Positions 1-57,175 of a DNA stretch of 57,175 nucleotides are shown piece by piece; the first letter of the stretch is position 1; the number at the start of each line of letters is the position of its first letter. The DNA is from Clostridia bacterium (GTDB lineage Bacteria; Bacillota; Clostridia; TANB77; CAG-508): assembly GCA_022796725.1 (NCBI GenBank), contig JAAWJE010000009.1, positions 1 through 57,175 on the forward strand. Direction: 5' to 3'. Under the pieces are notes generated by a model. It was not told where the DNA came from and ran no database searches. It saw nothing but the letters and a program-made list of their open reading frames with translations. Made by a program: the position numbers and the translations under genes.

Positions 1-90
1 TGCCCAAGACTTAAATACAATACTTACTGTTAAATATACGATAGCAACTATTATTGCTATTATCCAGTTCATCAAATTTTTCTTATCCAT
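1..90 (-). CDS. small membrane protein, 5' part only (gene runs off the left edge)
   Basis: ATG at 88-90 (minus) with AGGAG (complement of ctcct 101-105) 10 nt upstream. Translation MDKKNLMNWIIAIIVAIVYLTVSIVFKSWA... is one hydrophobic helix. Below the ORF-track length cut-off because it is truncated. Confidence 0.4.
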   Translation of the reverse strand, partial: MDKKNLMNWIIAIIVAIVYLTVSIVFKSWA

Positions 91-161
91 TATTTTCTAT
101 CTCCTAGACAGATTGTAATTTTTACTTTGCTTTTTTCTTTTTTTCATCTTCTAATTGTAAT

Positions 162-922
162 TTATCTTTTTCTTTTCATAATATTTAAACTATATATTCC
201 TAGTAATATATAAGTTGGTAAAACGATATATAAACTTATATTTGGATAAGTTGTTATTGTTGTAAAACAATATGGTAAAGCACATATATTTATTATAAAA
301 TGAATAATAATTGGTAACCATAGATTATTTGTTTTCTTATATATTGCTCCAAAATATAATCCCATAGCAATAGTCCATATTACTTTTGTAATTATAATAA
401 GTATGGGTTGCCCTAAAACACCAAATATATGTCCTAATCCAAAAATAACAGATGATACAAAAACTGCTATAATCGTATTATTTTCTTTTTATAGCATATT
501 TTCTCAATAAGATTTAGCAATAAACCTCGCACATATAATTCTTCAACTATTGCAACACCTATATAATATATAATCCCTTCAATTAAAACTTTCCATATTG
601 TTGGTCTATAATCGAATGTTAATCCAATATAAAATGCTACACTAGATATAATACCTACAACAATTCCTACTATTCCATATTTTTTTAGTCCACTTTTTAA
701 CTCTTTTTTATTAAGTCCTAACTTCCAATTCGGACAAAGATACTTTAGTGTAAAAAATGCAATTATTCCAATAATTATAAAATTAAACATTAAAGTAAAG
801 TAAAATGGTGTTATATCTAAAACTTCAATATTTATAAATAATGAACTAGGTAATCCTGTTATATCCATAAATGCTAATAATATTGTGAGAATACCTATTA
901 TAATTAACTCTTTCTTTTTCAT
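162..922 (-). pseudogene. CPBP-family (CAAX-like) intramembrane protease, split by a frameshift in an A-run
   Basis: The 151-aa ORF carries the EExxxR motif (IVEELYVRG). The downstream frame, translated by hand across 366-470, reads ...IIAVFVSSVIFGLGHIFGVLGQ... (FxxxH motif) and continues in frame into the 67-aa ORF (PIIIHFIINI, second His motif). The two frames meet in aaaaagaaaa at about 470-490. Confidence 0.7.
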
Positions 923-952
923 ACTTTACCTACTTTCAAATTGTAATTTGAA

Positions 953-1372
953 TTAATCTATATCAAAATTTTCTGTTTGTAAATCACAATAATATCTACC
1001 ACTTGTTGCAATAAATCTTAAAACACAATAATCTGGATCCGTTTTACCTTTTTTATAGAATATGGTATCTCCTTTTTTCCAAATCATATTTTTAGTTTCT
1101 TGGTCTGTTAATACTTCCATTTTTCCTTTTAACATAACACCAACATACTTAATTACCCCTTTATGATAAAAATATATACTAGCATTAGGATTGTTTTGGT
1201 ATTGTTTCACTCTCATAGATGAAGTATTAGTAGAAAAATAAAATTCTTTTAAACCATTTCGTTTTCTTGGTTTCAGCATTGCTTTCATATTAGGATAATT
1301 TTCATTATCAATAGAACTTATAAAACTAACTTTTTGCTTATCAATAAATTTTTCTATTTTCTTTAAATCCAT
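953..1372 (-). CDS. pyridoxamine 5'-phosphate oxidase-like FMN-binding protein (general stress protein 26-like)
   Basis: 139 aa. Pattern VSFISSIDNENYPNMKAM...FYFSTNTSSMRVKQYQNNPNASIYFY...MLKGKMEVLTD is typical of the PNPOx-like split-barrel family. Confidence 0.65.
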   Translation of the reverse strand: MDLKKIEKFIDKQKVSFISSIDNENYPNMKAMLKPRKRNGLKEFYFSTNTSSMRVKQYQNNPNASIYFYHKGVIKYVGVMLKGKMEVLTDQETKNMIWKKGDTIFYKKGKTDPDYCVLRFIATSGRYYCDLQTENFDID

Positions 1373-1442
1373 AAAACTTCATCTCACTTTCAAATTCTAA
1401 TTTGTCATATTCCATAAATACACCTAACTTTCAACTTGTAAT

Positions 1443-1700
1443 TTAGCTATTTTTCCATCTTTTTAAAGTAGGAAATAATTTCGTGCAATGTTCTTTCATT
1501 TTTTCATTAGTCATTCCTGCTTGTTCTCCATATTGAGAACACATTTCTATATATTCTTCCATTGTAACTTTATCTATAAATTCTCCATTTTCATAGCAAT
1601 ATTTACAATAATCATTATTGATACTTCCATCTTTATTTGTACTTAACTGTTCATTTGATGTTATAGGCATACCACAACTTTGACATATTTTATTTTCCAT
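1443..1700 (-). CDS. zinc-ribbon domain protein
   Basis: 85 aa with CQSCGMP...CKYC four-Cys ribbon near the N-terminus. Resembles the small clostridial 'putative zinc ribbon' family. Confidence 0.6.
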   Translation of the reverse strand: MENKICQSCGMPITSNEQLSTNKDGSINNDYCKYCYENGEFIDKVTMEEYIEMCSQYGEQAGMTNEKMKEHCTKLFPTLKRWKNS

Positions 1701-1846
1701 TTTTTATTCCTCCAATCATAACGATAAATTACTATTTGTTTAATAGCATTATATCATATACTCTAATTAAAGAATACCATTTTATGATATAAAGATATAT
1801 ACTCTTTTATATGCTTGAATAATTATATATAATTTTAAATAATACT

Positions 1847-1963
1847 GTCTAACAATAATTCTAACAAAAATCTATGTTTCCTATGATAATCAATGATTAC
1901 GAGGATTTAGTTTTTGTTAGACACTTTTTTTGATAAGTCTAACAATAAATCTAACAAAAACTC
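1847..1963. repeat. cluster of TCTAACAA repeats: two 27-nt direct repeats plus one inverted short copy
   Basis: gtctaacaataattctaacaaaaatct (1847-1873) and gtctaacaataaatctaacaaaaactc (1937-1963) differ at 2-3 positions. agtttttgttagac (1909-1922) is the inverted short form. TCTAACAA occurs five times in 117 nt of non-coding DNA. Confidence 0.8.
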
Positions 1964-2039
1964 TATAACGCTGTATTAGTCTAAATAATTTTAAATAACC
2001 TTGAATGATAGAATGCTTATTTTTAGGTGTTTTAAGATA

Positions 2040-2750
2040 CTATTCAATAATTTTGAAATCATAACCACGTGTAAAACGCATGGTTTGAACTTGCCCTAAA
2101 AGGGCTTATAACATTGCTAGCGCCTTAAGACGCTGGCTTTCACTTCGTTCAAGCCTTGATGTACTGACTACTTTAGCAAACCTTTAAAAGGGTTATTACT
2201 TTCTCTTTTAGTTAGTTTATCTTCTAGTACATCTTCTTTTTCTTGTTCTCTTATATATTTTCCAATTGTTGCTTCATTAATTCCTACTGTACTTACATAA
2301 TAGCCTGTCGCCCAGAAATTGCTATTTCCAAATTTATATCTCAAATTTCCATGCTCCTTAAATATCATCATTGAACTCTTTCCTTTCAAATATCCCATAA
2401 AACTTGATATATTTTGTTTTGGTGGTATTGATAATAGTAAATGTACGTGATCTGCCATCATATGTCCTTCTATTATTTCTACACCTTTCCATTTACATAA
2501 GTCTATTATATATCCTTGAATATCTCTTCTTAATTTATTGTATATAATTTTCCTTCTATACTTTGGTATGAATACTATATGATACTTGAATACCCATTTA
2601 GTGTGTGATAAACTATTTGCCATAAGGCATCTCTCCTTTCTATTTTATAGCTTGAACAACTTATATTATAGCATATGGAGAGATACCTTGCTTTAAGCCT
2701 TTAATCGCACCAGCATAGCTGGCAGTTTTTGTTTCGTTTCACTTCACTAA
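2040..2750 (-). mobile_element. IS200-type insertion sequence (IS200/IS605 family, tnpA only); boundaries approximate
   Basis: A single Y1-transposase gene flanked by subterminal hairpins. Downstream end: gccctaaaagggc, agcgccttaagacgct (2119-2134), ggctt..aagcc (2135-2155). Upstream end: ccagcatagctgg (2710-2722). Both flanks share gctggc...tttcacttc in the same orientation. Total size is about 0.7 kb, as expected for IS200. Confidence 0.6.
2168..2623 (-). CDS. tnpA: IS200/IS605-family Y1 transposase TnpA
   Basis: 151 aa. HTKWVFKYHIVFIPKYRR, HUH motif in ADHVHLLLSIPP, catalytic-Tyr region FWATGYYVSTVG. Confidence 0.9.
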   Translation of the reverse strand: MANSLSHTKWVFKYHIVFIPKYRRKIIYNKLRRDIQGYIIDLCKWKGVEIIEGHMMADHVHLLLSIPPKQNISSFMGYLKGKSSMMIFKEHGNLRYKFGNSNFWATGYYVSTVGINEATIGKYIREQEKEDVLEDKLTKRESNNPFKGLLK

Positions 2751-2769
2751 AGTTAAAACATAATAAAAA

Positions 2770-2795
2770 GTGTTGAAAATCACTATTTTCAACAC
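2770..2795 (-). terminator. rho-independent terminator downstream of tRNA-Pro
   Basis: Perfect 11-bp stem gtgttgaaaat / attttcaacac with a 4-nt loop, followed on the minus strand by TTTTT. Confidence 0.7.
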
Positions 2796-2810
2796 TTTTC
2801 TGCATCTTGC

Positions 2811-2886
2811 TGGTCGAGGTGACAGGGATCGAACCTGCGACCTCATGGTCCCAAACCACGCGCGCTACCAACTGCGCTACACCTCG
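2811..2886 (-). tRNA. tRNA-Pro (anticodon UGG)
   Basis: Hand-folded 76-nt cloverleaf CGAGGTG..CACCTCG-A-CCA, anticodon loop TTTGGGA (G37), T-loop TTCGATC. CCA encoded. Confidence 0.9.
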
Positions 2887-3067
2887 ATAACTAAACTGCT
2901 TATATATAATACCATATCTCTAATTTTATTTCAATACTTTTTTAAAATTTTTAATATAATATTTTTTATATAAACATTACTATTACTTTTTTATATAATT
3001 TCTATTGTCGTTTAATAAAAAATAAAATATAATATATGTATTCTATTAATGAATTAAGGAGATTTTT

Positions 3068-3685
3068 ATGGATAATAAACAAAAAATTAAAGGATTTGAA
3101 ATAATCTCAAAAGATATACCAATTATAATTTCAGCACCGCATTCAGCTAAGCAATTTAGAAATGGAAAAATACAAAGTAAAGAAATTTACACTGATTCAC
3201 TTGCTATTAAATTATCTGAGAAAGAAAATATAAGTTGTATTTATAAAACTGCTTTTCTAAATGATGATGTTAATTCAGATAAAGAATCCGAATATAAAAC
3301 AGATTTAAAACAATATATAGAAAAAAACAATATTAAATTTTTAATTGATTTGCATACAATGTCAGATAAAAGATTACCTGATATATGTATATCAATCAAC
3401 TCTGGAAAAAATATATTAAATCAATATTCTATTTTACAAGAAATAATATCTGCCTTTAATTCAAATGGAATAACCTCAGTTACAGTTGATGAACCATTTA
3501 AAGCAAAAGATGTAAATTGTATATCAAATTATATATCAAGAACTTGTAATATTCCTTGTTTTCAAATAGAAATAAATAAAAAGTTTTCAAACTTTTTAAC
3601 AAAATTATTTAATAAACCATTTAATAAAAAAATAGTTGAAAGTTCTTTATGCTCTGTTGTTAATGTCTTAAAAAATCATATTTAA
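3068..3685 (+). CDS. N-formylglutamate amidohydrolase-family (FGase-like) metallohydrolase
   Basis: 205 aa. Order of likely metal/catalytic residues fits the FGase fold: ISAPHSA..., NDDVNSD, IDLHTM, FQIEINKK. RBS AAGGAG before the ATG. Assignment is by motif order only. Confidence 0.5.
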   Translation: MDNKQKIKGFEIISKDIPIIISAPHSAKQFRNGKIQSKEIYTDSLAIKLSEKENISCIYKTAFLNDDVNSDKESEYKTDLKQYIEKNNIKFLIDLHTMSDKRLPDICISINSGKNILNQYSILQEIISAFNSNGITSVTVDEPFKAKDVNCISNYISRTCNIPCFQIEINKKFSNFLTKLFNKPFNKKIVESSLCSVVNVLKNHI

Positions 3686-3733
3686 TAACCATATTGACTT
3701 TTAAATTCTTTCGTTCTATAATACTTTTTATAT

Positions 3734-3810
3734 GCACCAGTAGCTTAGCTGGATAGAGCACTCGGCTACGAACCGAGAGGTCGGGGATTCGAATTCCTCC
3801 TGGTGCACCA
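3734..3810 (+). tRNA. tRNA-Arg (anticodon ACG)
   Basis: 77-nt cloverleaf GCACCAG..CTGGTGC-A-CCA, anticodon stem CTCGG/CCGAG, loop CTACGAA. Confidence 0.9.
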
Positions 3811-3813
3811 ATA

Positions 3814-3843
3814 AAAGACGAGAACTTAACTTTCTCGTCTTTT
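3814..3843 (+). terminator. rho-independent terminator after tRNA-Arg(ACG)
   Basis: aaagacgagaa / ttctcgtcttt 11-bp stem followed by a T-run. Confidence 0.7.
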
Positions 3844-3900
3844 ATTTATAATATTTATTAACTAAAACCTATTTCATTTTTTAATCTTATTATTATATAA

Positions 3901-4662
3901 TTATCTATCAAAATCCCTTTCTAATTGTCTTAATAAAATTCTTGATAATCTACTATTATTTCTATAATCAGCAATACAACAAAAATCAACAATCCCATCT
4001 GAATTTAAAGTTTCATAAACTCTATTACTTTCATCAAATAACTTATCATATTGATTTTCTTGATGAACAAAAACTGCCTTCCCACCATTATCATGTACAA
4101 ATCTCATTGATGGTGCATCACTATATCCATCACCTATAAAATATACATTTTGGCAATTGTTTTCTTGTATATTATTCTTTCTTAAAATATCACGAATTGC
4201 TAATACTTTTTTATCATCTGTCATAACTTCATCAATTCCAATAATTAATCCATTTTTATCATGTTTTAGAGATGAACCATAAATACCATCAAAATATTTC
4301 GCTATTTCAAGGTTCTGTAAAAATTCTTTTAATCCACCAGAAACAATATAATTTTTTGTAGTATTATTTTTAATAAAATCTTCTAATCCACAATTATATT
4401 TAATATACTTTTCTCCTTCCATCAGTTCTTGATATGTAATACTTTCATTATTTTCAACAAGTAAATCATTAAAAAAAGAAAAAAATGTTTCAAGTGCATT
4501 ACCAGAATGTGTACTTCTGTATTTATCAAGAGCTTCCTCTAAATTATCATTTCTTTTCTCTCCACTATAACCAAACTTTTTAACCCATACCCAAAACTTC
4601 GGCCATGTTTCTGTTGTTAATGTTCCATCAAAATCAAAAATATTTATTATATTATTATTCAT
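3901..4662 (-). CDS. HAD-superfamily hydrolase (subfamily IB-like phosphatase)
   Basis: 253 aa. Motif I IFDFDGTLT, motif II IVSGG, motif IV YFIGDGYSDAPS. AGGAG RBS. Lies 54 nt downstream of the preceding gene on the same strand. Confidence 0.8.
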   Translation of the reverse strand: MNNNIINIFDFDGTLTTETWPKFWVWVKKFGYSGEKRNDNLEEALDKYRSTHSGNALETFFSFFNDLLVENNESITYQELMEGEKYIKYNCGLEDFIKNNTTKNYIVSGGLKEFLQNLEIAKYFDGIYGSSLKHDKNGLIIGIDEVMTDDKKVLAIRDILRKNNIQENNCQNVYFIGDGYSDAPSMRFVHDNGGKAVFVHQENQYDKLFDESNRVYETLNSDGIVDFCCIADYRNNSRLSRILLRQLERDFDR

Positions 4663-4716
4663 ATCAATTATTCTCCTATTACTAATATCTAAATCACAAT
4701 TTGCTCGTAATATTTA

Positions 4717-5751
4717 TTACATAAGATTTGACATCATATCTTTTGCATATTCTAATGTCATTCCTCTTGCCGTGGATAAACGTCCTTCTTTAAGATGTAC
4801 AAATAAAGAATTATTAATTGAAATTCCACCACATATAGATAGACACTTACTATCTTTTAAGTAATCTTCTATTTCTTTATCTGAAATATTATCAATACTT
4901 AGTCTTGCAACATCTGTAATGTTAATACTTTGAAGAACTTTATCGTTCTCAGCAAGTAATATAGCATTACCTGTATATGAATACACTTCTTCTGAACCTC
5001 TCATACATTTAAGAAGTTCACGAACCTCATTGATAGATTTTAGTTTTCCATACATTGATCCATTAAATACAATATTCTGATCTGCTGCAATAATTAATCT
5101 CATCCCTCTATCTTTAGTCATTTCCAAAACATTTCGTACTTTACGCATAGAAATTTCGGCTAACTGATTTTTAAAAGATTTAGATTTATCTGGTGTTTCA
5201 TCAGCATTACTAACAATAACCTCAAATGGAATACTATTATCAATAAGCTGTTGCTTTCTACTAGGAGATTTAGATGCCAAAATAAGACGTGGAAAATTAT
5301 TTACTATTCTCTTAAAAGGCTCTATTAAGTCTTCTGATTTATTATAATAAATAATTTCAGTAGCTATATTTGCCATTGTTGTGGAAATATCACTACCTTT
5401 TTTTGCTATAACATAAATAGGCTTTCCTTCTGCATAACAATATCCTCCATTCATACCAAGCCCTACACCTTTTTCGCTAAACTCAATAATATTACAATCA
5501 CATTGTAGCATTGCAGGAAAAGCATAATCTCTCATTAAGACTTTTCCTTCAGGAATTTGAGCATTGCCCCATTTTTCTACATCACGTGCCATTAAAGTAA
5601 TTTCAACTCCTGCTTTATTTAAGGCTGACTCAATAGCTTCAACTTTAGCACGATCTTCATCACCATCATGAAACTTTAATGCAAAAAATGAATGTATTGT
5701 TTTAGGCTTTCTCTCATAAGATATCTCTGCTTTTTTTGCTATTTCTGACAT
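4717..5751 (-). CDS. fusion protein: N-terminal nucleoside 2-deoxyribosyltransferase-like Rossmann domain + C-terminal Maf-like nucleoside-triphosphate pyrophosphatase
   Basis: 344 aa. C-terminal half has Maf signatures LILASKSPSRKQQL..., FEVIVSNADE, IIAADQNIVFNGSMYGKL. N-terminal about 160 aa ends in FSEKGVGLGMNGGYCYAEGKPIYVI, which resembles the NDT/DNPH1-type loop. Confidence 0.65.
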   Translation of the reverse strand: MSEIAKKAEISYERKPKTIHSFFALKFHDGDEDRAKVEAIESALNKAGVEITLMARDVEKWGNAQIPEGKVLMRDYAFPAMLQCDCNIIEFSEKGVGLGMNGGYCYAEGKPIYVIAKKGSDISTTMANIATEIIYYNKSEDLIEPFKRIVNNFPRLILASKSPSRKQQLIDNSIPFEVIVSNADETPDKSKSFKNQLAEISMRKVRNVLEMTKDRGMRLIIAADQNIVFNGSMYGKLKSINEVRELLKCMRGSEEVYSYTGNAILLAENDKVLQSINITDVARLSIDNISDKEIEDYLKDSKCLSICGGISINNSLFVHLKEGRLSTARGMTLEYAKDMMSNLM

Positions 5752-5990
5752 TAAATCTCCTCCTATTAAATATTACTACATTATATATATAAATATATTT
5801 TGAATTATAGCATATTTATATAAAAATGTACAAAATATTTTTCGGGCCTACTTTATTTTTATATTTATAAAATAAATAGATTTTAAAATTATAATATATT
5901 ACCTAAAATAAAAAAATAAGCCATTTAAAATGACTTACTCTCTTGATTTTATTATTACTATATTAAAAAGTTAGTAATTATAAAATTTCT

Positions 5991-6067
5991 TGGTGAGCCA
6001 GGAGGGATTCGAACCCCCGACCCTCGGCTTAGAAGGCCGATGCTCTATCCAACTGAGCTACTGACCC
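5991..6067 (-). tRNA. tRNA-Arg (anticodon UCU)
   Basis: 77-nt cloverleaf GGGTCAG..CTGGCTC-A-CCA (two G-U pairs), anticodon stem TCGGC/GCCGA, loop CTTCTAA. Confidence 0.85.
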
Positions 6068-6186
6068 ATAACATAAGATATAATAACATCTTTTATTTAT
6101 TTTGTCAACATCATTTTCATTTTTATCTTATATTTTTTTATAGGTCATACTTTTTGGCTCATTCAATCTATTAAAACACATATTTT

Positions 6187-6477
6187 TTATCTTTTATAAA
6201 AATCCTCTATTACATCTTCTGATATTACTGGTGTTACTTTAGTTTTTGTAAATATTTCTAGTATACTATTTACTTCATATTCATTATTACTTATATCTTC
6301 TAATTTCTTATTTTCAATAATTTCTCTATCTTCCTTTAATTCTGTCTTTACTATCTCTATTCCATAACTTCTTCTATTTTCTTTAAATATTTTATAATAT
6401 TCTAAATTTATCATTTGTATATTACTATCTATCAATTCCTTTGTATCATATTTGACTTTTGAAAATATTTGTTTCAT
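6187..6477 (-). CDS. hypothetical small acidic protein (resembles a clostridial DUF-type family, YGIE...V(T/S)P pattern)
   Basis: 96-aa ORF with host-like composition and no overlapping competitor. Function unknown. Confidence 0.5.
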   Translation of the reverse strand: MKQIFSKVKYDTKELIDSNIQMINLEYYKIFKENRRSYGIEIVKTELKEDREIIENKKLEDISNNEYEVNSILEIFTKTKVTPVISEDVIEDFYKR

Positions 6478-6636
6478 TGTTCTTCTTCCCCTCTAAAAAT
6501 GATACATTAACTATATGTCCTTTTTCTTAGAACGTCAAGGAATTTCATATACTACTTTTCGCTAAAAAGCGACATAGGGGGAACTGAAAAGTATCATTCC
6601 CCCCATCTCTATAATCTGTCGCTTCCTTTGTTTGCC

Positions 6637-6930
6637 CTAAGCATCTTCTCTTACGTCTTTTTTCATAAAAATAATATACAGTATTAAATGAAATATTATT
6701 ACTGCAATGCCTGCCACAATGCCTCCTGTCCTAAAACAGTTTACTGCCCAGACTATAATCCAAATAATATAGAAAGGCAATAACCAAGTATTGTGTGCAA
6801 AAAAGCAAAACACAAATGCAAAAAGCGTTAAGAGAATAGTTCCTTTCATGCTGTTATGTGCAACAAGCCCAAAAAGCATCATCAACCGCTGACAGATTAT
6901 CCAAGATATCATCCAAATCAAATATGACAT
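6637..6930 (-). CDS. small three-helix membrane protein, paralog 2 of a tandem pair
   Basis: 97 aa. N-terminus MSYLIWMISWIICQRLMMLFG matches the MKYLIWMVCWVISQRIMMAMG of the neighbour. GGAGG-type RBS (aagggaggtgacatc ATG). G+C visibly higher than the surroundings. Confidence 0.65.
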   Translation of the reverse strand: MSYLIWMISWIICQRLMMLFGLVAHNSMKGTILLTLFAFVFCFFAHNTWLLPFYIIWIIVWAVNCFRTGGIVAGIAVIIFHLILYIIFMKKDVREDA

Positions 6931-7044
6931 GATGTCACCTCCCTTTTGTAGTTGTTTCCTTGGATTTATTCCACTCGGATATAAGTAAATTATACCATAT
7001 TTTTAATTTTTAAACAATTATATGAAAACAGGAGCATAACAATG

Positions 7045-7335
7045 TCATGCTCCTGTTTTCTTTTTGAGTGCTATTCTGATAAGCCACGCATTCATAGCTC
7101 CTCCAACGAGGCCATTTATTACATTGCCATTCTCAAAGCATAAAATCACCCACAATACAATCATTATTGAAGCTATGGAAATTATAATTTTACTCTCTCT
7201 CACAAGCAATACAATGATTGTAGATATAACTGCCGAAAATATGCTTGAAGTTAATGGCTTTTCATAAATGACACCCATAGCCATCATAATCCGCTGACTT
7301 ATCACCCAGCACACCATCCAAATCAAATACTTCAT
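7045..7335 (-). CDS. small three-helix membrane protein, paralog 1 of a tandem pair
   Basis: 96 aa with the conserved N-terminal motif shared with 6637-6930. Its own terminator hairpin aacaggagcat/atgctcctgtt (about 7024-7057) overlaps the stop codon. Confidence 0.65.
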   Translation of the reverse strand: MKYLIWMVCWVISQRIMMAMGVIYEKPLTSSIFSAVISTIIVLLVRESKIIISIASIMIVLWVILCFENGNVINGLVGGAMNAWLIRIALKKKTGA

Positions 7336-7419
7336 ATTGTATCTCTCCTTTCAAAAAAGAATCCTTTTTCTACTTTCGCTGTAATTCTTATCTTTTATTT
7401 TACCATACATTTAGCTATT

Positions 7420-8544
7420 TCACAATTTTTTATTAAGTTCAACTTGTACTATAAATTCTCTTTTATTTCTTTTTATAGTAAGCTTTACTATATCTCCTGG
7501 TTTTTTAGTATAAATGTACTCTCTAAGTTCTGTCATTTTTGTAATATTTATATCATCGATTTTTACTATAATATCTCCAGCTTTTATACTAGATTTTTTT
7601 AAATTACTGCTCTCATTTATATCAGCAACATAAATACCATCTTCAAAATCTATAACATCTTTTAAATATGGTATTACTTCTTTATCATATCCATATATTC
7701 CTAAATATGCCTCATTAAATTTCCCCTCAGTTTCAAGCTTTTCTATTATTGTTTTCACCATATTTATTGGTATTGCAAATCCTATACCATCTGCATCAGT
7801 TACCTTTACTGAAGTTATTCCTATAACTTCACCAAGTTCATTTATTAATGCTCCTCCACTATTCCCTTCATTTATTGTAGCATCTGTTTGTATTAAACTT
7901 TCCATATATGAATATTTACCATTTTCATCTTTAACTTTTAAAGTCCTTTTTGTACCGCTTATTATTCCTGATGTAACTGTTTTTTCAAATTCAAAACCAA
8001 CTGGATTACCAATTGCATATACATTTTGTCCTATACTAATATCATCTGAATTGCCTAATTTTATAGGACTTAAATTTTCTACTCCTATTTTTACTATTGC
8101 TAAATCAATTTCATTATCTGACCATACAACATTTCCTTTATATTCTACACCTGTATCTAATGTAACATAACAATTGTTAAATTTGTCTCCAACTAAATGT
8201 TGATTTGTAAGAATATATCCCTTTTTAGATACTATTATTCCTGTTCCTATTCCTAAACTTTCTACACCTTTTTTTAAAAATATACTTGTTCCAGTATCTT
8301 TTAATTTGGAAATTCCAACTATACTTTTCATTGCTTCATTTATTACATTCTCACTATTACTATTTTTTATAATTTTACTTTCTATTTCTTTTGCAAGTTT
8401 AGTTCCATATTCTTTTTTTTCATAAGTATATATCTGTCCGTCTAAATAAACAACATAAGCTAATATTCCAAAAAAAATACTCAAACAAATTATTATTATC
8501 TGAATAAAAACATTATTTGCTTTCTTTTTATCTATTCTAAACAT
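7420..8544 (-). CDS. htrA: HtrA/DegP-family (S1C) serine protease with N-terminal membrane anchor and C-terminal PDZ domain
   Basis: 374 aa. TM helix near the N-terminus, His region ILTNQHLV, Asp region DLAIVKI, catalytic Ser in GNSGGALIN, PDZ-like tail (GDIIVKIDD). Confidence 0.85.
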   Translation of the reverse strand: MFRIDKKKANNVFIQIIIICLSIFFGILAYVVYLDGQIYTYEKKEYGTKLAKEIESKIIKNSNSENVINEAMKSIVGISKLKDTGTSIFLKKGVESLGIGTGIIVSKKGYILTNQHLVGDKFNNCYVTLDTGVEYKGNVVWSDNEIDLAIVKIGVENLSPIKLGNSDDISIGQNVYAIGNPVGFEFEKTVTSGIISGTKRTLKVKDENGKYSYMESLIQTDATINEGNSGGALINELGEVIGITSVKVTDADGIGFAIPINMVKTIIEKLETEGKFNEAYLGIYGYDKEVIPYLKDVIDFEDGIYVADINESSNLKKSSIKAGDIIVKIDDINITKMTELREYIYTKKPGDIVKLTIKRNKREFIVQVELNKKL

Positions 8545-8759
8545 TTAATCACCACTCTATTTATACATATCTCTTTATTTTTATTATTCATTTTTTTATA
8601 GAATTTATTTACTTTATTCTAATAAAATAAAAATATTTTTTATTTTTATTTTAATATTACTTTTTAATTGCTTTTTCGTTATATTTCTGTAACATTCAAC
8701 AATATTTGTCTAAACTTTTATATAATGTTTTTACTATAAAAAAAATGGAGATTTTAAAT

Positions 8760-11700
8760 ATGGATGTTGGTAAAAAAATTTATAATTTAACAGGTGTTCA
8801 AGAAGCTATTTTTGCTTCTGAACAATTTTGCAAAGGAACTTCTATTAATAATATTACAGGAATGTTTTATATTAATAATAAAATAGATATTACTGCTCTT
8901 TCTGAAGCACTAAAATTATTTATAAAAAATAATTCTGGTAGCAGAATACAAATAGGATTATCAGACACTAATGAACCTTTTCAATATTTTGAAAATTATA
9001 CTGACTTAACTTTTGAAACAGTATATCCATCAAATTTAGAAGAGGCTTCTTCTCTTACTCAAAAAATAACTGATACTCCTATATTTGATTTTAATTCAAG
9101 ATTATATGATTTTAAACTTTTTAAATTGCCTGATTCTACTGGAGGATTTATTTCGACCTTTCATCATTTAATTTCTGATGCTTGGTCTATGCAATTATTT
9201 ATAGATATAATAGTCTCAAACTATTATAAATTAACTCACAATGGTAATGAATTAGTTTCTATGGAAACTTATGAATATAAGGATTATATAGATTCTTATA
9301 CAGATTATTTAAAAAGTTCAAAATACATAAAAGATAAGGAATTCTGGAAGGAAAATTTCTCTTCTTCATCTACACCAATTACATTACATTCTGATACTAA
9401 CCAAAATGTAGAAGCTGTTGCAGATTATTCTGCTGAGAGATTAAATTTTACATTAAACAGTAATATCATGAAAAAATTATCACCTTATCTACAAGAAAAT
9501 AAAATTTCTGCTTATGCTTTTTTCTTAGCAGTACATTCAATATATTTTAGTAGAATAAATAATTCACAGGATTTTGTAATTGGGACTCCTGTACTTAATC
9601 GTACAAATGTAAAAGAAAAAAATACTACTGGATTATTCATAAATACAATACCATTTTCAGTAAATATAAATAATAAAGAGAATTTTTCTGATTTTGTTAG
9701 GAGAATATCTGTTGATACTATATCATATTTTAGACATCAAAAATATCCATACCAGAATATTTTAAGTGATATAAGAAATGATAAAGATAATTCTTCTATT
9801 AGTAATTTGTATAATGTTTTATACTCTTATCAAAATGCTAGAGCTTATAACTCTTTTGGGGATATTAATTATAAAGCTATTTGGTTTCAACCTAAATATA
9901 TTATTAATGATATACAAATTCATATTCATGATATTTTAAACAGTGGGAACTTATCTATTTCTTATGATTATAGAACATCAAAATTTTCTGAAAATTTAAT
10001 TAAATCTACTTACAATAGAATTATTGCTATAGTTAATCAAATTTTAGATGCAAAAGAAAACATTAAAATTTCTGATATAGAAATAGTAACACCTACTGAA
10101 AAGAAAAAATTACTATATACTTTTAATAATACACATAAAGAATATGATAAAAATAAAACAATTCAAAGTTTAATAGAAGAACAATGTGATAGATTTCCAA
10201 ATAAAATAGCATTAATATGTAACGATAAAAAAATTAGTTATAGAGAACTTAATTCTAGAGCAAACCAAATTGCTCATTATTTAAGGAGTTTAGGTGTAAA
10301 GCCTAATACATTTGTTGGACTTCTTTGTGATAGGTCTCTAGAGATGATTATTGGACAACTTGGTATATTAAAATCTGGAGCTGCATACTTACCAATTGAC
10401 CCTGATTATCCTAGTGATAGAATTTCTTATATGCTAGAAAATAGCGATGCTAAGATTGTACTTTCTAAAGAAAATTTATTTAATTTAATTTCTAGTAATT
10501 CAAATGAGATTACTAAATTAGATATATCATTAGAAAATAGTATAATTTATAAATCTTCATCATGTAAGAATCCAAAAAATATAAATTCATCAGAAGATTT
10601 AGCCTATATTATATATACTTCTGGTTCAACTGGTAATCCAAAAGGAGTACAGTTAAAACATATTAATATAAATAATTTTATTCTAGGAACAACAGATAAA
10701 ATTAAATTTTCAGATGATAAAACTATCGTTTCTGTAACTACTATATGTTTTGATATATTTGTTCTTGAAAGTCTACTTCCACTACAAAATGGATTGACTA
10801 TTGTAATAGCAAATGAAAAAGAACAAAACAACATAAATTTCTTAAATGATTTATGTTTAAAATATAATGTGAATATTATTCAAACAACTCCTTCTCGATT
10901 AAATAAATTAACTAACGATATTGACTATTGTAGATATATAAATAATTTAACAGATATCTTAGTTGGTGGAGAACCTTTACCAATAACACTTCTTGAGCAT
11001 TTAAGAAAGTTAACTAAAAAAGCTAAAATATATAATATGTATGGACCTACTGAAACAGCTGTATGGTCTACAATTAAAGACGTATCTAATTATAAAAGCT
11101 CTACTATCTCAATAGGAACTCCTATTGCTAATACTTCTATTTATGTATTAGATGAAAAAACAAATAAATTATTACCACCAGGAAACCCTGGTATTCTCTA
11201 TATTGGTGGAGATGGCGTTTGCAAAGGATATCATAAAAGAGAAAATTTGAATAAAACATTGTTTATAAATAACCCTTATAATAATAACGAAATTATTTAC
11301 AATACAAATGATTTAGTAAAACAATTACCAAATGGTGAATTAATTCACTTGGGAAGAGCTGATTTTCAAGTAAAAATAAGAGGATATAGAATAGAACTTG
11401 GAGAAATAGAAAATAAGATATTATCTTATGATAATATAAACGAAACTGTTTTAGTACCTCATGAATCTAAATTTTTAATATGTTATTATTCTTCTAGTAA
11501 AGATATTATTATATCTGAATTAATATCTTATCTTTTAGAATATTTACCAAATTATATGATACCAGCTTATTTTATAAAATTACCTAACCTTCCTCTTACA
11601 CCTAATGGAAAAATAGATAGAAAAAAATTGCCAAAACCTAATATGGATTCTGAACAACTTTTAGAAATTGCAAGTACTAATACAGAAAAAATATTAGAAG

Positions 11701-13115
11701 AAAATATATTAAAAATATTAAATAATGGAATGGAACATATTGATATAAATACTCCATTTATATCTTTAGGTTTAGACTCTCTTAGTATTGTTCAGCTACA
11801 ATCAATGTTACTTGGTTATCAATTAAATATTACAACACAAACTTTTTATAAATTTCCTACTGTAAAGAAACTTGCAAAATACATTGATTCTAGCAAAAAT
11901 ATAAATGAAAATGTATCATTTACACTTGATCCAATGTTTTTACATAATAAAGATGAAAAAGCTATTATTTCTAATGATAGTAATGATTTAGGAAATGTTT
12001 TTTTAACAGGTGCAAATGGTTTTATTGGTATTCATGTTTTAAAAGAATTATTAGATACCACAAATTGTAACATATATTGTTTAGTTAGAGGAGCTAACTT
12101 AGAAATTTCTACTAATAGATTATCAGATAATTTTAAATATTATTTTAATTTATCTATTAATCCATATTTGAATAAACGTGTATTCATTATTAATGGTGAC
12201 ATTACAAATGAAAATTTAGTAATGTCAAATGAAATAAATGATATGTTAGGAAATAATATTAATACTGTGATTCATACTGCTGCTGTTGTAAAACATTATG
12301 GAAATTTTGATGAATTCAAAGAAATAAATATAAATGGAACGAAAAATATTGCTAAATTTGCTTTTAAAAATCACATTCGTTTTATACATATATCATCAAT
12401 TAGTATTTCTGGTAATTACCTTTTAAAACAAGATAATCACAATGTTGAGTTTTCTGAAAATGATTTTTATATTGGTCAGAATTATACTGAAAATGTATAT
12501 GTTAATAGTAAACTTGAAGCTGAAAATGTGATATATTCTTATATGAAAAAAGGATTACAAGGAAAAGTACTTCGTATTGGAATAGTAGCTGGTAGATATT
12601 CTGATGGACTATTTCAAAAAAACATGGACTCAAATGCTTTTTATAGTAGAATAAAATCAGTAACAAATTTAAAGGTAATTTCTGAAGATATGATTAATCA
12701 AAAAATAGAATTTACACCTATTGATGAGTGTGCTAAAGCAATAGTTTTACTTTCAAAAACAAAACAATATGATAATAAAATTTTCCATTTATATAATCAT
12801 AATTTAGTATCTATAAATAATGTTATAAAAACATTAAAGAAATTAAATATTAATGTAGAAGTTCTCTCAAGTGAAAGTTTTAAAGAAAAAGTATTAGAAG
12901 CTACAAAAGCTATTAATAATGCTGTTTCAGCAATTGTTAATGATTTTGATTATACAAATTTATCTTTAAATTATAATTTCACTGTTAATATAAAATCTGA
13001 ATATAGTATAAAAATATTACATGATTTAGGCTTTAGTTGGAGTAAATTAAATAATGATTATCTATATAGAATATTTAATTATATGATAACTACTGGATTT
13101 ATTTCTAAAGATTAG
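8760..13115 (+). CDS. single-module non-ribosomal peptide synthetase, domain order C-A-T-R (terminal thioester reductase)
   Basis: C domain HHLISDAWS (9162-9182). A domain cores LAYIIYTSGSTGNPKGV, NMYGPTE, GELIHLGRADFQVKIRGYRIELGEIE, PNGKIDRKKL. PCP LGLDSLS. R domain LTGANGFIGIHV (NAD(P) fold) and YVNSK. The ORF is open from 8706 (TTG). ATG 8760 was chosen because GGAG lies 9 nt upstream; ATG 8745 is also possible. Confidence 0.9.
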   Translation: MDVGKKIYNLTGVQEAIFASEQFCKGTSINNITGMFYINNKIDITALSEALKLFIKNNSGSRIQIGLSDTNEPFQYFENYTDLTFETVYPSNLEEASSLTQKITDTPIFDFNSRLYDFKLFKLPDSTGGFISTFHHLISDAWSMQLFIDIIVSNYYKLTHNGNELVSMETYEYKDYIDSYTDYLKSSKYIKDKEFWKENFSSSSTPITLHSDTNQNVEAVADYSAERLNFTLNSNIMKKLSPYLQENKISAYAFFLAVHSIYFSRINNSQDFVIGTPVLNRTNVKEKNTTGLFINTIPFSVNINNKENFSDFVRRISVDTISYFRHQKYPYQNILSDIRNDKDNSSISNLYNVLYSYQNARAYNSFGDINYKAIWFQPKYIINDIQIHIHDILNSGNLSISYDYRTSKFSENLIKSTYNRIIAIVNQILDAKENIKISDIEIVTPTEKKKLLYTFNNTHKEYDKNKTIQSLIEEQCDRFPNKIALICNDKKISYRELNSRANQIAHYLRSLGVKPNTFVGLLCDRSLEMIIGQLGILKSGAAYLPIDPDYPSDRISYMLENSDAKIVLSKENLFNLISSNSNEITKLDISLENSIIYKSSSCKNPKNINSSEDLAYIIYTSGSTGNPKGVQLKHININNFILGTTDKIKFSDDKTIVSVTTICFDIFVLESLLPLQNGLTIVIANEKEQNNINFLNDLCLKYNVNIIQTTPSRLNKLTNDIDYCRYINNLTDILVGGEPLPITLLEHLRKLTKKAKIYNMYGPTETAVWSTIKDVSNYKSSTISIGTPIANTSIYVLDEKTNKLLPPGNPGILYIGGDGVCKGYHKRENLNKTLFINNPYNNNEIIYNTNDLVKQLPNGELIHLGRADFQVKIRGYRIELGEIENKILSYDNINETVLVPHESKFLICYYSSSKDIIISELISYLLEYLPNYMIPAYFIKLPNLPLTPNGKIDRKKLPKPNMDSEQLLEIASTNTEKILEENILKILNNGMEHIDINTPFISLGLDSLSIVQLQSMLLGYQLNITTQTFYKFPTVKKLAKYIDSSKNINENVSFTLDPMFLHNKDEKAIISNDSNDLGNVFLTGANGFIGIHVLKELLDTTNCNIYCLVRGANLEISTNRLSDNFKYYFNLSINPYLNKRVFIINGDITNENLVMSNEINDMLGNNINTVIHTAAVVKHYGNFDEFKEININGTKNIAKFAFKNHIRFIHISSISISGNYLLKQDNHNVEFSENDFYIGQNYTENVYVNSKLEAENVIYSYMKKGLQGKVLRIGIVAGRYSDGLFQKNMDSNAFYSRIKSVTNLKVISEDMINQKIEFTPIDECAKAIVLLSKTKQYDNKIFHLYNHNLVSINNVIKTLKKLNINVEVLSSESFKEKVLEATKAINNAVSAIVNDFDYTNLSLNYNFTVNIKSEYSIKILHDLGFSWSKLNNDYLYRIFNYMITTGFISKD

Positions 13116-13160
13116 TATAAAATAAATATAACAATAAAAAAGTTAAAGGAAGATTATAAT

Positions 13161-15209
13161 ATGAAAAACTTAAAAAAAGCACCAAAGGAAAAAAAGAAAA
13201 TACACTTTTTTTCCTTACCTAGTGCAAAAATATCTATTATATATTATGCGATTTCAACAATATCAATAATTGCTATATCACTCGTTATACCATTAATTCT
13301 TAATTATCCACCAGATTCTATTAATACACCTTTTGATATTCAAATGTCTGGAATTGCTTATGTATGGCAATTTACATTAATAGATATTTTAGCATTATTT
13401 GCAATTTATTTTTTTATGAGATTTTTATTTAAACCAATAGATAATTGGTTTATTCATAAAGATAATCCTAAATATTCTAGTCAAAAAAATATTGATATAA
13501 TTAGAAAAAAGTGTATTAATTTACCTTATATTGTCTTTATAGTAGAACTTATTGTTCCTGGTATTGTGTCTTTAATTATCCTCACTTTAACAGGAAGTCA
13601 TGAATCTACAATGATCATAAAGCTATCTGTTATAATAGTTTCATTTTCCTGTCTATTTGCAGTATCTTCATATATGTTTTCTAAAAATATATTTGCAAAA
13701 TTACTAGCAGAAACTTATAAAGATAATTCAAATATAGGACTTAGAATTAGCTTAAATATAAAACTACTAATGCAAATACTTCCAATTTGCATAATTGGAT
13801 TGTTAGGTATGGGACTTATTGGTTATTCTAAATCAATCAAATCAGCTGAAGACACATGGTTCACAGTATATAATAATGAATTAAATAATGTTTTTGATAC
13901 AAATGAGATTTATACTTATGAAAGGATAAGCAATTTATTACAAAAAGTTAATTTATATCATGATAAAGATTCTGTATCAACTTTTATTTTATCTGAAGAT
14001 GGTAAAGTTGATACTATATCTGGAAAAAAGCCATCAAACTTCGTAATCGAATATACTTTGCAACTTTCTGAAAAAAACAATAATAAAACCTATGATAGTT
14101 ATGCTGTAGATACTCAAGGTGCTACAATAAAAGTACATACTAAATCAAAAAGTTATTATGTATGTATTTTATATGATACTAATGTTAAGGAAAGTTTAAA
14201 ATATATTACTTATACTTTTATAATATTACTTATTATTATAACTGCTATTTTAATAACTATTATTAATTCAATATCAAAAGATATTTCAGCTGTTTCTGAT
14301 AGATTAAGTCATATATCAAATAATGAAGAAGTTGATAAGTTTACTACTATTCCAGTTATCTCAAATGATGAAATTGGAGATTTAAGTAAATCTTATAATA
14401 GTATTCAGAAAATGAATAAAGAAAATCTTCAAAAAATAAAAAATAGTCAAGACTTGCTTATTGAACATGAAAGACTTGCTTCACTAGGTCAAATGATAGG
14501 TGGAATAGCTCACAATTTAAAGACTCCTATAATGTCAGTATCTGGAGCTTCTGAAGGACTTTCTGATTTAATAAAAGAATTAGATATGTCTATTGGAAAT
14601 AAAAATGTTACAGAAGAAGATTTTCATGATATTGCTTCTGATATGAATGAATGGATTAATAAAATAAGAACTCATACTTCTTATATGTCAGATGTTATAA
14701 CTGCTGTAAAAGGACAAGCAATTGTGTTTTCAGAAGAACAAGTTTATCCATTTAACTCAAAAGAATTATTTAAACAAGTAGAAATATTAATGAAACACGA
14801 ATTAAAAAATTCTATAACTAGATTAAATATTAAGGATTATACAACCGAAGACGATTTAATTTATGGAAATATTAATAGTTTAGTACAAATACTAAATAAT
14901 ATGATTTCTAATTCTATACAAGCATATTCATTAATAAAGCATGATAAAGAAACAACTATTAATTTAACTTCTAAAATAGAAAAAAATAAGATTATAATTA
15001 ATATTCAAGATTTTGGACCAGGTCTTCCTGATAATGTTAAAGAAAAATTATTTAAAGAAATGATTACTACAAAAGGAAAAGAAGGTACTGGACTTGGATT
15101 ATTTATGTCATATTCAAACATAAAAGCACATTTTCATGGTGAAATTACTTTTGAAACATCTTCTAAAGGAACTACTTTTAATATTATTTTACCTATTCAC
15201 AAATCATAG
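13161..15209 (+). CDS. membrane sensor histidine kinase (multi-TM N-terminus, extracytoplasmic domain, HAMP, DHp, HATPase_c)
   Basis: 682 aa. HAMP-like SNDEIGDLSKSYN, H-box LASLGQMIGGIAHNLKTPI, N-box LNNMISNSIQA, G-boxes IQDFGPGL and GTGLGLF. Starts 45 nt after the NRPS stop. Confidence 0.85.
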   Translation: MKNLKKAPKEKKKIHFFSLPSAKISIIYYAISTISIIAISLVIPLILNYPPDSINTPFDIQMSGIAYVWQFTLIDILALFAIYFFMRFLFKPIDNWFIHKDNPKYSSQKNIDIIRKKCINLPYIVFIVELIVPGIVSLIILTLTGSHESTMIIKLSVIIVSFSCLFAVSSYMFSKNIFAKLLAETYKDNSNIGLRISLNIKLLMQILPICIIGLLGMGLIGYSKSIKSAEDTWFTVYNNELNNVFDTNEIYTYERISNLLQKVNLYHDKDSVSTFILSEDGKVDTISGKKPSNFVIEYTLQLSEKNNNKTYDSYAVDTQGATIKVHTKSKSYYVCILYDTNVKESLKYITYTFIILLIIITAILITIINSISKDISAVSDRLSHISNNEEVDKFTTIPVISNDEIGDLSKSYNSIQKMNKENLQKIKNSQDLLIEHERLASLGQMIGGIAHNLKTPIMSVSGASEGLSDLIKELDMSIGNKNVTEEDFHDIASDMNEWINKIRTHTSYMSDVITAVKGQAIVFSEEQVYPFNSKELFKQVEILMKHELKNSITRLNIKDYTTEDDLIYGNINSLVQILNNMISNSIQAYSLIKHDKETTINLTSKIEKNKIIINIQDFGPGLPDNVKEKLFKEMITTKGKEGTGLGLFMSYSNIKAHFHGEITFETSSKGTTFNIILPIHKS

Positions 15210-15255
15210 TTTTTATGTTTATAATAGACTATATTAATGAAATGGAGTTGATATT

Positions 15256-16323
15256 ATGAGAATTAATATTAATAAAACAATAAGAACTGACTCAGATCCA
15301 AATAACACATATAAAATAATAGCCGTTGATGATGAAATGGGAATAATAGATTCTCTTTCTGTATATCTTAGTAGAGTTGGATATAAATTAGTAGGTGTAA
15401 CTGACCCAGAGGAAGCAATTGAAAGAGTAAAAAATGAACATTTTGATTTAATGCTTTTAGACTTTATTATGACTCCAATTCATGGTGATAAGGTTGTAGA
15501 AGAAATAAGAAAGTTTAATAAAGAATTATATATATTATTACTAACTGGACATAAGGAATTAGCTCCTCCTCTTGAAATAATAAAAAAATTGGATATTCAA
15601 GGGTATTGCGAAAAAAGTGATAAATTTGATCAATTGCTATTATTAATTGAATCTGGTATAAAGTCAATAAAACAAATGAATTTAATTAAATCTATAAATA
15701 AAGAATTAGAAGATTCTAAAGAATTGCTAGAAAAAGCGTATTTAGAAACAATAGAAACTCTAAGATATACTGTTGAAGCAAAAGATTTTTATACAAGAGG
15801 TCATTCTGATAGAGTATCTGAATATTCTGTATTAATAGGAAGTAAAATGAACTTACCAGATGAAGAAATAAATAAGTTGCGTATAGGTGGATTATTCCAT
15901 GATATAGGAAAAATTGGAATTCCTGACTCAATATTATTAAAGACTGATAAATTAACAAATGAAGAATATTCAGAAATAAAAAACCACCCTTCTATTGGAG
16001 CTCATATATTATCTAACGCTACATTATTTAAAGAATTGATCCCAATTGTTAAACATCATCATGAAAGATATGATGGGAAAGGATATCCAGCAAATTTGGA
16101 AGGAGATAATATACCTCTTCTTGCGAGAATTACTAGCATAGCAGATACTTTTGATGCTATGGTATCTAGACGTTCTTATCGTGATGCTTTATCTTTAGAA
16201 TATACAAAAGAAGAATTAAAGAAATGCAGTGGAACTCAATTAGATCCTAATATTGTTCCTATATTCTTAGACATTATTGAAAATGAATATAATAAAATAG
16301 AAGAAATACAAGCTAAATATTAA
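15256..16323 (+). CDS. response regulator with receiver domain fused to an HD-GYP domain (RpfG-like c-di-GMP phosphodiesterase)
   Basis: 355 aa. REC: IIAVDDE...DLMLLDFIM...LLLTGH. HD-GYP: RGHSDRV, FHDIGKIGIPD, HHERYDGKGYP. GGAG RBS. Starts 46 nt after the kinase. Confidence 0.85.
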   Translation: MRININKTIRTDSDPNNTYKIIAVDDEMGIIDSLSVYLSRVGYKLVGVTDPEEAIERVKNEHFDLMLLDFIMTPIHGDKVVEEIRKFNKELYILLLTGHKELAPPLEIIKKLDIQGYCEKSDKFDQLLLLIESGIKSIKQMNLIKSINKELEDSKELLEKAYLETIETLRYTVEAKDFYTRGHSDRVSEYSVLIGSKMNLPDEEINKLRIGGLFHDIGKIGIPDSILLKTDKLTNEEYSEIKNHPSIGAHILSNATLFKELIPIVKHHHERYDGKGYPANLEGDNIPLLARITSIADTFDAMVSRRSYRDALSLEYTKEELKKCSGTQLDPNIVPIFLDIIENEYNKIEEIQAKY

Positions 16324-16333
16324 ACTTAAAAGT

Positions 16334-16369
16334 AAAATCCCAATTGAATTTATTTTCAATTGGGATTTT
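16334..16369. terminator. bidirectional rho-independent terminator between convergent genes
   Basis: Perfect 15-bp stem aaaatcccaattgaa / ttcaattgggatttt with A/T runs on both sides. Confidence 0.8.
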
Positions 16370-16385
16370 ATAATTCACATATTTT

Positions 16386-18302
16386 TTATCTATCCATTCC
16401 ATCATCTACTTGTTGTTGATTTTCTAATAAATTCTCTTGTAAGCTTTCACTTGTAAGCCATCCTAAAATATGACCTTTTTCATCAACTATATGGTATGAA
16501 AACTTAGCATCAGGATATTTTTCTTTTAATTCTAATAAAGTAACATCATCAGTAGTTACTGAAATATATCCATCGTCTGTTGCAATTCCAATTTGAGAAA
16601 TTATCTTTGCTTCTCCTGCATGATTTTCAAAACTTCCACAGTTTCCTGTTCCTTCTGGTGTTTCAAAATATACTCCTTTATCAATAGTCATTCTGCTTCC
16701 AACTCTTATTGATTCTAAATAAGTTTTTGAAGCATCTTTTTCATCTACTTCTTCTTTTTTATCAATTGATTTCTTTTCTTTATTAGTATCTGTATTTTCT
16801 TTTACATATGATGTAAAAGTATTTTTTTCTTCAAATTTATCTTCTATTATATCTTTTTTATCATCAAATACTTTTTTTACATCAGCAACTGCTTGGAATG
16901 ATACAACAGATGTTTTATTATCATCTGATTCTCTAAAATTAATCTTCTCATCAATATCATATGCTTGTATTTGTGTTTCTGATGTATATTCTTCATCTAA
17001 TGGTATTACAGAAAAATATTTTGGTACAATTGTTGCTACAGTTGCTACACCTGCTAATGCTATTATACCTGCTACTCCTCCTAATGTAGCCTTTAAAAGT
17101 TTCTTTTTATCTGAACATACTTTATTTCTTATAGAGTCCGCCTTATCTTTCAATTTTCTTGTATATCTTTTTACTACACTTTCTTTTTTAGGAGTTTTAT
17201 CTTCTTTTTCATGAGATTCAACTTCTTTTTCAGGAATTTCAATTACGAATGTTTTTACAATTGCACTTGGTCTATTTTCATCTGCGCCAAGTATTGTACC
17301 ATTTCTCATCTCAATAGCATCTAATTTTCTTCTCTTTTTGTTTGCTAAATTTACTGTTTGTGATTTCTTTCCTTTTTTTGTTGAAGTACCACTTATATCT
17401 ATAATGTCAATTCCTTCTCTTTCTCTTTGAGCTTTATATATTCTATCTTTTCTTTCATTATCTTCTTGTATTTTTTGTTTATATCTATTTTTTAATTTTC
17501 TGCTTTCTCTAAAAGCTCTTTTAGAAGCTTGTATGCTTTGTCTTCTACTAATAGCCTTTTTAGGTTTAGAAACAACTGGCTTATCACTATTTTTACTAGT
17601 TTCAGTATCATCTACAACTTCTTCTGCCTCTCTGTAAGAAATTGATTTACTTTTTTTATCTTGTTGAGTTTCAAAATGTTCTTTTTTATAATCACCAAAA
17701 ATCTCACTGCTAAATCCTTCAGCAAATATATATTGTCTATCATATAAATCTACTTTTTCATCTATCTTAATTTCTGGTTCTTCTTGTTTACTTTCATCTT
17801 CGACAAAAACTTCTTGCTTAGGTTCTATATCTTTTTCTTCATTTTCATCTGTATCAATATTAGTTCTTTTTTGTTTTCTTGTTGATATTGTCATTTTTAA
17901 TCTATCTATTAAAGATACTTTATCATCTATACCTGTCACGCCTGTTATTCCAGCCTTTTCTAGAAGTTCTTTTCTTGTTTGTTTTTCTCTTTTTATATAT
18001 TCTGCTCTTGATTCTCCTGATTGTTTTGGAATTTCTTTAACAATTACATTTAAATATTTAGTCAAATAATTAGTTCCCATCTCATAATCATATTCCTGAA
18101 GACATTCATATAAGTCTAAATTTACTTTAGATATTAATTCTTTTGAAAGATCATATTCTTCCTTAATCTCAGATCTTAAAATTTCAGCTTTCCCAGGATA
18201 ATTATTAATTTTTATTTTTCTAACTTCATTTCCATCATCAAATATGTATTCTCCATCTAGTAAATTAATTTTTATTTTTTTAATATTAATTTCCAAAATC
18301 AA
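16386..18302 (-). CDS. hypothetical single-pass membrane protein: Lys/Glu-rich cytoplasmic part, globular C-terminal domain
   Basis: 638 aa with one clear TM helix (LGGVAGIIALAGVATVATIV). The N-terminal 400 aa are highly charged. No recognisable catalytic motif. Confidence 0.6.
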   Translation of the reverse strand: MILEINIKKIKINLLDGEYIFDDGNEVRKIKINNYPGKAEILRSEIKEEYDLSKELISKVNLDLYECLQEYDYEMGTNYLTKYLNVIVKEIPKQSGESRAEYIKREKQTRKELLEKAGITGVTGIDDKVSLIDRLKMTISTRKQKRTNIDTDENEEKDIEPKQEVFVEDESKQEEPEIKIDEKVDLYDRQYIFAEGFSSEIFGDYKKEHFETQQDKKSKSISYREAEEVVDDTETSKNSDKPVVSKPKKAISRRQSIQASKRAFRESRKLKNRYKQKIQEDNERKDRIYKAQREREGIDIIDISGTSTKKGKKSQTVNLANKKRRKLDAIEMRNGTILGADENRPSAIVKTFVIEIPEKEVESHEKEDKTPKKESVVKRYTRKLKDKADSIRNKVCSDKKKLLKATLGGVAGIIALAGVATVATIVPKYFSVIPLDEEYTSETQIQAYDIDEKINFRESDDNKTSVVSFQAVADVKKVFDDKKDIIEDKFEEKNTFTSYVKENTDTNKEKKSIDKKEEVDEKDASKTYLESIRVGSRMTIDKGVYFETPEGTGNCGSFENHAGEAKIISQIGIATDDGYISVTTDDVTLLELKEKYPDAKFSYHIVDEKGHILGWLTSESLQENLLENQQQVDDGMDR

Positions 18303-18470
18303 TCCTCCTTTTTAGGGTTTACATAAATATTATTTTACATTATTTTTGAACAAAAATCAAGTATTATTTTATATTTATTATGTAAAATATATATTTTTTT
18401 CAAAATATAAAAGGATATATATAAATAAACTGATCTAAATGGAGTTTACTTTATAATATATCCTTTTTTA

Positions 18471-20627
18471 CTAATTTACTTCTTTCATTGATAAACTAAC
18501 TTTTTGTTTTTCTACATCTATTCCTATAACTTTTACTTTTACAATATCTCCAACTGACACTATTTCTGATGGATTTTTAACATATCTATCTGATAATTGT
18601 GAAATATGAACTAATCCATCATGTTTTACTCCTATATCTATAAAGGCTCCAAAATCAGTAACATTTCTAACAGTTCCTGTTAAAATCATATCTTCTCTTA
18701 AATCGTCAAATTTTAAAACATCACTTCTAAGTATTGGCTTTGGTAATTCTTCTCTTGGATCTCTTCCTGGTTTTGATAGCTCCTCTATAATATCTTTTAA
18801 TGTAAGCTCTCCCACATCTAATTCCTTAGATGTGTTTGAAATATCTATTTGTGATAAATGTTTTTTTATTTGCAATAATTTATTTTTTTCTAATAAATCT
18901 TCCACAGAATATCCTATACTTGTTAATAACTTTTCTGCTTTCTCATAACTTTCTGGATGTACTCCTGTTATTTCTAATGGATTATTTCCATTAAACACTC
19001 TTAAAAATCCTGCACATTGTTCAAATGCAACTTTTCCTAATTTTGAAACTTTAAGTAAATCTTTTCTTTCTTTAATCTCACCATTCTCATCTCTATATGT
19101 AACTATATTTTTAGCTATTGTTTTATTTATACCTGCAACATATGATAATAATGATGGTGTTGCAGTGTTAATATCAACTCCAACAGAGTTAACAACATCT
19201 TCCACTACTCCATTTAAACTTTCAGATAACTTTTTTTGGTTTACATCATGTTGATATTGACCTACTCCTATTGCTTTAGGATCTATTTTTACAAGTTCTG
19301 CTAATGGGTCTTGTAATCTCCTAGCTATCGAAATTGCTCCTCTTAAAGAAACATTTATATTTGGATATTCTTCTGTTGCAAGTTTTGAAGCTGAATAAAC
19401 AGATGCACCAGCTTCACTTACAATAGCATAATATACATCTTTATCTACTTCTTTTATTAAATCAGATACAAATTGTTCCGATTCTCTTGAAGCTGTTCCA
19501 TTTCCTATTGCAAACATATTAACATCATATTTTTCTATAAACGTTTTTAGAACTTTTTTTGCACCCTCTACATCATTTTGTGGTTCAGTTGGATATACAG
19601 TTGCAGTATCTAATAACTTTCCAGTAGGGTCTATAACAGCAATTTTACATCCTGTTCTATAAGCAGGATCAAATCCTATAACTGTCATTCCTTTTATAGG
19701 GGCTTGCAGTAATAACTGTTTTGCATTTTTTCCAAATACTTTTATAGCCTTGTCTTCTGCTTTTTCAAACATATCTGCTCTTAGTTCTCTTTCTATTGAT
19801 GGTTCTATTAATCTTGTATATGAATCTATTATAGTTTCTTCTAATATATTTCCATATTTACTATTTCTATCTATTATTATATCTTTACTAATATAATCTA
19901 TTATTTTATCTGTTGGTTTCTCCATTTTAACTTTTATTGCATCTTCTTTTTCGCCTCTATTTATTGCTAGTATTCTATGACTTGGCATTGTTCTTATGCT
20001 TTCTGTATATTCTGAATACATATCATATACATTATTTTCTTCTTTTCCAGTCTTTGTTGAAATTAGAGCCTCTCTTATACACATTGATTTAATCTTTTTT
20101 CTATATTTTGCATTATCAGAAATATTTTCAGCAATTATATCTTTTGCACCAGAAATTGCATCTTCTATTGTATTAACTTCTTTTTCTTCATCTATATATT
20201 CCTTTGCAATCTCTAAAATATCTCTTTTATCACTTTGCAGATATATAATATTTGCAAGTGGTTCTAATCCTTTTTCTTTAGCTATTGTAGCTCTTGTTCT
20301 CTTCTTTTGTTTATAAGGTCTATAAATATCTTCGAGTTCTGATAGTATCATTGCATTATCTATTGACTTAGATAGTTCTTCTGTTAATTTACCTTGTTCG
20401 TCTATTAATCTTTTTACTTCTTCTTTCCTTTGTTCTAAATTTCTTAAATAAGTTAATCTCTCATCCAGAATTCTAAGTGTTTCATCACTTAAATTACCTG
20501 TTACTTCTTTTCTATAACGGGCTATAAATGGTATTGTATTTCCATCATCAATTAATTGTATTGTTGCAGCTATTTGAGCTTCTCTTATATTTAGCTCACT
20601 TGAAATTTGCTTAATTATCTTTTCCAT
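18471..20627 (-). CDS. tex: Tex-like transcription accessory protein (YqgF/HhH/S1 domains)
   Basis: 718 aa. N-terminus IAATIQLIDDGNTIPFIARYRKEVTG is diagnostic, and there is a C-terminal S1 domain (LTGTVRNVTDFGAFIDIG...GLVHIS). Confidence 0.9.
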   Translation of the reverse strand: MEKIIKQISSELNIREAQIAATIQLIDDGNTIPFIARYRKEVTGNLSDETLRILDERLTYLRNLEQRKEEVKRLIDEQGKLTEELSKSIDNAMILSELEDIYRPYKQKKRTRATIAKEKGLEPLANIIYLQSDKRDILEIAKEYIDEEKEVNTIEDAISGAKDIIAENISDNAKYRKKIKSMCIREALISTKTGKEENNVYDMYSEYTESIRTMPSHRILAINRGEKEDAIKVKMEKPTDKIIDYISKDIIIDRNSKYGNILEETIIDSYTRLIEPSIERELRADMFEKAEDKAIKVFGKNAKQLLLQAPIKGMTVIGFDPAYRTGCKIAVIDPTGKLLDTATVYPTEPQNDVEGAKKVLKTFIEKYDVNMFAIGNGTASRESEQFVSDLIKEVDKDVYYAIVSEAGASVYSASKLATEEYPNINVSLRGAISIARRLQDPLAELVKIDPKAIGVGQYQHDVNQKKLSESLNGVVEDVVNSVGVDINTATPSLLSYVAGINKTIAKNIVTYRDENGEIKERKDLLKVSKLGKVAFEQCAGFLRVFNGNNPLEITGVHPESYEKAEKLLTSIGYSVEDLLEKNKLLQIKKHLSQIDISNTSKELDVGELTLKDIIEELSKPGRDPREELPKPILRSDVLKFDDLREDMILTGTVRNVTDFGAFIDIGVKHDGLVHISQLSDRYVKNPSEIVSVGDIVKVKVIGIDVEKQKVSLSMKEVN

Positions 20628-20794
20628 TATTTATCTCCTTGTATATTCACTCTTAAAATCATTGTTATTATATTATTTTTTTTTGAATATATAAAGCCTT
20701 TTTATAACATTTTCTTAAGTGATTATATTTATCTTGATATTTGTACCTATATTTGATATTCTATTTGTAATTTAAGTTAGAAAGGAAAATAACT

Positions 20795-22048
20795 ATGAGG
20801 AAGAGAAATAGAAAAAAAAGTAATTTTAAATTTATTATTTTTTTATTTTGTATTACATTTTTAATAATATTCTCTATATATTTTGGAATTTATAAAAAAG
20901 AGTCTAAGCAAGATATAATAACATCAAAAACTTCTGAAATATCATATAATAATACAAATATAGTAACACCTCAAGAAGTTATACCAGAAGATATAAAAAT
21001 AAAGATGACTGTAATTGGTGATATTATGTGTCATAATACACAATATCAAGATGCCTATAACAGTTCTAGTAAAAAATATGATTTTGAATATGTGTTTGAC
21101 GATATAAAAAATAAATTATCTAAATCAGATATAACAGTTGGAAATCTAGAAACAACCTTTGCAGGTGCTAAAAGAGGTTATAGTAGTTATCCAACATTTA
21201 ATACCCCTGATGCATTAGGCACTGCATTAAAAAATGTTGGCATAGATGTTTTATCCACAGCAAATAATCATTGTATGGATACAGGATATAATGGAATATG
21301 TAGTACAATACAAAAGCTAGACAAACTTGGAATATCACATACAGGAACATATCAAACTAAAAAAGATAGTGAAGAAATCCTAGTAAAAGATGTAAAAGGA
21401 ATCAAAATCGCATTTCTATCTTATACTTATGGAACTAATGGGATATCAGTACCAAAAGATAAATCCTTTTCTGTAAATTTAATAAATAAAAAGAAAATAA
21501 AATCTGATTTAGAAAAAGCCAAAAACTTAAACGTTGATTTAATCTCTGTTAGTATGCACTGGGGAATTGAATACAGACAAACACCTACAGATGAACAAGA
21601 AAATTTAGCTAATTTTTTATTTGAAAACGGAGCAGATATTATTTTAGGAAGTCATCCACATGTATTAGAAAAAATGGAAAAAAGAACTATAAAACTTGAA
21701 GACGGAACAACAAAAGATGGCTTTTTAATTTATTCCTTAGGAAATTTTATGTCTGGTCAATATTATGATTATACAAAACAATCTATTATACTTGACCTTG
21801 AATTTACAAAGCATGGAGATGGAAAAGTAAGTATTGATAGTGCAACATACACTCCTATATATATGTATAAATCATCTTCTAAATCTAAAAAACGCTATCT
21901 TGTAATGGATATTGAAAAAGCAATAGAAAACTATAAAAATGGCAAAAGAAATATAACTTCTTCTACATACTCAATATTAAAATCAGAATTAAAACATATA
22001 TATTCTGTTGTTGGAGATGAAATATTACCTAATAAAAAACAAAAATAA
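20795..22048 (+). CDS. CapA-family (PGA_cap) metallophosphatase-like membrane-anchored protein
   Basis: 417 aa. N-terminal TM, VIGDIMCH, GNLETTF, ANNHCMDTGY, HWGIEY, GSHPHVLE. Confidence 0.8.
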   Translation: MRKRNRKKSNFKFIIFLFCITFLIIFSIYFGIYKKESKQDIITSKTSEISYNNTNIVTPQEVIPEDIKIKMTVIGDIMCHNTQYQDAYNSSSKKYDFEYVFDDIKNKLSKSDITVGNLETTFAGAKRGYSSYPTFNTPDALGTALKNVGIDVLSTANNHCMDTGYNGICSTIQKLDKLGISHTGTYQTKKDSEEILVKDVKGIKIAFLSYTYGTNGISVPKDKSFSVNLINKKKIKSDLEKAKNLNVDLISVSMHWGIEYRQTPTDEQENLANFLFENGADIILGSHPHVLEKMEKRTIKLEDGTTKDGFLIYSLGNFMSGQYYDYTKQSIILDLEFTKHGDGKVSIDSATYTPIYMYKSSSKSKKRYLVMDIEKAIENYKNGKRNITSSTYSILKSELKHIYSVVGDEILPNKKQK

Positions 22049-22112
22049 TAATATTTTAATAAAAAAGGATTTACAGTTTTAAATTACTATAAATCCTTTT
22101 TTATATGTGTCA

Positions 22113-22211
22113 TTATAAATACTCTTTATCTACCTTTCCCGTCATTAAACTTGGAAGATATTCAATATTATATGGACTTATCCCATAAGGATAGTCAAAC
22201 GCATTTTCCAT
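22113..22211 (-). CDS. candidate 32-aa small ORF (MENAFDYPYGISPYNIEYLPSLMTGKVDKEYL)
   Basis: Hand-translated and below the ORF-track cut-off. ATG at 22209-22211 with GAGGTG 7 nt upstream (complement of cacctc 22219-22224). The stop lies next to the hairpin shared with the CapA-family gene. No homology was recognised. Confidence 0.35.
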   Translation of the reverse strand: MENAFDYPYGISPYNIEYLPSLMTGKVDKEYL

Positions 22212-22431
22212 ATTAATTCACCTCTATTTAACATCCATTCCTTTTATTTCCAGGAACAATTAATATTATAACATATTTGTTATGTAAAGTAAATATTTAG
22301 TTTATATTATTATTCTATGATAAATAATGAATTTTATTCTATTTTTTTATTAAATTCTTTTTTAAATATCAATTTTATAATAAATTTTATACATTTTTTA
22401 CTTTATTAAAATTTTGAATTTTTTATTAACG

Positions 22432-22472
22432 TTGTTTTATATATATCAATATGTTATAATATTTATTGATAT
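22432..22472 (+). promoter_or_regulatory. sigma-A-type promoter with an inverted repeat bracketing the -10 box
   Basis: TTGTTT (22432-22437), 17 nt, TATAAT (22455-22460). ATATCAAT (22443-22450) and ATTGATAT (22465-22472) form a perfect 8-bp inverted repeat around the -10. The site lies about 60 nt upstream of the 22520 start. Confidence 0.5.
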
Positions 22473-22519
22473 GTAATTTTATTATGTAACTTTAACTCTG
22501 CAACCTAAGGAGGAATGCT

Positions 22520-22873
22520 ATGCAAAAAAATTTGACAAAAAAAGAGTTAAATTTTGTGCTCGAACAAAATCATTATTTTAAGAAAGGCACAAAGGGGGCA
22601 TGCGTGCAGATAAGAGATTTCTTACGCCATGTTACCATTTCAGAAGGGCAAATTCGTTCACGGTCATCTTGTGTAACTGCTGATGAATTTATCGAGGCAG
22701 TAAATGTACTTATGGCGTTTGCCATCCAGCAACCAGAAGATGTTATTCCAGAGCGGTGGGCATGCGACAACGATTGCCGAAGGACATCCAGTCTTTTTTG
22801 TCCTGGAGAATGTAGTCTCAGCAAAGACACCAACGAGAGATGTCCGTATTTTATGGATGAACGTTTTATCTAA
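22520..22873 (+). CDS. hypothetical Cys-rich protein in a short G+C-rich islet
   Basis: 117 aa with AAGGAGG 6 nt upstream of the ATG and a strong terminator directly after the stop. The C-terminal part has CxxxC...CxxxC...C (WACDNDCRRTSSLFCPGECSLSKDTNERC). G+C from about 22575 to 22920 is far above the window average. Confidence 0.55.
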   Translation: MQKNLTKKELNFVLEQNHYFKKGTKGACVQIRDFLRHVTISEGQIRSRSSCVTADEFIEAVNVLMAFAIQQPEDVIPERWACDNDCRRTSSLFCPGECSLSKDTNERCPYFMDERFI

Positions 22874-22885
22874 TGCTATGACGAG

Positions 22886-22920
22886 AGTGGGGAGTTGCAA
22901 AACCATTGTAGCTCCCCACT
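22886..22920 (+). terminator. rho-independent terminator
   Basis: agtggggag...ctccccact stem followed by tttatatttttt. Confidence 0.7.
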
Positions 22921-22941
22921 TTATATTTTTTATTTTGCTTC

Positions 22942-22990
22942 AACTTATGTACAAAAAACAACTTATAAACTTTATAAGTTTATAAGTTAT
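22942..22990 (-). terminator. AT-rich hairpin terminator downstream of tRNA-Lys(CUU)
   Basis: aacttataaa c tttataagtt perfect palindrome (22960-22980), with an extra tataagtt (22981-22988) and aacttat (22942-22948) copies. On the minus strand it is followed by gttttttg. Confidence 0.45.
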
Positions 22991-22996
22991 TATATT

Positions 22997-23072
22997 TGGT
23001 GGGCAATCGGGGGGTCGAACCCCGGACCTTCTGATTAAGAGTCAGCTGCTCTACCAACTGAGCTAATCACCC
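22997..23072 (-). tRNA. tRNA-Lys (anticodon CUU)
   Basis: 76-nt cloverleaf GGGTGAT..ATTGCCC-A-CCA, anticodon loop CTCTTAA, T-arm CGGGG TTCGACC CCCCG. Confidence 0.85.
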
Positions 23073-23217
23073 ATTTAATATTTAGTTTTAACTTTAATAT
23101 CTATTTAATACGTTTTTTATTATAATACTTATAAGTATATATTGTCAAGTATTGTATTTCAGATTTTATGCTATAAAAAAACACATAAAACTTAAAGTTA
23201 TTATGTGTTTTTTTCTT

Positions 23218-25014
23218 TTAATTTGTTGTAGTTACATTTGTGTTCGTATTTGTTACTTCATTTGTTATATTTTCTGGTAAATCGCTTGGCTCTTGTGGTT
23301 TAGGTTTCTCTGGTTCTTTTTCTTTTGGTTTATTTTTTGTTCCTATTCTTACTATTCTTTTCATTGACTTATATGTATCTGTTGATATAAGTTCACTTGA
23401 TACCTTTTTTCCATTTAAGTATAAATCTCTATAACAAACTGCCCTGCATCCATTTGCTCCTTTTTGTTTTACTTTTTCCTCTCCCTTAAATAAATCATCA
23501 TCTTTTATTTTTTCAACTTTGTAAGGAATTGATTTTGTTTTATATGCTCTTATTTTTACTGTATATTCAGTATCTTGCTTTATTCCCATTATTTTTATTG
23601 TTGCTACCCCATTTTTTACTGATGCATTTATCTTTATAGGATATTCTCTTGTATTTTTAAATCTAAAATCAATAGCACCATAAACTACTGTTGCATCTCT
23701 TCCTGCTTCACAATAACTTGTAGTATATCCATGGTTTCGTCTTTCTACAATCTCTAAATTTGCTAATAAAACAGCATTATATAAAGTAGATGATATTTGA
23801 CAAATTCCTCCTCCTAGTCCATCTTCAACTCCTTTGTTTGTATATATAGCAGCCTCTTTATACCCATTTTCTATTGTTCTTTTTCCTACTACCTTATTAT
23901 AAGAAAATTCATCTCCTGGAAGTAATACAGTTCCATTTATCTTTGATGCAGCAAGTTCTAAATTTGTACTTCTGTTCCTATTACTCGCATCATATTTTGT
24001 TGTAAATATTGATATTCTATCTGGAAAGGCTTTTGTACCTAAGTCCTTAACTGTTGTTTTAGCTTTTGTTATTTTAAGTGGGATTATATATTCGTCTTTT
24101 TCTTCTTTATCTATAATTTTTTGTGCTTCTTCTATTGATATTTTAAAGTCAACACCATCTTTATCTACAATTATTTCTAATGGATCTTCTTTTATATAAG
24201 CATTTTGTGGTTTTGAATATATCTCATTATATATTTTATTTATGTCAATTTTATCTGGCTCTTTTTCAACAACTGGTATTGATACTTTTTTTTCATTCTT
24301 TTCTTTAATATTACCAGCAAATCTATCTAATACGATATTTTTGAACATATTATCATCTAATTTTATACCTTTTTTACCACTAGTTATAATTAGTTCGTCA
24401 TCTTCAATGCAATAAGCATATTCTCTAACTAATCCAGGTAATTCTTTACCAATTCCATCCATAATTGTTGATAACATTTCTTCATTATATTCAATATTAA
24501 TTTTTAACTTTTCCTTTTTTATACCTGCCATAATAATCTTAAAGTTATTATATATAATATTATCACTTCTACCAATATCATATGCCTTTTTTACAGCATC
24601 TTCAATCTTAAAATTAATATTTAAATCTTTTCTTTCAATTATTGTATTAAAGTCTTTGTACTCTAAATTTAATTCACTTATTTTTGTCTTTTCTATTTGA
24701 TTATTAATTTTATCTTCTGCTTGTTTAGTAGTAAGACCTGACACATCAATTCCATTTATAAATATTCCATTTATAATTTTATTACTTACTGATGTTTTCA
24801 ATGCAAATCCTGTTAAAATAGCAATTAGAACAAATAGTAAAATTATTGTAGTTACTATTATTTTAAAATTTCTATTTCTTTTTTCAAGTAATTTATCTAC
24901 ATATTCTTGAGTATTTCTATTAATTTTTTTCTTTTTAGATTCATCTTTTACTATTTTATTTATACTCTCAATTTTTTTAGTATCTCCTAATTTTTTCTTA
25001 TTCTCACTATTCAT
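23218..25014 (-). CDS. VanW-family protein with N-terminal membrane anchor and C-terminal G5 domain
   Basis: VanW core FSYNKVVGKRTIENGYKEA...GGGICQISSTLYNAVLLANLEIVERRNH. G5-like KVEKIKDDDL...KQKGANG. The start was moved to ATG 25012-25014 (MNSENKK), which has AAGGAG upstream. The ORF-track start at 25074 lacks an RBS. Confidence 0.8.
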   Translation of the reverse strand: MNSENKKKLGDTKKIESINKIVKDESKKKKINRNTQEYVDKLLEKRNRNFKIIVTTIILLFVLIAILTGFALKTSVSNKIINGIFINGIDVSGLTTKQAEDKINNQIEKTKISELNLEYKDFNTIIERKDLNINFKIEDAVKKAYDIGRSDNIIYNNFKIIMAGIKKEKLKINIEYNEEMLSTIMDGIGKELPGLVREYAYCIEDDELIITSGKKGIKLDDNMFKNIVLDRFAGNIKEKNEKKVSIPVVEKEPDKIDINKIYNEIYSKPQNAYIKEDPLEIIVDKDGVDFKISIEEAQKIIDKEEKDEYIIPLKITKAKTTVKDLGTKAFPDRISIFTTKYDASNRNRSTNLELAASKINGTVLLPGDEFSYNKVVGKRTIENGYKEAAIYTNKGVEDGLGGGICQISSTLYNAVLLANLEIVERRNHGYTTSYCEAGRDATVVYGAIDFRFKNTREYPIKINASVKNGVATIKIMGIKQDTEYTVKIRAYKTKSIPYKVEKIKDDDLFKGEEKVKQKGANGCRAVCYRDLYLNGKKVSSELISTDTYKSMKRIVRIGTKNKPKEKEPEKPKPQEPSDLPENITNEVTNTNTNVTTTN

Positions 25015-25178
25015 TATTTTACTCCTTATACTTAACAAAATAATATTAACATATATTATTTTTATATGCAACATATCTATTATCTAAGATTAAAAGATTT
25101 TTTTGTCTTCTTGAGCTAGACAATATTGTTTTTTTTATGTATAATAGAAACAAGTTTTATGATAGGAGTGATTATTTT

Positions 25179-25745
25179 ATGTTAGGAAGTTTAATTGCAA
25201 AAGTAAGAGAAGATAAAAATATGTCAAAAACAGAACTTGCAAAATTGACAGGTATTAATGTTGGACATTTAACTCATATAGAAAAAGGTGAGCGTAATCC
25301 TAGTCAGAAAGCTTTAAAGTCAATATGTGATTCATTAAGTATTCCATTTGAACCATTATATTATACTTATGAAAAAGAACTTACAGACAATCAAAAACAA
25401 TTTAATCTTATAAATAATATACCTTATGATAAAATTCCACTTGTAACAAATATAGAAGCTTTAATAGATTGTCCTTCTAAAATTCCTTATGCATCACTTG
25501 CATTTAAAATACCAGATGATACAATGAAAGGAAGTCTTCCACGAGGAACATTAGTATATTTAGAGCTAAATTCTATTCCTGAACATAAGGAATTTGGATT
25601 ATTTAGTTATAATGGAAATATAATAGTTAGAAGAATGATTTATAGAAAAAATAAAATAGTTCTAAAATCAGATAACTTATTATCAAAGGACTATTCAGTA
25701 TCTAAAGAAGATGATTTCTACATAATTGGAAAAATTTATGAATAA
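25179..25745 (+). CDS. XRE-family HTH regulator with a C-terminal S24/LexA-like domain lacking the Ser/Lys dyad
   Basis: HTH MSKTELAKLTGINVGHLTHIEKGERNPS. The C-terminal IPDDTMKGSLPRGTLVYL and IIVRRMIY align by eye with the GDSM and VKRL motifs of S24 peptidases. The start was moved to ATG 25179 (AGGAG upstream). Confidence 0.7.
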   Translation: MLGSLIAKVREDKNMSKTELAKLTGINVGHLTHIEKGERNPSQKALKSICDSLSIPFEPLYYTYEKELTDNQKQFNLINNIPYDKIPLVTNIEALIDCPSKIPYASLAFKIPDDTMKGSLPRGTLVYLELNSIPEHKEFGLFSYNGNIIVRRMIYRKNKIVLKSDNLLSKDYSVSKEDDFYIIGKIYE

Positions 25746-25900
25746 AGCATTTTTAAATAAATGCTTTATTTTTTTGCATTTTTATTACATTCCATTATCT
25801 TTTTTATTACATATTGAAAATTATGTAATTACCTGTTGAATTAAGTAATTTATATAATTATAATATATATGAATAATATATATTATTAAGGAGTAAAGTA

Positions 25901-26365
25901 ATGGAATTAATAAAAAATATTTTTTTTAATACAGATAAATTAACACCAAATTCTGAAGTAAAGATTTCTTATACAGGAAAGTTTTTTCAAGATGATTCTG
26001 AAGAAGTTTATATGCACTATGGATTCGGCAATAATTGGGATAATGTAAATGATATAAAAATGGAAAAAAGTGATTTAGGATACCAAGCTACAATAACTTT
26101 ATTAGAAAGTGATTCTTTTTCATTTTGTTTTAAAAATAATGATAATAATTGGGATAATAATGATGGTAATAATTACATTTTTCCAATAGAACATATTGAA
26201 ACTGATTTAGTTGTAGTAGATAATTCATTTAACTTATCTTCTCCAAGAAAACTTAGAAAATCTTACATTATAACTAAGAAAATCAAATTAGTAATTTATA
26301 AAATAATAAAGTATATACCAAAACTTGTAACTGGTACATATACATCGAAAAAAACAACAGAATAA
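25901..26365 (+). CDS. CBM25/CBM53-like carbohydrate (starch)-binding module protein with basic/hydrophobic tail
   Basis: 154 aa. VYMHYGFGNNWDNVNDIKMEK...FCFKNNDNNWDNNDGNNYIF matches the xWDNNxGxNY signature of starch-binding modules. Confidence 0.55.
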   Translation: MELIKNIFFNTDKLTPNSEVKISYTGKFFQDDSEEVYMHYGFGNNWDNVNDIKMEKSDLGYQATITLLESDSFSFCFKNNDNNWDNNDGNNYIFPIEHIETDLVVVDNSFNLSSPRKLRKSYIITKKIKLVIYKIIKYIPKLVTGTYTSKKTTE

Positions 26366-26396
26366 AAAAAGTTATGATATAAAATCATAACTTTTT

Positions 26397-27122
26397 TTAT
26401 GTAATTACCCAACCTCCATTTATTGAAATTATTTGACCTGTTGTAAATTTATCTTCTATTAACCAATTTACACATTTAGCAATATCTTGTGGGTCTCCTA
26501 TTTTGCATAATGGAGTTTCACTTTTTATTTGATTTATTTCATCTTCTGATAAGTCAGAGTTCATATCTGTATCAATAAATCCTGGTGCTATAGAATTTAC
26601 TCTAATATTTGATGGTCCAAGTTCTTTTGCAAGAGATTTTGTCATACCATCAATTCCAGCTTTACTAACTGAATAAGCAACTTCACAAGCTGCTCCAACC
26701 ATTCCCCAAATAGATGATATATTTATAATACATCCTTTTTTTTCTGAAATCATATATTTTACAACTTCCTGGGACATATAAAATACTGAATTTAAGTTTA
26801 CATTTATCGTTTTATTCCACTCTTCTTCAGAAATCTCTGTAAATAAGTTATATGTTGATATTCCAGCATTATTTATTAATACATCTATTCTTCCATACTT
26901 GGAAATCGAATATTTTATTATTTTTTTGCATTCACATTTTTTAGATATATCTCCTTGTATTATATCTATTTCATATTTTTTTAATTCTTCTTTTAGCTCT
27001 AAAGCTTCCTTTTCTGAATTATTATAACACGCAATTATTTGCATATTTTTCATTGCAAGAGATTTTGCTATTTCTCTTCCTATTCCTTTTGATGCTCCTG
27101 TTATTATTACTACTTCTTTCAT
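26397..27122 (-). CDS. SDR-family oxidoreductase (FabG-like 3-oxoacyl reductase)
   Basis: 241 aa. TGASKGIG, NNAG, catalytic YSVSK. Confidence 0.85.
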   Translation of the reverse strand: MKEVVIITGASKGIGREIAKSLAMKNMQIIACYNNSEKEALELKEELKKYEIDIIQGDISKKCECKKIIKYSISKYGRIDVLINNAGISTYNLFTEISEEEWNKTINVNLNSVFYMSQEVVKYMISEKKGCIINISSIWGMVGAACEVAYSVSKAGIDGMTKSLAKELGPSNIRVNSIAPGFIDTDMNSDLSEDEINQIKSETPLCKIGDPQDIAKCVNWLIEDKFTTGQIISINGGWVIT

Positions 27123-27397
27123 AATTATCTTCTTTCTTTTATTTGTAGATATATTTTTGATTTTAACATAAACATTATTTATTGTAAATTATTTTATACT
27201 ATCAAAAAACATTAAATTTTATCCTAAATAAAAAAATCAATATAAATAATTATATTGAATAATATAAGAAAATATTATGTATTACTTATATCCTTTTTTA
27301 AAGGCTTTTGGAAAGAATGTACTTAAATTTTATAATATTTTTCGAAATTAAAAAGCCTAAAATCAAGGATTATTCCAAGACTTTAGACTTTTTCTAA

Positions 27398-27473
<76 letters not shown>

Positions 27474-27488
27474 ATTCTATATTTATTT

Positions 27489-27563
27489 TGGTGACCCCTA
27501 CGGGAATCGAACCCATGTCTCCGCCGTGAAAGGGCGATGTCTTAACCGCTTGACCAAGGGGCC
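27489..27563 (-). tRNA. tRNA-Glu (anticodon UUC)
   Basis: 75-nt cloverleaf GGCCCCT..AGGGGTC-A-CCA, anticodon loop CTTTCAC. Confidence 0.9.
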
Positions 27564-27592
27564 ATAAAATATCAAATGTTTCCATTTGATAT

Positions 27593-27668
27593 TGGTGAGC
27601 TATCCGCGACTCGAACGCGGGACAACTTGATTAAAAGTCAAGTGCTCTACCACCTGAGCTAATAGCCC
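27593..27668 (-). tRNA. tRNA-Lys (anticodon UUU)
   Basis: 76-nt cloverleaf GGGCTAT..ATAGCTC-A-CCA, anticodon stem CTTGA/TCAAG, loop CTTTTAA. Confidence 0.9.
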
Positions 27669-27717
27669 ATAAATAAATATAAAAATGTTACGTAATATTA
27701 TTCGTAACTGCTTTTAT

Positions 27718-27746
27718 ATAATACACTATTTTTTTTATAATGTCAA
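27718..27746 (-). promoter_or_regulatory. near-consensus sigma-A promoter of the Lys-Glu-Thr tRNA operon
   Basis: On the minus strand: TTGACA (27741-27746), 17 nt, TATTAT (27718-27723). The site is about 50 nt upstream of tRNA-Lys(UUU). Confidence 0.6.
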
Positions 27747-27932
27747 CATTTTTTATATCTTTTTTTTATTATTTTATTCAAATTTTAATATTTAATACAT
27801 ATAAATACGTAAAAATATACAATTTAAGCTAATAATCTGCTTTAAAATTAGTAATTTAGTAATAAATTTTAAATTTATATATTTTATATTATAAAAAGAT
27901 ATTGATAACTTACAAAAGCTATCAATATCTTT

Positions 27933-29795
27933 TTATAAATTAACTAAATTATATTCAATTTTTTCTTCTTCTATCGCTTCGCATTCTCTACTCGTACAAG
28001 TAAATATAATAATTTGATTATTACATTTTTCATTCAAATACTTTATTATATTTTTCATTCTATTTTTATCATAATATGCAAATGATTCATCCAATATTAT
28101 TGGAATAAGTTCATCTGACATAGATCTAGCAGCACTTATTCTTAATGCTAAATAAATTAAATCTATTGTTCCTTGACTTAATCTATTAACATTCATATAA
28201 CTGCCATTTTCAACTTCTATCTTTATTCCATCTTCATCTACTATACATTTATTATATTTGTTATTTGTTGATTTAGAAATAATATTTTGAATTTCAATAA
28301 TAAATTCTGGTGTTATATTAGATTGCATTTCTTTATATGCTTCTTCTAAATTCTGTTTTACTAAATTATAAATATTATTTTTGTTAATTAATTCTTCTTT
28401 TTCTTCATATAATTTATCTAGTTCTTCTTCTAAACATACTAAGTTTTCTAAGTTTTTATTAACATCTTCATTTGAAACTTCTATTTTTTTCTCTGATACG
28501 CTATACTCAGATATTTGAGCTTCTTTTTCATTTATTTTATCCACAATTTTTTCATATTTTGTAGATAAAATATCTTCTATTTTTTCTTTAGAAATTTTAT
28601 GTAAGAACTCTTTTTTAATTTTTTCATTTTCTAATGTTTCATTTTCTTGAATTTCTTTTTCTAATTTATCTATTTCTATCATTTTTAATTTTTTTATTTC
28701 TTCTAGTCTTTCAATATTTTCATTTATTTTTGTTAGATTTTCTTTATATCTTTTATTTACAATTTTTGTCTTCTTATCTTTTAAAAATAAAATACATAAT
28801 ACTGATATTATTAAAGCATTTATAATTAATATTAATGGCTTATTCATTATAAATGACATAATTGTAATTAATATTATTAATAATATTAATATAGCATATA
28901 TAATTTTGTTAGATTTTCTTTTTGATTGTTTTTCTACTTTAAGATTATTAATTTCTTTTTTCTTATTTTCTTGCATTTCAGAGTATCCGTCTATTTCATT
29001 ATCTAAAATATTAAGTTTTTCATTATTTATTAAATTTTTTTCCTTTATAATCTTAATTTTTCTTAATATCTCAAGTTCTATTTTACTCTCATTAATATCT
29101 ACTGCCAAATTATTTTTTTCTTCTTCAATCTCATATTTCTTATCTTTATAAATTTCAATTTGCTTTATTTTATTTTCTAATTCTTCAATCTTGCTATTAA
29201 CTATGTTTATTGGTCTTCCTGAACTTCTATCTGTTCCAATCTCTTGTAATTGCTTTTTATTTATTTTTTCAATAGTTTTTTTATAAGATATATTTTCATT
29301 TCCTGTAGATATAATATTACTTAACTTCTGCATTACAGTATTCTGACTATTCTTATCTAATTCAACTTTCCCTTGTTCTGATAAACAAGTACTGAAAAAC
29401 ATATCTTCAGTAATTCCTGTTTGTTCTATAAAAAACTCACTGCCTTTAGATTTTGTTATTTTAAACTTATCTGATACATCTTCCTTATTTTTATATATCT
29501 GTGGCGATTTTTTTCTAAAATCATTATATATCTCATATTTATCTCCATTATCTACATGATATGTAATTTTTCCAGAAAATTCATCTGCATTCCATGGAAT
29601 ATATTTATCATAATCTGAAATATCTTTTCCATTTTTATTCCTTGATATTCCATATAAAGAAGATGATATAAATTTCAAAAGAGTTGACTTTCCAGATTCA
29701 TTATCCCCTTTTATAATGTTTATTTTATCATTTAATTCTATTTCTTTATTTTCTAATTTTCCAAAACCATTAATCTTTAACTTATTTATTATCAT
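27933..29795 (-). CDS. YhaN/SbcC-like SMC-type ATPase with a central transmembrane hairpin
   Basis: 620 aa. Walker A GDNESGKST, long coiled-coil-like K/E/I-rich arms, signature LSQGT, Walker B IPIILDESFAYYD. Two hydrophobic helices at residues about 298-337. Confidence 0.75.
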   Translation of the reverse strand: MIINKLKINGFGKLENKEIELNDKINIIKGDNESGKSTLLKFISSSLYGISRNKNGKDISDYDKYIPWNADEFSGKITYHVDNGDKYEIYNDFRKKSPQIYKNKEDVSDKFKITKSKGSEFFIEQTGITEDMFFSTCLSEQGKVELDKNSQNTVMQKLSNIISTGNENISYKKTIEKINKKQLQEIGTDRSSGRPINIVNSKIEELENKIKQIEIYKDKKYEIEEEKNNLAVDINESKIELEILRKIKIIKEKNLINNEKLNILDNEIDGYSEMQENKKKEINNLKVEKQSKRKSNKIIYAILILLIILITIMSFIMNKPLILIINALIISVLCILFLKDKKTKIVNKRYKENLTKINENIERLEEIKKLKMIEIDKLEKEIQENETLENEKIKKEFLHKISKEKIEDILSTKYEKIVDKINEKEAQISEYSVSEKKIEVSNEDVNKNLENLVCLEEELDKLYEEKEELINKNNIYNLVKQNLEEAYKEMQSNITPEFIIEIQNIISKSTNNKYNKCIVDEDGIKIEVENGSYMNVNRLSQGTIDLIYLALRISAARSMSDELIPIILDESFAYYDKNRMKNIIKYLNEKCNNQIIIFTCTSRECEAIEEEKIEYNLVNL

Positions 29796-29797
29796 AC

Positions 29798-30871
29798 TTA
29801 CAATACCTCTAAACCAGTTTCTATAACCTTTTCCATCGTTTCTTTATCAATTAGTCCACTTTCATACTTTTCCATAACTTTCTTTGCAAAAATACCTTTT
29901 ATATCATTTTTTAAAATAATATCATTTATATTATAAGCTACTTTTGTATTATCTTTTATTTTTATAATATTATCTTTAGATAACAATTTTTTTATTTCGA
30001 TTGTATCTATTATAAAATTTCTATTTCCTATTAATATAATTTTATATAAATTATTCTCATTAAAGTTTATTTCTTCTATTTTTTCTAATATATCTTCATT
30101 TGAGACACATTCTGAAATATCTAAATTAAATTCTTTATATTCTCTACTATCTAGTTTTACAAATTCTAAATTTAGATTTTCTTTATCTATATCTCCAACT
30201 ACCATCCCATGTTCACCTAATTCATCAAACCCAAACGATATAGTAGAACCTGGATATACTATTCTTTGATTTTTTTCATCATTATATGTTTTTTTATGAA
30301 TATGTCCTAATGCAATATAATCAAACCCTAATGTTTTTAATTTTTTACTTGACATTGGATTATATTCTCTATATTCATCATTTCCACCATCTACACTCCC
30401 ATGAGCTACTAATATATTTATTTTATCTTTATTTTCTATTTCTATATTTTCTATATTACTTTCTTTGCAATAATAATCATTAAATCCATATCCATATATA
30501 TTTATATCGCCTATTTCTACTTTTTCTATATTATTTTTGAAAATATGAACATTACTGCTCCATTGAAAAGTATTATAAAATGAATTTTTTATAAATGGAT
30601 CATGATTCCCTGGTGAAATAAATATTTTTACATTTGGTATTTCATTAAATAATCTGTTTATATACTGTATGCTTGATTTTCTAATATATTGTTGCTCATA
30701 TAAATCTCCTGATATAAATAAAAACTGTATATTATTTGTTTTTATATATTCTATTATATCTTTCATTATTTTTCTTTGTTCTAATCTTCTTTTCTCAGGA
30801 AGTCCATCTATACTACTTAAGTTTTTAAAGTTTATATCTAAATGTGTATCTGCTATATGTACAAATCTCAT
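29798..30871 (-). CDS. YhaO/SbcD-like metallophosphoesterase (Mre11-type nuclease)
   Basis: MRFVHIADTHLD, SGDLYE, GNHD, GHIH motifs. The start was moved to ATG 30869-30871 (AAGGAG upstream). The stop abuts the ATPase gene. Confidence 0.8.
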   Translation of the reverse strand: MRFVHIADTHLDINFKNLSSIDGLPEKRRLEQRKIMKDIIEYIKTNNIQFLFISGDLYEQQYIRKSSIQYINRLFNEIPNVKIFISPGNHDPFIKNSFYNTFQWSSNVHIFKNNIEKVEIGDINIYGYGFNDYYCKESNIENIEIENKDKINILVAHGSVDGGNDEYREYNPMSSKKLKTLGFDYIALGHIHKKTYNDEKNQRIVYPGSTISFGFDELGEHGMVVGDIDKENLNLEFVKLDSREYKEFNLDISECVSNEDILEKIEEINFNENNLYKIILIGNRNFIIDTIEIKKLLSKDNIIKIKDNTKVAYNINDIILKNDIKGIFAKKVMEKYESGLIDKETMEKVIETGLEVL

Positions 30872-30962
30872 ATAATTTCTCCTTATATTAAAATAACATT
30901 GACTAAATTTTATCAAATGATAATTTTATAGTCAATGCTATTTAAAACATTTGTTTTATTTT

Positions 30963-32964
30963 TTAATTATTACTATCAATTGAACCAAATAATTCATCAA
31001 ACTTTGCTTCTAATTCCTTTTGTATATCATTTAGTTCTTCTTTTTTATTATCTATTTTCTGCTCTGTTTTTGTTTCTATATTTGATTGTTCTGTTTTTGT
31101 TTCATTTGTTGTATTAGATGTATTTTCTTCTGTTTTATTATTATCTTCAAATAAATCATCTAGTTCTTCTATTTTTAAATCATTTTGTTCCTCTTTTTCT
31201 ACATAAGGATTATATGGATTAAACTTTCTATAAACACCTCTATCTGGTATTTCTCTAGTGTTATGATCTACTGCAAAAGGAGCAATCATTTTTGCTGTAT
31301 TATACTTATAATAATAATACTTTCTAGCCTTAATTGGTTTTAGTCCTTTTTCATAAATAATACAATCATCAACATCTAATCTTCTAAGTTCATCTGGTGT
31401 TAGCAACGCTCTTGCCATATTTTGTTCTGATACACTTTTTCCTTGTTTCCAATCGTCTTTATCTTTATTTACTGATTCGCTTTCTCTGAATATTGTTTTC
31501 TCACCAAGAGCTTTTGAAAAATATTCAACTGTTTTTTGTGAGTTACTTCCTAAAAATAAGTGAGTATCACAGTTACCCATGATTGTTTCATTAGATTCCT
31601 TATATACTGCTTCTAATTGATCTAAGTTCTGCAGAATAACACTAAATGAAATTTTTCTACTTCTTGATGTAGATATTTTTTTATCAAAATCTGGTATCTT
31701 ACCAATGTTTGCAAACTCATCTAAAATAAAATATGTAGGTACTGGAAGTGCTCCTCCCTTCTCATCAGCGAAATCATATAATTGTTGTATCATCTGTGAG
31801 AAGAAAATTGTAAGCAAGAAGTCATACGCTGCATGAGTATCTGAAGATATAACATATACCGCTGTTTTTTCTTCTCCTATCTTTTTAAAATCTATTGTAT
31901 TTGTTGACGTTAGTGCTTCAATTTCTTTTGAATCAAATTTACCAAGTTTTGATTGAAGTGATGATAAAATTGATCCATACGTTTTTTCTGGTGCTACTTC
32001 AATAGATTTATAATTCATTCTTGCTGGGTGATCATAAGGTAATTGATTAATTAAATTTGTAAGTAAATTATCTCCACCATTACTATTTGCTGCTCTAACT
32101 AACTCTGAACAACTTGCTAAACTTTGTTCTTCTGGTGGTCTAACAGCTTTTAAATAATATATTAATGCTTTAAGTAACATTTCAGCCATATCTTCCCAAA
32201 ATGGGTCTGATGCACTATTAGTACTTTGCCCTTTTACTATCGTGTTTGCTACAACGTCTACATCTATTTCATTTTTGATATGTAACAATGGATTATATCC
32301 ATCACTATTTTGTGGTCTTACTAAATTTAAAACTTTTATTTTATATCCGTTTTCTTTTAAATATCCAGCTGTTTTATCATAAAGTTCACCTTTCGGATCA
32401 GTAAATACATAAGAACCTAATAATTGACATGCATTTGGAATAACATAAGATGCAGATTTACCAGCACCTGAACCGTCCAACAACCAAAACATTTACATTT
32501 CCTCTTTTATCTGTTGGTAAATATTCCTTTTCAGCAAGTATTATTCCTTTCTTATTACTTAATGTCTTATATTCTTCTCCATTTATACACCAATCACTTG
32601 AACCATTTTCTATTCCATCATACTCATGTTTTGGTAGCGCTTTTGTAATTCCTATAGTTACTGCGAAAATATATACTAAAGTAAATTTCCATAGTACACT
32701 AAAAAACATTCCATCTGTGCTTCCAGATAATGCTTGTCCTAAAGCAAGAAATGGATTTACTATGTATTTTGCGATTCCAGCAAAAAAAGCTTCCCATGCT
32801 GCTCCACCATTTATTCCCAAATTTCCGACTAACATTCCTTCATGAATAGAATTAGCAAGTGGTGCAACAAATACTACGACAAGTATTAGCCATAGTATGA
32901 AGCTTACAATTAATTTATTTTTTATTTTCTTTATAGCCTTACCTATTTTTTCTCCTATATTCAT
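30963..32964 (-). pseudogene. VirD4/TraG-type type IV coupling protein, disrupted by a 1-nt insertion in the Walker A box
   Basis: The 168-aa ORF (membrane N-domain) ends ...NVNVLVVGRFRCW*. The 509-aa ORF begins MFWLLDGSGAGKSASYVIPN. Deleting one base at about 32475 (minus strand reads gtt gtt gga C ggt tca ggt gct ggt aaa) restores VLVVGGSGAGKS. Walker B YFILDEFANIG lies downstream. Confidence 0.8.
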
Positions 32965-32999
32965 ATAATCACCTTTTCATTAGTAAATTTATATATAGC

Positions 33000-33380
33000 T
33001 TATCTTTCTTCTCCTTGATTATCTACTTTTACATCATTATCATCTACTGGTGAAGGCATTTCAGCTATTCTCTTCTTCTCTGCTACCTCTTCAGCTTCTT
33101 GTTGTTTTGTCGTTTTTGTAGAAACTACTTGCTTTACACCATCTTTAGTTATATGTTGAGGTTTTTGTCCATTCTTATCCATTTCTGTCGCATCTGATAT
33201 TACAACAGCGTCTCCATTTACACCATGTTCATTTACTTTTTTACTTGGAACTACATCCATATGTGCTACATCTGGTGTTCCACATCTACTCAATTGTTCA
33301 TCTGTTATATTCCCTCTTAATCCATCAACAATAACCACAGTAGCCTCTTCAGTTTGATAATTTTTTTCGCCGTTATCCAT
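33000..33380 (-). CDS. hypothetical acidic soluble protein
   Basis: 126 aa with an AGGAG RBS, 35 nt upstream of the T4CP gene on the same strand. No recognisable motif. Confidence 0.5.
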   Translation of the reverse strand: MDNGEKNYQTEEATVVIVDGLRGNITDEQLSRCGTPDVAHMDVVPSKKVNEHGVNGDAVVISDATEMDKNGQKPQHITKDGVKQVVSTKTTKQQEAEEVAEKKRIAEMPSPVDDNDVKVDNQGEER

Positions 33381-33398
33381 ACATATCTCCTTTCGACA

Positions 33399-33929
33399 TT
33401 AATCATAATTGTTTTCTTTTATCTCAAACACTATATAACTTTTTCCAGCTTTTAATTTACATTTACCTTTAACTTCATTTGTTTCTTTATCCAAGTATAA
33501 AGAAGGTTTTACTTCTTCAGTAGTATCTGGATCTATAATTGTCATTGGTCTTTTTAAATTTGGTGTATATGCAAACTCTCTAAATTCTGTTTCTTCTTCA
33601 TTGTATATTGTTTTACAATTCATTGGTATTGGTTTATTAGAGATTTTTACTATATTAGTAGCAGTTTCTAAGTAACCAACATTTAATACAACCTTTTCTT
33701 TTCCAAAAGAAAATATTACAAGTTGGTTTCCTTCTTCATGTGGATCATAAATGAAAAATGTTTTTTTTACATTATTACCTACTAACTCTTTAGTATAATC
33801 GAGTCTTTCTATTGTAAACTTTGGATTATCTTTTAAAAATTCTTTTTCTGTTTTATTTACTTTATATATTACAGTATTGATATTTTTTGGTTCTGTAATA
33901 CTAAAATGTTTTCCAAAACTTTCTCCCAT
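33399..33929 (-). CDS. hypothetical protein
   Basis: 176 aa, 18 nt upstream of the next gene on the same strand. No recognisable motif. Confidence 0.5.
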   Translation of the reverse strand: MGESFGKHFSITEPKNINTVIYKVNKTEKEFLKDNPKFTIERLDYTKELVGNNVKKTFFIYDPHEEGNQLVIFSFGKEKVVLNVGYLETATNIVKISNKPIPMNCKTIYNEEETEFREFAYTPNLKRPMTIIDPDTTEEVKPSLYLDKETNEVKGKCKLKAGKSYIVFEIKENNYD

Positions 33930-34037
33930 TTTACACCCCTATCTTGTACACTTGTTAAACTCGTGTTTCTTCTTTCGTAGAACAGTTATTTTTTATTATA
34001 CAACACAAAACCTAACATTGTCAATATATTTTACTCT

Positions 34038-34946
34038 TTATGTTAACTGTTTTCTTGGATTAAATCTGCTTATTTTCTGCATTTTTGTAAATAATTCTTC
34101 TTCTTCTTTAGATAAATCTTTAGGAATTACTATATTTGCCCTAACTATTAAGTCTCCTCTATCTCCATCTTTATTCTTATATCCCATATTTTTTATTATT
34201 ATATCTTCTCCTGATTGTGTTCCTCTTGGAATATTTATAGTTACATCATCATCTATTCCTGTAACTGTTAAGTTAGTACTTAATGCTGCTTCCCATGGAG
34301 AAATATTTACACTAGTTTTTAAGTTTAACCCATCTAATTTGAATTTTGATGTATCATTTATTTGTATATTTATTATTAAATCGCCATTTTTTCCACCATT
34401 TTTTCCCTCTTTACCTTGACCCATAAGACGTATTTTTTCATTGTTCTGAATACCTTTAGGAATTTTTACATTAAAAGTCCTCACTCCACCATCTATATTT
34501 TTAAGGGAAATACTCTTTTCTTTTCCAAAAAAGGCATCTGTTATTGAGATTTCTATTTGAGTTTCAATATTTTCACCCTTTTGAGGAATTTTTATTTTTA
34601 TTTTATCATCTTTTTGTATATCTTGCATTTCTTCTTGATTTCCAAAAAATATATTAAAAAAGTCCTTTGGCTTAGCATTCATATTTTTTTTACTAATTTC
34701 ATAGCTTTTTTTCTTTCTGCCAATATAATAATTCCAACTTCTATCATATTTTCTTTTAGAAGAAGCTTTAGATAATATTTGATATGCTTCACTTATATCT
34801 TTAAACTTTTCTTCTGAAACTCTATCTTCTTTATTTACATCAGGATGATATTTTTTTGCGGAATCTCTATATGCAATTTTTATATCTTCTAAACTTACTT
34901 TATTAGTTTCTAATCCTAATATTTTGTAATAATCTTTAAATATCAT
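34038..34946 (-). CDS. CbpA-type J-domain protein (DnaJ without zinc finger)
   Basis: 302 aa. J domain DYYKILGL...YHPD. No CxxCxGxG repeats. DnaJ C-terminal beta domains (GDLIINIQI..., GDLIVRANIVIPK). Confidence 0.8.
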   Translation of the reverse strand: MIFKDYYKILGLETNKVSLEDIKIAYRDSAKKYHPDVNKEDRVSEEKFKDISEAYQILSKASSKRKYDRSWNYYIGRKKKSYEISKKNMNAKPKDFFNIFFGNQEEMQDIQKDDKIKIKIPQKGENIETQIEISITDAFFGKEKSISLKNIDGGVRTFNVKIPKGIQNNEKIRLMGQGKEGKNGGKNGDLIINIQINDTSKFKLDGLNLKTSVNISPWEAALSTNLTVTGIDDDVTINIPRGTQSGEDIIIKNMGYKNKDGDRGDLIVRANIVIPKDLSKEEEELFTKMQKISRFNPRKQLT

Positions 34947-35091
34947 TTAACATCCCCCGAACTCTTGCAAATTCATAAATAATTATATCATAGAATTAAT
35001 GTTTTGAAAATGTTTTTAATATATTTTTTTATATAAAATAAAAATACTTTTAAAACCTTAATACAATTAAAATTTTAAAAGCATTTTATTT

Positions 35092-35652
35092 CTATTTAGT
35101 TAAATATTGATTTCTTAGTTCTATTGAATTTATGTGTATATATTCTTTTTTTTCTAGCACATATTCTATTGTTTTATTTAAAAAATATAATACAGCTTCA
35201 TCTAAATTCTTTCTTGCTAATTTTCTTCCCTCTTCTATTCCATTCCAATTTCTATCTTCAGCAATTGAATCTGCAACGAAAATAATTTTAGCAAGATTAT
35301 TCATACCTTTTTTTCCTGTTGTATGATATTCGATTGCATTTCCCATATCCTCAGTAAATCCTAATTTCTTGATACTTATATCTTTTCCAATTTTTCCATG
35401 TAATAGCTCAGGATTTATTCTTTCGATTTCATCTATTATAATGTTATTTTTTTCACAATATTGTATTTTTTCTTTAGTAGGTATTTCTTTTGCTAAATCA
35501 TGTGCTATTCCTACCAAAGAAACAATTCTTTCATCTTCTCCATATAGTTTTGCAAGTTCTACTGCTTTATTTTTTACATCTACTGAATGATTATATCTTT
35601 CTTCTGTAAGTAATTCTTTTACAAACAATTCAACTTCAACAATATCTTTCAT
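35092..35652 (-). CDS. yqeK: YqeK-type HD-domain hydrolase
   Basis: 186 aa. RYNHSVDV and GIAHDLAKE (HD motif). Lies 21 nt downstream of murF-ddl on the same strand. Confidence 0.75.
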   Translation of the reverse strand: MKDIVEVELFVKELLTEERYNHSVDVKNKAVELAKLYGEDERIVSLVGIAHDLAKEIPTKEKIQYCEKNNIIIDEIERINPELLHGKIGKDISIKKLGFTEDMGNAIEYHTTGKKGMNNLAKIIFVADSIAEDRNWNGIEEGRKLARKNLDEAVLYFLNKTIEYVLEKKEYIHINSIELRNQYLTK

Positions 35653-35673
35653 GTTTTCCTCATCTTTTTTATA

Positions 35674-38127
35674 TTATTCTTTTAATTTAAAGTTCTTTAC
35701 ATTTGCTATTTCTATAAGTTTATCTATTAATTCTGAATATTTTATTCCTGCTTCTTCAAATAGTTTAGGATACATGCTTATATTTGTAAATCCTGGTAAT
35801 GTATTTATTTCATTTAATATTATTTTATTTGTATTATTTTCAACAAAGAAGTCTACTCTTGACAAGCCTTTTCCATCAACAGCTTTGAAAGCTTTTATTG
35901 CAATTCTTTTTATTTCTTCTTGTATTGATTTGTCTAAATTCGCTGGTATAACTGTTTTTGATTCTTGATTTTGATATTTTGCTTCATAACTATAAAAAGT
36001 ATCTGCTGCTAAAACTTCTCCTGTACAAGATGCAATTACTTCATCGTTTCCAAGTACTGCACACTCAAGTTCCCTACCAATAACGCCTTCTTCTATTATT
36101 ATCTTATTATCATAATTACTAGCATATTCGATTCCTAAAGCTAATTCCTCTTCATTTGTAACTTTTCTTACACCTATTGATGAACCTGCATTTGAAGGTT
36201 TTACAAACATTGGAAATTTAAGTTTTTTATCTGCTGTTTTGCATATATTTTCTAATGTTTCTTCCTTTTCATTTGTTTTTTCATCAACATATATATATTT
36301 ACCATCAACTTTTTTTATCCATATATATTTTGCTTGTTCAATACTAGCATTTTTTAATACTTCTTTTGTAAATACTTTATCCATACAAATAGCTGATGCT
36401 AGCACTCCACAACCTACATAAGGTTTTCTCATAATTTCAAATATTCCTTGTATACACCCATCTTCTCCATATATACCATGTAATACTGGAAAAGCAATGT
36501 CACAATCTTCTAATAAACACATTAAATTTTGAGATTTTTTCAAATCACTTTCTTTTAAAGTTTCTAATTCTTTAATGTCTCCAATATATTCAAAAGTATC
36601 TCCTTCTTTATTTATATATATTATTTTTATTTGGTATTTGTCTTTATTTATATTTTCTAAAATTGATTTACCAGATTTGATAGATACATCATGCTCTGAT
36701 GACATACCTCCTATAATAACACCTACCCTGATTTTTCCTTTTATTTCATTATATATTTCACCAAATTTCATACTATTTGATGCTTTTAAAAACACTTTAT
36801 CCTCTTTTTCCATTATACTTTTAAGTACATTAGAAGCTTTTTCATTACAATCACATATATATATTTTTTCTTTATCCATTCCCATATTTATAGCTTCTTT
36901 TGCAATGTACTCTGCCTCCTTCCCAACTGTTATTAATATATTAACTTTTTGCTCTGCAATTTCTCTACCTACTTTTGTATGCAATTCCATTGAGAATCTA
37001 CCTAATTCTTTTATATCTCCAAGAACTGCTATTTTCCTTCCACCTTGCAGAGACATAAGATATTCTAATCCTGGTTTAATTGATTCATAGCTTGCATTAT
37101 AGTAATCTTTTATTAAAGTTATATTATTTTCTATCCTTTCACAATCTAATCTATTTAAAGTCATTTCTGTATTTTCTAAAGCTTTTTTTGCACTTTCTAT
37201 TGAAATTCCCAATTCTCTTCCTACTGCAATAGCAGATAATGCATTCATTACAAATGGTTCTCCTGGTTTAGAAGTATATAAAATATATTCTTTATTATTT
37301 TCCTTTATTTTAAATTTACTTTTATTTTCAAAATGTTCTACATCATATCCTTTTATATCTGAATTTGATTGAATTCCAAATGTTTTAGTTCTTATTTCAG
37401 TATTTTTGTTGTTCCATTTATTTAATAAATCATTATCATTATTTAATATAAGTATTCCATCCTTTTTCATTCCATCTAGTATTTCCATTTTTGCCTTTAA
37501 AATATTTTCTCTTGAACCAAGAATTCCTATATGAGCTGTTCCTATATTAGAAATAACTGCAATAGTAGGTTTAGCAATCTGTGTTAATTCACTAATTTCT
37601 CCAAAATGATTCATTCCCATTTCCACAACTAATATATCATGTTCTTTTAATTTAAGTATTGTCAATGGTAATCCTATACTATTATTAAAATTTCCTTGTG
37701 TTTTTAATACTTTATATTTTTGAGATAACACACTTGCAATAGCATCTTTTGTGCTTGTTTTTCCAACACTACCTGTTACTGCAATTACTGGTATATCATA
37801 TAAATCTCTTTTATATTTTGCTAATTCTATTAAGGCTTTTTTTCCATCTTTAACTTTTATTAATGTTCTTTTTCCATCATTATAATTTTTCTTTTCTTCA
37901 TCTGTTAGCATTAATTCGTCTACAATACATATTTTTGCTCCATTTTTAAAAGCAGTGTTACAATACGTATTTCCATTATTTAGTTCTCCTTTAATTGCTA
38001 TAAAAGTATCTCCTTCTTTTAAATTTCTTGTATCTATTGATACATCAATGATTGTCTCATTTTCGTCTCCGAAAATAATCTCTCCTTCAATTTGTTTTAA
38101 TACATCCTTAATTTTTATATCCTTCAT
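35674..38127 (-). CDS. fused UDP-MurNAc-tripeptide--D-Ala-D-Ala ligase (MurF) / D-alanine--D-alanine ligase (Ddl)
   Basis: One uninterrupted ORF. The N-terminal about 465 aa are MurF (AVTGSVGKTSTKD, NHFGEI, DAYNASY-like KDYYNASYES). The C-terminal about 350 aa are Ddl (IRVGVIIGGMSSEHDVS, FVKPSNAGSSIGV, NEINTLPGFT). Junction ...NEIKGK/IRVGV at about 36727-36745. The start was moved to ATG 38125-38127 (AAGGTG upstream). Confidence 0.85.
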   Translation of the reverse strand: MKDIKIKDVLKQIEGEIIFGDENETIIDVSIDTRNLKEGDTFIAIKGELNNGNTYCNTAFKNGAKICIVDELMLTDEEKKNYNDGKRTLIKVKDGKKALIELAKYKRDLYDIPVIAVTGSVGKTSTKDAIASVLSQKYKVLKTQGNFNNSIGLPLTILKLKEHDILVVEMGMNHFGEISELTQIAKPTIAVISNIGTAHIGILGSRENILKAKMEILDGMKKDGILILNNDNDLLNKWNNKNTEIRTKTFGIQSNSDIKGYDVEHFENKSKFKIKENNKEYILYTSKPGEPFVMNALSAIAVGRELGISIESAKKALENTEMTLNRLDCERIENNITLIKDYYNASYESIKPGLEYLMSLQGGRKIAVLGDIKELGRFSMELHTKVGREIAEQKVNILITVGKEAEYIAKEAINMGMDKEKIYICDCNEKASNVLKSIMEKEDKVFLKASNSMKFGEIYNEIKGKIRVGVIIGGMSSEHDVSIKSGKSILENINKDKYQIKIIYINKEGDTFEYIGDIKELETLKESDLKKSQNLMCLLEDCDIAFPVLHGIYGEDGCIQGIFEIMRKPYVGCGVLASAICMDKVFTKEVLKNASIEQAKYIWIKKVDGKYIYVDEKTNEKEETLENICKTADKKLKFPMFVKPSNAGSSIGVRKVTNEEELALGIEYASNYDNKIIIEEGVIGRELECAVLGNDEVIASCTGEVLAADTFYSYEAKYQNQESKTVIPANLDKSIQEEIKRIAIKAFKAVDGKGLSRVDFFVENNTNKIILNEINTLPGFTNISMYPKLFEEAGIKYSELIDKLIEIANVKNFKLKE

Positions 38128-38221
38128 AAAAATCACCTTATTTATTTTTATGATTTGCTATATATTAATATTCGCAAATTTCTTTAATCTTATCACTATT
38201 TTATTTTTTTGTAAAATGTTA

Positions 38222-38248
38222 AAAGGAGATGAATAATTCATCTCCTTT
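38222..38248 (-). terminator. terminator of the giant surface-protein gene
   Basis: aaaggagatga / tcatctccttt stem flanked by A/T runs. Confidence 0.65.
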
Positions 38249-38318
38249 TAACTAGATTTTAAGTAGATTTTGAAAATCCTTTTTAGAATTTTCTAAACAA
38301 TTTATATAAATTCATTGT

Positions 38319-41300
38319 TTACTCATTGTCATTTTCTTTTATTTCTTCAGTTTTAAAAGTTAATTTTTTATTAACATATATTATTGTCAAAATATATGAT
38401 AAAGCTATTATAACTATTGCTGAAATTTTTCCAGCACCTGTTCCTACTGATACTAACATTTCTGCTTTACTTTTATTGTTACTTGAATTTGCATCTTGAA
38501 GTCCAGCAGCATTTTCTGTTGATTCTATACTTGCTTCACTAACTTTTAAACCTAGATTTGAATTTCCACTTATCCAATGTAATTTTATAATATATATCCT
38601 TGTTTCTCCTGGAACAATATTACTTGTTTGTAATCTTGCTTCATTATTTCTAACTTTCCAACCTGGATTTTCTTTTCCATACATTGCGAATCCACTTGCT
38701 ATTTTTTCAAGTATGTTAGCTTTTCCTTCTATTTCTCCAATATTTTTTACTCTTATTGAATATTCTATTTCAAATTCTAATTTACTGTTTTTATTCTTAC
38801 TTGTTTCAACTTTTATCATATCATCACCTGATACTTTCTTATAGTTGCCATTTACTTTTAATGATTTTACACTTTTACTTATACTCATATCAAATTTTGA
38901 TTTTCTATAATAGTATATTACATTAACTTCTCCTACCATTACTCCTGTTGCATTTTTGGGTATTTCAACTAATTTCATATTTGGTATTTCTTTTGCTGAT
39001 GTTATATATTCTTCACCTTCATATCCAGCTTGTATAACTTCATCTGCAATTTGTTTATTTGTTTCTTTTTCTATATATTTTACTGTTACTTTTGCTAGTC
39101 TTGAATAATAGAATTTTATTACTTTAGTATTTTCAACTTCGAATTTTCCTTGTAATTCTCCTTCTGATTCTATGAAGTCATAGTTCTCAAGAGTTTTAGG
39201 TTCTAATTTGAATTCTTGTTCTTCTATACCATCAATTGTTTCTGCACTTATAATATCTCCTGTATATTTATTTATACATTGTACAATTATTTGTGCTTTT
39301 CTTACATAATAGTAATTTACTTCTATTAATTCTGGTTTCATTTTTCCTGATTTATTTTCTGGATATTTATCTTTTACTAATTGATATCCTATAAATTCTT
39401 TTTCTTCTGTTGTATATTCGTCCCCTTCAAATCCTTCATGTTTTGTTTCTGACAATACTTTTCCACTTACTATATCAATATGTCTTTCAATTACACCTTC
39501 TGAAATACGGATATAATAGAATTTTACTAATATTTCTGTCTCATACATTCCATCATTATCTATTGTTACTTCCATTTCTCCTTCTGCATTTAGTGGTTTT
39601 TTAACTAATTTATATCCTTCAAATTCTTTTTGTTCAGCTACATAAGTATCTTTTTCATACCCTTTTATTACTACATCATCTATAATTTTTTCTTTGCTTA
39701 TTGTGTCTATATATTGTACTCTTACGCTAGCTCTTCTCTTATAGTAGTATTTAACTTCAATAAGGTCAACTTGGAATCTTCCTTCTTTATTTGTAGGAGC
39801 TTTAGTTTCATCTAAATCATATCCTTCAAATTCTCTTTCTGATGTTACATAGCTGTCTCCTTCTTTTCCTTCATGTAGTTTTTCATATAACATTTCCCCT
39901 GTTATTTCATCAATGTGTTTTTCAACTACACCTTCAGAAATACGTGAATAATAATATCTTACTATTATTGCTTCTTTTCTCATTGTTACTATTCTATCTT
40001 CTGGTTCTTCCACTAATATATATCCTGGAATTTCTTTAGCTATTGTTTCATAAACGTCTCCTTCTAGCCCTTCTTTTTCTGTTGTCTTTATTACGCTATC
40101 TGTTTCTTTATCTATATATTGTACTATTACTTTTGTATTATATTTATAATAGTAAACTACTTCTATATTCTCTCTTGCCATATCTCCTGATGTGTTCTTT
40201 GAATCTCCTACATAAGTATAATGTTCTATCATCTTTCTATTTGTAGAATATTGTTTTCCTTCATATCCATCAATTACTTCCTTTGGTGCAATTTCTTCAT
40301 CTGTTATTTTATCAACATATCTTACATTAACTTTTGATTTCTTAGCATAATAGTATTTTCTTTCTTGTTTTGATTCTTTATAAACGCCTGTTTTTTGTAA
40401 TGGTTCTTCTAAAAGAATGTATCCTTCTATATCTTTCTTGTCTCCACTTACATCAAATGTATTTCCTACTTTTTCTTCTTTTATTACAGATTCTGCAATT
40501 TCTTTGTTTGTATTTTGGTCAATATATTTTACTTCTACTTGTCCATTTACATTTATTTGTGTTGTAACGTCTGCTTCATCCTCTGTTATATCATTTTGTG
40601 CTGGTAAATATAGTCCTATTTTAGCATTATTTATCATTGTGTCTTTTAATAAGTCTACATTTTTATATAGTACTGTTATTTCTTTACTTACATTAATCTT
40701 TTGAGGAACATTTTCTCCTGTTTTAAATGTATTTATTTCTCCTAAATCTATTTCCCAGTTTATACAATTATCTGCTCTTGTATATTTTCCTCCATCTAGT
40801 TTTGATGAAGATTCATCTATTTCATAAGGTAATCTATCTTCTAAGTATATTCCTGCCCTTCCAATATAATTGTTTATAATTGCTTCATAAGTTAATGTAT
40901 AAGTTACTGTATCTTTTCTTGATGCAATTTCTTTACTACTTATCTTTGTTAAAGTTCCTTCTGTTACCTCTGCTACTTTTAATTCATAATATACTTTTAT
41001 TACAGTTCCACTTTCTACTTCTGTTGGAACTTCTTCAGTATTTATCTTTTTAAATTCATATCCTGGATATTTATTTGTAACGTTTATAGTTTCTGGTTTT
41101 ACTCTTATTGTATTTGGCTGTAATACTTGTACTACTTCTTCTTCAATAGTTGTATCTTCTTTTTGTCTCATTGCATCTTTATAGTATTCTACTGTATAAT
41201 TTAATATTTTTGTATTATCTGGATCTACTACATAATATACTTCTATTACATTGTCTTCTTCTTCATTAGTTATTGTCATTGGATAGTTTACAGTTTTTTC

Positions 41301-44300
41301 TAGTTTATATCCAAATATGTTTTTATCTTCATATTCTTCTATTACTGTTCCATATTCTATTGTACCTGTTTCTGTATTTTCTTCATTGATATTTCCATCA
41401 TAGTAATATTTTATCCTATATTCAAATGTATCTTTTACATAATATACTTTTATTATGTTTTCTTCTTCATTATCACTTAATACAAGTGGTAATTTTGATG
41501 TTTTTTCTAATTTATATCCTGTTCTATTTTTATCTTCATATTCAGTAATTTTATCTTCATAAGTTGCTTTCATAAATTCTGTTTCTTTATCATCTCTCAT
41601 ACCATCATAATAGTACTCTACTATATAATCGAAATCAGTTTTTATATAACGAACTTCTATTACATTATTTTCTTCTTGTTCTGTTATTTTAAGTGGTAAA
41701 TTTGTTGTATCTAATTTATATCCTGCTTTTGCTTTTGATATATATGTTCTTACATTACTTCCATATACAGCTTCTGAAAATTCTGTAGCTTGATCATCTT
41801 TTACTCCATCATAGTAGTATTCTACTCTATATTCAAAATTATCTTTTACATAGTATATTTTCATTACGTTTTCTGTATCTACTTCTGAAATAGTTAGTGG
41901 TACTTTTGATGTTTTTTCTAATTTATATCCTGTTCTTTTCTTATTTGGATATCTGCTAACAACAGACCTATACCTTCCTTCACCTTTAACTGTTTCTTTA
42001 TCATCTCTTTCACCATCATAATAGTATTCTACTGTATATCCATATATATCTTTAACATAATAAACTCTTATCACATTTTCTGCTTCATTATCTCCTATTA
42101 TTAATGGAAGTGATTCTTTTCTGTCTAGTTTATATCCTGTTATATTTTTATCTTCGCATTCTTCAATTGATGTTCCATAAGGTGCTTCAAATACGTCTGT
42201 ATTTGCATCGTTTATCTTTCCTTCATAATAATATTCTACTGTATATGTGTATTTTGTTAATTCATAATAGTAAATTACTTCTGTTATATCTCTTCCCATT
42301 TGTCCTTTAGCATTTTTTGTTGCTTCTACAAATGTATAATGAGTAATTTCTTTTTGCTCTGTGTTATAGTCTAGTCCTTGATATCCATCAATTGTTACAT
42401 CTGTGCCTATTTCTTTTCCTGTTGATTTTTCAACATAAGTTACATGAACTTGTGTATTTTTAGCATAATAATATATTTTTTCTTGTTTTGCTTCTGTATA
42501 TTTTCCTTTTTTATTTTCAGGTTCTTCTAATAATGTATATCCTTCTACATCTGTTCTATCTTTAGTTACATCATATTCTGTACCAACTTTTCCAACATTT
42601 ATAGCTGATTCTCTAATTTCTTTATTTGTATATTTATCTAGGTATTTTACTTCTACTTGTCCATCTACATTTATTGGTGTTCCAACTTCTGCTTGTGTTT
42701 GTGTAATTTGGTTATCTGATGGTAAGAATAATGCTGCTTTTGCATTATTTATCATTATATCTTTTTCTAGTTCTATTCCTAAGAATTTTACTGTTATATT
42801 TTTTTCTACTTTTATACTTTTAGGAGCACTTGCACCTGCATCATTATATGTGTGAATATTTCCTAAATCAATATTCCATACAATTGTATTGTCTGCTGGT
42901 GAATAAGTACCACCATCTAATAATGCTGTTGATTCTTCTATTGGATATGGTAATCTATCTTCTAAATAAACTCCACCTTTTCCCATATAGTTTTCTATAA
43001 TTAAATCATACGTTAATTTATATGATACTTTGTCATTTGATTTAGTTAAGCTATTTTCTTCTCCAACTTTTGAAACTTTTGTTAGTTCACTTTTTACAAT
43101 TCCAAGATTATTTAATTCATAATATACCTTTATTATATCTCCATCATTTACTTCTATTGGTAATGTTCCTGAATTTACTTGTTTAAATGTATAACCAACA
43201 TATTTATTAGTCATGTTTATTTTACTTGCATTTACAAACATTGTATCTGGTTGTAATACTTGTACTTCTATCTCTTCTACTTGTGTATCTATATCTTGTT
43301 TTACATCATCTTTATAATATTCTACTGTATAACTTAATTTCTTTGTTTGATTTTCATCTATAACATAACAAATTTTCATTACATTATTTACTGGTTCTTC
43401 TGTATTTTCTGTTGTTATAGTAAGCGGATATTTTATACGTGACTCTAGTCTATATCCTTTTTTAATATTATTTGCATGTTCTTTTATTTGTTCACCATAT
43501 AGTTCACTTCCATAATCTGTTTTTGAATCATCTATAATTCCATCATAATAATATTCTATTTTATAATTATAAGTTTTTCTTTCATAATATACTCTTATTA
43601 CATTCTTTTCTTTATCATCACTTATTCTTAATGGATAGTTTTGAATGTTTTTCATTTCATATCCTTTTCTATCTCCACTAGGATATGTATTTATTTCATC
43701 TTCAAATTTTGCTTGTAAATTCCTTACTGTTGCATTCTCGTCTATTTCATTATCATAATAATATTCTATTCTATAATTATAAATAATTTTTTCATAGTTT
43801 ATTATTGCTATATTTCTTTCAGAATCTTCACTTATTGTTAAAGAGGTTGCACTAGATTTACTTAATTTATACCCTGGTTTTAGCTTTGGTTCAAAATTTG
43901 TTATTGTTGTTCCATATAAAGCTTGACCTGTAACAATTTGAGTTAAATTGTCATTTCCTTCATAAATATACTTAATTGTATAGTCAAAATTATCTCTTTC
44001 ATAATATACATTTATTACATTATTTAAAGGCTCTTCTGAAACAATTATTGGTCCTGAATCATTTATATACTTATAACCTGTTTTGTTCTTAGGCTCATAA
44101 GATGAAATAAGTGCGCCAAATTTTGTTCTCTTGTTTACTGTTTCTCCTAAAATTCCATCATAATGATACTTTATTGAATATTGATAAGTATTTTTTGTAT
44201 AATATACTTTTATTACATTTTTTGTTTCATCATCTGATATTGTTAATGGCAGACTATTATCTCCACTACTTGGAACTGCTATACTTGTATTATCATATCC

Positions 44301-45476
44301 TGTTATTGGCTTTGGTATAAAAGTATCAATTTTAACTCCAAAAGTAGATTCTTTTGTATCAATTACTGTCTCTTTATCCTCGTAATAGTATTCCACAGTA
44401 TATTTGTATTTTGTTTTAGTATAATGATATGTAATTGTAATTGTCTCTGGTGTCATTTCATCTACATTATTTGTTGAAGTCTTTTTATTTGCATAAGTAT
44501 AATGATCTATATCCTTTGGAGCAGTTTCAATACGTTTACCTTCATATCCTATTATAGTTTCAGAATCTAGAACCTCTTTTGTATCAGTATCTATATAATT
44601 TACAATTACCTTTGCATTTTTAGCATAAATATATTCTTTTGATTGTTCTTCTTCTGTAAATCTTCCTGTTTTTTCTAATGGCTCTTGAATACATGTATAA
44701 CCATCTATACTTTTTTTCTTATTTGTTACATCAAAAGACCTTCCTACAAAACCAGTAATTGAATCATTGTTTAATATTGATCTTCCTGATTTCTTCTCTC
44801 TATATATTACTTGTACTGTTCCATAAATATTTATTGATGTATTAAGTCTTACAGAATTTGTTTGACCTGCAGTAGTTTCAGTTGATGAATTGTTAGGAGT
44901 AAGCATTAAACGCCCATTTGCTTGGAATGTTATAGAGCTTCCTGCTAATTTACTAATTTCTTTAAATTTTAATGAATACTCTTTAGTATGGCTTATAGTA
45001 ATAACCCCTCCTCCTGATGAAGCATTTGTAGTATTTATTGATCCATAATTATATGTAGTTGTAATAGTATTACCATTACTATTATAAACACCATCAAAGC
45101 TAGAATTTGCTTCATCTAATGTTGTACCTGCTGGTAATGTAATTACCATTACTACTTTACCTGTTCCTACAAAATTACGAATTTGGGCACTATATTTTAG
45201 TCCAAAGTTTATTTCGTCATCTGATTTGCTTATACTTGTTGTACCTCCTGAAAGTTCAATATTTGCATTACTTATATCACCTTGGCCAGCTGCAAATGTG
45301 CTAGCTGATTCGCCCAAAGATTGTGCTTTTGAACTATCTGCCTTATTTCTTTTAGCCACAGCTATTTTATGATTGCCCTTGAATACATAAATTCCTGTTA
45401 ATACCAATAATATTAGTGCGAATATTATTAATATGGCCAAAATTAATCCTTTCTTTTGTTTTTTGTTTTCCTGCAT
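38319..45476 (-). CDS. 2385-aa cell-surface repeat protein (MucBP-type and Tyr-rich about 70-aa modules, C-terminal membrane anchor)
   Basis: N-terminal signal/anchor helix. About a dozen MucBP-like modules (V.V.Y.D..tgkei....i.G..G..y....k.i.gY.l) and ten Y.Y.VEYYYDG...GYKL...PL.I....NVI.VYY modules. The C-terminus is hydrophobic helix + KK. AGGAGG RBS. Confidence 0.85.
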   Translation of the reverse strand: MQENKKQKKGLILAILIIFALILLVLTGIYVFKGNHKIAVAKRNKADSSKAQSLGESASTFAAGQGDISNANIELSGGTTSISKSDDEINFGLKYSAQIRNFVGTGKVVMVITLPAGTTLDEANSSFDGVYNSNGNTITTTYNYGSINTTNASSGGGVITISHTKEYSLKFKEISKLAGSSITFQANGRLMLTPNNSSTETTAGQTNSVRLNTSINIYGTVQVIYREKKSGRSILNNDSITGFVGRSFDVTNKKKSIDGYTCIQEPLEKTGRFTEEEQSKEYIYAKNAKVIVNYIDTDTKEVLDSETIIGYEGKRIETAPKDIDHYTYANKKTSTNNVDEMTPETITITYHYTKTKYKYTVEYYYEDKETVIDTKESTFGVKIDTFIPKPITGYDNTSIAVPSSGDNSLPLTISDDETKNVIKVYYTKNTYQYSIKYHYDGILGETVNKRTKFGALISSYEPKNKTGYKYINDSGPIIVSEEPLNNVINVYYERDNFDYTIKYIYEGNDNLTQIVTGQALYGTTITNFEPKLKPGYKLSKSSATSLTISEDSERNIAIINYEKIIYNYRIEYYYDNEIDENATVRNLQAKFEDEINTYPSGDRKGYEMKNIQNYPLRISDDKEKNVIRVYYERKTYNYKIEYYYDGIIDDSKTDYGSELYGEQIKEHANNIKKGYRLESRIKYPLTITTENTEEPVNNVMKICYVIDENQTKKLSYTVEYYKDDVKQDIDTQVEEIEVQVLQPDTMFVNASKINMTNKYVGYTFKQVNSGTLPIEVNDGDIIKVYYELNNLGIVKSELTKVSKVGEENSLTKSNDKVSYKLTYDLIIENYMGKGGVYLEDRLPYPIEESTALLDGGTYSPADNTIVWNIDLGNIHTYNDAGASAPKSIKVEKNITVKFLGIELEKDIMINNAKAALFLPSDNQITQTQAEVGTPINVDGQVEVKYLDKYTNKEIRESAINVGKVGTEYDVTKDRTDVEGYTLLEEPENKKGKYTEAKQEKIYYYAKNTQVHVTYVEKSTGKEIGTDVTIDGYQGLDYNTEQKEITHYTFVEATKNAKGQMGRDITEVIYYYELTKYTYTVEYYYEGKINDANTDVFEAPYGTSIEECEDKNITGYKLDRKESLPLIIGDNEAENVIRVYYVKDIYGYTVEYYYDGERDDKETVKGEGRYRSVVSRYPNKKRTGYKLEKTSKVPLTISEVDTENVMKIYYVKDNFEYRVEYYYDGVKDDQATEFSEAVYGSNVRTYISKAKAGYKLDTTNLPLKITEQEENNVIEVRYIKTDFDYIVEYYYDGMRDDKETEFMKATYEDKITEYEDKNRTGYKLEKTSKLPLVLSDNEEENIIKVYYVKDTFEYRIKYYYDGNINEENTETGTIEYGTVIEEYEDKNIFGYKLEKTVNYPMTITNEEEDNVIEVYYVVDPDNTKILNYTVEYYKDAMRQKEDTTIEEEVVQVLQPNTIRVKPETINVTNKYPGYEFKKINTEEVPTEVESGTVIKVYYELKVAEVTEGTLTKISSKEIASRKDTVTYTLTYEAIINNYIGRAGIYLEDRLPYEIDESSSKLDGGKYTRADNCINWEIDLGEINTFKTGENVPQKINVSKEITVLYKNVDLLKDTMINNAKIGLYLPAQNDITEDEADVTTQINVNGQVEVKYIDQNTNKEIAESVIKEEKVGNTFDVSGDKKDIEGYILLEEPLQKTGVYKESKQERKYYYAKKSKVNVRYVDKITDEEIAPKEVIDGYEGKQYSTNRKMIEHYTYVGDSKNTSGDMARENIEVVYYYKYNTKVIVQYIDKETDSVIKTTEKEGLEGDVYETIAKEIPGYILVEEPEDRIVTMRKEAIIVRYYYSRISEGVVEKHIDEITGEMLYEKLHEGKEGDSYVTSEREFEGYDLDETKAPTNKEGRFQVDLIEVKYYYKRRASVRVQYIDTISKEKIIDDVVIKGYEKDTYVAEQKEFEGYKLVKKPLNAEGEMEVTIDNDGMYETEILVKFYYIRISEGVIERHIDIVSGKVLSETKHEGFEGDEYTTEEKEFIGYQLVKDKYPENKSGKMKPELIEVNYYYVRKAQIIVQCINKYTGDIISAETIDGIEEQEFKLEPKTLENYDFIESEGELQGKFEVENTKVIKFYYSRLAKVTVKYIEKETNKQIADEVIQAGYEGEEYITSAKEIPNMKLVEIPKNATGVMVGEVNVIYYYRKSKFDMSISKSVKSLKVNGNYKKVSGDDMIKVETSKNKNSKLEFEIEYSIRVKNIGEIEGKANILEKIASGFAMYGKENPGWKVRNNEARLQTSNIVPGETRIYIIKLHWISGNSNLGLKVSEASIESTENAAGLQDANSSNNKSKAEMLVSVGTGAGKISAIVIIALSYILTIIYVNKKLTFKTEEIKENDNE

Positions 45477-45942
45477 TTAAAAATCCTCCTCAATTTGAAA
45501 GTCAAGATTCTTTTATTAACTTTCTTAAAATTCTCAAAAATCAAATATTACTCTCAGAAATTACCCTGATAGCAATCTCAAGATAATAAATTTAATTTCT
45601 ATATATTTATAATAAGAATTTTCTTTTATTAGTCAAACTAGTTTTTGTACTTCTTTCTATATTTTTTTGTTATAATTATTGTGTCTGTTGAAATTCGAAG
45701 TTTTTTTACTTTTATTTTATTTTTTTATTACTATTTCTTTTCGATTTTGGCATTTTTCTTCTTTTGCTTTAGGGATAAGTCTTTTGGTAAAACTTACTTA
45801 TAAAAAGTTTATCCACAAACTCTCTTCATATATTGATGAAATTTTAATAATTTAGTGTTTCTATATATATTCTTACTATATTTTTTACTAATATTGGTAC
45901 ATTTCCTTATTTCCGCTACATTTTAGGCAATAAAAACATAAA

Positions 45943-45978
45943 AAAGAATGCTTCATAAAAATTATGAAAACATTCTTT
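45943..45978 (-). terminator. terminator of ypeB
   Basis: aaagaatg c ttcata ... tatgaa aa cattcttt interrupted stem, followed on the minus strand by a T-run. Confidence 0.6.
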
Positions 45979-45994
45979 ATAAATATATTATTCT

Positions 45995-47380
45995 TTACAT
46001 TGTTAATACTCCACCTTCTGTTTCTATAATTACTAATATTTCTTCTTCTTCTCCTGTTTCTGCATTTATATAGACTAGAAATTCTGTTTCATCGACCTTT
46101 CCTTTAAACTCATAGCACAAAATTTCACTTTTCCATTCAGTTGGTATTATTGCTAAACCTTCACTTTGAATATTAAGTTTTTTATTTAAGTTCTTTTTAG
46201 CTTCTTCTTTATTTATCTTTGCTTTGATGTCTTTTCTTTGATAATGACAATTTATATATCCCTTACTTTCTATTCCTAATATTTCTCCATCATATAAAGA
46301 CATTTTTACCTTTATTAAATCTGGATATACTACTACATTATTTTGATTATAAGCATAATTAACTGTAATTGTATTATCATCTAATTGATAATATGTTTCT
46401 TTCATATTATCAAAACCTATTTTAGCTAAAAATTCTTTTCCTATTCTATCTGCATCTTCCTTTTCTATTCTACTTTGAGATATCTTTTTTGGATAACTCA
46501 TTAATAGAACTTTTCCAGCCTTTTTAGTTATTGATATACTAGCTTGTACATTTGTATCATACATCTCTACACTAAATTTATATACTGGAATATTTGCATC
46601 CTTAACTTCTTCTAAATAATTAATTTTCTTTATTTTACTTTTAGCAAATACTTCTTTTACTTTCTTTTCTGCTTCTTCTTTTGAAATTTCATCTCCACTT
46701 AATCCTTTTTTTTCTCTTTTTTCAATATGCTCTGAAAATGCTCCATCATAAATTAGTCCAGAATACTCACTGAAGTTTTTATCAATATCAACTAATGTAC
46801 TTAATGATATATTATCAACCTCCTGAATATAATCATCATCTATATTTGTTTTTGTTATATCCTTCCATGAAATAACTTCATTAGAAATATCATCTTCCAT
46901 TTGAGATAGGCTATTTTTTAAATCTATTGAATATTCATGTAACATTTTAATATTATCTAAATCTTCTTGTGTTAATTCTGTATGATTAATAGCCTTTTTT
47001 GAAAGTGAATAACTATATTCACTTAATTGATTTAAAAATTTAGCTGTCTTTGTAAGTTCCTTTGTAGATAATGGCACTTGTGATAAGTATGCAACTGCTA
47101 AATCAGAATCCCTATATATTTCTGTTAAAGTTTCTATTCCATTCTTGTTACTAGAAGATATAGTCGCCTTTGCTAATAAATTTTCTATATTTTGAACATA
47201 ATACACTAATTCACTAAATGCTAAATTATAATTATTTTCTCTATAGGTTTGATTAGATTTTTCTTTATCATAAGCATATTTAACTATGCATACCATAATA
47301 ATTAATAATATCAGTATAATTCCAATAAAAATCCTATTTCTTTGCGTATTTTTATTTTCCTTTTTAATCTTTTCTTTCAT
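45995..47380 (-). CDS. ypeB: YpeB-like spore germination protein (N-terminal anchor, PepSY domains)
   Basis: 461 aa. TM anchor followed by YNLAFSELVYYVQNIENLLAK...LSQVPL, typical of the YpeB N-domain, and PepSY-like C-terminal repeats. Confidence 0.7.
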   Translation of the reverse strand: MKEKIKKENKNTQRNRIFIGIILILLIIMVCIVKYAYDKEKSNQTYRENNYNLAFSELVYYVQNIENLLAKATISSSNKNGIETLTEIYRDSDLAVAYLSQVPLSTKELTKTAKFLNQLSEYSYSLSKKAINHTELTQEDLDNIKMLHEYSIDLKNSLSQMEDDISNEVISWKDITKTNIDDDYIQEVDNISLSTLVDIDKNFSEYSGLIYDGAFSEHIEKREKKGLSGDEISKEEAEKKVKEVFAKSKIKKINYLEEVKDANIPVYKFSVEMYDTNVQASISITKKAGKVLLMSYPKKISQSRIEKEDADRIGKEFLAKIGFDNMKETYYQLDDNTITVNYAYNQNNVVVYPDLIKVKMSLYDGEILGIESKGYINCHYQRKDIKAKINKEEAKKNLNKKLNIQSEGLAIIPTEWKSEILCYEFKGKVDETEFLVYINAETGEEEEILVIIETEGGVLTM

Positions 47381-47488
47381 AATTTATCCCATCCTTTTAT
47401 TCTATTTTTAGTTTTATTTTTAAAATTATTCATTATTTTTATAAATTTATGCTATAATGAATATGTATTTTTTAAGAAAGGATTTACT

Positions 47489-48625
47489 ATGAAAAAAATA
47501 TTAATTTTTTATGGTGCTTATGGAGGCGGTCATTTATCTGCAGCAAAAGCGATTAAAGAGTATTTAGATACTAATTATAATGAACAATGTGAAACTATGA
47601 TGATTGATTGTATAGAGTATATAAATAAATACTTAAATAAAATATCAACTACTGCATATAAAGAAATGGCAAAAAAGGCACCATGGATTTGGAAAAGAAT
47701 ATATACAAACTCTTCTAGTGGCACATTATCAAAAATAACTACAAGTGCAAATCATATAATGTCAAAAAAATTAGATATTATTCTGCAAGAATATAAACCA
47801 GATTTAATTATAAGTACTCATCCTTTTTCAAACCAAATGTGTACTAATTTAAAAAAGCAATCTAAAATTAATTGTAAAATTGCAACAGTACTTACAGACT
47901 TTGAACCTCATTCACAATGGACTGTTGATTCTGATTATATTGATTATTATTTTGTTTCTAATCAAGAACTTAAAAAATCACTATATAATAAATATAGTGT
48001 ACCTGAATGTAAAATATTTGTAACTGGCATACCTATATCAAATAAATTTAAACAAAAATTTAATAAAGATGATATTTATAATGAATTTGATTTAGATTCA
48101 AATAAAGACGTTATATTATTTTTTGCAGGTGGAGAATTTGGTCTTGGAAGAAAAAGGACTCACATGATTTTCAGAGCATTAATAAGACTTTTCAAAAACA
48201 CTCAAGTTGTTGCAATATCTGGAAGAAATAAAAGAATGTTTAATAAATTTAAAAGTCTTATTGAATTCTATAATGTACAAGATAGAATAAAATTATACGA
48301 ATTTACTACAAAAGTTCCTGAATTAATGAGTATTTCAAAATTAGTTATAACAAAACCTGGAGGATTAACTACTAGCGAAAGTTTAGTATCTCATCTTCCA
48401 ATATTAATTATTAATCCAATTCCTGGTCAAGAGGAAGAAAATGCTGAATTTTTAGAAAGAAATAATTTAGCTTTTTGGATTAAGAAAAATGATAATGGTG
48501 CAAGAATATTAAAAGATATATATAGACATCCTGAAAAATTAGAAAAAATTAAACAAAATATATCTGAATTTGCTAAGCCAAATTCAACAGAAGATATTTG
48601 CACTATATTAATGTCAAATATTTAA
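47489..48625 (+). CDS. MGDG-synthase/UgtP-like diacylglycerol glycosyltransferase (GT28)
   Basis: MKKILIFYGAYGGGHLSAAKAI N-terminus, C-terminal ITKPGGLTTSESL and PGQEEENA motifs. The upstream 49 codons of the ORF-track model overlap ypeB and lack an RBS. Confidence 0.8.
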   Translation: MKKILIFYGAYGGGHLSAAKAIKEYLDTNYNEQCETMMIDCIEYINKYLNKISTTAYKEMAKKAPWIWKRIYTNSSSGTLSKITTSANHIMSKKLDIILQEYKPDLIISTHPFSNQMCTNLKKQSKINCKIATVLTDFEPHSQWTVDSDYIDYYFVSNQELKKSLYNKYSVPECKIFVTGIPISNKFKQKFNKDDIYNEFDLDSNKDVILFFAGGEFGLGRKRTHMIFRALIRLFKNTQVVAISGRNKRMFNKFKSLIEFYNVQDRIKLYEFTTKVPELMSISKLVITKPGGLTTSESLVSHLPILIINPIPGQEEENAEFLERNNLAFWIKKNDNGARILKDIYRHPEKLEKIKQNISEFAKPNSTEDICTILMSNI

Positions 48626-48647
48626 AATTATAAAAAATGGAGTTTTT

Positions 48648-49058
48648 ATGGAAAAAATATTAAATTTATATAAAAAATATGAAGAGATTATCAATTATTT
48701 AATATTTGGTGTTCTTACTACTTTAGTTAGTATATTATCTTATGCATTATTTTCTCAAATTTTTAAAATTAATTATCATATTTCTACAGTAATTGCTTGG
48801 ATTATATCTGTTTCATTTGCATTTATTACAAATAAAATATTTGTTTTTAAATCAACTAAACAATCTTTTAAGGCATCTATATTAGAGTGTGTTAGATTTT
48901 TTGCATCAAGATTATTTACACTAGCCATAGATTTAATATTAAAAACGTTCTTTGTAGAATTCTTACATATTAATGATATGATAGCAACAATTATAAATCA
49001 ATTTATTATTATTGTTTTAAATTATATCCTTAGCAAATTACTTGTTTTCAAAAAATAA
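48648..49058 (+). CDS. GtrA-family membrane protein
   Basis: 136 aa, four TM helices, YLIFGVLTT...FITNKIFVFK pattern. Lies directly after a glycosyltransferase. Confidence 0.7.
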   Translation: MEKILNLYKKYEEIINYLIFGVLTTLVSILSYALFSQIFKINYHISTVIAWIISVSFAFITNKIFVFKSTKQSFKASILECVRFFASRLFTLAIDLILKTFFVEFLHINDMIATIINQFIIIVLNYILSKLLVFKK

Positions 49059-49110
49059 TTCCTTAATAAAAAGTTATCCACATAATATTCAATTATAGTG
49101 GATAACTTTT

Positions 49111-57175: not shown

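Follow-up and report, generated by a model that had tools for sequence, protein, structure and literature searches.

The 57,175-nt window, the whole stretch of DNA analysed here, which comes from an uncultured gut Clostridia bacterium, carries on its + strand a nonribosomal peptide synthetase (NRPS) of C-A-T-R architecture, followed by a sensor histidine kinase (HK) with six transmembrane (TM) helices and a REC–HD-GYP response regulator (RR). The three genes probably form a signalling cassette resembling Rpf/DSF: the cognate kinase would sense the NRPS product and would in turn control the hydrolysis of a cyclic dinucleotide. Judging from related genomes, the locus is a mosaic, in which the NRPS and the sensor half of the kinase vary together, while the transmitter half and the regulator follow the species tree.

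The features of the unit are collected in Table 1. The three open reading frames (8760-13115, 13161-15209, and 15256-16323, all on the + strand) are spaced by 45 and 46 nt, which reproduces the coordinates of an earlier sequence-only reading of this DNA, and each has a ribosome-binding-like site of its own, as that reading had held: GGAG before 8760, AGGAAG before 13161, and GGAG before 15256. A mechanical ORF list puts the NRPS start at TTG 8706; ATG 8760 is the preferred candidate because GGAG lies 8 nt upstream of it and because alignments with homologues begin at residue 1-8 when the protein is read from this ATG. Both gaps are unstructured when folded (-2 kcal/mol, z +1.25, and -10.6 kcal/mol, z -0.33), in line with the hairpin-free junctions described earlier, and the unit is closed by the single strong terminator that had also been noticed, whose stem comprises 17 bp in the fold (16 pairs as counted by the scan) and is equalled by none of 200 shuffles. 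Another stable hairpin (13185-13216, -16.4 kcal/mol, z -6.7) is found within kinase codons 9-19. The promoter-like site at the kinase stop codon may act as an internal promoter for the regulator gene; such sigma-70-like matches are no commoner than chance in DNA of 25% GC (73 found versus 81.8 expected). The operon promoter presumably sits in the intergenic region shared with the divergent HtrA-like protease gene (7420-8544, - strand), for which an Rfam scan, permissive setting included, matched no family. Pfam detected no PPTase, acyl-activating enzyme, exporter, or GGDEF domain in the ~40 longest non-nested ORFs of the window, which agrees with the minimal cluster proposed earlier, and no known c-di-GMP effector was found in the window.

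Table 1. Features of the NRPS-kinase-regulator unit, in window coordinates
Feature	Position	Strand	Basis
Divergent intergenic region, HtrA-like protease gene to NRPS	8545..8759	.	Sequence
Single-module NRPS, 1451 aa, C-A-T-R	8760..13115	+	Pfam; NCBIfam full-length alignment to MxcG-type C-A-T-R
Condensation domain, residues 6-452, motif FHHLISDAW	8775..10115	+	Pfam 2.7e-72
Adenylation domain, pocket code D-I-L-Q-L-G-M-V-W-K	10176..11639	+	Code extracted from sequence
Carrier (PCP) domain, attachment serine in LGLDSL	11706..11885	+	Pfam PP-binding; translation
Terminal thioester reductase domain, TGANGFIG Rossmann motif, YVNSK	11997..13103	+	Pfam NAD_binding_4 4.6e-43
HK sensor half, residues 1 to ~400, 6 TM helices	13161..14360	+	Sensor alignment, AlphaFold models
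Extracytoplasmic PDC/PAS-like domain of HK, residues 225-342	13833-14186	+	AlphaFold models; Foldseek
HK transmitter half: DHp with H-box AHNLKTP, and HATPase_c	14418..15209	+	Pfam
Promoter-like site TTCACA-18-TATAAT, 11/12 sigma-70-like match	15196..15225	+	Overlaps kinase stop codon
Response regulator, REC residues 21-130 and HD-GYP residues 172-333	15256..16323	+	Pfam Response_reg, HD_5/HD
Bidirectional intrinsic-terminator-like hairpin	16333..16370	.	-22.2 kcal/mol, z -6.3; closes unit

Condensation, AMP-binding, PP-binding, and NAD_binding_4 domains are assigned by Pfam to the NRPS, whose homologue family spans 1400-1480 aa, and the motifs FHHLISDAW, LGLDSL, TGANGFIG, YVNSK, and HHHERYDGKGYP are intact in the translations of the three genes; the earlier identification of C, A, PCP, and terminal reductase domains is thus confirmed. 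The reductase domain also matches TIGR01746 Thioester-redct with 174 bits. Among PDB sequences, the C domain is closest to the LCL domain of TycC (1e-22), with starter C domains scoring lower; the search did not discriminate between subtypes, and acylation by this domain is accordingly a tentative prediction. In the PDB, the adenylation pocket region is matched best by DhbF module 1 (5u89, DILQLGLIWK) and AB3403 (4zxh/4zxi, DILQLGVVWK), both of which are glycine domains (PMC10510592). By its code, the pocket is of the glycine type, and we therefore infer an N-acyl-glycinal or N-acylethanolamine as the product. Because the enzyme has a single module and a Gly-type pocket, the peptide aldehyde suggested by the sequence-only reading would probably be an N-acyl-glycine-derived aldehyde or alcohol instead. 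A chemical precedent for the proposed product is the Gly-T-R module of LgrD (linear gramicidin synthetase), whose C-terminal glycinal undergoes reduction to ethanolamine. MxcG (myxochelin) is a C-A-T-R enzyme like the window NRPS, with a full-length NCBIfam score of 477 bits that falls well short of the equivalog cutoff (2300). MxcG and LgrD differ from it in substrate, context, and role, being parts of siderophore and antibiotic assembly lines rather than of signalling cassettes.

In the kinase, Pfam recognises HisKA and HATPase_c, and the sensor half, whose alignment shows invariant residues, contains a conserved outer loop, LNYPPxSINTxFD, and a HAMP-like linker. Foldseek matches to the modelled outer domain are weak (best E 8.5e-3, TM 0.5) and nearly all to extracellular PAS/Cache sensors, weakly suggesting a PDC-like ligand-binding domain. 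The transmitter is 54-78% identical to the window copy in all loci, including those with another sensor type. The regulator is REC plus HD-GYP, as first read; it scores 200 bits against the NCBIfam model 'response regulator c-di-GMP phosphodiesterase', which is below the cutoff. Its best PDB matches are V-cGAP3 (5z7c) and PmGH (4mcw), with which the HD, HHE..D, and GYP residues align, and the cGAMP-specific enzyme is matched slightly better than the c-di-GMP one, suggesting that the substrate could be c-di-GMP or 3'3'-cGAMP. Pfam finds no DNA-binding domain in the regulator, and the kinase-regulator pair therefore cannot control NRPS transcription in the conventional way.

The association of the three genes is widely conserved. 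When linkage was defined as an HK gene start less than 400 nt past the NRPS stop, a kinase followed the NRPS in 61 of 70 genome loci, with an HD-GYP gene downstream in 50 of the 61. The HD-GYP gene is missing downstream in the other ~11, and CAG:465-type loci have a TetR regulator in its place; a c-di-GMP output would therefore not be obligatory. Between NRPS and HK, the median gap is 16 nt; the gap does not exceed 30 nt in 54 of 63 cases and is zero or negative in nine, whereas the HK-RR gap in relatives is loose (median 145 nt). Gaps of 0-30 nt, together with touching or overlapping genes, indicate that NRPS and kinase belong to one transcription/translation unit. Co-transcription of all three genes, which the earlier reading had taken as apparent, is putative, given the looser HK-RR junction and the promoter-like site at that point in the window. 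In the reverse direction, using only the HK sensor domain as the query recovered 57 usable loci from metagenomes, 49 of which have an NRPS directly upstream; the case in which homologous NRPS genes never adjoin this two-component pair, which would have undone the earlier proposal, is contradicted by both searches. Each carrier among 160 loci is a MAG or a metagenome contig; none is a cultured strain.

The link also recurs in distant lineages. In Syntrophomonadaceae (GC 0.45-0.48), the NRPS is followed by a one-component TM-GGDEF-HD-GYP protein; a Bacillota MAG (GC 0.48) has the order NRPS, HK, and REC-DUF3369-HD-GYP according to Pfam, as does a bioreactor contig (GC 0.50) according to tblastn only, and in Acetivibrionales a dimodular NRPS precedes a HisKA_7TM kinase and REC-DUF3369-HD-GYP. 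These loci keep the link without HtrA or Tex, whereas the whole HtrA-to-Tex neighbourhood is syntenic in the gut lineage. This synteny, together with a transmitter and regulator that follow the species tree, is what would be expected if an NRPS had been inserted beside a housekeeping two-component system without any functional link, adjacency being vertical local synteny. That explanation is highly improbable and already largely refuted by the outgroup loci, by the reverse search, and by the tight or overlapping junctions. The two-way linkage and the outgroup recurrence instead support the earlier idea of a genetic wiring between an NRPS-made small molecule and c-di-GMP turnover.

Sensor type and synthetase type change together. 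Single-module NRPSs, including that of the GC 0.48 outgroup (HMM E 1e-153), pair with a 6TM-PDC-HAMP sensor, and dimodular NRPSs pair with a HisKA_7TM-PAS sensor; the exact chromosomal site of the window NRPS is taken, in sister genomes, by dimodular relatives of ~2475 aa (C-A-T-C-A-T-R). With Tex as the species marker, NRPS distances correlate with those of the HK sensor at r=0.96, versus 0.34 for the HK transmitter, 0.33 for the RR, and 0.34 for Tex, while the transmitter and RR correlate with Tex at r=0.92 and r=0.80, respectively. The NRPS-sensor correlation is retained in a partial Mantel test given Tex (r=0.96, p=5e-4). Between genomes with Tex ~90% identical, identity is 32-63% for the NRPS and 18-48% for HK residues 1-390, and 70-96% from about HK residue 400 through most of the RR and Tex; all of the pairs examined show the step from ~30% to ~90% at HK residues 391-420, where sensor and transmitter meet. 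On the other side, HtrA is 66-96% identical in close genomes, compared with the 32-63% of the NRPS, and the region at 8545..8759 is taken as the left edge of the variable cassette.

Co-diversification of the NRPS with the sensor half only argues against simple co-expression and favours the branch of the sequence-only reading in which the product is a signal sensed by the kinase. This joint change, observed over more than 100 related genomes, is fairly likely to reflect a signal exchanged between cells and a receptor matched to it. The NRPS and the sensor lie next to each other, and part of the history that they share could stem from their transfer as one contiguous block, with the right-hand recombination breakpoint simply falling in conserved transmitter sequence. 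Adjacent segments have a common recombination history, and the co-variation might thus be hitch-hiking if the kinase senses an unrelated host or environmental cue and co-expression times the metabolite with a drop in c-di-GMP, which was the second option of the sequence-only reading; the metabolite could then be, for instance, an aldehyde directed at the host as a protease inhibitor, such as related dimodular NRPSs of gut Clostridia are reported to make. This seems distinctly unlikely, since the boundary is sharp with no decay with distance, NRPSs with one and with two modules go with different sensor architectures even where the lineages are unrelated and synteny is absent, and Syntrophomonadaceae again place a different sensor-enzyme fusion directly after the NRPS.

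Somewhat less unlikely, yet still doubtful, is cell-autonomous monitoring, in which the kinase would sense the product, or aldehyde-caused membrane or protein damage, and adjust c-di-GMP as feedback or self-protection. The linkage and co-variation require only that the sensor recognise the product, the tight NRPS-HK coupling would ensure stoichiometric co-expression, and no exporter is encoded. Against this, the locus keeps an intact HK+RR pair but no NRPS in L094 and L101, which is odd for a purely internal sensor and would be expected of eavesdropping receivers; the pherotype-like divergence among close relatives is the pattern of a social signal and receptor, and the conserved sensor residues map to the loop and domain predicted to be extracytoplasmic.

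The closest functional parallel to the proposed intercellular cassette is RpfF/RpfC/RpfG of Xanthomonas, which links a lipid signal with an HD-GYP regulator and in which, as here, the synthase gene is clustered with a multi-TM kinase and a c-di-GMP-hydrolysing REC-HD-GYP protein (PMC6337780). The earlier impression that the arrangement is not a described one holds insofar as no description of such a signalling cassette was found in the searchable literature, but it is tempered by this precedent, which that reading did not name. The synthase is a C-A-T-R NRPS here and a crotonase in Rpf; the kinase is classical HisKA/HATPase_c with a PDC-like outer domain here and a hybrid with REC and HPt in Rpf; the present hosts, unlike those of Rpf, are Gram-positive gut anaerobes, and a mosaic pherotype-like locus is not a described feature of rpf. 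Both systems occur in two architectures, the one-component variants being Burkholderia RpfF plus RpfR (PAS-GGDEF-EAL) and the TM-GGDEF-HD-GYP form of Syntrophomonadaceae.

In the pherotype quorum-sensing loci agrBDCA of Staphylococcus and comQXPA of Bacillus, a hypervariable block of signal genes and kinase sensor half stands beside a conserved transmitter and regulator. ComQXPA loci are polymorphic synthase-plus-receptor loci (PMC4408185). By analogy, the present mosaic matches the agr/comQXP pherotype pattern, close genomes here carrying different blocks as close strains do there, although the cassette diversity is seen between species-level MAGs and not yet within species. Agr and ComQXPA use ribosomal peptide signals and DNA-binding regulators, whereas a non-ribosomal acyl-amino aldehyde or alcohol and an enzyme regulator are predicted here.

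As for the chemistry, a gut Clostridia NRPS family reportedly makes dipeptide aldehydes and pyrazinones (said to be the work of Guo et al. in Cell, 2017), and ruminopeptin is said to have been described by Schneider et al. in 2017. Reviews state that related dimodular gut Clostridia NRPSs make dipeptide aldehydes that inhibit host proteases; these enzymes are reductase-terminated with the same aldehyde-release chemistry as the window enzyme, which differs in having a single module and a Gly pocket. The dimodular relatives found here may belong to the published family. No kinase and HD-GYP pair attached to these aldehyde NRPSs was found reported in the searchable literature. PvfC of the Pseudomonas virulence factor (Pvf) system is an NRPS without an N-terminal C domain. 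Like the proposed cassette, Pvf relies on an NRPS-derived diffusible autoinducer, made by a small NRPS and controlling group behaviour (PMC10194917). Unlike the cassette, Pvf is not known to have a linked dedicated kinase or HD-GYP gene.

Collectively, the C-A(Gly)-T-R NRPS would load glycine, which the N-terminal C domain would acylate with a donor from primary metabolism not encoded at the locus, and the reductase would release the thioester reductively as an N-acyl-glycinal, or as an N-acylethanolamine upon a second reduction. The kinase would then recognise this lipophilic product through its sensor half, which comprises the six TM helices and the extracytoplasmic PDC-like domain, and would control phosphorylation of the REC-HD-GYP regulator, with cyclic dinucleotide hydrolysis, most likely of c-di-GMP, as its sole output. 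The synthetase and the sensor half would thus constitute an exchangeable, pherotype-like specificity cassette, attached to a conserved core of transmitter and regulator.

The NRPS, sensor histidine kinase (HK) and REC-HD-GYP regulator genes form a real cassette of putative signal synthase, sensor kinase and HD-GYP enzyme with pherotype-like modularity. In the window, which has a GC content of ~25%, each of the three co-directional ORFs is preceded by a GGAG- or AGGA-type site 8-9 nt 5' of its ATG, both short intergenic gaps fold no better than shuffled sequence and a terminator-like hairpin closes the unit, so that the ORFs and folds bear out what the sequence-only reading had described. The same reading had called the cluster minimal, and indeed no PPTase, acyl-activating enzyme or exporter is encoded in the scanned window ORFs, nor is a GGDEF protein. 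A search for a riboswitch or leader 5' of the NRPS gene found no Rfam family at gathering or permissive thresholds. Co-transcription of the regulator with the NRPS and the kinase is uncertain, because the kinase-regulator gap is looser in relatives (median 145 nt) and a promoter-like site lies in the window. Inside kinase codons 9-19, 24 nt past the start codon, there is a 12-bp A/U-rich hairpin (AAGGAAAAAAAG...CUUUUUUUCCUU), also called terminator-like on the minus strand by the scan, which might influence translation of the kinase or simply result from its Lys and Phe codons. The contigs of two public gut-type assemblies are identical to the window across the cassette locus, and the window kinase protein is also annotated on a Clostridia MAG.

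Coordinates of the cassette, its neighbours and variant loci (L handles denote homologous loci from genomes or metagenome contigs; all other positions refer to the window)
Feature	Position	Strand	Remark
NRPS ORF	8760-13115	+	1451 aa; single module
Kinase ORF	13161-15209	+	45-nt gap after NRPS
Regulator ORF	15256-16323	+	46-nt gap after kinase
Terminator-like hairpin	16333-16370		-22.2 kcal/mol, z -6.3 (fold vs shuffles)
Promoter-like site	15196-15225		11/12 match, not above chance in this DNA
Hairpin in kinase codons	13185-13216	+	-16.4 kcal/mol, z -6.7; 0/200 shuffles equal
IS200/Y1 transposase	2168-2623	-	mobile-element trace
Tandem ORFs	6187-6477, 6637-6930, 7045-7335	-	~96-97 aa each
HtrA/DegP-type serine protease	7420-8544	-	with PDZ
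ORF between regulator and Tex	16386-18302	-	638 aa
HTH + S24 peptidase repressor	25137-25745	+	LexA/CI-like; mobile-element trace
TraG/T4SS coupling protein	30963-32492	-	mobile-element trace
Mur ligase/D-Ala-D-Ala ligase fusion	35674-38136	-	820 aa
MucBP-repeat protein	38319-45476	-	2385 aa
TraG-like gene, T4SS pilin, TrbL/VirB6-like gene	53849-56796	+	mobile-element trace, right end of window
TM-GGDEF-HD-GYP proteins, Syntrophomonadaceae	L034:7444-9228, L035:14356-16167, L063:3598-5502		one-component, replacing two-component pair
Receiver-only candidates	L094:9998-13093, L101:2416-6929		intact window-type kinase + REC-HD-GYP, no NRPS
Clostridium sp. CAG:465 variant	L055/L056:14299-16752		TetR-family regulator, no HD-GYP
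Inverted REC-HD-GYP gene	L071:19304-20389		relative to NRPS + kinase

Several neighbouring genes deserve a brief description. The HtrA/DegP-type protease gene is divergent from the NRPS gene, with a common control region of 215 nt; the two genes are conserved neighbours in the gut lineage but not in the outgroups, and a link between the predicted aldehyde product and the protease is conceivable. The three tandem ORFs adjoining the protease gene upstream may be paralogues, and only the first matches Pfam (DUF6514). The 638-aa ORF matches nothing in Pfam or NCBIfam and, among the 80 genome loci searched by tblastn, only the identical contig; it looks like a lineage-specific insertion because the regulator and Tex, the species-marker gene on that side, nearly adjoin in the closest relatives L003 and L054 (spacing only ~80-170 nt). 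The MucBP-repeat protein, with 12 such mucin-binding repeats, is a candidate surface adhesin, adhesins being typical c-di-GMP-controlled outputs. The 820-aa fusion joins a MurF-like Mur ligase (Mur_ligase, Mur_ligase_M, Mur_ligase_C) to a complete D-Ala-D-Ala ligase (Dala_Dala_lig_N, Dala_Dala_lig_C). Traces of mobile elements are scattered over the window and include a second TraG-like gene at its right end.

The C, A, PCP and terminal reductase cores were all recovered in the NRPS as Pfam domains (Condensation, AMP-binding, PP-binding, and NAD_binding_4) and as catalytic motifs in the translation. The C domain (2.7e-72) carries its HHxxxD motif as FHHLISDAW, of which H135, H136, and D140 are invariant among 18 homologues; its PDB matches are all distant, with starter C domains no closer than LCL domains. 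The A domain (8.8e-89; TIGR01733 at 386.9 bits, above the cutoff of 317.4) has its core motifs and the pocket residues Asp235 and Lys517. The phosphopantetheine serine of the carrier domain is present in LGLDSL, and the R domain, an SDR-type thioester reductase (4.6e-43), shows the Rossmann motif TGANGFIG and Tyr-x3-Lys as YVNSK, its TIGR01746 score of 174 bits being below the curated cutoff of 213. LgrA (6mfy) was rejected as a special relative of the A domain, since its 607 bits arise from adding up two unremarkable A-domain matches (290 + 316), and a pocket-region search was then used instead of the whole A-domain PDB match. By GrsA numbering the pocket code is DILQLGMVWK, with Q at position 278 in agreement with the DhbF and AB3403 alignments, and the pocket segment has DhbF module 1 (DILQLGLIWK) and AB3403 (DILQLGVVWK) as its two top PDB matches. 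The former is a glycine module and the latter was crystallised with glycine (PMC10510592). Judged from this code, the window pocket is Gly-type. Other members of group 1 show DILQ[L/M]G[M/V][V/I]WK, and further cassette groups DITQ.GMVWK (group 2, e.g. L028) or DIFL.GLVYK (group 3, e.g. L057). The family consists of single-module proteins of 1400-1480 aa that are 36-66% identical, and is also related to dimodular enzymes of ~2475 aa that other genomes carry at this locus; in these, one Gly-type module is paired with either a variable module or another Gly-type module.

In the kinase, HisKA and HATPase_c (Pfam) occupy the C-terminal 260 residues, with the H-box AHNLKTP. An AlphaFold model built with 31 homologues shows six long TM helices, the last two of which (TM5 and TM6) flank a domain predicted with good confidence (residues 225-342, pLDDT ~90). 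Invariant sensor residues are concentrated in this domain and in the first outer loop (LNYPPxSINTxFD). With the full-length model, Foldseek returned nothing but kinase cores; with the domain-only model (pLDDT 83.7, pTM 0.78) it gave weak matches (best E 8.5e-3, TM 0.5), almost all of them to chemoreceptor or kinase sensor domains that are extracellular and of PAS, PDC or Cache type. These matches suggest, with low confidence, that the outer domain is PDC-like. The regulator was confirmed as REC plus HD-GYP by Pfam (Response_reg and HD_5/HD) and by HDIGK and HHHERYDGKGYP, both readable in the translation; it is an intact REC-HD-GYP protein without DNA-binding output. Its best PDB match is V-cGAP3 (5z7c, 1.4e-38), which is cGAMP-specific, followed by the c-di-GMP enzyme PmGH (4mcw, 6e-36), and its metal-binding and GYP residues all align to both. 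Because of this double alignment, the substrate could be either c-di-GMP or 3'3'-cGAMP; the GGDEF fusion in the one-component variant of Syntrophomonadaceae favours c-di-GMP.

The linkage of NRPS and kinase was examined from both ends. On the NRPS side, one genome per species was scanned, giving 80 loci with 10-kb flanks, all from MAGs or uncultured assemblies and mostly from human, rabbit, ruminant, chicken, and mouse gut. A kinase gene starts no more than 400 nt past the NRPS stop codon in 61 of the 70 loci with enough downstream sequence, at a median distance of 16 nt (IQR 6.5-21.5; zero or negative, with touching or overlapping genes, in 9 loci), and the HD-GYP gene is next in 50 of these 61, about a fifth being without it. 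On the sensor side, metagenome contigs were searched with an alignment of the N-terminal 430 residues of the kinase only. An NRPS gene ends within 400 nt in 49 of 57 matches having at least 1.5 kb upstream, and the regulator is present in 50 of 59 having at least 1.5 kb downstream. The adjacency predicted for relatives was thus found in both directions, and the NRPS-kinase linkage is obligate-looking. The exceptions include two receiver-only candidates, L094 and L101, in the second of which the HtrA-like gene is followed directly by the kinase. One complete relative genome has 1.8 Mb, the carriers being reduced-genome Clostridia.

The order HtrA-like protease, NRPS, kinase, regulator, Tex is syntenic throughout the gut lineage. 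An explanation of the adjacency by synteny alone conflicts with genes that touch or overlap and with outgroup loci, in which the association recurs without the HtrA and Tex flanks and at very different base composition. In Syntrophomonadaceae (GC 0.45-0.48), a C-A-T-R NRPS with the pocket code DIFQIGGVYK is followed directly by a ~600-aa protein consisting of a multi-TM N-terminus, GGDEF, and HD-GYP; no homology was detected between this N-terminus and either kinase sensor type. A Bacillota MAG (GC 0.48) has NRPS, kinase, and REC-DUF3369-HD-GYP genes in this order, as does a bioreactor contig (GC 0.50) by tblastn only, and an Acetivibrionales MAG has a dimodular NRPS, a HisKA_7TM kinase, and REC-DUF3369-HD-GYP. 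These outgroup loci indicate that such NRPSs have been joined repeatedly to cyclic-di-GMP-type enzymes via differing signalling architectures.

The sensor type tracks the synthetase type. The window-type sensor profile, built from 46 loci that all have a single-module NRPS, matches the kinase of the GC 0.48 outgroup at 1e-153 and that of GWE2 at 1e-132. The second profile (16 loci, HisKA_7TM + PAS) matches kinases beside dimodular NRPSs, including that of Acetivibrionales; of its 16 loci, 14 encode a dimodular NRPS, L066 encodes a trimodular one, and in L060 the NRPS frame is broken. Neither profile matches the sensor region of the other, and cross-matches occur only in the linker just before DHp. 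The second profile also matches the HisKA_7TM-PAS kinase of CAG:465, a locus with a single-module Gly-type NRPS and TetR downstream.

Beyond this correspondence, the segments of the locus form a mosaic whose breakpoint lies within the kinase gene. Compared with the window, the kinase transmitter is 54-78% identical in gut-lineage loci, even where the sensor is of the second type (52% in the outgroup L033), the regulator 66-83% (61-62% in the outgroups L033 and L047), and Tex 70-84%. The kinase sensor half falls by group to 58%, 38-46% or 28-34%, or is not alignable, and the NRPS to 65%, 45-56%, 42% or 36-39%. Pairwise distances over 35 loci (24 where Tex is also present) correlate strongly between NRPS and sensor (r = 0.96) and weakly between NRPS and transmitter (0.34, Spearman 0.15), regulator (0.33, Spearman 0.08), or Tex (0.34), whereas transmitter and regulator follow Tex (0.92 and 0.80, respectively). 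In partial Mantel tests given Tex, NRPS and sensor remain correlated (r = 0.96, p = 5e-4) and NRPS and transmitter do not (-0.07). The low rank correlations indicate that the two halves of the cassette differ in history and not merely in rate. The loci L028 and L081, for example, share 91% identity in Tex, 88% in the regulator, and 85% in the transmitter, against 30% in the sensor and 45% in the NRPS. Sliding identity in four close pairs is 32-63% over the whole NRPS and 18-48% over kinase residues 1-390, jumps to 70-96% from residues 391-420 and remains at that level over most of the regulator and Tex; HtrA, on the other side of the NRPS, has 66-96% in these pairs. The position of the jump implies that the exchangeable unit is the NRPS plus the kinase input, namely the TM helices and the outer domain together with the greater part of the HAMP-like linker. 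The co-variation might instead reflect hitch-hiking of adjacent DNA, with the kinase responding to an unrelated environmental cue, but this is hard to square with an identity boundary that is sharp and domain-exact and with the switch of sensor architecture in non-syntenic lineages.

Comparable polymorphism is known from the agrBDC region, where specificity groups are set on a conserved output. In comQXP, signal genes and the sensor half of the receptor define such groups (PMC4408185). The present cassette shares with agr/comQXPA-like loci the hypervariable signal gene and sensor half on a conserved transmitter and regulator, and close genomes likewise carry different cassettes; those loci, however, use a ribosomal peptide and a DNA-binding regulator in place of an NRPS and HD-GYP output. 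The closest functional analogue is RpfF/RpfC/RpfG of Xanthomonas, in which a multi-TM kinase senses a lipid signal and switches on a REC-HD-GYP c-di-GMP phosphodiesterase (PMC6337780). Both systems cluster synthase, sensor, and regulator genes, and an RpfG-type fusion of REC to HD-GYP, with intact HHE..D.GYP motif, is also found in the window. The cassette nevertheless lies outside the Rpf family, because the scanned window ORFs encode no RpfF-type crotonase and the window kinase is not a hybrid like RpfC (REC, HPt), having only HisKA and HATPase_c after a TM/PDC/HAMP input. Burkholderia RpfR is a one-component parallel to the TM-GGDEF-HD-GYP variant. The dipeptide-aldehyde NRPSs of gut Clostridia are dimodular, (C-)A-T-C-A-T-R, unlike the single-module window enzyme. 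Pvf provides a precedent for NRPS-made autoinducers (PMC10194917). No description of a kinase and HD-GYP protein attached to such an NRPS was found in the searchable literature, the gene maps of Guo et al. 2017 lying outside this scope.

The earlier proposal that an NRPS product is wired to c-di-GMP turnover is supported, and is sharpened by the two-way linkage and the NRPS-sensor co-variation. From the sequence comparisons, the NRPS product and the kinase are probably a cognate signal and receptor. In the mechanism that we propose, the C domain would N-acylate Gly-S-PCP, primary metabolism supplying the acyl donor, and the R domain would release an N-acyl-glycinal, which a second reduction may turn into an N-acylethanolamine; a chemical precedent for such reductive release is the Gly-T-R end of linear gramicidin synthetase. 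The lipophilic product would be the ligand of the cognate kinase, which would set the phosphorylation state of the regulator and hence cyclic-dinucleotide levels. Cell-autonomous sensing of the product by the kinase would fit the same NRPS-sensor co-variation, but neither the orphan receivers nor the pherotype-like diversity agrees with it. The orphan kinase-regulator pairs of L094 and L101 suit the use of an intercellular signal. We tentatively suggest a broader scheme, which is possible though rather less than probable, that uncultured gut Clostridia have a pherotype-diversified quorum sensing by NRPS acyl-amino aldehydes or alcohols, with matched kinases and one conserved REC-HD-GYP c-di-GMP switch, where single-module enzymes would make N-acyl-glycinal/N-acylethanolamine-like signals and dimodular ones acyl-dipeptide aldehydes or pyrazinones.

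Known Gram-positive quorum sensing employs ribosomal peptides and DNA-binding regulators, to which the cassette would add a non-ribosomal, lipid-like signal wired straight to a cyclic dinucleotide; to our knowledge, such direct wiring has so far been known mainly from DSF signalling in proteobacteria. The mosaic offers natural specificity experiments, in that several groups of cassettes share a single conserved core of signalling parts, and, since the carriers are uncultured, reconstitution in a heterologous host from sequence is a realistic route. The finding gives a testable function and a candidate receptor to a widespread, hitherto orphan NRPS family of the animal gut, which, as far as we know, has been interpreted until now via effects on host proteases. 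If the broader scheme is true, this 'peptide aldehyde' family would serve natively first of all for signalling between bacterial cells, and not for the inhibition of host proteases. The products predicted from glycine, N-acyl aminoacetaldehydes or N-acylethanolamines, are chemically near host lipid mediators, and endocannabinoid-like N-acylethanolamines would then be made by gut bacteria through an NRPS route.

What the first reader, a model, noticed from the sequence alone, without database searches (positions are those of the whole stretch)
10752..11612. A-domain specificity code read by eye as DILQLGMVWK, i.e. glycine-like
Seen: I aligned the A4-A5 region (CFDIFVLES...NIIQTTPS...ILVGGE...YNMYGPTETAVW...PNGKID) by hand to the GrsA-PheA numbering. 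This gives positions 235 D, 236 I, 239 L, 278 Q, 299 L, 301 G, 322 M, 330 V, 331 W, 517 K. Established: DILQLGLIWK-type codes are the classical glycine signature. Inference: the enzyme would load glycine, N-acylate it through the C domain, and release an N-acyl-glycinal. A second reduction would give an N-acyl-ethanolamine-like lipid. The hand alignment needed a 5-residue and a 3-residue insertion relative to PheA, so one or two positions could be off.
Basis: partly seen in the sequence, partly recalled or inferred. Interest (0 to 1): 0.6.

Follow-up and report, generated by a model that had tools for sequence, protein, structure and literature searches.

The report
Glycine-coding one-module peptide-aldehyde synthetase
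The ten pocket residues of this enzyme do read DILQLGMVWK, a glycine signature, so this one-module synthetase from an uncultured small-genome Clostridia bacterium most likely makes a small reduced glycine product, probably N-acylated; as an enzyme it is an ordinary new member of a known family.

Summary
Observation confirmed. The gene at 8760-13115 (+) encodes an intact C-A-T-R NRPS.

The code is 9/10 identical to two glycine codes. One is DILQLGVVWK of AB3403, which was crystallised with glycine. The other is DILQLGMIWK, from the literature. It is 8/10 identical to DILQLGLIWK (DhbF module 1) and at most 5/10 to any other amino-acid code. All 12 single-module homologues carry DILQLG[MV]VWK.

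Interpretation partly supported:
- Glycine loading is well supported.
- Reductive release is likely: the R motifs are intact and the nearest characterised R domain is the aldehyde-forming AusA.
- N-acylation is plausible but not shown. The C domain keeps its catalytic His and Asp, and near-complete congeners have only the fatty-acid ACP as another carrier. However, the domain resembles elongation (LCL) domains more than solved lipo-initiation domains.
- A second reduction to an N-acyl-ethanolamine has no support.

Wider context: across the order this NRPS always sits beside a sensor kinase, and the kinase's sensing half changes with the NRPS. The scan found the same thing earlier on other genomes, so this is a further member, not a first sighting.

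The parts
8760..13115 (+). NRPS gene, 1451 aa, domain order C-A-T-R (the longest ORF starts at TTG 8706)
   Evidence: Translation; Pfam Condensation, AMP-binding, PP-binding and NAD_binding_4 all above cut-off; public gene calls give 1451 aa
8775..10115 (+). Condensation domain at the N-terminus
   Evidence: PF00668, 244 bits; falls in the clade of N-terminal C domains, separate from internal C2 domains
9162..9185 (+). C3 active-site motif HHLISDAW: catalytic His and Asp kept, the canonical Gly replaced by Ala
   Evidence: N-terminal C domains of the family read HHxxxDA/S, internal ones read HHxxxDG
10176..11624 (+). Adenylation domain with core motifs A3 YTSGSTGNPKG, A5 NMYGPTE, A7 YNTND (variant), A8 GRADFQVKIRGYRIELGEIE and A10 NGKIDRK
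   Evidence: PF00501, 298 bits; TIGR01733, 387 bits, above its cut-off of 317; motif positions
10752..11612 (+). Specificity pocket: ten code residues reading DILQLGMVWK (glycine type)
   Evidence: Multiple alignment with PheA, codons, nearest solved pockets are glycine domains
11706..11885 (+). Carrier (T/PCP) domain; GLDSL with the phosphopantetheine serine at 11769-11783
   Evidence: PF00550
11997..13112 (+). Terminal thioester reductase domain with TGANGFIG (12006-12029), SSISISG and YVNSK (12498-12512)
   Evidence: PF07993, 148 bits; PDB 6VTJ at 2e-65 and AusA R 4F6C at 5e-42; TIGR01746 at 174 bits, below its cut-off of 213
13161..15209 (+). Polytopic sensor histidine kinase, 45 nt downstream of the NRPS (context, not part of the code finding)
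   Evidence: Pfam HATPase_c and HisKA; 6-7 predicted membrane helices; adjacency to the NRPS conserved in relatives
15256..16323 (+). Response regulator with an HD-GYP type output domain (context)
   Evidence: Pfam Response_reg plus HD_5; NF053512 c-di-GMP phosphodiesterase family at 4e-59, 201 bits, below its cut-off of 400
7420..8544 (-). Divergently transcribed membrane-anchored HtrA-type serine protease (context)
   Evidence: Pfam Trypsin_2 plus PDZ; NF047968; conserved neighbour in many relatives
16333..16370 (.). 16-bp hairpin that closes the three-gene unit

Best explanation
The gene encodes an intact single-module NRPS (C-A-T-R). Its adenylation domain selects glycine, activates it as glycyl-AMP and loads it on the carrier domain. 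The N-terminal condensation domain then most likely transfers an acyl group to the glycine amine; by exclusion the donor is a fatty or short acyl-ACP or acyl-CoA from primary metabolism. The terminal reductase cleaves the thioester with NAD(P)H and releases an N-acyl-glycinal (N-acyl-aminoacetaldehyde). Shown here: the domain order, intact catalytic motifs and the glycine-type code. Inferred: the acyl transfer, the identity of the donor and the two-electron extent of reduction. My estimates for the separate steps are glycine about 0.85, reductive release about 0.8 and N-acylation about 0.55-0.6. The confidence given is for the whole chain.
For: Code DILQLGMVWK from the multiple alignment with PheA. 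It is 9/10 identical to AB3403 (DILQLGVVWK, read; 4ZXI holds AMP and glycine per PMC10510592). It is 9/10 identical to DILQLGMIWK, a glycine code in PMC12283262. It is 8/10 identical to DhbF module 1 (DILQLGLIWK; a glycine module) and at most 5/10 to the other amino-acid codes I compared, several of which I recalled from memory. The code is conserved as DILQLG[MV]VWK in all 12 single-module homologues and as DILQ[LM]G[MV][VI]WK in orthologues down to about 40% identity. D235 and K517 are present, so the substrate is an alpha-amino acid. The C-domain catalytic His and Asp are conserved in every orthologue that has the motif region. The C domain lies in the clade of N-terminal C domains, separated from internal C2 domains by a branch with 100% support. 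The window's own genome (80% complete) has a single C domain, and its only other carrier is one ACP, beside a FabF. Five near-complete congeners each have exactly one C domain and two carrier domains, the FAS ACP and this T domain. The R domain has TGxxGxxG and YxxxK, and its best characterised solved relative is the aldehyde-forming AusA R domain. N-terminal C domains are the usual mark of N-acylated peptides (PMC12964202), and N-acyl tails are reported in this gut family (PMC8210680 citing Guo 2017).
Against: No biochemical data exist and no dedicated predictor was available here. The C-domain profile scores higher on LCL elongation domains than on solved lipo-initiation domains, and the Gly of HHxxxDG, thought to admit the acyl chain in RzmA, is Ala here. 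Relatives with C-A-T-C-A-T-R architecture are cited as pyrazinone makers, which needs a free amine. No acyl ligase or ACP gene lies in the unit. No PPTase was found in this 80%-complete genome, and congeners show only one AcpS-sized PPTase and no Sfp-sized one. The A7 motif is the variant YNTND. TIGR01746 scores below its curated cut-off.
Confidence: 0.5

Rival explanations
1. Glycine is loaded and reduced, but the C domain does not acylate it. Free aminoacetaldehyde is released and condenses with itself to dihydropyrazine or pyrazine, or reacts with other amines or carbonyls.
For: C-A-T-C-A-T-R relatives are cited as producers of pyrazinones, which form only from a free N-terminal amine (PMC10979478; PMC8210680). 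The C domain lacks the canonical Gly of HHxxxDG and does not resemble solved lipo-initiation domains best. No acyl-activating gene lies in the unit.
Against: The catalytic His and Asp of the C domain are kept across an order-wide set of orthologues down to about 30% identity. That degree of conservation is hard to explain for a domain with no function.
Confidence: 0.2
2. The enzyme makes N-acyl-glycyl-S-T as in the main explanation, but the R domain performs a four-electron reduction. The product is then an N-acyl-ethanolamine.
For: NRPS R domains of the same fold release alcohols in other systems such as MxaA and the M. tuberculosis R domain (PMC8024701). MxaA is a detectable relative at 4e-23. 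The full-length same-architecture model MxcG matches end to end.
Against: The nearest characterised R domain is the aldehyde-forming AusA (5e-42 against 4e-23 for MxaA). The family chemistry reported so far is aldehydes. The extent of reduction cannot be read from sequence. No separate reductase lies in the unit.
Confidence: 0.12
3. Despite its glycine-like code, the A domain activates another small substrate, such as alanine, serine or a non-proteinogenic acid.
For: Specificity codes predict, they do not prove. The exact string DILQLGMVWK was not found in the literature text I could search. The A7 motif is unusual.
Against: All eight variable positions fall inside the published glycine consensus. 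Bulky L239, Q278, L299, M322 and W331 leave room only for a very small side chain (inference from the PheA pocket model). Relatives that use other substrates carry clearly different textbook codes.
Confidence: 0.1
4. The gene is intact but inactive in vivo, because no Sfp-type phosphopantetheinyl transferase is available to prime the T domain.
For: No PF01648 hit in this genome. There is only one hit of about 130 aa, the AcpS size, in each of five congeners.
Against: The gene is open and conserved in 51 of 61 genomes of the order, with motifs intact. That implies selection for function. Some AcpS-type enzymes do accept other carrier proteins (my own knowledge, not tested here).
Confidence: 0.05

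Closest known systems
Glycine-activating A domains with solved structures: DhbF module 1 (PDB 5U89) and AB3403 (PDB 4ZXH/4ZXI)
   Same: They are the two best PDB matches to the pocket segment. Their codes, DILQLGLIWK and DILQLGVVWK, match the query's DILQLGMVWK at 8 and 9 of 10 positions. AB3403 also begins with a C domain in a stand-alone single module.
   Different: DhbF is an internal module of a siderophore line. AB3403 ends in a thioesterase, not a reductase, and has partner A and carrier proteins. Identity over the aligned segments is only moderate.
Gut-Clostridia reductase-terminated NRPSs that give dipeptide aldehydes or pyrazinones (Guo et al. 2017, Cell 168:517; ruminopeptin, Schneider and Balskus 2018)
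   Same: True homologues. About a hundred C-A-T-C-A-T-R proteins of roughly 2470 aa match at 33-48% identity. The query's C domain nests among their N-terminal C domains. The terminal R domain is shared, and many of them also carry DILQLG-type codes.
   Different: This protein has one module, not two, so it cannot make a dipeptide or a pyrazinone. Its product has not been described. I could not read the primary papers here and used only secondary citations.
AusA/PznA of Staphylococcus aureus (A-T-C-A-T-R, aureusimines)
   Same: The nearest characterised R domain (4F6C, 5e-42; NF047350 is the best NCBIfam hit). It is an aldehyde-releasing reductase.
   Different: AusA has no N-terminal C domain, is bimodular and uses Val and Tyr or Phe. 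The score of 789 bits is far below the equivalog cut-off of 2500.
Single-module C-A-T-R enzymes: MxcG (myxochelin) and NpsB/TomB (pyrrolobenzodiazepines, N-acyl-prolinal)
   Same: The same four-domain logic: acylate a carrier-bound amino acid, then release it by reduction. MxcG aligns end to end and the TomB C domain is detectable (8QNF).
   Different: Different substrates (Lys, Pro derivatives), and the donors are aryl-carrier proteins encoded nearby. MxcG scores 477 bits against a cut-off of 2300, so the query is not a member.
Acyl-peptidyl-glycinal intermediate of saframycin biosynthesis (SfmC substrate)
   Same: A precedent that NRPS reductases generate an N-acylated glycine aldehyde. Myristoyl-Ala-glycinaldehyde is used as the SfmC substrate (PMC8648761).
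   Different: There it is a pathway intermediate consumed by Pictet-Spengler chemistry in a large cluster. Nothing of that kind is encoded here.
Rpf/DSF signalling of Xanthomonas (RpfF synthase, RpfC sensor kinase, RpfG REC-HD-GYP regulator)
   Same: A system-level analogy only: a lipid-type signal synthase encoded beside a membrane sensor kinase and an HD-GYP response regulator. This lead came from earlier scan reports and rests on general knowledge.
   Different: The synthase there is a crotonase-family enzyme, not an NRPS, and I tested no homology between the synthases. The function of the present cassette is untested.

Membership tests
Glycine-specific NRPS adenylation domain | Asp235 and Lys517, which bind the alpha-amino and carboxylate groups | tested here: met
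   D at 10752-10754 and K at 11610-11612
Glycine-specific NRPS adenylation domain | Pocket residues matching D-I-L-Q-[L/M]-G-[L/M]-[I/V]-W-K | tested here: met
   DILQLGMVWK; consensus stated in PMC12283262; 9/10 to AB3403 and 8/10 to DhbF module 1
Glycine-specific NRPS adenylation domain | Preferential glycine-dependent adenylation in vitro | not testable with these tools
   Needs ATP-PPi exchange or a hydroxamate assay
Functional NRPS A domain | Core motifs A3, A5, A7, A8 and A10 | tested here: met
   All found. A7 is YNTND instead of Y[RK]TGD but keeps the Asp. TIGR01733 scores 387 bits, above its cut-off of 317
Starter (lipo-initiation) condensation domain | First domain of the assembly line, with no upstream module anywhere in the genome | tested here: met
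   N-terminal position; a single C domain in this genome and in five congeners
Starter (lipo-initiation) condensation domain | Closer in sequence to characterised starter C domains than to LCL elongation domains | tested here: not met
   Profile against PDB: TycC6 181 bits, Txo1/2 168 and LgrA 162, against RzmA 126-133 and CDA C1 76 (single-sequence search). Within the family it does cluster with N-terminal C domains, not internal ones
Catalytically competent C domain | HHxxxDG motif with the second His and the Asp | tested here: met
   HHLISDAW: His and Asp present, Gly replaced by Ala as in nearly all N-terminal C domains of the family
NRPS terminal thioester reductase (SDR fold) | Family model match, TGxxGxxG cofactor motif and a Ser/Thr-Tyr-Lys triad | tested here: met
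   PF07993 at 148 bits, above its cut-off of 20; TGANGFIG, SSISISG and YVNSK; PDB 6VTJ at 2e-65. TIGR01746 scores 174 bits, below its cut-off of 213
NRPS terminal thioester reductase (SDR fold) | Two-electron (aldehyde) rather than four-electron (alcohol) release | not testable with these tools
   PMC8024701 states that the determinants are unknown. Only relative similarity is available: AusA scores above MxaA
Gut-Clostridia dipeptide-aldehyde NRPS family | Homology to the C-A-T-C-A-T-R proteins | tested here: met
   33-48% identity to about a hundred such proteins; the C domain nests in their C1 clade
Gut-Clostridia dipeptide-aldehyde NRPS family | Two modules giving a dipeptide | tested here: not met
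   One module, 1451 aa
MxcG and AusA equivalogs (NCBIfam) | Score above the curated equivalog cut-off | tested here: not met
   MxcG 477 bits against 2300; AusA 789 bits against 2500

The most novel reading that the evidence does not exclude
The glycine code is not just a substrate label. It may be the specificity determinant of a private chemical signal. In this reading the NRPS product (an N-acyl-glycinal or a derivative) is the ligand of the polytopic sensor kinase encoded 45 nt downstream, and that kinase controls c-di-GMP turnover through the HD-GYP response regulator. Different clades of this order would use different amino acids (Gly, Thr, Ser, Ala-like, Met-like and others) or two to three modules, each with a matching kinase sensing domain. 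That would be an NRPS-based counterpart of agr-type or DSF-type cell-cell signalling in uncultured small-genome gut Clostridia.
Probability: 0.3. Interest if true: 0.8.

Novelty: new member of a known kind. Interest (0 to 1): 0.4.

Why it matters
As an enzyme it is a routine addition. It is a glycine-loading, reductase-terminated NRPS in a family already known to make peptide aldehydes in gut Clostridia. Two things make it worth recording. First, the predicted product, an N-acyl-aminoacetaldehyde or its alcohol, has not been described as a final bacterial metabolite as far as I could find, and it would be a small reactive lipid made by abundant uncultured gut bacteria. Second, the code is one state of a variable character. 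Orthologues at the same locus carry Thr, Ser, Ala-like and other codes, or extra modules, and the neighbouring kinase's sensing half changes with them. If that link is functional, reading the A-domain code would predict which strains can 'hear' each other. Both ideas can be tested with standard expression and assay work.

Tried and rejected
1. A pairwise local alignment to PheA gave DILQIVMV-K. I rejected it as a gap-placement artefact after the multiple alignment and the motif anchors agreed with each other.
2. LgrA was the top whole-domain PDB hit (662 bits) and looked like strong support for glycine. The score is the sum of two A domains, Val 313 and Gly 347, so I did not use it. I searched the pocket segment alone instead.
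3. The genome-contig scan with the protein returned only two irrelevant weak loci. The genome search and the fetch from genomes replaced it.
4. A literature search for DILQLGLIWK found nothing. A search of the supplement of PMC12283262 for four code strings found nothing. A search for 'glycinal' gave only the SfmC substrate. A search for C-A-T-R architectures gave no paper on this enzyme type in Clostridia.
5. Guo et al. 2017 and Schneider and Balskus 2018 are not held. Statements about them rest on secondary citations and my memory.
6. The promoter scan is uninformative in this AT-rich DNA: 70 sites found against 76 expected.
8. Cluster look-ups gave no names beyond 'Clostridia bacterium', so the taxon remains unnamed.
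9. I did not run a structure prediction. It would not separate glycine from other small substrates better than the code does.
Full report
**What is there.** The window is very AT-rich, about 25% G+C. It is contig 14 of a 1.24-Mb metagenome-assembled genome that is 80% complete. The finding lies inside one long ORF, 8706-13115 on the + strand. Pfam finds, in order, Condensation (residues 24-470 of the TTG-ORF translation), AMP-binding (491-843), PP-binding (1001-1060) and NAD_binding_4, the thioester reductase type (1100-1346). All are above their cut-offs. The likely start is ATG 8760, preceded by GGAG. This gives the 1451-aa product also found in public gene calls. It is the only condensation domain in the genome.

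**Checking the observation.** I first verified my PheA reference. It does so only because it places gaps inside or beside the conserved GGE and NxYGPTE motifs. A MAFFT alignment of PheA with 198 A domains taken from 121 homologues returns DILQLGMVWK for the query. The ten codons run from 10752 (GAT, Asp235) to 11610-11612 (AAA, Lys517).

**Is the code glycine-like?** Four lines of evidence say yes.
- A PDB search with only the pocket segment ranks two glycine domains first. One is DhbF module 1 (5U89). The other is AB3403 (4ZXH/4ZXI), which was solved with AMP and glycine in the pocket. Reading their aligned residues gives DILQLGLIWK and DILQLGVVWK.
- A 2025 survey of 93 glycine-activating domains reports that glycine codes vary at positions 299, 322 and 330. 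It lists Leu/Met299, Leu/Met322, Ile/Val330, Trp331 and Lys517 as the glycine-derived residues, and DILQLGMIWK as a recurrent glycine code (PMC12283262). The query fits this consensus at every position.
- Identity to the glycine codes is 8-9 of 10. Identity to the other amino-acid codes I compared is at most 5 of 10 (several of those comparison codes are from my memory).
- The code is conserved. All 12 single-module homologues carry DILQLG[MV]VWK. Orthologues in other genera and families carry DILQ[LM]G[MV][VI]WK down to about 40% protein identity.

The apparent top hit of the whole A domain to linear gramicidin synthase is not evidence, because that score sums two A domains. The A domain's core motifs are intact apart from a variant A7, YNTND.

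**The condensation domain.** Within the family the answer is clear. In a tree of 218 C domains, the single-module C domains form one clade with 100% support. That clade nests among the N-terminal C domains of the bimodular relatives and is separated from the internal C2 domains by a long branch with 100% support. The two groups also differ in the active-site motif: N-terminal domains read HHxxxDA or HHxxxDS, and internal ones read HHxxxDG.

Against solved structures the picture is less tidy. Both the single sequence and a 22-member profile score higher on LCL elongation domains than on lipo-initiation domains. The LCL scores are TycC6 181 bits, Txo1/2 168 and LgrA 162. The starter-type scores are RzmA 126-133 and CDA C1 76. 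A 461-residue surfactin synthetase construct scores 140-142; I believe it is the SrfA-A starter domain, but I did not check this. The domain is therefore a starter by position and by family clade, but it is not a member of the characterised starter class.

It looks catalytic, because the second His and the Asp are kept in every orthologue that has the motif region. By exclusion its donor should be an acyl-ACP or acyl-CoA. This genome has one ACP and one FabF besides the NRPS. Five near-complete congeners with the orthologous gene each have exactly one C domain and two carrier domains, the small ACP and the NRPS T domain. This is an inference, not a demonstration. Relatives with the C-A-T-C-A-T-R architecture are cited as pyrazinone makers, and pyrazinone formation requires an unacylated amine.

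**The reductase.** The cofactor motif TGANGFIG and the YVNSK pair are present. The best solved relative is the PCP-R didomain of Mru_0351 (6VTJ, 2e-65), whose product is unknown. [quoted passage not shown] MxaA, an alcohol former, is more distant at 4e-23. The same paper states that it is unclear how R domains set the extent of reduction. An N-acylated glycine aldehyde has a precedent as the SfmC substrate in saframycin work.

**Caveats on function.** No PPTase was found in this incomplete genome. Each of five congeners has only one PPTase hit, of AcpS size. No acyl-activating gene lies in the unit, although 3-4 FadD-like ligases exist elsewhere in the genome.

**Surroundings.** The NRPS is followed after 45 nt by a 682-aa histidine kinase with 6-7 predicted membrane helices. 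After a further 46 nt comes a response regulator with an HD-GYP type domain. One strong hairpin follows at 16333-16370, and an HtrA protease gene is transcribed divergently upstream.

This arrangement recurs in public contigs carrying homologues at 56-65% identity. In a sample of 61 genomes of the same order (five families, genomes of 0.9-2.0 Mb), 51 have a homologue. In the 37 further loci I fetched, a kinase gene lies next to the NRPS in all but one short locus.

The A-domain code differs by clade:
- glycine type in the query's clade;
- DFWN[IV]GMVHK, the textbook Thr code;
- DVWHFSLVDK, Ser-like;
- DVFWLGCTFK, Ala-like;
- DVCYLGGICK, Met-like;
- several unassigned codes.

In other genera the same locus holds two- or three-module NRPSs. 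The kinase's catalytic core (49-91% identical to the window's in 32 of the 37 loci that have a kinase match; about 30% in five family-f3 loci, which look like a different kinase) and the regulator (60-81%) stay similar. The kinase's sensing half falls from 57% to 25% identity in step with the NRPS, and it is undetectable in all seven multi-module loci. Within the genus, two genomes with nearly equal Tex identity to the window (78% and 76%) carry a glycine-type NRPS (57% identical) and a DAIFGGLMFK-type NRPS (31%).

This is the pattern expected of a synthase-receptor pair. Relatedness between the sampled genomes confounds it, however, and I did not test it statistically. After I had made these comparisons I looked up earlier notes of this scan. 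Several follow-up reports on other genomes reached the same two conclusions: a glycine code, and an NRPS that varies together with the kinase sensor. They also proposed Rpf/DSF as the nearest analogue. So the scan has seen this before on other DNA.

**Verdict.** The product proposal is reasonable for the aldehyde, uncertain for the N-acylation and unsupported for the second reduction. As an enzyme this is a new member of a known kind. The more interesting question, whether the code specifies a signal read by the adjacent kinase, remains open and can be tested.

Noticed in passing
window 7420-16370; loci L012, L014, L016, L018-L048, L054-L060: The cassette htrA (divergent) | NRPS | sensor kinase | REC-HD-GYP regulator is conserved across five families of the order. 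The NRPS varies in A-domain code (Gly, Thr, Ser-like, Ala-like, Met-like and unknown codes) and in module number (1-3). The kinase's sensing half diverges with the NRPS, while the kinase core and the regulator stay similar.
   Followed up: partly
window 9162-9185 and the family alignment: N-terminal C domains of this family read HHxxxDA(W) or HHxxxDS, whereas internal C2 domains read the canonical HHxxxDG. This is a clean sequence marker of the first-position C subtype, and its meaning is unknown.
   Followed up: partly
genomes G002, G009, G013, G015, G019 (L049-L053): Each near-complete congener with the orthologous NRPS has a single PPTase hit of about 130-150 aa, the AcpS size, and no Sfp-sized one. 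The T domain would have to be primed by an AcpS-type enzyme.
   Followed up: no
genomes G002 versus G006, G017 and G020 (same genus as the window): Tex is 76-78% identical to the window's in all of them. The NRPS is 57% identical with a Gly code in G002. In G006 and G020 it is 31-33% identical with the code DAIFGGLMFK; in G017 it is 32% identical and its code was not read. There are therefore two deeply divergent NRPS types within one genus.
   Followed up: partly
window 35674-38136 (-): An 820-aa ORF fuses a Mur-ligase (Mur_ligase_M and Mur_ligase_C) to a complete D-Ala-D-Ala ligase. This is an uncommon fusion of two consecutive peptidoglycan steps.
   Followed up: no
window 38319-45476 (-): A 2385-aa protein contains 12 MucBP (mucin-binding) repeats, which suggests that the organism attaches to host mucus.
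   Followed up: no
window 30963-32492 (-) and 53849-55561 (+): There are two VirD4/TraG-type coupling-protein genes.
   Followed up: no
window 16386-18302 (-): A 638-aa ORF between the regulator and tex has no Pfam family and one predicted membrane helix. A 547-aa gene with no Pfam hit lies near tex in L014, on its other side; I did not test whether the two are homologous.
   Followed up: no
window 11298-11312: The A7 motif reads YNTND instead of Y[RK]TGD. The ribose-binding Asp is kept, and the effect of the Gly-to-Asn change is unknown.
   Followed up: no
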